38,614 nt of DNA from Pseudomonadota bacterium (GTDB lineage Bacteria; Bdellovibrionota; FAC87; UBA2466), in assembly GCA_043767805.1 (NCBI GenBank), contig JAYUGC010000043.1, positions 1 through 38,614 of the forward strand. Reading direction: 5' to 3'. Positions within the stretch are counted from its first letter, which is position 1, and the number at the start of each line of letters is the position of its first letter. The notes below the pieces were generated by a model. It made no database searches and was not told the DNA's origin. It saw only the letters and a program-made list of their open reading frames with translations. The position numbers were made by a program, and so were the translations under genes. Shown here one piece after another: positions 1-38,614 of the stretch.

Positions 1-66
1 CCAACGTTTTTACCTGATCCGAGATGGTAATCATCACGCAGTTATAAACGCCGTCCGCAATGCTGC

Positions 67-288
67 GTGAGCCATGATCGCCAGCTGGCGGCGCGGGCCG
101 AGAGAGAGCGGCAGCAGCTAGTATTACAGGCGCAAGCGCAACGGCCCCAGGCCAGCCAAACGTACCATCCTCCCGGCGTCTTTCAGCTCCCGGGTGGCGG
201 CACGGTTATGGATTTATCCACCCTGGCCTACAACTTGACTCACCTAATGCGAGATCTGTCCCTTAAGCCAACGGCGATAACGCAATGA
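67..288 (+). CDS. Hypothetical ORF, possibly the C-terminal remnant of a gene entering from the left edge
   Basis: 73-aa ORF with a Gln/Ala/Arg-rich helical stretch; no recognisable RBS or domain; convergent with the response regulator. Confidence 0.3.
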   Translation: MSHDRQLAARAERERQQLVLQAQAQRPQASQTYHPPGVFQLPGGGTVMDLSTLAYNLTHLMRDLSLKPTAITQ

Positions 289-350
289 GGTTAGCCAATG
301 AACAGGAAAGGTTCCCCTCCGTACAACGTCTCTGCTAAACACGACAGGAT

Positions 351-1259
351 TTAGCTAGTAAAGACGGGACTGTTTTCCAGTTCCAAGCCGATGTTGACCA
401 AGCGAGTGACGCGAGACTCGAGGGCCTTTTCGATCTCTTTGGACTCGGTGATGTCTTGGAGAAGAATCACCGCTCCGACGATATGGCCGTCCAGCGCGCG
501 CAAGGGAGAGGCAGAGCTAAGAATCGATTTCTCGGTGCCGTCGAAACACTGAATATCGACGACCTCGCTGTGCGTGGACTCGCCATCCTTTAGCGCGCGG
601 GCCAAGGCGCCTCCTTTAGCGGGAAGCAGTGAGCCGCCCGCGTCCCACCAGCCTAAAATCTCGCCGTAGCGATCGTGAGCGATGGGCTCTTCCGTTTTCC
701 AGAGACGCGAGACTTCCTCGTTTGTCTGGCAAATTCGTCCCGTGATGTCTGCGATGAGCACGCCCACGGGAAGTTTTTCAAGTAGGGAAGAAAGTTTTCT
801 GCCGACCTTCAGAAGCTCCTCGGACTCCCTGACCTGCCGCTCGCGTTCCTGGAGGACCACGGCCTTTTGGCGAAATGAGGCGTAAATGCCGACCTTGCGC
901 CGGAGGATTTCCGGATCGAAGGGTTTGGAAAAATAATCGACGGCGCCCACGGAATATCCTTTGAGGACGAAGGGGTCTTCCCGGTACACCGCCGTGATGA
1001 AGATGACGGGGATGTCTTTGCAATGCGGGATGGCCTTGATCCGCTCGGTCGTTTGAAAGCCGTCCATGTCGGGCATCTGCAGATCCATCAAGATGACGGC
1101 GATGTCCGCGCGGCTCTGCAAAAGGGAAAGCGCCTCGGCCCCCGAGTGCGCGACGAGCAGATGGTACTCGGCACCCAGCACCGCCTCCAAAGCCACGAGA
1201 TTCGCAGGCGTGTCGTCCACCGCCAGGATCGTCGAGCTCTTCTGTTCTGAAAGGGGCAT
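351..1259 (-). CDS. Response regulator: receiver domain + coiled coil + PAS domain
   Basis: REC motifs LAVDD, ILMDLQMPDMDG (phospho-Asp), FITA, FSKP; PAS/PAC features LPVGVLIAD..G.I...N and SASPLRALDGHIVGAVILLQDITE. Confidence 0.92.
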   Translation of the reverse strand: MPLSEQKSSTILAVDDTPANLVALEAVLGAEYHLLVAHSGAEALSLLQSRADIAVILMDLQMPDMDGFQTTERIKAIPHCKDIPVIFITAVYREDPFVLKGYSVGAVDYFSKPFDPEILRRKVGIYASFRQKAVVLQERERQVRESEELLKVGRKLSSLLEKLPVGVLIADITGRICQTNEEVSRLWKTEEPIAHDRYGEILGWWDAGGSLLPAKGGALARALKDGESTHSEVVDIQCFDGTEKSILSSASPLRALDGHIVGAVILLQDITESKEIEKALESRVTRLVNIGLELENSPVFTS

Positions 1260-1684
1260 CTTTTAGTTGTAACGCCAGTTCGCCGCGCAAGCAAACTTGT
1301 CGTCGATAAGGCTGAGCTCGACTGAGTCTCCTTCGAGGGAGGTTACTTGGGAAGAATAGAGGCTTCGCCTTTTACGTCGTAGGACTCGCGCAAGGTAACC
1401 TCGCAATCCGCGAGCTCGAGATCTTGAACGAACGAGGTGACGAAAGGGCGAGCTATAATTTCTCCAGTTTAGTTTTCTTTAACGAGAGGCATACTTCGTG
1501 AAAATCTCTCGTCGGTCCGAGTTTCAGCCCGCATTCGGAACTGGGCGCTTTCGAGGAGGCGATGGAACAGAAATTCGTTCCGCGCTGACGAATCGGGGCC
1601 TGCGCGGAAAAGAGCTTCATCTGGCCTCCGAGTTACGAGTAGAGGCTCAGTTAATAAATCGAATCATCAGGGTCAACCCGGGAC

Positions 1685-2173
1685 TCAAGGGACGGACGGA
1701 AATCTGATAACTCCGCCCGGAGTTTCGATGAAGCCGACGGCGACGTTGATGCGTGCGTTCACGCCTTCGGCTCCCGTGTACTTATTCTGCAAGAACTGCG
1801 TGGTAATCGCCGGGTCGACACCAAGAGAATGGTACATCGCAAAGCACATGAGGAGCTTGTCGTTGCCGTCGTTGCCGTCGATGCAGGCGGCGTTCGCGAT
1901 TTTACCTTCGAAGAGGGCGAGGCCTTTGTCCGAGCCCGTCTCGCGCAAAAGAATTTCGACGGGTTTACCTCCCACCAGATCTTCCGGGAGGTTGTAGCTG
2001 AAAACCCGGGCGGTCGGCCGGGAATTGACCATCTTTCCCACGACATCGAAGGTCGCGTAAGGCGCGAGATCGGGGGCGACGGGCACCGAATAACTTCCTC
2101 TTAGAGGTGCGGCGCTCGAGGCGGCCGCCCATCCGAAGAGAGCGAGGGCGAAAAATTGAGTGGGTTGGCGCAT
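1685..2173 (-). CDS. Secreted hypothetical protein
   Basis: Sec-type signal peptide (MRQPTQFFALALFGWAAASSA), AGGAG RBS upstream, two Cys; 15 bp downstream of the regulator gene. Confidence 0.8.
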   Translation of the reverse strand: MRQPTQFFALALFGWAAASSAAPLRGSYSVPVAPDLAPYATFDVVGKMVNSRPTARVFSYNLPEDLVGGKPVEILLRETGSDKGLALFEGKIANAACIDGNDGNDKLLMCFAMYHSLGVDPAITTQFLQNKYTGAEGVNARINVAVGFIETPGGVIRFPSVP

Positions 2174-2188
2174 GGGGGTTCTCCTAAA

Positions 2189-3982
2189 TTAGTGGATAGG
2201 GCTCGGGCGGCTATAGCGGACCGCCCGGCCTTTTCCGACTCGTTTCAATAATGCCAGTTTACAGAGGTCACTTAAATCTCTTGTCGCCGTTATGCGAGAA
2301 ATCTCAAACTGCTTCGTATAGGTTTTCACGTCAATGAATTCGGAGCTATCGAGCTGGCGGAGCAAGGTAATTTGCCGGTAATTCAGCGCGGCCTCGGTGC
2401 CGGAGTCGTCCTTCTCTTCCACTGGGGTGGGGACTGCAAAGGTTTCCCCCAGGAAAAACACGGCAATGTCGGGACTCAAGCGATATCCCTTTTCGGTCGC
2501 CTCGATCGCCTTGCCCTGATCGCCCAAAAGGTGTCTCAAGCGTGAGATGGCAGGATAAATGAGCGGATCGTGTCTCAAAGGATCGTAACGGTATCCCCAA
2601 ACTTTTTCGATGAGCTGTTCTTTGGTGGCCTCCCCCTGGCGGAGACATTTGAGTAACTGCCGCATGAGAGTCGAAGTGCCTTGCGGGGCGAGCTCGACGT
2701 TACCTTTGGCCACCGTTAGAAGCGCGCCCGGAACGACATCGACGTATACGGCGTGAGCAGCCGCTTTGCCGGCGGCGAGCTGAAGTAAATCGGGAAGCAG
2801 GGAAAGGTACCCCGATTTCAAAATCTCGCTGATGGCGCTCGCGTCTTTCGCCTGCGCTTTGTCGACGAGGTTGCCGAGAGGATCCTCTCCGGGAGAGACG
2901 AGATAAGTCGCCGCCGTGGCAGCGATTCGCGCCGAGACTCGGGCCGCGACCGCGCGGCCAGTGACTTTACTCAAACGGCGGATGCGGTTCTCCAGCTCTT
3001 GCGGCAACTGCGGGAGGCCCATGGCTTTCAGCACTTTCCGCTCGAAGCCCGCCACTTGAAGGTCGAGCACTTTATCGACCTGGCGATCAAGCGCGGAGTA
3101 GGTGCTTCTCAATAGATTGAGCGCCTGAGGGAACTCTCCCTCCAAGTAATAATTCTGGGCGTACCGCAAGTTCAGCGTCGCGCCCTGGCGCCGGTGACCC
3201 GAAGAATAAATTAACCTACACGCTTCATCGAGACGGCGCTTCGATTGGACGAGCTTTCCTCTCAGAGTGAGCTGACGGCCGAGCTCGAGGAGTAAATCAG
3301 AACGGGAAAAGCTATTTTCCGGAGAGAGCCGCTCGTAAAGATCTTCTAAAGACTTGATGTCTTCTTGCGGAGATAAGCCGTGCTGCGCGCTGTAGTAGGC
3401 AATCGACATTTGAAACGCATCGGAGAAGCCTCCTTTACCGAGAGTCGCCACCAACGCGCGGGCACGGTTTAGCTGCGCGAGCCCTTGAGAGATCTGGCCC
3501 AGGTGCACGAGGGCATGGCCTATGAGGTCAGTCGCGAGTGCCTTGGCGTGAGTGAGCTTACTCAAATTAGCGCTCTCAAACGCCCGGCTCGCGAGGAGAA
3601 GCGCGTTTCGGTAACGCCCGCAGTAGTAGCGGTAATAAGCGATTCCCTGGTACGCGAAGAAATGAACGGCTGGGCTCTTCGACTTGCGGGCGGCACGCAA
3701 GTTTTCGACGAGATGCCGACGGCAGGGCTCGTAACCGGATTGCCGGCAATGCCCGGTGCCCAGAAAGAAGCGGGAGGCCGCGAGCGCTTCCGCTTTCATG
3801 GTGGGGCCGTACTTGGTTAGGAGGCTCTCCGCCTCCTCCATGCGCCCCGCGAAGGTCAGGGCGCCGAGAACGAGGTCGCTTTCCGACTTTTTAAAGGCGC
3901 CCGACGGAGAATCGACGGTGCGCTTCAAAATTTTCGAAAAATTACCTTTGTGAAAATCGGCTCTTAGATCCGCGCCCGCCAT
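2189..3982 (-). CDS. TPR-like repeat protein with OmpR-type winged-helix domain and C-terminal DeoR-like HTH (transcriptional regulator)
   Basis: Helical TPR-like N-terminus; TKEQLIEKVWGY...ISRLRHLL...GYRL (Trans_reg_C); FEISRITATRDLSDL...RVGKGRAVRY (wHTH). Start set at the ATG at 3982 (AAGGGA RBS) rather than 4021. Confidence 0.85.
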   Translation of the reverse strand: MAGADLRADFHKGNFSKILKRTVDSPSGAFKKSESDLVLGALTFAGRMEEAESLLTKYGPTMKAEALAASRFFLGTGHCRQSGYEPCRRHLVENLRAARKSKSPAVHFFAYQGIAYYRYYCGRYRNALLLASRAFESANLSKLTHAKALATDLIGHALVHLGQISQGLAQLNRARALVATLGKGGFSDAFQMSIAYYSAQHGLSPQEDIKSLEDLYERLSPENSFSRSDLLLELGRQLTLRGKLVQSKRRLDEACRLIYSSGHRRQGATLNLRYAQNYYLEGEFPQALNLLRSTYSALDRQVDKVLDLQVAGFERKVLKAMGLPQLPQELENRIRRLSKVTGRAVAARVSARIAATAATYLVSPGEDPLGNLVDKAQAKDASAISEILKSGYLSLLPDLLQLAAGKAAAHAVYVDVVPGALLTVAKGNVELAPQGTSTLMRQLLKCLRQGEATKEQLIEKVWGYRYDPLRHDPLIYPAISRLRHLLGDQGKAIEATEKGYRLSPDIAVFFLGETFAVPTPVEEKDDSGTEAALNYRQITLLRQLDSSEFIDVKTYTKQFEISRITATRDLSDLCKLALLKRVGKGRAVRYSRPSPIH

Positions 3983-4000
3983 CGATTCCCTTATATAGAG

Positions 4001-4022
4001 AATTGAATCAAATCGCATCATT
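4001..4022. promoter_or_regulatory. Imperfect palindrome (TGA-N11-TCA) in divergent promoter region; candidate operator
   Basis: AATTGAATCAAATCGCATCATT lies between the divergent regulator and yceI. Confidence 0.3.
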
Positions 4023-4088
4023 CTTTTAAGCGGGCCTTCGTGGCTCCCTGAGGCCCATTGAGCGATCTTTGAAGCTTAGGAGAAAGTC

Positions 4089-4649
4089 ATGATCAAACAC
4101 TTAGTCTTTATGGGTTGGTTTCTTGGGACGCTGGCTCACGGCGCCACCACGGTGGATCTCGCTAAAAGCGCGGTGACGGTGGAATTTCTCGCGGTGGGGC
4201 AGCCGAGCGCGGTGAACATTCGCGGCAAGCTGAAGGACGGTGCTTCGATTTCGGGAGTCCTTCACGTGGCGGCCGATTCCGTCTCGGGGGAGGCGACGCT
4301 TCCTTTGGACGCTCTCGATACCGGCATGGAGCTTCGCAATAGGCACATGAAGGAGAAGTACCTAGAGACCCGAACGCATCCGACGGCGGTGCTGAAAGCG
4401 ATAAAGCTTTCTTTACCGGCGGGGGAAGGCCCCGTGCCTTTTACCGGCGAGCTTACGCTCCACGGAAAGACCAAGCCTATCTCGGGCACGGCCACGGTGA
4501 AACGTCCGCAGCTCGGGATGTCCTTTGATTTCAAAGTCTCGACCCGGGAGTTCGGCATCGATACGCCTCAGTTCATGGGCGTGACGGTGGCCGATGAAGT
4601 GCAAATTTCAGTGAAAGTGGAGCCCGGATCGGTCGGCGCTTCGAGTTAG
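4089..4649 (+). CDS. yceI: YceI family lipid/polyisoprenoid-binding protein, exported
   Basis: Signal peptide; LDTGMELRNRHM...YLET..HP.A, GELTLHGKTKPI, FGI...V.DEVQI; AGGAG RBS. Confidence 0.92.
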   Translation: MIKHLVFMGWFLGTLAHGATTVDLAKSAVTVEFLAVGQPSAVNIRGKLKDGASISGVLHVAADSVSGEATLPLDALDTGMELRNRHMKEKYLETRTHPTAVLKAIKLSLPAGEGPVPFTGELTLHGKTKPISGTATVKRPQLGMSFDFKVSTREFGIDTPQFMGVTVADEVQISVKVEPGSVGASS

Positions 4650-4674
4650 TGGTTTACCAAAAGGGGAATGCCAA

Positions 4675-5727
4675 ATGAAAAGTAAAATGTCCTGGGCTTG
4701 CGTAATCGCTCTAATGACGGGAGCCGTGGCCTTTGCTCAACCTGCGTCGCTCGAGTTCGTGCCGCCGGCGATGGGGACAATGACTTTCGGCGTAGATCGA
4801 ACCGCCTTCGAGGATAGCGAAGATATCGGCTACGCCTACCGTAAGGCCGCCCTGCATTTCTCGGATCCGGTCGGTGAGTTCACTGCCTATAAGCTACTGC
4901 CTGGCAGCAAGCTCAGATTGCGGGTGCTTTCCTATCAGATGTGGCTGCTCGAGCATCCCAAGGTACGAGCTCGTAAAGATATTCCGCAGGACACGAACCG
5001 ATCCGGGGCTCGCTTCACTCTGACTTTCCTCTCCGGCGTAAAAGTGCTCTCGCAGGCGATGGTCGATACGACTCGCGAGATCGACGACCGAGAGGAAGAA
5101 AAATGCGAGGTCTGTAACGGCTCGATTAATCCCGCTCACTTCGTGCTCGAAGCGCCGGTCGTGGATATTCCGAAGGAAGCGACCGCCGTGCTGATCCGCC
5201 TAAGCCATACCATCGATCGCTCGACGGGAGGGGTAACGAGCGTGCAAGGAACCAGCGTGGCTCAGTCGCTTTCCAACGTATTCAGTCTGCGCGGTAAGCA
5301 GACCGTGCGTCCGAGAGACGAGAGCACCCCCCAGTTTCAAATGGTCGCAGGCTCCGAGCCCAGAGTCGGCGCGGAATTCAAATTCGACGAGAAACGGCCG
5401 ATGGATGCGCGCTGGTACAGCCTTATCCATCACGACAAAGCGATTAGCGATACGTTTGAGGCCATTCTCGGCGAAAAATTCGAGCTCTCCCGCATCCGGA
5501 CGAAGCATATCGGATTGTGGGTGCGCAGTGGCCCGGCATTGCCATGGGATCGTCTCATGGCGGGTTCCTACGACATCCCCCCAGTGAACAGCACATATCT
5601 GGAGTTCATTTTCCTGTACTCGATGTCGGCCGTGAAAGCGAACGGCGACGAAGTCCAGCTAGGTACTTTTTATGATTCGCCGACGGGAGATATATCGCGC
5701 GGCTGGGTCATTAATCTCATCCCGTAA
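4675..5727 (+). CDS. Secreted hypothetical protein
   Basis: Signal peptide ending AFA; RBS AAGGGG; 350-aa ORF co-oriented with yceI; contains CEVC. Confidence 0.8.
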   Translation: MKSKMSWACVIALMTGAVAFAQPASLEFVPPAMGTMTFGVDRTAFEDSEDIGYAYRKAALHFSDPVGEFTAYKLLPGSKLRLRVLSYQMWLLEHPKVRARKDIPQDTNRSGARFTLTFLSGVKVLSQAMVDTTREIDDREEEKCEVCNGSINPAHFVLEAPVVDIPKEATAVLIRLSHTIDRSTGGVTSVQGTSVAQSLSNVFSLRGKQTVRPRDESTPQFQMVAGSEPRVGAEFKFDEKRPMDARWYSLIHHDKAISDTFEAILGEKFELSRIRTKHIGLWVRSGPALPWDRLMAGSYDIPPVNSTYLEFIFLYSMSAVKANGDEVQLGTFYDSPTGDISRGWVINLIP

Positions 5728-5750
5728 TCTACTTAATTCAGGAGAACATT

Positions 5751-6632
5751 ATGAACTACGTAAAACTATTGGCTCTGCTACCGGCTTTGATCATCGGAAC
5801 TAGCGCTCTCGCCGCGGACCCTTGTGACGGCGAGCCCGAGGTCCTATGTTCACGGGCGCTGAAGATTGGCGAGATGTTCGCGAAGCGCAACATCCGCAAC
5901 TTCGGGACGGGAGCCCGTCGCGTTTTCCGCGGAGAGATGAAATTTACCGACGTCAACGGCACCGAGCATAGCGGGCCAGTCATCGCGAAGACGATGTGGA
6001 CCAATTTCCCGGAGATCCGCATTCAAGGCGAGACGGATTCCGAGCTCTTCGCAAAAGCTTCAGTTTACGACCGAGAGGGCAAGATCCAGTTCTCGACGGT
6101 TGTCGGAAAATTCTTCGGATACGGCGATGCCCTGCTGGGCGATCCCAAGGTAAAGGCCACGATCGATCCTTTGGGCGGAGACCGGTTTTCCCAAACGACC
6201 TTCCTTAACGTCGAGGCGAGCGATATTCAGATCGCCCACCTTCCGGGAGTGGGGACGCAACAAGAGATGCGGCTAAACTACGTAAAACTGGATGCCGTCC
6301 CGAGCGCTTCGATAAAAGACCTCATCGAGGCGTCTATCGTGCCTTCGTACGCCATGCACCAGGGATCGAAGTTACTCGACTCTTGGGATCTCGATCTGAA
6401 AGAGGCCCAGCAGAACCACGCCTTGGTCATGGGATCGGTGGGCGCGGTTTTGGTCGCCAAGGGTAAGTTCTCGGCCAATCGGTTCGACACGCCGACGGGA
6501 GAGCTGCCCGCGCACTGTAAGCGTAAGGAATTCATTCAGGTGGGTTACGAAGCGCGGATTGATATCCCGTACTTCGATTTGAAGAATGCCGTCGTCGAGC
6601 ATGTGAAGACGGAAGTGTTGAGCTGCTCGTAA
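5751..6632 (+). CDS. Secreted hypothetical protein
   Basis: Signal peptide ending ALA; AGGAG RBS; four Cys as N- and C-terminal pairs. Confidence 0.82.
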   Translation: MNYVKLLALLPALIIGTSALAADPCDGEPEVLCSRALKIGEMFAKRNIRNFGTGARRVFRGEMKFTDVNGTEHSGPVIAKTMWTNFPEIRIQGETDSELFAKASVYDREGKIQFSTVVGKFFGYGDALLGDPKVKATIDPLGGDRFSQTTFLNVEASDIQIAHLPGVGTQQEMRLNYVKLDAVPSASIKDLIEASIVPSYAMHQGSKLLDSWDLDLKEAQQNHALVMGSVGAVLVAKGKFSANRFDTPTGELPAHCKRKEFIQVGYEARIDIPYFDLKNAVVEHVKTEVLSCS

Positions 6633-6719
6633 TTACGGAAGGGTGCCGGTCCCTGATGAAGGGTTGGATACGGGGGCCGAGATAAGGATAAGACAAATTA
6701 TCGCAAGATTGAGTTTCAT
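6633..6719 (-). CDS. Small ORF, 28 aa (MKLNLAIICLILISAPVSNPSSGTGTLP); small protein or truncated secreted-protein remnant
   Basis: Hand translation; strong RBS (AAAGGAG) upstream; signal-peptide-like N-terminus; not in the ORF track. Confidence 0.45.
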   Translation of the reverse strand: MKLNLAIICLILISAPVSNPSSGTGTLP

Positions 6720-6899
6720 AGGGGGGGTCTCCTTTCTCTTCATAATGAGGGGAGATCCATTCGAAACCCATGCAAGGAAAGCTTAATGGGAAGCGAGCCT
6801 GTCTACTTTTTGGTCAGGCCAGAGGCTAGCGGCAGCTCATGGTTTTCCCCGGATTTCGTGGGGAACCTTGCTCGAGTCTTACGGAGGTCGCGGAACGCC

Positions 6900-7877
6900 T
6901 CAGAGGCGAAAGCCCAAGAAGAGCTGCGCGGTATAGCCGACATGCACGATGAGGGTATTTCGGGTCGCTTCGGTGTAAGCGTCGACGTTTACGCTGAGCC
7001 CGGTGATGAGAGTTTTCCCATTGTGCCCCAAGGCGACTTTGAGACGCCCGTTGACGCCAATGAAGGTGTTGTCGAGCGGGCCGGAGGCGAGCGTGTAATC
7101 GATCCACTGGTGCCCCACCTCCGCGATGAGGGCCGTGGAAAAAAAGAGATCGTTTGCGACGAGGTGCAGGCCGTAGCCGATGCCGCCCGCGATCGATTTC
7201 ATGGCGGATCGGCTGAGGGTGGCATCCGCGCCGAAGTCGGCCTGATGGGAAGCCGGAATAATTTCGACCGGTGAGCGAAGGTCCTGGTAACGAAAACTAC
7301 CGACGATAAAAAAAGATCCCGCCGAGAGGAGCTGCCTTTGTCTTTGGTCGAAGGCCGCCCCCAGCGAGTAGCGGTCGGGAGACAGCGGGATGTAAAAGAC
7401 CACTCCGCCTCCGACGTTTTTAAGATTTGGCTCCAAGTAGTAGGTCTCTCCGCTCAGGCCGCGCACCCCGTCGATGAGATACCCCGTCCAATCGGAGTAG
7501 TTGAGCTCAAAGCCCCAAGTCTTTCCGTAATAGTTGATGCCGTAATCCTGATGAGTGCTCGTTCCTTCGGCCGCCTGGAAACCGAGAATGGGAAGCGAGA
7601 AAGTGAGGCCGCCGCCCAAGATTTTGTAGCGGGCGCTGATACCGTACAGCAGTTGGGTCGCGGGCCGGTAGCGCAGGCCCGACTCGACTCCGATTAACCC
7701 GCCCGAGGTTCGCGGAATGAGCGAAAAGCCCTGACCGGGAAGCTGGAGGCTACCGCCGATATAGAACGGCGTATCCACGTCGGCGTAATACCGGACGCCC
7801 GCAGGTTCCTTGTCTTCCGCCCAGGCAAAGGTAGAGAACGCCAGGGCCAGGGTCAGGGTCAGGAGGACGGCTTTCAT
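6900..7877 (-). CDS. Outer-membrane beta-barrel protein, DUF4421-like
   Basis: Signal peptide; YRP...GI...Y, RYSLGAAFDQRQRQLLSAGSF motif; C-terminal LFLGFRL beta-signal. Confidence 0.8.
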   Translation of the reverse strand: MKAVLLTLTLALAFSTFAWAEDKEPAGVRYYADVDTPFYIGGSLQLPGQGFSLIPRTSGGLIGVESGLRYRPATQLLYGISARYKILGGGLTFSLPILGFQAAEGTSTHQDYGINYYGKTWGFELNYSDWTGYLIDGVRGLSGETYYLEPNLKNVGGGVVFYIPLSPDRYSLGAAFDQRQRQLLSAGSFFIVGSFRYQDLRSPVEIIPASHQADFGADATLSRSAMKSIAGGIGYGLHLVANDLFFSTALIAEVGHQWIDYTLASGPLDNTFIGVNGRLKVALGHNGKTLITGLSVNVDAYTEATRNTLIVHVGYTAQLFLGFRL

Positions 7878-7901
7878 TGGGTCCTATTAAACAGGATTGG
7901 T

Positions 7902-7923
7902 GAGCCTTCCTCAAGGAAGGCTC
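7902..7923. promoter_or_regulatory. Perfect inverted repeat (9-bp stem, 4-nt loop)
   Basis: GAGCCTTCC-TCAA-GGAAGGCTC, 24 nt upstream of the DUF4421-like start; could be a terminator, leader hairpin or operator. Confidence 0.45.
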
Positions 7924-8051
7924 TTGTTGTGAGTTTCCAGAGGAAAAAGTAGGTTTACGCCTACCTCTTGGCAAACTGGTTTCACAATACCCCTACTGGA
8001 GCCAAAAGAATTGGCGATTATCTGTGTAGAAAGCTAGACGGCCTTTTTTAA

Positions 8052-8855
8052 CTACCGCACGGTCTTCTGAAAGTGTCCGAAGCTAAAATCGGGGTTCAAC
8101 GAATTGGCGAAACTGCGCAGGGCAAAAGCCCCCCGGGCCACCGGGTTAAACGACAGGTGCCTACCCCAAAAACGTCCATACTTCTTTCCCATTCCCCGCC
8201 GGTAGTCGCCAAGGGCGCGCTGCTTGTAATCAGGAAAGACCGAATCCGCCGTAGATCGGGCTAGATGATTGAGATAGCTTCGGTGCGAGACCGCGATTTT
8301 CCTTCCGGCGTTTCTTGCCCGAATGCAATAATCGACATCGACCCCCCAACCAAAGAATCCAAAAGAGGCTTCATCGAGCCTCCCCAAAATTTCCCAGGTC
8401 GCACGGGTTACCAAAATACAGGTACCATCCAAGTAGGGCACGTCGGTATCGAGATCCCTGCCGCAGAAGTCCGACGCCGCCACGGCGGGGATCCTTTGGT
8501 AGAGAGACCGGCAATCGTAGAGAGGGCCGACCAACCCCACTTCGGTTCGCTTGGCGCCCGCCCAAAGCCCCTCCAGGAATCCTTCGCTCAAAATAACGTC
8601 GTTATTGAGCAAAACAAATCCATCGTAGGGGATTGGGGCGCGGCTTGCCGCTTCCCACGCCCGGTTGGTTCCTTTGGCCCAGCCTAAATTAGTCGGCTGC
8701 GGCAAGACTTGGACGTTCGGCATCGAAACTCGGAGCGTGCCGAGATTGTCGCAAACGTAGATGTGAACCTGAGGACTCTGCGCCCGCAATTGATCTAGAA
8801 CGCGATGAGTAAGCTCGTCCTTCCCGTAAACCGCCATGCAGACTGCTAACTTCAT
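8052..8855 (-). CDS. Glycosyltransferase family 2 (WbbL/RfbF-like)
   Basis: VCDN, NLGWAKGTN, LLNND, LDE..F..GVDVDYC.R motifs; ATGA overlap with the radical SAM gene. Confidence 0.9.
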   Translation of the reverse strand: MKLAVCMAVYGKDELTHRVLDQLRAQSPQVHIYVCDNLGTLRVSMPNVQVLPQPTNLGWAKGTNRAWEAASRAPIPYDGFVLLNNDVILSEGFLEGLWAGAKRTEVGLVGPLYDCRSLYQRIPAVAASDFCGRDLDTDVPYLDGTCILVTRATWEILGRLDEASFGFFGWGVDVDYCIRARNAGRKIAVSHRSYLNHLARSTADSVFPDYKQRALGDYRRGMGKKYGRFWGRHLSFNPVARGAFALRSFANSLNPDFSFGHFQKTVR

Positions 8856-9913
8856 ATGGCGTTTTCGGCCGATTCAGGCACGGTCACCTCTATCGAGTTG
8901 CCGTTCTTCAGCGTTTTTCGAATCCAATGGTGGAGGCGGTCGAGCTTAAACTTGGTATAAAATCGCTGAAATATATTTTGGATCAAGGTCGACCTTGCGA
9001 TCTCCGACCGCTTGACCCAATCCCCGGTTTCTTTCATTTGCTGATAGTTGCTGCAGTTCACGCAGGGAATCTCGGATCGCTCCGCTGCTTGTCCTCTTAA
9101 CATCCTTTTCGCATAACGCAATTTCCAGCCCTTGAGCACTGATGGGAGACCGGAGGAGAACACGTTCCCGCCAAAGTCTCCCCATTGGTTCATGCAACAC
9201 CCGAGAAAAGTACCATCCCAGTTGACTTGCGGGTTCGTCCAAAGCTGCAGACACATCGCCTTAGCCAGAGAGTCCACTCGCTTTCGCTCGGTGTACTTTT
9301 CCTTCCGCCTGGAAAGGCCGGCGCCCAATTTTTCGTCCCAGGCGTCAAAGTTCGCTTTGACCTTGAAACTCATGCCGAGCTCTTTCGCCAGCCGCTTGGC
9401 ACTTTCCAATTCATGAATATTGTGGCCGAAGGCGATAAACTGCCATTGGAGAAGAGGGTAGGGCGTCGAGTATTCCCGCTTGTGCTTATTTATCGTCTGA
9501 ATGTTTTGAATCACCGAGGCGAGGTTGCCTTTTACCCGATACTTTTCGTAAGTGCCTTGCGTTGCTCCATCGATGGAGCAGGTTATTTTTCTGAATTGAT
9601 ACTTTACCAACGCTTCCAAATCACCCGGTCGTGCGGTGTTTAAATTGACGCCGTTCGTGGCGGTCAGAGCGATCTTTTTTTCAAACGCATACTGCAGGAT
9701 CTTGGTTAAATCGGGATTAAGGAAGATTTCGCCCCAATTTGAGAGCTCGATCGACGAAAGGTTCGTCTTTTCCACAAAGCTAACGAAATCCGGGAATCGC
9801 AGCATGCCTCCGCCAATCACAGATCTACCTATCTCACCGGTAGCCGTAGGACAGGCGGGGCACTTCAATTGGCAAACCGAGGATATATCTAGCCGAAGCT
9901 GCGAAGGAAACAT
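8852..9913 (-). CDS. Radical SAM / SPASM(twitch) domain protein
   Basis: CQLKCPAC, NWGEIFLN, SIDG; C-terminal CLQLW...NWDGTFLGCC...GNV...C..C; GGAGG RBS. Confidence 0.93.
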   Translation of the reverse strand: MFPSQLRLDISSVCQLKCPACPTATGEIGRSVIGGGMLRFPDFVSFVEKTNLSSIELSNWGEIFLNPDLTKILQYAFEKKIALTATNGVNLNTARPGDLEALVKYQFRKITCSIDGATQGTYEKYRVKGNLASVIQNIQTINKHKREYSTPYPLLQWQFIAFGHNIHELESAKRLAKELGMSFKVKANFDAWDEKLGAGLSRRKEKYTERKRVDSLAKAMCLQLWTNPQVNWDGTFLGCCMNQWGDFGGNVFSSGLPSVLKGWKLRYAKRMLRGQAAERSEIPCVNCSNYQQMKETGDWVKRSEIARSTLIQNIFQRFYTKFKLDRLHHWIRKTLKNGNSIEVTVPESAENAI

Positions 9914-10216
9914 GTCCCCTCCTGGGATAGCTCTTTTTTAAAGGCTTTCCGGTGGTGGGTTAGTCGAAATGCCTGGGTTAATTTGGGAATCCTACTTTCC
10001 CGGTGCGGAGAGAGACAACCTAATTTAACCGCCTCGAATGGGAGGCACTACTGAACCAATCAGGAATGCCGTGTCGCGCCGCTCCCCTTCTGCCAAGGCC
10101 ACTTCGAGGGCTCGGCGTGGCCGACTGGGTGATTGTCACCCCAAATGGCATTTTGTATAGTCTGGGCGAATCCGATTTTTTCAAAACCATCCTTAACGCG
10201 GGGAATTATACCGCCC

Positions 10217-11110
10217 ATGAGTCCGGACGTTAGTTTCGTCATCATTACGATGAATCGCCAAAAGGCGGTGCTCCGCTGCTTGGCGGAACTGCGCAAGCAG
10301 GACGGAGACGCAGCCAGGGAAATCATTCTCGTGGACAACGGTTCCACGGATGGGACCATTGAAGCCGTCCGTTCGGCCTTCGACGAGGTGATCGTCGTCG
10401 CCTCTCCCACTAATCTGGGTGTTGCCGGGGCTCGCAACCTGGGCTTTCGCCGGGCCACGGGCGAGTATGTCGTCTTCATTGACGATGACGCGGAATTTCG
10501 GGATGTCGATGCCACGCTTCGGGTCATCGGGCTGTTCAAGGCGGACGCTACTCTGGCGGCCGTTGGTTTTTCCATCGTTAGCCCTTACACCGGCCGGCCA
10601 GAGCGCGACGCGATTGCTCGTACCGACAAAGTCTTTCAGACCCACACGGGAGAGACGGCCTATTTTTGCGGGTGCGGCTTTGCTTTGCGGCGAAATTTAG
10701 TTCCGGACCAAGGCCCGTTTTGGGATCAGTTGATCTATGCCTGTGAAGATCTGGATTACTCCTACTCTCTCGTGGCGGGCGGCCGGAAGATCCTAACCAC
10801 TCCCGACATTGTCGTTCTCCATTGGAAAGACCCGAACGCTCGGCCGCCCGGACAGTTTATTTACTTCAATGCGCGCAACCGCCTTCACGTTGCGCTGAAA
10901 TGGCTGCCGCCGCTTGCCGTTTTAACGACGGCCTTCGCTTGGTGGGGGTATCTCGCGATTCTTGCGACTCGCCGAAGACAGCTTCGGTTTCTCTGGCGGG
11001 GGATCGTGGATGCGCTATCCGGAACGCCTCGCGTTTTAGCCATGAGAACTCCGTTGAACCCGCAGGCGTTGCGCAAGGTTCGGGCTCTCGCCGGAAGAAT
11101 TTGGTATTGA
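10217..11110 (+). CDS. Glycosyltransferase family 2
   Basis: VSFVIIT.NR, LVDNGSTDGT, NLGVAGARN.G, FIDDD, EDLD; start taken at MSPDVS. Confidence 0.93.
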   Translation: MSPDVSFVIITMNRQKAVLRCLAELRKQDGDAAREIILVDNGSTDGTIEAVRSAFDEVIVVASPTNLGVAGARNLGFRRATGEYVVFIDDDAEFRDVDATLRVIGLFKADATLAAVGFSIVSPYTGRPERDAIARTDKVFQTHTGETAYFCGCGFALRRNLVPDQGPFWDQLIYACEDLDYSYSLVAGGRKILTTPDIVVLHWKDPNARPPGQFIYFNARNRLHVALKWLPPLAVLTTAFAWWGYLAILATRRRQLRFLWRGIVDALSGTPRVLAMRTPLNPQALRKVRALAGRIWY

Positions 11111-11129
11111 GGGGGAACTTTTTCCGCAA

Positions 11130-12962
11130 ATGACCGGCGAGGCTACAATTTTTCGATGGGTTCCTTCCGTTTCGTTCAGCAGGCGTCTTGCCGCCTTTTA
11201 TCCCGTCGCGCTTTTACGAAGCTATCGTATGCCGATACTCGCCGCGCGTCGGGAAGCCATAGGCGCCCTGGCCATGAAAGTGGCGAGCGGAATTTTGGAA
11301 GGCTTGGCCTTCCTCGGGATGGGTCCGGTACTAGCGCTCGTTTTGCACCAGAAGACGAGCCCGACCTGGGCGAAAACGCTAAAGTTCATGGGCTTAGAAG
11401 GCCTCAGTGTGTCGGGACAGGTCGTTCTCGATCTAAGTTTATTCGCCTGTCTCGGCGCGGCCTCTGCCTTGTTCAAGTACGGGGCCGGACAGCAAGTGAA
11501 CTTGTTTCGCCTGAAGGTTGAAGCGACGCTGCGCCGTCTTCTGACGGATGGCCTGTTCAGTCTGCGCTGGGAATATTTTCTCGAGTTGGGCGCGGGCAGC
11601 ACGCTTAAAACGGTTTTCGATCACGGTTGGGTTTACGCCTACGCCTCCGAGCTGGTGCTTCAAATTCTTGCCCATAGTCTTCTTGCAGCGACTCTCATAG
11701 GGATCGCCGCCTTCATCATGCCCCTGGCCACCTTGGTGGCGATCGGGCTGATCGTGCTAGGAGTGATCTATGTAAGGTTGCGGGCGGCTCGGCAGGCTCC
11801 CCTCTCCGGACGCCTCGGCCAGGCGCACGGAAGGTATAGCGACTTAGCCGCTCAGACTATTTTAAGAATGAAATATGTTCGGGGCAATGGACTTACGGCG
11901 GAAGTCTCAGCGTCTCTGGAGGATAAGTTCGACGAGGTATATAAAGAAAACCTCAAGATCCTGAGGCATGGGCAGAAACAGGGTTTGGCTTCGGAGCTTA
12001 TCGTCCTTTGCGTCGTCGCCGGAGGACTTCTTTTTGGGCTGACTTCGGAAGAGGCCCGTTTGGGCGAGTTCGTAACTTTTCTGGTGCTCGTGTTTCGCGC
12101 GGCTCCTCAGCTGCAAGCCGTACAGAAGACTTATGATCTTCTTAAAGCGGTCCACTGGTCGGCGCAGTCGTGGAATGATCTCTATTCCAAAATACGGCAA
12201 AATCCCATGCCGCCCTCTGGAACGAAGTTGCCTTCCTTGCATCGTAGCATTCAGATGAATCGCCTCAGCTACCGCTACCCCCAGAGGCCTGATGTCGACG
12301 CGGTCAGTGACCTGAGTCTCGAGCTTCGCCGCGGCCAGTGCCTAGTTCTCGTCGGCTCTTCCGGTAGTGGAAAGTCCACAATCGTCGACTTAGTGACCGG
12401 CCTTCTCGTGCCGACCCGGGGAGAAATTCTCGTCGATGGCGTTCCCTTGGGTGAGTTGGACACCGGCCTATGGCGGCGTAATATCGCCTTCGTTCCTCAA
12501 GGCGTCACCTTGAGCTCCGGAACGATCCGCGAAAACATCGTCGGTAGCGGGACCGAATTCGACGAGAGCCGCCTTCAGCTTGCTCTGGTTCAGGCGCAGC
12601 TAGTTGAGTTTGTGGGAGGCTTGGAAAACGGCATCGATACCCCCGTCGGGGAGGGCGGAGGCATGCTTTCCGGAGGGCAGCGGCAAAGAATCGCTCTCGC
12701 TTGGGCGATGTACCGGCGTCCGTGGCTTCTGCTCTTGGACGAGCCCACTAGCGCGCTCGATAAGGAAAACGCGGCCCTCGTAATGGAAACTCTCAAGGGA
12801 TTGCGCGGGACGGTAACGATGCTGATCATCACTCACGACTTGAGTTTCGCAGAAATTGGCGACGAAGTAATCGAGCTTTCTAACGGCAAGGTCGTGGGCA
12901 GAGGGCTTTCCCCGGAGCGCGGGGCGGGAGCTCAACCGGAGACGACCCCGTCAACGCCCTGA
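11130..12962 (+). CDS. ABC transporter, fused permease/ATPase (MsbA/PglK-like glycolipid flippase)
   Basis: N-terminal TM domain; Walker A GSSGSGKS, signature LSGGQRQR, Walker B LLLLDEPTSALD, H-loop ITH. Confidence 0.92.
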   Translation: MTGEATIFRWVPSVSFSRRLAAFYPVALLRSYRMPILAARREAIGALAMKVASGILEGLAFLGMGPVLALVLHQKTSPTWAKTLKFMGLEGLSVSGQVVLDLSLFACLGAASALFKYGAGQQVNLFRLKVEATLRRLLTDGLFSLRWEYFLELGAGSTLKTVFDHGWVYAYASELVLQILAHSLLAATLIGIAAFIMPLATLVAIGLIVLGVIYVRLRAARQAPLSGRLGQAHGRYSDLAAQTILRMKYVRGNGLTAEVSASLEDKFDEVYKENLKILRHGQKQGLASELIVLCVVAGGLLFGLTSEEARLGEFVTFLVLVFRAAPQLQAVQKTYDLLKAVHWSAQSWNDLYSKIRQNPMPPSGTKLPSLHRSIQMNRLSYRYPQRPDVDAVSDLSLELRRGQCLVLVGSSGSGKSTIVDLVTGLLVPTRGEILVDGVPLGELDTGLWRRNIAFVPQGVTLSSGTIRENIVGSGTEFDESRLQLALVQAQLVEFVGGLENGIDTPVGEGGGMLSGGQRQRIALAWAMYRRPWLLLLDEPTSALDKENAALVMETLKGLRGTVTMLIITHDLSFAEIGDEVIELSNGKVVGRGLSPERGAGAQPETTPSTP

Positions 12963-13864
12963 AAACGCGCCTTCCCTCGTTGCAACGCTAGATGAATCGA
13001 GTGCGGCAAGAGGAGCAGGGCGATTAAGTTCGTGGCTCCCCGGCACGAGAGACCGCCCAAGACGATCGTTTTAAAAATAATCGCTCCCGCCCGCACCCGG
13101 TCCCTCAAGCGCCCCTGCGCTAATAAGTTGGGAGCGACGAGGGTGGCCATGAATCCGCGCGCGGCACGGCGGGTAAGGCGAGGGCCCAGCCGCCGCCGAA
13201 GCGCGAGTAGGTCCGCGGCGCTGCAGCCCAAGCTCATTTTATCGGGTCTCGATTCGGCGTGATAAAGGCTCAAGGGTTCGTCAACGTAACGGACGGACAC
13301 TCCGGCCTGACAAACGTCGAGTACCATCCCGATGTCCTCGCCGATTTCTCTAGAGAAGGGCCCTGGCCGCCACGCACTCCGCGACATAAAAACCGTACTC
13401 GTTTGTATGGTCCCGCTACTGCAGTAAAGATATTCCCCAACGTCTTCCTGCAACCGTATGCCACGAGCCGGCAGAAATTTTTTGCCGCCATCAAAGGCAA
13501 AGACGTACTTGCTGAAACAAAAGACCGGTCCGGAAACACCCTTAACGGCGTGAATCTGAGCCTCTAGCTTATTTGGGAACCATTCGTCGTCAGAATCCAG
13601 GAACGCAAGATAGGTTCCGCTCGCCGCTTTCGCTCCCTGATGGCGCGCCTCACCCGGGCCCACATTTCGCGGGAGACAAAGGTACCGAATTCTGGGGTCG
13701 TTGAGAGGCTGCCCGATGGTCCCTTGGATATCCTCGGTCGAAGCATCGTCGACCACGAGGATCTCGAAATCAGTGAAGGTTTGCGCCAGAACGGAACGAA
13801 TGGCTCTCAGCACTATCGAAGCGCGGTTATAAGTTGGAATGATTACACTGACCGCTGGATGCAT
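12932..13864 (-). CDS. Glycosyltransferase family 2
   Basis: VSVIIPTYNR, VVDDASTE, AFLDSDD, ED. Confidence 0.94.
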   Translation of the reverse strand: MHPAVSVIIPTYNRASIVLRAIRSVLAQTFTDFEILVVDDASTEDIQGTIGQPLNDPRIRYLCLPRNVGPGEARHQGAKAASGTYLAFLDSDDEWFPNKLEAQIHAVKGVSGPVFCFSKYVFAFDGGKKFLPARGIRLQEDVGEYLYCSSGTIQTSTVFMSRSAWRPGPFSREIGEDIGMVLDVCQAGVSVRYVDEPLSLYHAESRPDKMSLGCSAADLLALRRRLGPRLTRRAARGFMATLVAPNLLAQGRLRDRVRAGAIIFKTIVLGGLSCRGATNLIALLLLPHSIHLALQRGKARFQGVDGVVSG

Positions 13865-13957
13865 CCGATCTAGCCTCCTTTCCTCTTATCGAGAGGTAAG
13901 CGGAACAAGAGTACCGTCAGCACGATTTCAGGCAAGTGGGAATAGAACGCCCTAAGA

Positions 13958-15019
13958 CTAGGGCAGAAGTGCGCGCTCGAACGCATTGACGGCGACCTCC
14001 CAAGTGAATGGCTGGAGGAACCGCTGTCCCTCCAGTGCCAGCCGGTGGCGGAGCTCCGGGTTACGGATCAGACGAGTGATCGCCTCGGCCAAAGTCGACG
14101 GGGCGCCCGGTTGAGCGAGCAGGGCGGTTTGGCCGGGGATGGCATAATCGCGATGGCCACCGATATCGGTCGCCACCAGCGCGGCACCGCAAATCATCGC
14201 TTCCGCCGGCGGCAAGGCCCACCCTTCCGTAAGACTGGGAGCTACAAAAATCGCCGTCTCGTTATATAGGCGACGAAGGCGCTCTTGGCTCGGCTGCTGG
14301 TGATACGTTATCCACGACGGCAGGCGAGGTTTTGGCCAGGCTCCAAAAAGCGTGACTTGCAGCTCGGGGATTTTCTCTTTCGTCGCTTCGAAAGCCTTGA
14401 TGGCATCGGCGCTGCCCTTCCAATTGGCGGGATGGCAGAGCGCCATTGCCGAAGCGGGATTGCGTTCCGCGGGAGGAATGTCGACGCCGAAGGCCTTGAA
14501 GTCGAGACCGTTGGTGATGAGAACGGGCGATTGTCCGCGCTGACGAGAGTACTCCGCCAGCCACTTGGCGATTACAATGTGCCGAAAAGGCAGACGCCAA
14601 GTCGCTTCGACGCGAGCTTCAGGCCCACTCCAGTTTTCATAGTGCTGGATGAGGTAGTAGGGGCGGCCCTTGCGGGGGGAGTAGCGGGCAATCCATTCGG
14701 CGGTTTGCCACCCCGTTGCCACCACTACGTCCGAATCTGGAACATAGCGCTCGTGAAGACTGGGTACCCAATGCATTTGCACTCGGTCGGAAACCTTAAA
14801 CCAGGAGCCGGGACGCCAATCGCCGGTGAGGCCGCGCTGTACGAAACGACCGAGGCGGGCGGCCTTAACGAGTGGCGGCGAATCAGGCAAGAGGAGGGCG
14901 GGGTGCACGACGTGCACCTCATGGCCACGAGCGCTCAATCCATTTGCATACTCATACACGACTTTAAAGCCACCGATTGGCCCCTTGCCGTGCTGGGGTA
15001 AGCAAAAGGAAATTCGCAT
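13958..15019 (-). CDS. Glycosyltransferase family 4 (WsaF-like)
   Basis: GGFKVVYEYAN.L..RGHEV, VATGWQTA, YLIQHYE, EGWALPPAEAMICG (EX7E). Confidence 0.93.
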   Translation of the reverse strand: MRISFCLPQHGKGPIGGFKVVYEYANGLSARGHEVHVVHPALLLPDSPPLVKAARLGRFVQRGLTGDWRPGSWFKVSDRVQMHWVPSLHERYVPDSDVVVATGWQTAEWIARYSPRKGRPYYLIQHYENWSGPEARVEATWRLPFRHIVIAKWLAEYSRQRGQSPVLITNGLDFKAFGVDIPPAERNPASAMALCHPANWKGSADAIKAFEATKEKIPELQVTLFGAWPKPRLPSWITYHQQPSQERLRRLYNETAIFVAPSLTEGWALPPAEAMICGAALVATDIGGHRDYAIPGQTALLAQPGAPSTLAEAITRLIRNPELRHRLALEGQRFLQPFTWEVAVNAFERALLP

Positions 15020-15069
15020 TCGGGCACGCTAGCACTAAAAATCGCGGACGGTCATGGGCTCCCGCGGCC

Positions 15070-15780
15070 TCATCGTTGGTCCCGTTTTCTTATGACCACG
15101 TCGTTAAACCCGTTGGGTTGAAAGGTCAGGTAAAGCATTTCGTAATCCTCTTTCACCATGAACTCGTTCACGGCTCTCCCCACTCCGTAAGCCGACAATT
15201 GAATGGAGTCGAAGTTCGTGTAGTCGTTGAACTGAATGAAGGCCCCTTGCTTCACTTTACGCTTCAGCTGGGCTAGGTCCTTTGAAACATCGGAGTAGGA
15301 ATGCCCAGCGTCCAAATACAAATAATCGATCGAGTGGTCCGGAAGCTCCGCGAGCCCATCCCAAGAGAGACCCTGGTGGATTTCGAGCCGCTTGGCCTCG
15401 ATCGAATCGCGGAACCTCCGCCGGTAGTACTCAATGTGGGAGAGCTTACTTTCGGTTAGATCTTTCCGGCCCCAGAGGTCATGCCCCGGCCGAAGGAGAA
15501 AGTAATCAATGGCGATAAATTTATCCGGGCGCAGCTCCCGAATAATTTCTTCCGAGAAGTCGCCATACGCCACGCCTACTTCAACGGCGCAGCCACCTTT
15601 AGGCAGAAGCTTCAAAACGTCGTTTCGGTTAGGCAGCACCCGTGAGTTCTCGAGTAGGGCAGCCGGCAGCCGTGGCATGGCAACGCGCGCGAGCTCGGCG
15701 CGAAGATTGCCTCTCAACAGGGTGTAGCCACACCTGCCGGCCAACTTGATGAGCGATCGGTTCAAGGTTTTTCTAATCAT
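15070..15780 (-). CDS. Class I SAM-dependent methyltransferase (Methyltransf_24-like)
   Basis: VEVGVAYG, IDYLYLDAGHSY, G.I.FNDY, YGV..AV.EF. Confidence 0.9.
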   Translation of the reverse strand: MIRKTLNRSLIKLAGRCGYTLLRGNLRAELARVAMPRLPAALLENSRVLPNRNDVLKLLPKGGCAVEVGVAYGDFSEEIIRELRPDKFIAIDYFLLRPGHDLWGRKDLTESKLSHIEYYRRRFRDSIEAKRLEIHQGLSWDGLAELPDHSIDYLYLDAGHSYSDVSKDLAQLKRKVKQGAFIQFNDYTNFDSIQLSAYGVGRAVNEFMVKEDYEMLYLTFQPNGFNDVVIRKRDQR

Positions 15781-15784
15781 GACT

Positions 15785-16693
15785 TCATTCCTCGGTTCTT
15801 TGGGGCCCAGGCGATCTCATGCCCTCAGGAAAAGTACGAACGAAGCGACTTAGCCGGATCAAAACACTGCGCGCCATCCAGCCAATTTTGCGAAGGCGCC
15901 AGATTATCGGGCCCGCCCAGAACAAAGCTTTTTCCACTTGCTGGATCTTCATTTTCTTCGCAGCCTCTGGAACGGCCTCCCAGTCCCAATGTTTCTTCAG
16001 CACGAAGATGGTCGAACGAAGCACGGGGGCCGGCCGGCTAGTGACGGACCTCTCATGTTTCCGATACCAGACACTCGGGGACGACAGGAACTCAAACTGC
16101 TTTTTCTTTTTGATGAGGCGAATCCACAAGTCCAGATCCTCCGCGCCGCCTCGTACTTCGGGGCTGGTATCGAAGAGGCCGACGTCATCGAAAGCGGTTT
16201 TTCGGATCACCACGGACGACGGGGGAATGAAAGCTCGGTGGTAGATACTCGACGGAAAGGTTTCAAGATCCGTGCTCGTTGGTCCCCAGCGACCGACTTC
16301 TCGGCCAACCCGGCCGCGGAAATTGCGGGTCGGGCAATAGCTTAGGTCCGCTCCAGATTGTTCAAGACGACGCAACGATCTCTCGAGATGATCGCTTTCC
16401 CAAAAGTCGTCGTGATCGAGAAAGGCGATGAATTTACCCGCTGAGGCTTCAATGCCTTTGTTGCGCGTCGCCGACAGGCCGCGCCGTTCCGCGTTTTCCA
16501 GGATTCGGGCGCCCAAGGCAAAACGACTGGAGAACGCTTCCACTTTCTCGCGGACGGGGGCGTCGGGACCGTCAAGAACGACCAGCAACTCCCAGCTAGA
16601 GAACGTTTGTCGCCGCACGCTACCCAGGGCGTCGAGGATATATTTTTGGGCTTTATAAGCCGGGATCACGATACTAACTTCGGGTGGTTCCAT
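15785..16693 (-). CDS. Glycosyltransferase family 2
   Basis: VSIVIPAY, GLSATRNKGI, AFLDHDD, EDLDLW; start taken at MEPPEVS. Confidence 0.93.
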   Translation of the reverse strand: MEPPEVSIVIPAYKAQKYILDALGSVRRQTFSSWELLVVLDGPDAPVREKVEAFSSRFALGARILENAERRGLSATRNKGIEASAGKFIAFLDHDDFWESDHLERSLRRLEQSGADLSYCPTRNFRGRVGREVGRWGPTSTDLETFPSSIYHRAFIPPSSVVIRKTAFDDVGLFDTSPEVRGGAEDLDLWIRLIKKKKQFEFLSSPSVWYRKHERSVTSRPAPVLRSTIFVLKKHWDWEAVPEAAKKMKIQQVEKALFWAGPIIWRLRKIGWMARSVLIRLSRFVRTFPEGMRSPGPQRTEE

Positions 16694-16809
16694 GTTTTGT
16701 CGCGCCGCCCACTGAGGACAAAGATCCACGCACGAGACTTGTGGTCCGTGTCCTAGATATATAGTGTATCCGCATTGACGCCTCAACCCTTACCTGCGGG
16801 GCCCGCCGG

Positions 16810-17766
16810 ATGACGAGAGTCCGATCTTTCCGTCTACGCTTTCTGCCACACGTTTTCGCCAGGCTCTTCCACCGCTGGAGCTTGAAGGCCCGAATCGGGC
16901 GGCCCAGGCTCAAGGCAGGCATCGTGTTGTTTTCGGTGGCGAGGAACGAGGCGCTGCGTCTACCCCACTTCTTGGAATATTACCGATCCCTTGGGATCTC
17001 CCAAATGGTAGTCGCGGACCACGGCTCCTCGGATGCGACGGCGGCAATCCTGCGGGCCGGTGGCGCCGTTATGATTCCGGTGCGCGGTAACTTCATTCAC
17101 AAGGACGTTTGGCTCACGGCGATGGTGGAAGCCTATGGGCGCGGGCGCTGGTGTCTTATAGTGGATATCGACGAGTTTCTCGTATTTCCAAGACAAGAAG
17201 ATTTAGGTATCGCCGGACTCTGCGCGTACTTGGAGGATCGAGGGGCTACGGGTTTTGCTTGTAAGCTCGTCGATATGTTCCCCGAAGGCAGCGTGGAAAA
17301 GGCCACTCCGTTGCCGGAGCGCACTCTGCTCGAGGCGGCTCCCCTGTTCGACCCCGACCTGGGGACGCGTCGGCGTCACTTCGGGATCGACCCTTATCTC
17401 GACAAGGTGCCGATCTTTCGTTTTAAACGAGGGATGCGCCTGAAACGAGGCCAACACGTCCTCCCCGGAGCCCGCCTTGCGGCGGCTACGGGTGCGCTGC
17501 TTCACTTCAAGTTTCTTTCCGACTTCGCCCCGTCCCGCACTTGCGATCGCGCTTTCCAGGCTCGCCGCGCCCGTCACTTGGATGCGGTCTACGCGGCTGA
17601 AACCGAGAGCTACGCCGAGAAAACCGAGACGACGCGGGGCCTTTGTCTCGCCACCGACGGAGCCGTCCGCTACCAAGGCTGGAAACAGCTCGCCGAGCTT
17701 GGCGTAATCAGCGTTCCCGACGACATGGCTACCTTTGCCGACCTGACGCCACTCGTCCCCGTTTGA
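16810..17766 (+). CDS. GT2-like glycosyltransferase (Glyco_tranf_2_4 type)
   Basis: RNE..RLP.FL.YYR.LG, DHGSSD, WCL.VD.DE.L.FP, KVP, LLHFKF. Confidence 0.88.
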   Translation: MTRVRSFRLRFLPHVFARLFHRWSLKARIGRPRLKAGIVLFSVARNEALRLPHFLEYYRSLGISQMVVADHGSSDATAAILRAGGAVMIPVRGNFIHKDVWLTAMVEAYGRGRWCLIVDIDEFLVFPRQEDLGIAGLCAYLEDRGATGFACKLVDMFPEGSVEKATPLPERTLLEAAPLFDPDLGTRRRHFGIDPYLDKVPIFRFKRGMRLKRGQHVLPGARLAAATGALLHFKFLSDFAPSRTCDRAFQARRARHLDAVYAAETESYAEKTETTRGLCLATDGAVRYQGWKQLAELGVISVPDDMATFADLTPLVPV

Positions 17767-18985
17767 GGGCGGGCTTCTTGCGCTCTTTCAGGGCCGACGA
17801 GGGGAGCGGTTGGCCGACGATATTTCGGACTACGTACTCGGCAAGGCGTTGATTGGCTTTAGCGTTGGGATGGTAGTCATAGTCGCTGATTCGCCACGGG
17901 TTAGTCCCAGGCGCTGGCGGCAAAATAGAATCCACGTCGATATAGGGCACGCGATGCCGCCCTAACTGATTGGCGATAGGTTCAGCGAGATCCCAATACA
18001 ACAAAGTCGACTTGCTACCTGGAAAACGCTGGCCCATTTCGGCAAAGATATGCTCCAGGATCGCTACGTGCCGATCTTGATCGGCGGCGGATTCGTGGTT
18101 GAGTAGCGCCCGAACTAGCGCGGATTTCCAAACCAGGCCGAGCACGAAACCGCGGCCGGCCTCACTTCGCGAAAAAGGACTCCAGAAGTTCCCCCGACGC
18201 TCTAGGCGACCTCCCCGCAGTTCATAGCGCGGTCCAAAGAGGTTTCCTTCCCATGCACCGCTCGCGCGGATCACATGATGAGGCATGCCCACCAGGATCG
18301 CAAAAACGGGTTTGCCGGAACAATCCGTTACTTTCTCGGCCATCCCGCTTTCCAGCATGGCCAATGCCTGGTGCGGTCCGTAGGCGGTAGCCCCAAAATT
18401 CGTAACTTGGTAACCGGAGCCCAGCAGGCGGCTGGTATAGGCCGGCAAGGTCTCGTCGTCATTTAGCCCCCATCCGAAAACGAATGAGCAACCAAAAAAC
18501 AGGACGCAAGCTTTCGTTCCCCGCTCCGGCCGTTCCGGAACCGTTCGCAAGCCCTCTGGGCCGAAAGAGATTTTTACGTCGTAAATCCGGCGCCCCAAAA
18601 TAGTCGCGGTGTCCTGGACTTGGACGTTCTTCGGCAAAACGAATCCAAGATTGGGGTCAAAGGTCCGGCTCGCTTTAGCGGGGCCCAGATCTTTGAGGTC
18701 ATGGATAGTATCGGGGTACTTTTTCTTGTGGTGGGTTTGAACCAGTGCCTGAATCGGCTCCTGAAACCAGATCTCGGCTAGCCCTATGGCCGTCGATATC
18801 GCTAAAGAGTAGATCCAGATCGAGCGCAGGTCCGGGCTCGCGGATTTGATGGCCAGGTAGAGGCACACCAAGGCAAAACTAAAGCAGACAAATACCAGCG
18901 GGATCGGCAAGGTTTTCCACGCAAATCTGCTGAACACTGCCCAGCCAAGAAGCAACAGAAGTGAATTGAATAAACGGCGTTTCAT
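17729..18985 (-). CDS. Membrane-anchored SGNH/GDSL-hydrolase-like protein
   Basis: Three N-terminal TM segments; block I FFGCSFVFG.G, NFG..AYG, block V DYHPN; start taken at MKRRLF (ORF extends to 19036). Confidence 0.82.
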   Translation of the reverse strand: MKRRLFNSLLLLLGWAVFSRFAWKTLPIPLVFVCFSFALVCLYLAIKSASPDLRSIWIYSLAISTAIGLAEIWFQEPIQALVQTHHKKKYPDTIHDLKDLGPAKASRTFDPNLGFVLPKNVQVQDTATILGRRIYDVKISFGPEGLRTVPERPERGTKACVLFFGCSFVFGWGLNDDETLPAYTSRLLGSGYQVTNFGATAYGPHQALAMLESGMAEKVTDCSGKPVFAILVGMPHHVIRASGAWEGNLFGPRYELRGGRLERRGNFWSPFSRSEAGRGFVLGLVWKSALVRALLNHESAADQDRHVAILEHIFAEMGQRFPGSKSTLLYWDLAEPIANQLGRHRVPYIDVDSILPPAPGTNPWRISDYDYHPNAKANQRLAEYVVRNIVGQPLPSSALKERKKPALKRGRVASGRQR

Positions 18986-19001
18986 AAAGGCGCTGACCGT
19001 C

Positions 19002-19790
19002 TCATTGTTTGATTCCCATATAGAGCCCATCGTCAATACGAGTCAGTAACAACCTAGGTGATTCCCGCAAGACATATTCATCCACGGCCCTGGCGGCGCC
19101 AGTGAAGGTTCCGTAGTCGTCGATTAAGATAACGCCACCCTTAACTAGTCTTGGGTAAAGAACTTTCATTTCTTCGGAGGTGGAACTGAACCAATCGGTA
19201 TCAAGTCTTAGCAGCGCAATTTCAGAAGGGCAGTTTGCGGCAAGAGTGTCCTCGACCATGCCTTGGACAAACCTGAATTTCTCGGCAGGATAGCCTGTCG
19301 ACAGGACGTTACGGCGGACTTCCTCGAGGGGGGAATACGCCCAGTATTTGATATCCGCTCCCGGCCCCCAATGTAGCTCGTGGAATTTCTTTGCGCTGGT
19401 TCCTTCATAGAACCGATCCGTCTCCGCTGGCTCAGGCATTCCATCGAACGTATCGAACAAGAAAATCTCGGGGCGCAATGTCTCGCCCAATTGCAAAAGG
19501 GAAAGCGCCATGGCCATGACACTTCCGCCCTTCCAGACGCCGCATTCGACGAACGAACCGGAAATGGAGTTCTGACTTATGTATTTAACCGCTAAGCAGA
19601 GATTGTAGACTCTTTCCGGAGAGGTCATCGTATAGTGCGAGACCCGATCGAGAATCTCCTTCCACTCGTCGCGAAAATCAGACGGATATGGAGCCGAATA
19701 CGGCTCCGGTTTTACGCTTTTCTTTTTCGTAATCCTGTAGCCGAAGCGATCTAATAGCTGGTGCGCCGCGATTTTAAGCATTTGATTCAT
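19002..19790 (-). CDS. TylF/MycF/NovP family sugar O-methyltransferase
   Basis: TMTS.ER, FVECGVWKGGS, LFDTFDGM, LRLDTDW, GGV..IDDYG; GAGGAG RBS before MNQ. Confidence 0.95.
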   Translation of the reverse strand: MNQMLKIAAHQLLDRFGYRITKKKSVKPEPYSAPYPSDFRDEWKEILDRVSHYTMTSPERVYNLCLAVKYISQNSISGSFVECGVWKGGSVMAMALSLLQLGETLRPEIFLFDTFDGMPEPAETDRFYEGTSAKKFHELHWGPGADIKYWAYSPLEEVRRNVLSTGYPAEKFRFVQGMVEDTLAANCPSEIALLRLDTDWFSSTSEEMKVLYPRLVKGGVILIDDYGTFTGAARAVDEYVLRESPRLLLTRIDDGLYMGIKQ

Positions 19791-22758
19791 TTCGCTCCTC
19801 GGTCTCAGCCCAAGCAAAATAGTTCGGTCGAGCCAGCGCGGGGGTTTGCTGAAGATCCTGCTTGGATAAAATCAGATCGCTTAACACCAGGGGTGGTGAA
19901 TGGGACTCCAAAACCGGAGCAATGCCGTTATTGACCCAAGGATTGGCGTGTAAATAGAAGCCGGTGTCATAACGATTTTCAATCCGGAAGAGCTGGTACC
20001 CTTGCTCGAGCCACCAGGTGATTTCCCGCCACTTTTCCGGCGCGGCTGCATTGGGCGTATATTCGAAAAGAATACTTGCCGAGTCCGGCAACTGGTCGGC
20101 GAGGGAACGCAAACCGCGCAGTACATCGGACTCGTGGCCCTCGACATCGATCTTGATCACTCGAAGTTTTTTTACGTCCTCTGGAGCGATGAGCTCCGCC
20201 GCTGGAACCGCATCCACGAAACCCTCGGCGCTTTGATTGCCGGCGAGCGGGTAATGGCTCGTGGCTCCGGAGTTCTCCGCGGGACCAGCGTATAAAGGGA
20301 GTCTTTCCTTCGCTGAAGACGCCGCCAAGTTGAAGGCCCGGCAATTGTGGAGTCCATTTAGGCGCAAGGATTCGATCAGCTTCCCGAAGATGCGCGGGGC
20401 CGGTTCCAACGCATAAACCCTTCCCGCCGCCTTGACGCGGTTGCCGGCAAGGACGCTGTAGTAGCCAATGTTAGCGCCTACGTCGAGAAAGACGTCGCCG
20501 GGCTTCAAGCTGCTTACGACGAAATTGGTAATGTAAGGTTCCCAGACCCGAAAAAAATAGAGAAAGGCGCCGATCGCATCTCCTTTTTCCAGCCGGTATC
20601 GTCCTACTCCAGGAACCTTGACCGAAGTCTCACAAAACAGGCGTTTGTAAAAACTGGGAACTTTCGAGCGATGGGTGCTCAACCAAAGTTGGCGCGAGCC
20701 ATCGAAGTAATTCTGTTTTTGACTCTCGCGAACCCACGAAAAGAATTTCCGTGAGGGAAATTTTCTCAAGGGCGAAGTCAGGGCGTTGCCGAGACGGTAG
20801 CTGGTGCTATTTTTTGTTTTCTCATGGGCTTCCTTTTCCTTTTCGCGGATCCTTTGCAGCTTACCGATCACGCCGATGGCATGTGACTCATATAGGACCG
20901 CGTGTTTACGTAGAAAACGCTTATGGAGCTCCTCGTCTGTTTGAAAAAGGGCGGCGCCGCCGGGTTCATTTGAATGAAGGAGATACTCAGGAATGATCTC
21001 AATGCCCCAACGCTTTGAGGCGATGCTTAGCCAAAAATCGTAGCTCGCGAAGCCCGTCAGCGTCTCGTCGTAGCCGCCCACCTCTTCCCAGCAGCGTCGC
21101 CGAAACAGGGAGCCCGGGGCGATATCGCAGGATACGAGGAGCCACTCGATTTCGCCGCTGGGCATCCGTTTACCGCTACTTCGCCCCCCGATGTCCACCC
21201 CGCAGGTGACTACGCCCGCCTTCGGGTTAGCTTCGAGAATCCCGACGCCTTTTTCGAGAAGGGTAGGTTCGATCCCATCTTCGGCCCCGATAGGAAAGAT
21301 AAACTCACCCCGGGCGTGCTCAATGCCAAAGTTACGCGCGGAGGAGACGCCGCCGTTCGCCATCGACACCACTCGCAGACCCGGGCCGGAAAGCCTGGAT
21401 AAGGTATCGAGCGTACCCGAATCGGTCGATCCCTCGTCGACAACAATGATTTCAAAGTTCCGAAAGGTCTGGGCCCGAAGGTTGTCGAGAGCTATTTGAA
21501 TTTGGGGACCCTGATTGAAGCAGGGAAGAATGATGGACACCTTGACGCTGCTCATGGGTGACACCTTACCCGGGGGGCCGAGCGGGTTTGGAAAGGACAC
21601 GGCTTCGTCGGTGTGCCGAGATGGCAGGGGAGTTCCCGTGAGGGCGTTTCGGCGCGCGGCGTACCAAAAATACCAGCGTTCGGTTACCAAAAAGAACAGG
21701 GCGGCAAAGGCCGCGCAGGCCGCAAGCAAAACAGCCATCGCCGCTAAAACGCCGAGAGCATTCGACGGCAGGAAATTTTCCAGATGAAAGCGCGTGTCCA
21801 TCGAGCCAAAAACGTAGCCCGTCGTAAGGTACATCGAGTACGAAACATTCCCCAGAAAGCGCAAGGGCACCCAGGAAAAGAGGCGTTTTAACGATCCTTC
21901 ACCGAAGCAGGCTTTTACGAACAGTATTGAGCTGGAGAGGCAAAAGATCGGCGTGAACCAATGATAGTCGTCGTACTTCAAGTCGGAATAACCAAAAAGG
22001 GCGGCACTGGCGAGGAAGACGCCTGCCACGAGGGCATCCGGCATCGTCGCGGCCACTTGCCGCAAGCGCGCTTCACCGATCACGGCGAGGGCACCTCCGG
22101 CCAGCATCATCCACCAGCGCGGCATCGGACCGAAGACGAAGCAGCAGCCCGCGACGACAAAGAGTTGCAGCGCCCGCCAGCCCAAGGTCGACTTTCGCCG
22201 ATTCAGCCCGACGAACATCAGAAGGGGAGCCGCCAGATAAAAGGTCCATTCATAGAACAACGACCAGGACCAGGGGTTGAGCTCGAACATGCTGAACCGA
22301 TAGCCGGGAATGCCGTTCAGAAAGAGAAGATTTTTGACGATCGTCAGCGCGGACACCTCACTCCACTTCGCCGGGTATTTGAGCAAAAATCCGAGCAATA
22401 TCATCGCAACGAAAGTGGGATAGATGCGCATGGCCCGATGTAAAAAGAAAGTTCCCAGCTCGGAGAGTGAGGTTACCTTGGTCTTTTTCAATAGGCGGAA
22501 CACTAGAAAGCCGCTGAGCAGAAAGAAGATATCGACCCCGTACTGGGACCTTTGGAGCAGGGAAAGGGCGGCTTCCACAGTCTTTCCGCCTTTCAACGGC
22601 GTATAGAAATGGGTCAGGAAAATCAGAAAAATGGCATAGCCCCGAAGGCCTTCCATCGCGGGGTTCCGCGTCCGCTTCGAATCCAATAGAAAAATCTGAC
22701 GAAAAATACGCGCCAAGTCGCCAAGATAGTGCCCCACACCAATCCTTCCGAATATCAA
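19774..22758 (-). CDS. Fusion: acyltransferase-3 + GT2-like domain + short coil + FkbM-family methyltransferase
   Basis: AT3: EGLRGYA, GVDIFFLLSGF, RIYP, WSLFYEWTFY, LGNVSYSMYL. GT2: VSIILPCFN, NGGVSSARN.GI. FkbM: FLDVGANIGYYS, ALEP, IKIDVEGHE. Confidence 0.9.
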   Translation of the reverse strand: MIFGRIGVGHYLGDLARIFRQIFLLDSKRTRNPAMEGLRGYAIFLIFLTHFYTPLKGGKTVEAALSLLQRSQYGVDIFFLLSGFLVFRLLKKTKVTSLSELGTFFLHRAMRIYPTFVAMILLGFLLKYPAKWSEVSALTIVKNLLFLNGIPGYRFSMFELNPWSWSLFYEWTFYLAAPLLMFVGLNRRKSTLGWRALQLFVVAGCCFVFGPMPRWWMMLAGGALAVIGEARLRQVAATMPDALVAGVFLASAALFGYSDLKYDDYHWFTPIFCLSSSILFVKACFGEGSLKRLFSWVPLRFLGNVSYSMYLTTGYVFGSMDTRFHLENFLPSNALGVLAAMAVLLAACAAFAALFFLVTERWYFWYAARRNALTGTPLPSRHTDEAVSFPNPLGPPGKVSPMSSVKVSIILPCFNQGPQIQIALDNLRAQTFRNFEIIVVDEGSTDSGTLDTLSRLSGPGLRVVSMANGGVSSARNFGIEHARGEFIFPIGAEDGIEPTLLEKGVGILEANPKAGVVTCGVDIGGRSSGKRMPSGEIEWLLVSCDIAPGSLFRRRCWEEVGGYDETLTGFASYDFWLSIASKRWGIEIIPEYLLHSNEPGGAALFQTDEELHKRFLRKHAVLYESHAIGVIGKLQRIREKEKEAHEKTKNSTSYRLGNALTSPLRKFPSRKFFSWVRESQKQNYFDGSRQLWLSTHRSKVPSFYKRLFCETSVKVPGVGRYRLEKGDAIGAFLYFFRVWEPYITNFVVSSLKPGDVFLDVGANIGYYSVLAGNRVKAAGRVYALEPAPRIFGKLIESLRLNGLHNCRAFNLAASSAKERLPLYAGPAENSGATSHYPLAGNQSAEGFVDAVPAAELIAPEDVKKLRVIKIDVEGHESDVLRGLRSLADQLPDSASILFEYTPNAAAPEKWREITWWLEQGYQLFRIENRYDTGFYLHANPWVNNGIAPVLESHSPPLVLSDLILSKQDLQQTPALARPNYFAWAETEERNESNA

Positions 22759-23001
22759 AATCGGTCTGCCCCAGTAGAGGAAAAAACTACCGCCTCCGAG
22801 GGGACGGTTTGCGATATTACCGTATTTAGCTCTGACGCCACGCTCGGCGCGTCAGACCCCTTTTGGCCTGTGCCGCTTCGACAAAAGTTCGTCTTAACTT
22901 TGCGGAGGTGGAAAATTAGGTGAGAGTATTTTACGCTCCCCGGGCATCGAAAACGTAGGGGGAGAAAAGCAACGTCGCTTGCCCTCTGAAGAGAGGATAA
23001 A

Positions 23002-23922
23002 TTGCTTAACCGGATATTTCAGTGGCTGGACAACAGCGCTTTGGCTCAAATCCTCCGTCGCAATCCTAAGTCCGCTTCGGCGGAATTTTTTCCTTTTTTC
23101 AAAGGCAGGCGCAGCCGGGTCTTAAGTCGTGGCCATGTCCGGACTCACACCAAAATCCTGAGACGCCCTTTGCCGGAGACACCAGAACGTTGCCCGATAG
23201 ATGGGCTGGCCGTTCCTCCCGCCGCGTATTTCATGGGATACGACACCAATCCAGCCCAGTATCTTGAATCGGGACGACGGGATTTCCAATCCATGAAGTC
23301 GATTCTCGCGGGCGCGTGCTTCGACCTCGATAGGGGCAATAAGCGTATTTTGGATTTCGGTTGCGCTTCGGGACGGATGCTTCGGGCTTTTACCGGATTG
23401 ACGCAACCACACGAGCTTTGGGGCGTGGACATCCGCGCCGATCTCATTCTTTGGAGCCAGCTCCACTTGAGTCCTCCCATGAGATTCGCGACCGTCACGA
23501 CCTTTCCCCATCTCCCCTTTGAAGATCGAAGTTTTGATCTGGTCTATGCCGGGTCCGTTTTTACCCATATCGGGGACCTCGAGGATATGTGGCTCCTGGA
23601 ACTGAGACGCCTTTTGAAGCCGGGTGGTTTTCTGTTCGTTACGGTGCACGACACCCATACGATCGACCTTATAATCAGCAGCCACCCTGGCGAATCACTG
23701 CATACGAGCCCGCTCCGCAGTGATCTGCGCCGCTTGAAGATGCTAAAAGGTTCACCGACCCGCTTTCAGATGGCTACCATCGAGGATGAGCGGGGCACTC
23801 AAGTGTTTCACGATCGCGATTTCATTCGCAAGCGATGGGGACAGTACTTTGAAGTTCAGGGCATCCACTCTGAAGGCCACGATTATCAGACGGCGGTGGT
23901 GCTGACCAAAGAGCTGGCCTGA
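23002..23922 (+). CDS. Class I SAM-dependent methyltransferase (Methyltransf_11-like)
   Basis: ILDFGCASGR, WGVDI, LPFEDRSFDLVYA.SVFTH, LKPGG; TTG start with GAGGA RBS. Confidence 0.92.
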   Translation: MLNRIFQWLDNSALAQILRRNPKSASAEFFPFFKGRRSRVLSRGHVRTHTKILRRPLPETPERCPIDGLAVPPAAYFMGYDTNPAQYLESGRRDFQSMKSILAGACFDLDRGNKRILDFGCASGRMLRAFTGLTQPHELWGVDIRADLILWSQLHLSPPMRFATVTTFPHLPFEDRSFDLVYAGSVFTHIGDLEDMWLLELRRLLKPGGFLFVTVHDTHTIDLIISSHPGESLHTSPLRSDLRRLKMLKGSPTRFQMATIEDERGTQVFHDRDFIRKRWGQYFEVQGIHSEGHDYQTAVVLTKELA

Positions 23923-23932
23923 AACCGCCCAT

Positions 23933-24841
23933 TCATTGAACCGAGCGAGCGCCTCGTCCTAGCACAAATCCAGCGGCGCCGACCGCGGCCATCGCCCAGG
24001 CGACGGTCACCACGGATAGGATCCGGGGCAGCGGGGCTTTGCCGAAGTTTTCCCTCAGAGTAACCGCGACAAAATAAGGATTGAGATGGCGGATATGGGG
24101 CTTGGGCTCCAAAAAAAAATCGCGCGCCGGTCGTCCGTGGTCCACGGTGCACGAGCCTTTACTGAAGGCAATTCGCCAGACTTTTTGGACCAGTCCTTTC
24201 CAGGAACGGACCGGGTGACGTACGCGGGCGTTGTCGGCGTAAACGAGCCGGTAGCCTTGGCGCGTGGCACTCCGGGTAAATAAGGAGTCGCCGTTCCAGC
24301 CTACGTTAGCGGGAAAACCACCGGTGGCGTTCACCACCGCTCGGGTTACCAAGAGATTCGCGGTAAAGGCCACGCCTCTTTTTTCGACACTGTCGGAGTG
24401 GCGCAAGAAACTTATCGAGTCATATACCTGAGCGGAATCCGGCTGCTTGGGGAGATCAAAATCGATGCGTCCCGCCACCAAGTCGGCTGCTTTCGCTACC
24501 AAACGTTCCACCGCGCTCTCGAGCCATTGAGGGTCCGGTAAACAATCGCCATCCGTAAAAGCGAGGAGGTCCCCTTGCGCCGCGGCGATTCCGGTATTGC
24601 GGGCAGTATCGGCATTGCGCACTCTGGTTTCGAAGACGATCCGGGTCATCCCTTGCGCGTATTTCGAGGCGAGGCTGGCTGTCCCGTCTGTCGAATCGTT
24701 ATCGATGAGAATGACTTCATAATTAGGATAGGACTGGTTTTGCAGGGCCGCGAGGAGACGGGGAAGCCGCTCGGCCTCGTTATGCAGCGGCACGATTACC
24801 GAAACCAAGGGACGAGATTTCGAGTTGTCGCTTGTGTGCAC
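23933..24841 (-). CDS. Glycosyltransferase family 2
   Basis: VSVIVP, IDNDSTDGT, ARNTG, AFTDGDC. Confidence 0.92.
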   Translation of the reverse strand: MHTSDNSKSRPLVSVIVPLHNEAERLPRLLAALQNQSYPNYEVILIDNDSTDGTASLASKYAQGMTRIVFETRVRNADTARNTGIAAAQGDLLAFTDGDCLPDPQWLESAVERLVAKAADLVAGRIDFDLPKQPDSAQVYDSISFLRHSDSVEKRGVAFTANLLVTRAVVNATGGFPANVGWNGDSLFTRSATRQGYRLVYADNARVRHPVRSWKGLVQKVWRIAFSKGSCTVDHGRPARDFFLEPKPHIRHLNPYFVAVTLRENFGKAPLPRILSVVTVAWAMAAVGAAGFVLGRGARSVQ

Positions 24842-25033
24842 GGTCCGACCTTTATGCCTCGCGCTATGGCCTTGTCTCTCTTACGGTACGCGCGAGTTTA
24901 AAAAAAAATGTAGTGGCGCGGTGAGGCAGGGTCAAGCCGCGCCTAGTTTTGTGCTCGGCACATTTCTACCTTTAGGCTGGGGGTGATGGTATATTTTCGC
25001 TGCCCGGCCCCAAGCGTCTAAAGGAGGCTTTGC

Positions 25034-26029
25034 TTGATTAGTTTCGTCGTTCCCGCATTTAACGAGTCCGAGAGCCTCGGCACATTGGTCAAAGAGATCG
25101 AGGAAGTCTGCAACTCCTATGGGCTGCCTTTCGAGCTCCTTTTTGTCGACGATGGAAGCACGGACGGAACGTGGGAAGAGATCCAGCGGCTTTGCGCTCA
25201 ACATGAGGCGGTACGGGGTTTCCGCCTTCGCCGCAATTTCGGCAAGGGAGCGGCGCTTACGGCGGGCTTCGAAGCCGCTAAGGGTAAGATCCTTTTTACT
25301 CTGGATGCCGATCTTCAAGACAATCCGCACGACATTCCCAAACTGCTCAAGCAGATTCATGCCGGAAGTGACGTTGTCGTCGGCTGGAGACGGCTGCGCC
25401 ACGACACGCAGATAAAGCGATTGCAGAGCAGCGTTTACAATGGCTTGGCCCGGCTTTTCACGGGTATCACGCTCCACGACATTAATTGCGGCTTTAAATG
25501 TTTTCGATCTGACGTCGTTCCCAGCACCACTCTCTACGGCGACCGTTACCGGGTGTTTCCGATAGCCGCCTCCCTGGCGGGTTTCCGGGTTACCGAAGTG
25601 GAAGTGTCACATCGGGAACGTATTTATGGCCACTCCAAGTATGGTTACGGCCGGGTGATGAGGGGTTTTCTCGATCTGATTACCGTCGCCTGTCTCCATA
25701 GTTTCCGATTCCGGCCCATGCATTTGATTGGAACCCTCGGATTTCTGCTGATGATGGCAGGAGGGGCGGGACTGATTTATCTCGCCGTCGGCTGGGTTTT
25801 TGGACATGCCATCGGCGGCCGGCCCCTTCTCATTTATTCGACCGTCGCCTCTCTCTTCGGCGTTCAGATGATACTGGCGGGATTACTGGCCGAGTTATTC
25901 ACCGGAATGTTGGCCCGGAGCGAAAGACCTTTTTCCGTATCTGAGCTTGCCTCCGGCGGTAAAACTTTGGAAGTTCCCTTGCCCGAGCCGCGCGGGACTG
26001 GGCGAAACGAGTTCGTCCTTCCTCATTAG
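25034..26029 (+). CDS. Polyprenyl-phosphate glycosyltransferase (GT2, ArnC/GtrB/DPM1-like)
   Basis: VVPAFNE, VDDGSTDGT, RRNFGKGAAL.AG, LDADLQDNP, HDINCGFK, G.SKY; two C-terminal TM helices; AAGGAGG RBS. Confidence 0.94.
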   Translation: MISFVVPAFNESESLGTLVKEIEEVCNSYGLPFELLFVDDGSTDGTWEEIQRLCAQHEAVRGFRLRRNFGKGAALTAGFEAAKGKILFTLDADLQDNPHDIPKLLKQIHAGSDVVVGWRRLRHDTQIKRLQSSVYNGLARLFTGITLHDINCGFKCFRSDVVPSTTLYGDRYRVFPIAASLAGFRVTEVEVSHRERIYGHSKYGYGRVMRGFLDLITVACLHSFRFRPMHLIGTLGFLLMMAGGAGLIYLAVGWVFGHAIGGRPLLIYSTVASLFGVQMILAGLLAELFTGMLARSERPFSVSELASGGKTLEVPLPEPRGTGRNEFVLPH

Positions 26030-26089
26030 GACGCGGCCTTTGCCTCACTGCATCTTGGAAAAAGTGTTTCGAGACGTTACCTTCCCAGG

Positions 26090-26515
26090 ATGAAATTTCC
26101 ATATTGGTTAATAGTGGCGATCGGCCTCGCGATCATTCCCTTAACGGTGTTTCTGAAAAGGCCCAAGTCTGAGAGGGCGGTGGCGTCCAGCCAGTCTCTC
26201 ATCAGGGAAGACCTCAAATTGGGAAAGGGGAGGGAGGCGACACCGGGCAGTAAGGTGGCCGTACATTATACGGCCTGGCTCACCAACGGTAAGCAAGTCG
26301 CGTCGTCCAAGGATCTGAACGATACTCTCGATTTTAAAGTCGGTAACGGCGAAGTCATCCAAGGGTGGGACCAGGGCGTTGTGGGGATGAAGGTAGGTGG
26401 CAAACGCAAGCTTACCGTTTTGCCGGAGCTTGGCTACGGCTCCAAAGGAGCTGGGGACGCGATCCCGCCCAACGCGACCTTGATCTTCGAAGTCGAGCTC
26501 GTCGACGTAACGTAA
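26090..26515 (+). CDS. FKBP-type peptidyl-prolyl isomerase with N-terminal membrane anchor
   Basis: VHYT, VIQGWDQG..GMKVGGKRKL...PELGYG, IPPNATLIFEVEL. Confidence 0.96.
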   Translation: MKFPYWLIVAIGLAIIPLTVFLKRPKSERAVASSQSLIREDLKLGKGREATPGSKVAVHYTAWLTNGKQVASSKDLNDTLDFKVGNGEVIQGWDQGVVGMKVGGKRKLTVLPELGYGSKGAGDAIPPNATLIFEVELVDVT

Positions 26516-26759
26516 TAGCCGGCGCCTCTGTAGTGAGCCCACTAAGGGCACCATCGGATTTGCGAGGGCTTGTAATGTCGGGATGAGCTATGCGCTGAGC
26601 CGGGAAACGGAAATAATCGTTCTCCTAAATCAAGACGCCTATGTCTTCCCCCATTGTTTGGGCCGGCTGGTTCAGGAACTTAGAGCTCAACCTTCGGCTT
26701 TCGCCGCTGCCCCCATCGAATTGACTACGATGGGTATCCGGCTCGCTAAATCCATTTGA
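26511..26759 (+). pseudogene. Internal fragment of a GT2 glycosyltransferase
   Basis: Hand translation gives GFARACNVGMSYAL....IIVLLNQDA....CL..LV......FAAAP; the N-terminal part and C-terminal half are absent. Confidence 0.7.
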
Positions 26760-26859
26760 TTGTTGTTTTTTTCGCCCCTCATTTTTGGTTCACACTTCTT
26801 CGGTAGGCTACAATGAGGAAAATGAAGTTTTTCCTCAGAGTTTTTGTGAAATCGAATGA

Positions 26860-27609
26860 ATGGGAGGCCGAGTGAACCGATCTAACTCAAATTTTTCGGC
26901 ATCGCGGTGGCTTATTGGGCTTTTAGTGCTCGCTACTCAGGCGTTCGCTCTCATGGATAATCCGTCGTCCGAACAGCTGGTGATAAATGAAGTCTCCGTA
27001 AATGGCGAATCGGCGACCTTGGAAATGGCGAGCTTCAGCTCTGGAGAGGAGCCTTCCTTAAAGACTCAAATTACCGAACGCGACGGTATTCCTCGGTTGG
27101 CGGTTTGGGTAATGGGTCTTCAGTCGCATTTCATGGCGAATCCCGCGAAACTCGGAAAGTCAGACGTTTCCAAAGGGTCGGGAAAGATCTTGGCTGCGAA
27201 GCTGCGAAGCATCGCTCTAAAGCTCGCCCTGGAAGAAAAGAAATGGTCACTTTCCGCTCGTACGCGCGCGCTGGCGCAGCAGGTAGATGGAAGAGGGCAG
27301 CGGCTTACTCACGGCTGGATCGCCGAGAATTTGAATCCTTGGTTTCGTGAAGTGTTTGCCAGTCAAAAATACGCGGTAAAAACGTTCGAGAGTAAAACGG
27401 TTCTCGCCGATATTCAGTCGAGTTTACTCGATAGCGAGACCCAAAATCCGATACTGAAAACGCAGCTGGAGCAATTTATCGCGTGCCTGCCCGACAAACC
27501 GATTTCTAAGTCCGTTCCCCAGCTGGCCGCGACTGGATTTCCTGTGCCGCCCCATCGCACCGCTCTGAAAATCTCGGTGTCCCCAGCCGTACTCAAAAAA
27601 ATTCAATGA
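26860..27609 (+). CDS. Hypothetical protein, probably secreted
   Basis: 249-aa ORF with signal-like segment RWLIGLLVLATQAFA; start uncertain. Confidence 0.7.
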   Translation: MGGRVNRSNSNFSASRWLIGLLVLATQAFALMDNPSSEQLVINEVSVNGESATLEMASFSSGEEPSLKTQITERDGIPRLAVWVMGLQSHFMANPAKLGKSDVSKGSGKILAAKLRSIALKLALEEKKWSLSARTRALAQQVDGRGQRLTHGWIAENLNPWFREVFASQKYAVKTFESKTVLADIQSSLLDSETQNPILKTQLEQFIACLPDKPISKSVPQLAATGFPVPPHRTALKISVSPAVLKKIQ

Positions 27610-27674
27610 GAGCCGTGCGGTGACGGGGATCGAGAAAGCGCCACCTGTTTGCGGCTGATCGCACTTCTGATCGG

Positions 27675-28664
27675 CTAGACAGCTTGGCGAAGGCGCATCC
27701 AGTGCCGGAGCTGAAATAGGACCACCAGCCCGACAAAATACCCAATCCATCCCACGTTGCTGTGAAACGCCCAGCCTACGAATTGATATCCCGTCCCGTA
27801 ATCGTGCTCTACGAGATAGAGGCCTATTAAGAAAAAGGAAGCAATTCGGAGCGCGTTGAGTAAAAACATCGCGAATATTCCGGCGACGAACCATGAGATT
27901 TCGAACCTCATTCCCCGCGCCGGTTTTTCAAAAGTACGGATGAGCAGCAGAAAAAAGGAAAAGAAAAAAATTCCCTCCAGTCCGCTACAAGCGATAGCGA
28001 TATTTGCCGACATTTTCGGATGCCGAAGCAGTATTTGGCTGGTGGCGCTAACCCGCGTGGTAACTCCGAAGGCGTGCAGGAGTACACTGACGATTTGGGC
28101 GGTGAACTGGGCCATCGGAATCCAGGCCCATTTAAGAAAAATGGGGTAACCCACCAATAGGATTAATCCGAGGCTGGGATAAATGATTTTAGATCCGAGC
28201 TCTCTCGTGGCTTCGAGCCAGGTGCGAGGGGCCAAGAAAAGAAAATAGCTCGAGGCGAGGGCGCCCAGTCCGAAAAGAAAAAAGAGCGCCATGGCCCAGC
28301 CCGTCTCGGAAGGGGTGGCAAATTCCGCCTGTGCCGCGAAGATCGCGAGGGCACAAACTAAAAGAAAAAAGTTTAGAAGCACGGGACCTAAAAAAAACCG
28401 GGGTGCGAGTCCCATCTCTCGCTGTAAATGACACACGTAGAGAAAAATTCCGAGAAAAAGCGGAAACAGGACATCGCGTCCATACATCCCGAAAGCGGTA
28501 TTGTTAGGGCCGAAACGCGCCACGACGAAAGCGTGGAGAATAAAAAGCTCAACGATAGAGGGCAAAACGAAAAGGGCGCTGATGAACAGGCCGTTCAGCG
28601 AAAAATGGAAAGGCGAATGAATCCGATGCACGACTGTGCTTTTTTGAGAAGGAAAGTCATTCAT
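27675..28664 (-). CDS. Exosortase/archaeosortase family protein (XrtE-like core)
   Basis: About 8 TM segments; Cys-Arg-His triad in IAIACSGLEG, LNALRI, AFHSNVGW. Confidence 0.9.
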   Translation of the reverse strand: MNDFPSQKSTVVHRIHSPFHFSLNGLFISALFVLPSIVELFILHAFVVARFGPNNTAFGMYGRDVLFPLFLGIFLYVCHLQREMGLAPRFFLGPVLLNFFLLVCALAIFAAQAEFATPSETGWAMALFFLFGLGALASSYFLFLAPRTWLEATRELGSKIIYPSLGLILLVGYPIFLKWAWIPMAQFTAQIVSVLLHAFGVTTRVSATSQILLRHPKMSANIAIACSGLEGIFFFSFFLLLIRTFEKPARGMRFEISWFVAGIFAMFLLNALRIASFFLIGLYLVEHDYGTGYQFVGWAFHSNVGWIGYFVGLVVLFQLRHWMRLRQAV

Positions 28665-28726
28665 GCTACAGTTATTGTTCCTCGTCTTGGGAAGCTATGC
28701 AATCTACGGTTAAGGAAAGACAACCA

Positions 28727-29677
28727 ATGAGTTTCCCTCTGGCCGGCAAATGGTTGTCGATTTTGGCTCTTCCGCTCGTCGAAGTCGTTCTTTTCATGGT
28801 CTTCACCGGGGGCAGCCAGCCTCGCGGGTTTCGATGGACCTATCTCGATTTGCTTCTCCCGGTTCCTACCGCTTTTTTTGTTTTAATGTTTTTACTGGAA
28901 ACAGGAGCGCCGTGTCGCCTGAGTTTTCAAAAGGTCGCTTTGGGCGTGAATGTCGCGGCCCTGGCGTTGGCTTTTGGGGTTCATCCCTGGCCGCCGGTAG
29001 TGGCCGTCGCCGTACTTAGCGCCTTCTGTGTTTGGGTGGATCCACGCTATTTTTTAAAGAACCCCAATCGTGCCGCCATTCTTCCTTGCGTTCTGCTTGC
29101 CTTCTCCGTCGCACTCTATACGAACCTCCCCAAAAGCTGGTACGACGGCATCGGAACGTTAACCTCAAAGGTAACTGGTGGCTTGGTAGCTGCCTTCTTC
29201 GGCAACGAGATGCAGTCGAGCATGGCGGGTACGACCCACCTACGGCTGACTCTGGGAACTTTTGTCGCGCGGGTCAGCAAACCGTGTTTGGGATTCGATG
29301 GATTCTTCTATTTTACGGTGGTGTTTTTGCTTTTGTCGGCGCTTTACCGTAAGGGCCTTCGTCTGGTTCGTTGGACTGGCGGGTTTTTTCTTGGGCTTTC
29401 GATGATTTTCTTTTTGAACGTGTTGCGTGTGGTGCTGCTCATCAGCGTTGGCGCTTGGGCCCAAAATGCCTTAGGCGCAGAGGCGGGCGGCCAACTTCTC
29501 AATTCCATCGTTCATCCGCACTTGGGTTGGTTGCTTTATACGCCCGGTATCCTTCTCTACATGCCGTGGTGCCTGCGCATGGCCCACGCCAGAGATCGCT
29601 TCGGGGTTCTCTTTCAAGGCTTCCTTGCGGAGTTGGCATCTTGCTTCGCGGTGATTAACCGAAAAGGCCAACCATGA
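28727..29677 (+). CDS. Second, divergent exosortase/archaeosortase family protein
   Basis: Multi-TM; VSKPCLGFDG, LNVLRV, IVHPHLGW align with the first paralogue's triad; AAGGA RBS before MSFP (ORF extends to 28697). Confidence 0.85.
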   Translation: MSFPLAGKWLSILALPLVEVVLFMVFTGGSQPRGFRWTYLDLLLPVPTAFFVLMFLLETGAPCRLSFQKVALGVNVAALALAFGVHPWPPVVAVAVLSAFCVWVDPRYFLKNPNRAAILPCVLLAFSVALYTNLPKSWYDGIGTLTSKVTGGLVAAFFGNEMQSSMAGTTHLRLTLGTFVARVSKPCLGFDGFFYFTVVFLLLSALYRKGLRLVRWTGGFFLGLSMIFFLNVLRVVLLISVGAWAQNALGAEAGGQLLNSIVHPHLGWLLYTPGILLYMPWCLRMAHARDRFGVLFQGFLAELASCFAVINRKGQP

Positions 29678-30081
29678 TTGTCGCGAAGGGAAAGCGGGGA
29701 AGGTTCAATTCCGGGTGGCTTTGGTTAGCTATTTTGTGGCTTGGCTTCCTGCTGTCCACTTCGAGTCTAATGGCAGCCAATTGTGGTGAATTTTGCTCCG
29801 ACAACACGGATTGTACAGGCACCTGCGCCTACTGTGACGGAGGCGCGAACTGCGCCGACTGCTGCGATCTTCCCGACCAAGATTCCTGCGGTCTAAACCC
29901 GGGTTGTATCTGGTCGACGAGCGAATGCCGAAACGGCACTACTCCCTGCGGCGTAGTTAGAGAACTTCCCTGGCCCTTTAAGTACTATTTTTTTGGTGGA
30001 CTTTTCTTATTTTCCCTTGCCGGATCTCTCCTTCTGGTGCGCTCTCGTTCGTCGAACGCGGATCAATCCAATAAATCCTGA
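29674..30081 (+). CDS. Small Cys-rich exported protein with CTERM-like sorting tail (probable exosortase substrate)
   Basis: Signal peptide, 12 Cys in about 56 aa, then VRELP + hydrophobic helix + RSR; ATGA overlap with the exosortase gene. Confidence 0.85.
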   Translation: MIVAKGKRGRFNSGWLWLAILWLGFLLSTSSLMAANCGEFCSDNTDCTGTCAYCDGGANCADCCDLPDQDSCGLNPGCIWSTSECRNGTTPCGVVRELPWPFKYYFFGGLFLFSLAGSLLLVRSRSSNADQSNKS

Positions 30082-30276
30082 CGCTTGCGCTCTATAAACG
30101 GTTTCCTGTTTTGACAGAACGCACCTTTTGAAAAGCGCGTAGGGGGATAGAATTATGATATTCATTCGGTGCATTCGCTTTGATTCGTCCCATTGAATGC
30201 ATCGGATATCGAATACAAAACTTTTACGTGATCTACGTAGGACGAAATTCAAATAACACCAGGAGACGATCTAATC

Positions 30277-30984
30277 ATGAAGGCAAAAAATGGGTTGGCA
30301 GTTTTTGCGCTAGTAGCGATGGCGCTAGCGTTTGGCGGTAGCAGGGCGGCTTTTGCCGTCAATTGCGTGGATGTCGGCGTGGCGACCGTTCCATGTGATT
30401 TCACTCGCGCTACTTATACGGTACTAGCTTCGGCCGCGTGTCGCATGGCGGAGGATTTTGAATTCGTCGGGTCAGACGATGAGACGCGTGTTGGTAATGC
30501 TCGCAAAGACAGCTCTTGCCGAAGTAAAGCCGACGATTCCGATCACGTCGGTTGCTGGGCGGCCGTTCAGGGCACTCCCGCGACGACTACCGGCGGCGGT
30601 TGCGCTCATCATAATCTCAAGCGCTGCGCGATGGCGGCGTCGCATCATCGCAAATTGCCCAAATGGTGTATCAGCAATCCGCCTCCGACTCTTACGGGTG
30701 CTGATTTTTACATCTACTGCAGAGACGTCTACGACAATTGCTATGCGACCTACGCCAACGATGCGACGGCACTTGCCGCGTGTAACAACGATGCGAACAC
30801 GGGTTGGCCCGCGCTTCTGGCCGATTACGACACGGCTAACACTGTCGGATCGGCGAGCTGTACGGCGACCCGTTGCGGCGTAAACGATTGGTGCTGCGGC
30901 ATGAGCGCTACCACCGGTTACCCGTTGCCGAATGACGGCAATTGCACGGGTGGCTTAAGAAAAGCTCCGCTTCAAAAGAACTAG
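30277..30984 (+). CDS. Secreted Cys-rich protein (16 Cys)
   Basis: Signal peptide ending AFA, AGGAG RBS, downstream terminator; no C-terminal TM. Confidence 0.85.
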   Translation: MKAKNGLAVFALVAMALAFGGSRAAFAVNCVDVGVATVPCDFTRATYTVLASAACRMAEDFEFVGSDDETRVGNARKDSSCRSKADDSDHVGCWAAVQGTPATTTGGGCAHHNLKRCAMAASHHRKLPKWCISNPPPTLTGADFYIYCRDVYDNCYATYANDATALAACNNDANTGWPALLADYDTANTVGSASCTATRCGVNDWCCGMSATTGYPLPNDGNCTGGLRKAPLQKN

Positions 30985-31016
30985 ATAGCTGAGGCTTTGC
31001 CTCTTATAAGTCGCGT

Positions 31017-31063
31017 AAAGGGGCTGGGACCGAGAAATCGGGACCCGGCCCCTTTCGCTTTTG
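31017..31063 (+). terminator. Rho-independent terminator
   Basis: AAAGGGGCTGGG...CCGA-GAAA-TCGG...CCCGGCCCCTTT followed by a T-rich tract. Confidence 0.75.
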
Positions 31064-31088
31064 TATTCTTGGCGTACAGTAGTTGCCT

Positions 31089-32576
31089 ATGACAAGAGAG
31101 CGATCGACCGGGCCCTCCATACTAGCCCGCCCGGTTTTTCTAAAAGCAGTGCTTTGGGCGTTGATTCTTTGGTGGCCGGTCTCCGCTTTGACCGAGTCTT
31201 TATACCGGGATTCGGATATCTGGTTTCATCTCCGTACGGGACAATGGATAGCCGAGCACGGAACCGTTCCTCGAACGGATCCCTTCTCTTCCTACGGCGA
31301 AGGCAGGCCGCTTACGGCCTACAGCTGGCTCTATGAGCTCGGTCTCTATCAGCTTCAGCATTTCGTCGGATTGACCAGCGCGCTTCTCATGTATCGCTTC
31401 GCTCTAGTACTCGGCATATTGGCCGTTTGGTATCGAGCGGTCCTTCGCCGAGGCGTTCCGGTGGGAAGCGCATTTGCCCTGATGGGCACGGCATTGGTAA
31501 CGGTACTGCCGCTACTCTACGAGCGGCCTTGGCTGGTTTCCATTTTGTTTTTTGGCGTCATCTGGGAAATTGTGACTGCCTTTAAGGAGGGGGAAACCAA
31601 GGCGCTGTGGTTTTTGCCCGTCCTCTTTGCGCTTTGGGCGAATATTCACATTCAGTTCGTCTACGGGCTTGCTCTCTTGGGAGCCGCCCTTGTGTCCGTT
31701 CCCATCGACCATTTCTTTTACCCCGACGAAGGGCCTATTGATTGGCGCCGGGTTAAACAACTTACCTTGGTGTCTCTCGCTTGTATCGCCGCTACTGGAA
31801 TCAACCCCTACTTCTTTGGCCTTTATGAAACAGTCTGGGAGTACGGTCAGCAGAAGGCACTTATCGATCTCGGAGCCCTGACAGAGTTCACGGCCCCGCT
31901 TTTTCGCAGCCTTTCGGACTGGGCCTTGCTTGGCTTAGTTATCGCGACCGCCTTTGCGCTTGGCAGAGGTCGGCGCTTAAGCTCCTTTAAAACGCTATGC
32001 TTTGGCTTTACCTGTTTTCTTGCTTTTCGATCGGTCCGAGACGTGTGGACGGTAGTGGTCGTTGCCGTTTTGATTCTTGCCGAGTCGCTGGGCAAGTGGC
32101 GTCCCGCGCCTCGTCCTATCCTAATTCGGTGGGGATCTGAAATCGCCTGCGCAGGTTTAGCTCTAACCGCGGTTTTTCTCTATTGGGGGAATGAACGAGA
32201 GGTATTCACACGCGGGCTTACCGTCGCTGACACTTTTCCCGTCCGGGCCTTGGATTTTTTGGAAAAGCGAAACGACACGGGCATTATTTTTAATCCGTTT
32301 AGTTTTGGTGGATACGTTATGTGGCGTTTGCCGAAGATGAAAGTTTCCATAGACGGTCGAACCAATGTTCACGGCGTTGAAAGAACGCTTCGCTATAAGC
32401 AGCTCATGAGTACGGGCGTTGGCTGGGAGCACGAGCCGGATCTGAGCCGCGCGCACCTCGTGCTCTGGCCGAAACGGGCTCCGCTTTCCGCCCAGCTCGA
32501 GAGCAGCCAAGACTTCAAACGCATCTACGAGGACGGCAATTACGCTGTTTTTGAGCGAATCCCCGTCAGGTTCTAA
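31089..32576 (+). CDS. Polytopic membrane protein, GT-C-fold glycosyltransferase-like
   Basis: DSDIWFHLRTG.WI..G.VP..DPFS, YSWL, ERP, LWANIH, INPY, EF.AP; extracytoplasmic C-domain with GGY..W and IDGR. Confidence 0.72.
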   Translation: MTRERSTGPSILARPVFLKAVLWALILWWPVSALTESLYRDSDIWFHLRTGQWIAEHGTVPRTDPFSSYGEGRPLTAYSWLYELGLYQLQHFVGLTSALLMYRFALVLGILAVWYRAVLRRGVPVGSAFALMGTALVTVLPLLYERPWLVSILFFGVIWEIVTAFKEGETKALWFLPVLFALWANIHIQFVYGLALLGAALVSVPIDHFFYPDEGPIDWRRVKQLTLVSLACIAATGINPYFFGLYETVWEYGQQKALIDLGALTEFTAPLFRSLSDWALLGLVIATAFALGRGRRLSSFKTLCFGFTCFLAFRSVRDVWTVVVVAVLILAESLGKWRPAPRPILIRWGSEIACAGLALTAVFLYWGNEREVFTRGLTVADTFPVRALDFLEKRNDTGIIFNPFSFGGYVMWRLPKMKVSIDGRTNVHGVERTLRYKQLMSTGVGWEHEPDLSRAHLVLWPKRAPLSAQLESSQDFKRIYEDGNYAVFERIPVRF

Positions 32577-32671
32577 TACCTGGCCCCTTTGGCTGCGCCT
32601 TTTGGTCAGACCAGTCCGCCCTGAAAGGCGTCTTCCAAGGTGCGGAAAGATTTAGAGGCGAGAAATGCCGC

Positions 32672-33520
32672 TTAGCGTGGCAGGAGATAGCCATTATTGA
32701 AGGCGATGTAGAGGTCGAGATGAGCCTGCAGGCGAGAAGCTTTCTTGGTGGTGACCCAGACCTTTCGCATCATTCGAGATAAGTCGTGGCGGATTTTCGC
32801 AGACGTATGGTTGAGGGCAAATAGGGCATCGTCCACGTTTCTTCTGGAACCTTCCGGACGAAAACGCCTACCCATTCTGCTCGGGACTGCGCAATGAATT
32901 GTTTTGGGAAGACACCCGGCGACAAGACCCGGGTAAGCTGGATGGCCATCTGTAATGATTCGAACCGGCGAAAGGCGTGCAACCGACGAGAGAGCCCGAC
33001 TCCGTGTCTCTGGCCTCTCATCTTTTCGATATCCGTACTTTCTAAACGCAATGACGGCGAGCTTTCCTCGCGCAGGCATAGAGCCCACTTCGGCGGCGAG
33101 GATCTTCCCGTCAGAGCTTCCCACCGACAAGGCAATCGAGAGTGGCTTCAGACGCGTGTGCTCGAAGCTCTCCATCTCGTCAAATTGCGCGCATCCAACG
33201 CGGGTCTCCGCGAGCATCTGCTCGTGAGCCTCGCGGGAGAGCCGCGCTAAATAGAGAAACTTTCGAACAACCGTTTTGCGATTGATTCCTAGTACCCGCG
33301 CCAGTCGTCTTTGGGTCGTGCCAGAGGCGTAGAGCTTGAAAATCACGGCGTTCAGATCGGGCCTCTTCTGCCGGTAGCTGGCTCGCAACGTGTGACTCGA
33401 AAAATTGAGCTCGCAACCTTGGCAGCGATAGCGAGCCACTGGCTGCGCATTCCAACGAGTCTTAAAATAGCCCTTCTTCCAGACATCGCTGGTAAAGCAG
33501 TTGGGACAATGGGGACGCAC
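32672..33520 (-). mobile_element. IS1-like transposase (Zn ribbon + HTH + DDE-type core); element ends not identified
   Basis: CPNC...RYRCQGC, TQRRLARVLGINRKTV, QFDE, ITDG..AY, R..LSR..RK, C-terminal Y..FNN; probable GTG start at 33520 (ORF extends to 33556). Confidence 0.85.
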
Positions 33521-33942
33521 ACCGAGACAAATATTTGTTCCCGGGCCCCCCAGCAATGGCTAGAGGGGAGCGCGTTTTGAAGCACTTCCCTGCTTTCCCT
33601 CGGCCGTGCGAAGGCGCAGCCAAGGGGACCAGGTATCAGGTTCTAGAGTGCCGTACGATTGTGTGTGGGATTGTGATCGTTTCTTCTAAATCCCCTATCT
33701 GGCCCCCGCTCGCCTTTCGCGCTTTCTTGTCGAACTGATTAACAGGACTGTGAAGAGTTTCTCCTAAGTTATTGAAATCACTACACAACATATTGCCTAC
33801 CCCTTGAGCATTAGGCTGCGTCAGGCTACACTGTAACTGTAGGACGTGGTTCGCTCTCGTTACTTGGGTATAGCCCCACGCCGAAGCAAATCTCCTGAGT
33901 CACGCCCGAATCAATTTCTGGAAAACGCGAGGAAATGAACTT

Positions 33943-34173
33943 ATGGCAAGAGTGCTTATGCTCCTCGTTAGCTTGAGTTTGGTCGGTTGCAATATCAAGT
34001 CTCCTTCGGCGCCTGTCGCGGGAGATGGTTTACCGCCCGTGGTGGCTCCGGTGGTTTCCGAAAATGACGAAGTCCCGATAGTTCAGGTGGGCAATCGTTT
34101 TCAGCCTTTAGTGCCACAGGGCCAAGAGGTGCCGCGGCTGCCCCTTGTGGAATATAACGGAGTCGCGAACTGA
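33943..34173 (+). CDS. Small Pro/Val-rich lipoprotein
   Basis: Lipobox LVGC after a hydrophobic stretch; GAGGA RBS. Confidence 0.75.
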   Translation: MARVLMLLVSLSLVGCNIKSPSAPVAGDGLPPVVAPVVSENDEVPIVQVGNRFQPLVPQGQEVPRLPLVEYNGVAN

Positions 34174-34181
34174 TTTTATTT

Positions 34182-34241
34182 TCTCTTCGGTGAGTTTCGA
34201 TTCGCTGAGGAGACAGTGTTTTGAGCTTTTTTGTTTTTGTT
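34182..34241 (+). terminator. 13-bp hairpin with downstream T-rich tract between the lipoprotein and giant protein genes
   Basis: TCTCTTCGGTGAG / TTCGCTGAGGAGA pair (with GU), then TTTTGAGCTTTTTTGTTTTTGT. Confidence 0.45.
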
Positions 34242-34259
34242 GAACGTAGGTGGTGAAAA

Positions 34260-37200
34260 ATGCGAATTAAAGCAATTCATACCGCAGCTATACTTTTTCT
34301 TACCTTATTTAGTGGTTTCGCCCGCGGGGAGCAAACCTGCCTGATGGTGGCGCCGACGTACCAGCCGGGCACCTACGATAATTTTAATGCGCAGCTTACG
34401 ACGGGTAGCTACTCGTACGGCGAAGGTTCTGCCTATTACGGTTACTCAGGCATCAACCGCTATCGGTTGAATGCGGGAAGTGGCAGTTACAATTCCAGAG
34501 TCGGCGTGGACCGTTATGGGATTACGTTTGGCGCCTTTCAGATGTTTCAAGGTATCATCACGCCGAATTTCTTCACGGTCGTGTCTTCGAATAGTAATTT
34601 TTGTTCTAGCGCGGACAATAGTGCTCAAAGTTTCAACTGGATCTTGGTTCGCGCCCGGACTCCCGACGTTACGAGTACGAATGTCGGTCAGGGCCCGATG
34701 GACGCGACTGCCTCTACGTTTGAGGTAGGCGGAACTTTTACGTACAACCCAACCTCAAACGTGTCGTTTACGAGCACAGGGTATTTCGGTTTTGACGGCG
34801 TTGCGAATGCAGCCAGCTTTTCCCTTGATCGGTCTGTTACCGGTGGTTGCTTGAACGGCGTGATGAAAACCGTCGCCAACCCCGTTCCGACCCTGCCCAG
34901 TAACGGTATTTTGGATAAGAGCGGCAACGTCTACTTAGATAAAGAGCGGTTCGTCTACATAGGTACTGGTGGAAACCCCGTTGTGGCAGTCGGCGCTAAG
35001 GTAGAGGATTTAAACGCGTCGACCAAGTGGGCCGATCTTTCGAGAAACGGATTTTCCGGAATCTACACCGAGTTTTTGACGGGAAGCACGCAGACGAAGA
35101 TGAGCGTTCTCATCGTTCCTTCTACGGTGACTGCCGGAACGGCCAATCCGGTGATGCCTGGCGCGACCACGACAGTAGTAAACGGAACGGAATTTTACTT
35201 TTATGAAATGCCCGCTGCTTCTCACGTAAGCGCGTATTCGAACCCGAGTTTGGATATCTCGGCGGGGAGTTACCGGGGCAAGTTTACCTGTGCGACGGCG
35301 GCGCGCAACACTCCTAGTAACGGATTTTGTAAGGGCAAGCTCTATGCTTCGGACGGCGTAACGAACGCCGAGGCAACTTGTTTGTTTGGAACGGCCCCGT
35401 CTTACTTGATGAGCTGCATGATGCAAAAGCCGGGTACGCCTTCGAAAGCGGTCAGCATCTTGGCGACCGTTCCGACCCGATCAATTTTGGCGGTTAGTGT
35501 AAGTCCGATCACCTCGGAATTGGCATCCGCGGGCACTGCTTTACTTACTGCGACCGTCACCAATCTCACGGGTAAAGAGGCAACCGCCATGGGCGATCCG
35601 GCCCTTAGTGTCGACCGGCTGGCAGCTCCCTTTTCTTACGATGGACTCGGCGCTTACGCTACCAACGGCGGAACCTGCGGCACTACTTTAAGAGGTTTCA
35701 CCAACTGCACGGTGAAGCTTAAATACACTCCTACTCAGGACGGAGCCGTATTCCAGACTTATAAAATTGCCTACAACAACGGGTCAACAGTGGTCAATGC
35801 GACGGCGCCCCTCCGTGGGATGTGCGGTTTAAAGAGTTTAGCTATTTCCGGCGGCTACGGCTACATGGTTGGTTCATTGCCGACGCTCACCGCTCTGGCT
35901 CAGTTTAACGACGGCAACGTGCAAGATGTTTCCGCGGCTGTCAGCTGGGGTAATCTGGAATCTTTAGTAGCTGATACCGTAAACGGCAGCACCACTCTTA
36001 CGGTCGCCTCGTCTGCCGGCTTAATGGGCAAGGCCATCTCGGGTCCAGGCATTCCTTTGGGCGCGACGGTTACAGCGATTATCGACGCTACCCACGTGCA
36101 GATCTCCGCTGCGGCGACACTGACGGCGAGTGCGGCTCAGCTTTATTCCACCAACATGGAAATTTCCGCGTCCTCTCAAGCCACTTTTCTGAGCAGCGGG
36201 GATCAGACGGTCAAGGCTTGTTTGGGCGTATTCGATGCAAACGGCAGCTGCCCTGGCAGTTCCGGTTTGTTAGTGCAGAAAACGCTTACGATCAATCCCT
36301 ACGCGGGAAGCTTTGGTCAAGTCGTTCTCGGTCAGGCGAATGTATCCAACGTGCAGGATTTTACGGCGAGCGCGCCTAACAGTGTGAATGTGATTCCCCC
36401 TGGCGCTACTACCACCCCCTCGTCGGCTTCCCTTAAGACCCCTCGCCACATGTACTCAGACGGCAAGCGATTCATCGTGGCCGACAGCTTGAATCATCGG
36501 GCTCTTATCTGGGATACCGTACCTGTTTCGAGTTTTACCGCCACGCGGACCAGTGGAAGCGCCATTCTATCGGCGATTTCTCCGACGGACATGGCCCGTC
36601 TGAAAGCGGGGGTTGTCATTTCCGGTACAGGTGTTGTGGCCAATTCTACTATTCTCTCGGTTAATGCGGGCGCTTCGCAAGCCACGATGTCGAGTAATGC
36701 GACGGCCTCGGGGACGAGTGTTTTAGGCGTGTTTAGATACGCGGCGGACTCGGTGTTGGGTCAGACGACCATGAACTTGAACACCCAGCTTGGCTTCACG
36801 CCGACTCCGAATTCAAACGTTACTAATGCCACCGCCTCCACCCTGGGAACTCCGACCTCTGTGTGGATCGGCGGCAATCGGGCTGCGGTATACGACACGA
36901 ACTTTAATCGCGTTCTTCTTTGGGATTCGATAACCGACGCTATGACTCCTGGCACTGCCGCGGACATCGTACTCGGGCAGCCCGACTTCACCTGCGGTTC
37001 CATCAATACGGGCTCTTCGTGTAATACGCCGTCCCCCGCGGCAGCCGCCAATACCATCTATTCCTATCTTGCTTCTCGCTCTGGATTACTCGCCTACGAT
37101 GGCATGAGGCTCATCGTATCCGATCCGCAAAATAATCGAGTGCTTGTTTGGAACAAGTATCCGGTGAGTTCATTTACGGGAACCAGGGCAGGTACTGCGA

Positions 37201-38614
37201 CGATTACCGGCGTGTCGGCATCGGATATTCTCAATGTCAAAGTGGGTGCGGTCATCAGCGGTACGGGAGTTGCGGCGGGAACCCTAATCAATAGCGTGAA
37301 TGTGGGCCTTGGAGAGGTCGTCTTGTCTGCTGCCGTTACGGGTAGCGGATCAACGGTGTTTAGAATGAACCGCCATCCCGCCGATGTGGTGCTTGGGCAA
37401 GCGAATTTTAGCGGTAATCTCGCTAATCGCGGCGCCCAGCCAAGCGCCGTAACTATTAAGAGTCCGGGAGCGGTCTATTCGGATGGCACACGCCTTTTCG
37501 TAGTGGACGCTGGTAATCGTCGAGTTCTTGTCTGGAAAGATATTAACGCGTTTCCTCTGACAAGTGGCGCCCCCGCCGACGTGGTACTCGGACAGAGCAC
37601 CTCCAATTCAGACATCGTACTTTATTCCCAGTCAGGAATGGGCCAACCCGAGGCGCTACACTCCGACGGAAAACGACTTTTTGTGGCGGATGGTACCCGT
37701 GTCCTTGTTTACAACGACATCACCGCTCTTTCCACCGGAATGCTCGCCGATCAGGTGTATGGTGAGCCCAATTTTAATTCTTTCAGTGGTGGGCTTTCCG
37801 CAACTAGCTTCGGAAACGTAAGCGGCGTATTTTCGGATGGTACGGATCGACTGTATGTCTCAGATTATAATAACAGCCGAGTGCTCTCCATCGCTCTCAC
37901 CGGATCGGGAGCTGGATCTCTGGCCTCACTTAGCATCGGCGATAGCAGCTATGATTACGGTTCCGTGGTCCCTGGACTTGCCAAAGAGCATCTTTTCCTG
38001 ATCACCAACAGCGGTAAAACCCCGGCGACTTCCGTGGCGTTTACCTTTTCCGGTTCAGGCGTGCCCTATAACTATAAAGGGGGCAGCTTCCCTGGAACGA
38101 GCGGGACCTGCACGACAAACGGGGTCGTCCTTCCGAATTCGAGCTGTACTATCAACGTTGCCTTTTCTCCGCCCTCAGGCGCGACTTTAGGCACCAGCTA
38201 TCCTGGAACGCTTACCCTCAACTATAACAATGGAAGTGGTAATGCGACTCCCGTCGTGTCGAATCTTAGCGGTACTGCCGACAAGGCAGTCTTATTGTTA
38301 AACGACGGGGCTACCAATATCTCGGCGGGTACTTACGGGTATGGCACTGCGATTATCGGAACCCCGGTTAGCAAAGTCTTTACCTTGACCAATACGTCGA
38401 CCACCAAAACGGCGACCACTCTTCAGGCGACGGCTAACCCCGCCAATTTGCTTCTTGCTCCCTTCGCCTTTGCTGGCACCGGCGGCTATTTCCCGGGTGT
38501 GGGCGGTACATGTAGTGCAACGGCCGCAGTTGTCGGACGTGGGGGTGGCCGCGAACTCCCCGCGATCGATGCGCTCTGCGATTTGTTTCAGCTGCGCCCA
38601 GCCCGCCTCGCCGA
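34260..38614 (+). CDS. Large secreted surface protein (>1450 aa, 3'-incomplete): choice-of-anchor-D/ASH-like Ig domains, Big_2-like domain, NHL-repeat beta-propeller
   Basis: Hand translation from ATG 34260 (AGGTGGTG RBS, signal peptide MRIKAIHTAAILFLTLFSGFARG), frame open to the window end; FPG..GTC...CT..V.F.P Ig motifs; repeats ADxVLGQ...DG.RL.V.D..N.RVL.W. Confidence 0.92.
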   Translation, partial: MRIKAIHTAAILFLTLFSGFARGEQTCLMVAPTYQPGTYDNFNAQLTTGSYSYGEGSAYYGYSGINRYRLNAGSGSYNSRVGVDRYGITFGAFQMFQGIITPNFFTVVSSNSNFCSSADNSAQSFNWILVRARTPDVTSTNVGQGPMDATASTFEVGGTFTYNPTSNVSFTSTGYFGFDGVANAASFSLDRSVTGGCLNGVMKTVANPVPTLPSNGILDKSGNVYLDKERFVYIGTGGNPVVAVGAKVEDLNASTKWADLSRNGFSGIYTEFLTGSTQTKMSVLIVPSTVTAGTANPVMPGATTTVVNGTEFYFYEMPAASHVSAYSNPSLDISAGSYRGKFTCATAARNTPSNGFCKGKLYASDGVTNAEATCLFGTAPSYLMSCMMQKPGTPSKAVSILATVPTRSILAVSVSPITSELASAGTALLTATVTNLTGKEATAMGDPALSVDRLAAPFSYDGLGAYATNGGTCGTTLRGFTNCTVKLKYTPTQDGAVFQTYKIAYNNGSTVVNATAPLRGMCGLKSLAISGGYGYMVGSLPTLTALAQFNDGNVQDVSAAVSWGNLESLVADTVNGSTTLTVASSAGLMGKAISGPGIPLGATVTAIIDATHVQISAAATLTASAAQLYSTNMEISASSQATFLSSGDQTVKACLGVFDANGSCPGSSGLLVQKTLTINPYAGSFGQVVLGQANVSNVQDFTASAPNSVNVIPPGATTTPSSASLKTPRHMYSDGKRFIVADSLNHRALIWDTVPVSSFTATRTSGSAILSAISPTDMARLKAGVVISGTGVVANSTILSVNAGASQATMSSNATASGTSVLGVFRYAADSVLGQTTMNLNTQLGFTPTPNSNVTNATASTLGTPTSVWIGGNRAAVYDTNFNRVLLWDSITDAMTPGTAADIVLGQPDFTCGSINTGSSCNTPSPAAAANTIYSYLASRSGLLAYDGMRLIVSDPQNNRVLVWNKYPVSSFTGTRAGTATITGVSASDILNVKVGAVISGTGVAAGTLINSVNVGLGEVVLSAAVTGSGSTVFRMNRHPADVVLGQANFSGNLANRGAQPSAVTIKSPGAVYSDGTRLFVVDAGNRRVLVWKDINAFPLTSGAPADVVLGQSTSNSDIVLYSQSGMGQPEALHSDGKRLFVADGTRVLVYNDITALSTGMLADQVYGEPNFNSFSGGLSATSFGNVSGVFSDGTDRLYVSDYNNSRVLSIALTGSGAGSLASLSIGDSSYDYGSVVPGLAKEHLFLITNSGKTPATSVAFTFSGSGVPYNYKGGSFPGTSGTCTTNGVVLPNSSCTINVAFSPPSGATLGTSYPGTLTLNYNNGSGNATPVVSNLSGTADKAVLLLNDGATNISAGTYGYGTAIIGTPVSKVFTLTNTSTTKTATTLQATANPANLLLAPFAFAGTGGYFPGVGGTCSATAAVVGRGGGRELPAIDALCDLFQLRPARLA
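36318..37895 (+). repeat. Six NHL-like protein repeats (beta-propeller blades)
   Basis: VVLGQAN, ADSVLGQT, ADIVLGQPDF, ADVVLGQANF, ADVVLGQS, ADQVYGEPNF, each followed by an (S)DG.R..V.D..N.R.L-type strand set. Confidence 0.85.

Follow-up and report, generated by a model that had tools for sequence, protein, structure and literature searches.

The window, a stretch of 38,614 nucleotides, carries two head-to-head exosortase genes next to a gene for a small cysteine-rich secreted protein. Judged from the sequence, the locus appears to be a compact cassette for protein sorting to which a further enzyme has been added, and not a conserved twin-enzyme machine. In our preferred explanation, which we hold with a probability of roughly 0.65, the second exosortase and the secreted protein form a one-enzyme, one-substrate cassette, and the first exosortase is an extra enzyme from another clade that is not an obligate partner. 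We favour a cassette with an extra enzyme because the two exosortases are distant cousins and the second of them is coupled to a Cys-rich secreted protein with a matching tail. Paralogue 1 is encoded on the minus strand by an intact ORF of 329 aa (27675..28664), and paralogue 2 on the plus strand (28727..29677) by an ORF of 316 aa, or 326 aa if translation starts at 28697. Between both start codons lies a divergent intergenic region of 62 bp (28665..28726). The candidate dedicated substrate is a 135-aa ORF with 12 Cys residues on the plus strand (29674..30081), whose start codon and the stop codon of paralogue 2 overlap in the letters ATGA.

Both paralogues pass the generic exosortase/archaeosortase signature TIGR04178 only, with 36.2 bits (E 5.6e-9) for paralogue 1 and 38.1 bits (E 1.4e-9) for paralogue 2 against a cut-off of 23, and lie far under the cut-off of every named Xrt/Art model. 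A search of the whole source genome with TIGR04178 returned the two window genes and one further copy on contig C105. The best named models were XrtO (30.3 of 250 bits) and XrtX (26.3 of 170) for paralogue 1, and XrtE (29.3 of 150 bits, E 4.3e-7), XrtH (22.5 of 86) and XrtX (15.3) for paralogue 2. Real XrtE proteins, which served as a positive control, reached 184.6 and 208.2 bits against the TIGR04162 cut-off of 150. Since no named Xrt/Art model came near its cut-off, whereas real XrtE proteins reached theirs, the unnamed subfamily suggested in a preliminary description of this DNA stands. The same description had likened the first enzyme to the XrtE core; the weak XrtE match belongs, however, to paralogue 2, and paralogue 1 did not match the XrtE model TIGR04162 at E ≤ 1, although its distant sequence matches include XrtE/protease fusions. 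The reported absence of a CAAX-protease or EpsI domain was confirmed: at a length of about 320 aa, neither protein had any Pfam match at E ≤ 1 (and so none to CAAX/CPBP, EpsI or Exosortase_EpsH), nor did either match TIGR02602 or TIGR03109 at that threshold. PF02517 was not found on the window contig, and its source-genome matches are on contigs C103, C74 and C158. A profile search of the PDB yielded no solved relative. By these comparisons, both paralogues belong to an uncatalogued stand-alone exosortase subfamily of about 315 aa with a Cys/Arg/His triad, related to XrtE and ArtC and devoid of the XrtE protease domain.

Both ORFs and all sequence motifs quoted in the preliminary description were recovered in the translations. 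Cys/Arg/His is the catalytic triad proposed for exosortases in a preprint (Haft, 2023). The corresponding candidate residues of paralogue 1 are C226 (27987-27989), R273 (27846-27848) and H301 (27762-27764), all on the minus strand and embedded in the motifs ACSGLEG (within which CSGLEGIFFF begins), LNALRI and FHSNVGW. Those of paralogue 2 are C187 (29285-29287), R234 (29426-29428) and H263 (29513-29515) on the plus strand, in PCLGFDG, NVLRV and VHPHLGW. No exchange of a triad residue occurs in an alignment of 15 family sequences; among 129 family members, R273 never varies, and conservation reaches at least 90% for C226 and H301. The Cys-Leu-Gly of paralogue 2 is indeed atypical, as had been remarked earlier. 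In 52 family rows, the catalytic Cys is followed by Ser (31), Gly (7), Ala (5) or Leu (1), with eight rows unparsed; the sole Leu is that of paralogue 2, whose only close homologue has Trp. Exosortases span the membrane several times and consist mostly of helices; for paralogue 2, AF2 gave a mainly helical model, but with a mean pLDDT of only 58.9 from a 4-row alignment.

The family comprises 2237 representatives at E ≤ 1e-3, 882 at 1e-10 and 187 at 1e-30, and 128 of the 129 members match strongly to the signature model alone. In the phylum as sampled, only this order yielded the family, with 34 of 38 genomes carrying it. Among titled public records, the nearest relatives come from uncultured Pseudobdellovibrionaceae and Bdellovibrionaceae. 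Neither the enzyme subfamily nor its PE-phi-P tail has a matching model in NCBIfam (release 20). Since no NCBIfam model was matched and the family's occurrence in the sampled phylum is limited to a single order, it would be a candidate for curation as a new pair of enzyme and signal and may serve as a marker of a surface feature specific to this lineage. Literature searches on exosortases together with Bdellovibrio gave nothing on this topic among the matches listed, and those on VPEID-CTERM and XrtE nothing relevant among the matches listed.

The names XrtE, ArtC and XrtJ are used here as in the NCBIfam descriptions. The signal of exosortase E (TIGR04162) is named VPEID-CTERM. XrtE is the best named model for paralogue 2 and for 20 of the 129 family members, the family motif (V/A/I)-P-E-(L/I) matches the first four positions of V-P-E-I-D, and at a genuine XrtE locus (L015) the small neighbouring protein likewise ends in PEID and a TM helix. 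However, paralogue 2 attains only 29.3 bits, paralogue 1 is unmatched, the window enzymes are without a fused CPBP/CAAX protease domain, and the fifth motif position is Pro in the family, not Asp, the window tail reading RELP. The sorting-signal models matched neither the window substrate nor the PEID-tailed neighbour of the true XrtE, so that they do not tell a VPEID-CTERM signal from the family tails. A CPBP protease gene adjoins family enzymes only at C105 and L012; as a regular partner, a CPBP protease was rejected, the motif filter being passed by one of 201 neighbour ORFs (L012), plus a cut ORF that ends contig C105. ArtC (archaeosortase C, TIGR03762), whose signal is named PEF-CTERM, is the named model matched most across the family (38/129, best E 1.5e-11), and the neighbours of archaeal relatives (L013, L020) end in A-(A/V)-P-E-F, a TM helix and RRK. 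Both window proteins are nevertheless unmatched by TIGR03762 at E ≤ 1, and the family is bacterial and forms a separate clade.

XrtJ acts as one enzyme with one small neighbouring target, an arrangement that also occurs at the family loci. A further resemblance of the XrtJ/PExPT-CTERM pair (TIGR04199/TIGR04200) to the family lies in the signal, P-E-x-P(-T): PEIPTN and PEVPTN occur among the family tails, and a single tail gives a weak match to TIGR04200 (16.5 bits, E 0.0055; cut-off 40). On the other hand, TIGR04199 matches neither window enzyme at E ≤ 1 and only one of the 129 members (5.7e-5), the window substrate matches no sorting-signal model at E ≤ 10, and the family substrates carry a domain with 6-13 Cys. 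XrtX/PID-CTERM (NF046081) likewise pairs a dedicated exosortase with a tiny secreted protein as neighbouring substrate, and its model gave the weak matches mentioned above (26.3 and 15.3 bits) and matches to 25 of 129 members; its cut-off is, however, 170 bits, and the model spans about 168 positions compared with about 315 aa here. From XrtA/EpsH-type enzymes the window pair differs by the lack of matches to Pfam Exosortase_EpsH, TIGR02602, TIGR03109 and EpsI.

The candidate substrate consists of a signal peptide, a domain of about 56 residues with 12 Cys (C37...C92), and a C-terminal sorting signal (29959..30048, plus strand). As read from the translation, this signal comprises the motif R96-E97-L98-P99 (29959-29970), a hydrophobic helix from Y104 to V122 (29983-30039) and the basic cluster R123-S-R125 (30040-30048), which corresponds to the tripartite tail architecture described in the Haft (2023) preprint. 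The tail aligns with the (P/S/A)E-phi-P tails of nine homologues and has Arg where the relatives carry Pro, Ser or Ala. Orthologous substrates of 130 and 137 aa adjoin the closest relatives of paralogue 2, and all 12 Cys residues as well as E97 and P99 are invariant in them. In the source genome, the 135-aa protein is the only ORF matching the class-1 substrate HMM (2.2e-33); it matches no Pfam or NCBIfam family, and sorting-signal models gave no match at E ≤ 10. Its tail is the most divergent of the class, with 5.1 bits against the class-1 tail HMM compared with 15-57 bits for the other members (leave-one-out). A hybrid of a class-1 body with a class-2 tail was considered and rejected, the tail scoring 5.1 bits with the class-1 and -2.5 bits with the class-2 model. 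An ORF on contig C62 was likewise discarded as a substrate; its class-2 HMM match is marginal (E 0.011), and it is without a C-terminal TM tail. The AF2 model of the window substrate has a pLDDT of 70.8, rising to about 80 across the Cys-rich core. Foldseek retrieved nothing from the PDB at E ≤ 0.001; its top-ranking rows (E 1.2-8) were cystine-knot mini-proteins and Dickkopf N-terminal domains, which we take as a lead only. The best score in the ESM Atlas, 0.75, was uninformative.

Pairing of an enzyme gene with such a small ORF recurs throughout the family. In 32 of 52 bacterial family rows, a small ORF with motif, TM helix and basic tail lies within about 1.5-2.5 kb, the usual tail being (V/A/I)PE(L/I/V/F)P followed by a membrane-spanning helix and a cluster of basic residues. 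Of 56,327 ORFs in the source genome, 31 show this tail pattern, corresponding to a background of about 0.03 per 4-kb neighbourhood. Nineteen rows are without an adjacent tail-bearing ORF, and many of the flanks extend over only 1.5 kb or are cut by contig ends. Together with five of the six rows in the clade of paralogue 2, each adjoining a substrate with 12-13 Cys, and with the ATGA overlap in the window, the 32 rows argue for dedicated one-to-one sorting.

Phylogenetic analysis separated the two window enzymes. They share 24% identity over 188 aa (E 2e-9), in keeping with their earlier designation as divergent paralogues. The bacterial family forms a clade apart from the archaeal rows (SH-aLRT 100). 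Within it, paralogue 1 falls, together with the C105 paralogue, in a 17-row clade (SH-aLRT 98) whose branch excludes paralogue 2, and paralogue 2 falls in a 6-row clade (SH-aLRT 92, not a starred clade) with an end branch of 1.32. Because the paralogues sit in different deep clades, they did not arise by recent duplication. The clade of an enzyme does not strictly predict the class of its substrate: at L011, an enzyme of the larger clade that includes paralogue 1 lies beside a class-1-like substrate, whose tail V-P-E-L-P-L-W resembles the V-R-E-L-P-W of the window. Paralogue 2 has a single homologue (P0020, 57%) among 5.8e9 proteins, and its closest genomic relatives show 39% and 37% identity. 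Two scans of metagenome contigs with two family alignments yielded no closer relatives.

As only this one genome showed the head-to-head arrangement, not too much should be read into it. A search for conserved divergent pairs, as had been proposed, revealed no immediately adjacent enzyme pair in any of the 37 further genomes searched in this order or at 20 loci from genome contigs; the closest same-contig pairs elsewhere in the order are about 5 and about 12 kb apart. The one other genome of the same genus gave a single match, a copy of the C105 type. We also considered whether the join between the two genes might be an assembly artefact uniting two separate loci. Contigs from two other runs of the same study (X2, X3) break exactly between both genes, ending at 28670 and restarting at 28870. 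Yet the join is crossed, with no mismatch at this point, by the window contig as well as by a contig of 6205 bp that a different assembly pipeline produced for run X1; neither loose ends nor other possible joints were reported, and the depth is alike on both sides (5.2 vs 6.2 and 5.1 vs 5.6-6.6). We consider an artefact very unlikely. As X1 is a possible source sample of the window contig and the X2 and X3 contigs miss positions 28671-28869, the join is without independent confirmation.

The gap between the genes amounts to 32 bp if paralogue 2 starts at its first ATG (28697) and to 62 bp with the ATG at 28727. The latter start has AAGGAAAG just before it, is used in the protein collection (316 aa) and agrees with the N-termini of homologues. 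The start of paralogue 1 is backed by the homologue P0002, with which its N-terminus aligns. A direct repeat, AAGGAAAG(T/A)CA, occurs at 28649 and 28712. We found one sigma-70-like site on the plus strand (28644-28672), which is weak, since the region 27300-31200 contains five such sites compared with 2.4 ± 1.6 in shuffled sequences. At this spacing, the promoters of both paralogues must overlap each other or adjoining coding sequence.

What paralogue 1 acts on is less evident. The source genome has three enzymes and two recognisable substrates, one at the window locus and a class-2 'CC...APELP' protein on C105. Separate substrates for the two window enzymes, as initially suggested, were not visible, one recognisable substrate being present at the locus; searching the source-genome ORFs with two substrate HMMs and the tail HMM did not reveal a private substrate for paralogue 1. 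It may therefore act on the same 135-aa protein, with the two enzymes being redundant, working sequentially (cleavage, then transfer or re-anchoring) or forming a hetero-oligomer. Neither enzyme gene is more than 1 kb away from the substrate gene, the 62-bp control region is common to both, the surplus of enzymes over substrates fits, and the L011 enzyme pairs with a similar substrate and tail. Moreover, both enzymes and the tail are unusually divergent (end branches 1.65 and 1.32; tail 5.1 bits), and the bulky Leu after the catalytic Cys of paralogue 2 is unique among the 52 rows. We nevertheless regard joint action on one substrate as unlikely: relatives of each paralogue are single-enzyme cassettes, and no other adjacent pair was encountered in the genomes and loci searched. 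Each paralogue has as its nearest homologue a singleton encoded on a separate short contig (P0002, 5941 bp; P0020, 1473 bp), on which conservation of the pair is not visible. A more specific version, in which one enzyme cuts at R-E-L-P and the other, with its Cys-Leu-Gly, completes or redirects transfer of the shared mini-protein, all within an order-restricted family with a new PE-phi-P signal, is quite doubtful. The heterodimer put forward in the preliminary description is unsupported by anything we found; a structure prediction of paralogue 1 with paralogue 2 scored 0.02, which is no answer and counts neither way.

Paralogue 1 might instead act in trans, on the C105 class-2 substrate or on proteins that the tail models miss, its position being incidental. 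It groups with the C105 enzyme in the 17-row clade, nine rows of which adjoin class-2 substrates. Six rows have no adjacent substrate, among them L046 and L047, where the enzyme gene shares its operon with genes for an OMP-like protein and an NHL-propeller lipoprotein; this implies that in-trans substrates or substrates of an unrecognised type exist in the clade. The C105 substrate, however, already adjoins its own enzyme, and no further tail-bearing ORF emerged among the 56,327 source-genome ORFs; as the assembly consists of 204 contigs, it may lack a substrate even though marker completeness is 100%. We consider action in trans rather improbable. It is very unlikely that paralogue 1 is a duplicate in decay or without function. 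Its end branch of 1.65 is the longest of the three copies in the source genome and a private substrate was not recognised, but its 329-codon frame is intact, all invariant family residues are kept (C226, G228, G231, N270, R273, H301, G305 and W306), and a homologue at 45% identity retains the same N-terminus and motifs.

Under the preferred reading of a one-enzyme cassette with an extra enzyme, the signal peptide would export the 135-aa preprotein, the 12-Cys domain would fold with disulfides outside the cytoplasm, and the C-terminal helix would retain the preprotein in the inner membrane. The exosortase is then predicted to cut at R-E-L-P, equivalent to (V/A/I)PE-phi-P in relatives. Cleavage would probably pass the mature mini-protein to an envelope acceptor and lead to its retention at the cell surface, as proposed for the enzyme superfamily. 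Paralogue 1, from another subfamily clade, would have joined the cassette back-to-back in this lineage only and probably shares its expression through the 62-bp control region.

Most exosortase systems have dozens of substrates. A single enzyme with a single Cys-rich substrate of about 100 residues would be far simpler for reconstitution and mass spectrometry, and the second enzyme at the locus offers a natural specificity control. The locus touches on an unsettled problem, namely the chemistry of exosortases on their substrates and the target of attachment; in the preprint by Haft (2023), one-step transpeptidation by exosortases is described as not established. If the two-enzyme reading were true, the locus would provide a three-gene model for finding what exosortases attach their cargo to. 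Just upstream of the cassette, the window also contains a large glycan-synthesis cluster.

The two exosortase-family genes lie on C43, a 38.6-kb contig that constitutes the entire window and belongs to a 4.52-Mb, 204-contig assembly (G000). They are divergently oriented in the ORF listing, with paralogue 1 at 27675..28664 on the minus strand (329 aa) and paralogue 2 at 28697..29677 on the plus strand (326 aa from the first ATG). ATG 28727 is the more likely start of paralogue 2, because AAGGAAAG sits 5 nt upstream, the protein collection holds a 316-aa version, and the N-termini of homologues align there. Given this start, the intergenic gap measures 62 bp (32 bp with the first ATG), in agreement with the divergent pair about 62 bp apart reported in the preliminary description, whose six motif strings were all present in the two translations. 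Stretches of the window occur in three sediment-metagenome runs of one study, and the join between the two genes is bridged in only one of the three, possibly the source run. A 16-codon upstream ORF (28663-28713, plus strand) has its own AAGGAAAG Shine-Dalgarno-like box, one of the two direct-repeat copies (28649, 28712), and stops right at the onset of the Shine-Dalgarno box of paralogue 2. The ORF could encode a leader peptide or have arisen by chance.

Both proteins passed the TIGR04178 signature (cut-off 23 bits), with 36.2 bits for paralogue 1 and 38.1 bits for paralogue 2, and neither reached the cut-off of any named Xrt/Art model. The scores were 30.3 of 250 bits for XrtO and 26.3 of 170 for XrtX in paralogue 1, and 29.3 of 150 for XrtE and 22.5 of 86 for XrtH in paralogue 2. 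These low values are meaningful, since two genuine XrtE/protease proteins scored 184.6 and 208.2 bits in the identical scan. As had been proposed, both paralogues are devoid of a CAAX-protease or EpsI domain; no Pfam match was obtained for either at E<=1, and hence no Exosortase_EpsH, EpsI or CPBP domain. The paralogues share 24% identity across 188 residues (E 2e-9). A 15-sequence alignment shows full conservation of C226, R273 and H301 (numbered as in paralogue 1) and of G228, G231, N270, G305 and W306. Both enzymes retain the Cys/Arg/His residues, which the Haft 2023 preprint describes as the proposed catalytic triad of the exosortase superfamily.

A word-based search yielded 18 relatives for paralogue 1, including itself (best 45%), and for paralogue 2 a single protein besides itself (57%). 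A profile built on the 15 sequences and searched against 1.84 billion cluster representatives retrieved 2237 of them at E<=1e-3, 882 at E<=1e-10 and 187 at E<=1e-30, most with a length of 300-340 aa; no PDB chain matched the profile. The signature model was matched by 128 of 129 aligned family members. Matches of these members to named models were weak: ArtC in 38 (best E 1.5e-11), XrtX in 25, XrtE in 20 (best E 3.1e-11) and XrtH in 12. The member scan gives E-values, and from the E-value-to-bits relation of the window-protein scan we infer that the best of these matches correspond to ~45 bits, far under the cut-offs of 86-250. At E<=1e-8, the profile matched 34 of the 38 genomes of the window's order (G000 included), with one to seven matches each. 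Across 301 evenly sampled genomes of the phylum, only this order gave matches at E<=1e-20, in 28/33 and 3/4 genomes of its two families; the 263 genomes from other families gave none. The closest titled loci belong to MAGs of uncultured Pseudobdellovibrionaceae, Bdellovibrionaceae and 'Deltaproteobacteria'; other bacterial MAGs and archaea of the DPANN type account for more distant ones.

The stop codon of paralogue 2 and the start codon of a 135-aa ORF (29674-30081, plus strand) overlap in the sequence ATGA. This ORF, the candidate substrate, is absent from the preliminary description. In addition to a signal peptide, the encoded protein has twelve Cys within residues 37-92 and a tail composed of an R96-E97-L98-P99 motif, a 19-residue hydrophobic stretch and an R-S-R basic cluster. 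The closest genomic relatives of paralogue 2 (39% and 37% identity) are each convergent with a substrate-like ORF, of 137 or 130 aa, that carries the tail GLPETP or GLPEVP and, when aligned to the window substrate, preserves all 12 Cys as well as E97 and P99. We conclude that the cassette of paralogue 2 and its substrate is conserved. Within its class, the window tail diverges most, scoring 5.1 bits versus 15-57 for other members in a leave-one-out comparison. Structure prediction suggests a small beta-rich, disulfide-dense domain, for which no significant structural match was found. Position 30059, the second base of substrate codon 129 past the basic cluster, is C in the window and A in contigs of all three runs, a variant that would turn Ala into an acidic residue. 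Downstream lie genes for a 235-aa secreted Cys-rich protein without sorting tail (30277-30984, plus strand) and a 497-aa polytopic membrane protein (31083-32576, plus strand); neither matched a Pfam or NCBIfam family or was seen adjoining the closest relatives of paralogue 2. In two genomes, the cassette nearest to that of paralogue 2 is flanked by a secreted protein whose His/Cys motifs are caspase-like (YCGHG ... TDACG; L057 2578-3432, L058 1-837).

Enzyme-substrate adjacency recurs in the family. A third G000 member, on contig C105, has as its neighbour a Cys-rich ORF of 106 aa that terminates in APELP, a transmembrane segment and RNKRRK. All fetched loci together provided 91 family ORFs (66 distinct sequences), of which 59 rows with >=240 profile positions, seven of them archaeal, were kept and seven partial rows dropped. 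Within about 1.5 kb (2.5 kb in a re-scan), 32 of the 52 bacterial rows, three of them included after visual inspection or with a looser motif, have a small neighbouring ORF ending in motif (E-phi-P or P-E-phi), transmembrane segment and basic residues. These substrates comprise class 1 (14 rows; about 130-137 aa, 11-16 Cys), class 2 (13 rows; shorter 'CC...(V/A/I)PELP' proteins) and class 3 (5 rows; Cys-free, ending (A/I/V)PE(I/V)P). In a background control, 31 of 56,327 stop-to-stop ORFs of G000 carried this tail pattern, or about 0.03 per 4-kb neighbourhood; a stricter pattern retained 5 of 49,312 ORFs, and only the two adjoining exosortases were gene-like. The adjacency fits the criterion for a 'dedicated' sorting system as worded in the Haft 2023 preprint, namely that one enzyme regularly adjoins one target. 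The proposal of an unnamed subfamily is supported and can be extended by a cognate signal and substrate. At L011, four tandem paralogous secreted proteins (~340 aa; 2655-7075, minus strand) lie between two family exosortases.

In a maximum-likelihood tree of the 59 rows (quick search, SH-aLRT supports only), paralogue 2 falls into a six-row group (support 92), five rows of which adjoin a class-1 substrate. Paralogue 1 and the C105 copy belong to a 17-row clade (SH-aLRT 98) on a branch excluding paralogue 2; nine of its rows adjoin class-2 substrates and six have none. The end branches of both enzymes are long (1.65 and 1.32), and the two are old paralogues. At the position following the catalytic Cys, 31 of the 52 rows have S, 7 have G, 5 have A and 1 has L; the pattern left the other 8 unparsed. 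That single L belongs to paralogue 2, whose only close homologue carries W. The CLG noted earlier as atypical is thus a genuine feature of this small lineage and specific to it, the clade otherwise using G or A.

The HMMs of two substrate classes and the tail HMM recovered only the two known ORFs among the 56,327 of G000, which leaves three enzymes for two recognisable substrates; a marginal match on contig C62 lacked the tail and was rejected. A class-1-like substrate (tail GVPELPLW; E 0.003 to the window substrate) accompanies the L011 enzyme, a member of the larger clade of paralogue 1. There is therefore no strict link between enzyme clade and substrate class, and the adjacent 135-aa protein could be a target of paralogue 1. 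Action of both enzymes on one substrate ranks second, behind paralogue 1 as a separate paralogue with probable co-expression. The suggestion of a heterodimer or twin system found no support, and the arrangement is not conserved. The smallest same-contig spacing between two family members in the order's 37 other genomes is ~5 kb (two cases, one genome), followed by ~12 kb; among 20 titled loci only one has two copies, 5 kb apart and convergent; and the only other genome of the genus yields one match, an orthologue of the C105 copy. Since same-contig pairs elsewhere in the order are at least ~5 kb apart, the head-to-head twin is a feature of this genome and not family-wide. In other genera, the nearest relatives of paralogue 1 are preceded by an OMP-like gene (~181 aa) and a 273-aa NHL/beta-propeller lipoprotein gene (L046 108-1492, L047 113-1489), with no tailed ORF in this context. 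The pair, conserved beside exosortases of the larger clade, might represent substrates or partners of that subclade.

By enzyme sequence, XrtE, ArtC and XrtX are the nearest named groups, all far below cut-offs. The sorting signal of XrtE is VPEID, which has four positions in common with the family signal (V/A/I)PE(L/I)P. The window substrate matched no model at E<=10, nor did the PEID-tailed neighbour of a true XrtE, so that kinship with VPEID-CTERM is compatible with the scan. The CPBP/CAAX domain is fused in XrtE, whereas a separate CPBP gene directly adjoins the C105 cassette, where it is cut by the contig end. It appears split over two contig ends (L003 2248-2631; C158 3-272) and probably continues on C158. 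Another separate CPBP gene adjoins L012, the only one of 201 neighbour ORFs to pass a motif filter, and the protease was rejected as a regular family neighbour. The family signal also has the PExPT form of the XrtJ target signal. One PEVPTN family tail reached 16.5 bits with the XrtJ target model TIGR04200 (cut-off 40), and the XrtJ model matched neither window enzyme (E<=1) nor any of seven family enzymes scanned at E<=10.

Upstream of the exosortases, a large glycan-biosynthesis cluster (8052-24841) contains seven GT2 genes and a single GT4, together with several methyltransferases of the TylF, FkbM and class I types. It also includes an ABC exporter (11130-12962), an ORF with weak radical-SAM resemblance and a 994-aa acyltransferase_3, GT2 and FkbM methyltransferase fusion (19774-22758, minus strand). 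Loci of the glycan-synthesis type are a frequent setting of exosortases according to the Haft 2023 preprint. An ORF of >1451 aa (34260-38612, plus strand), open at the contig end and with faint matches to NHL and Cep192-like repeats, probably encodes a giant surface protein.
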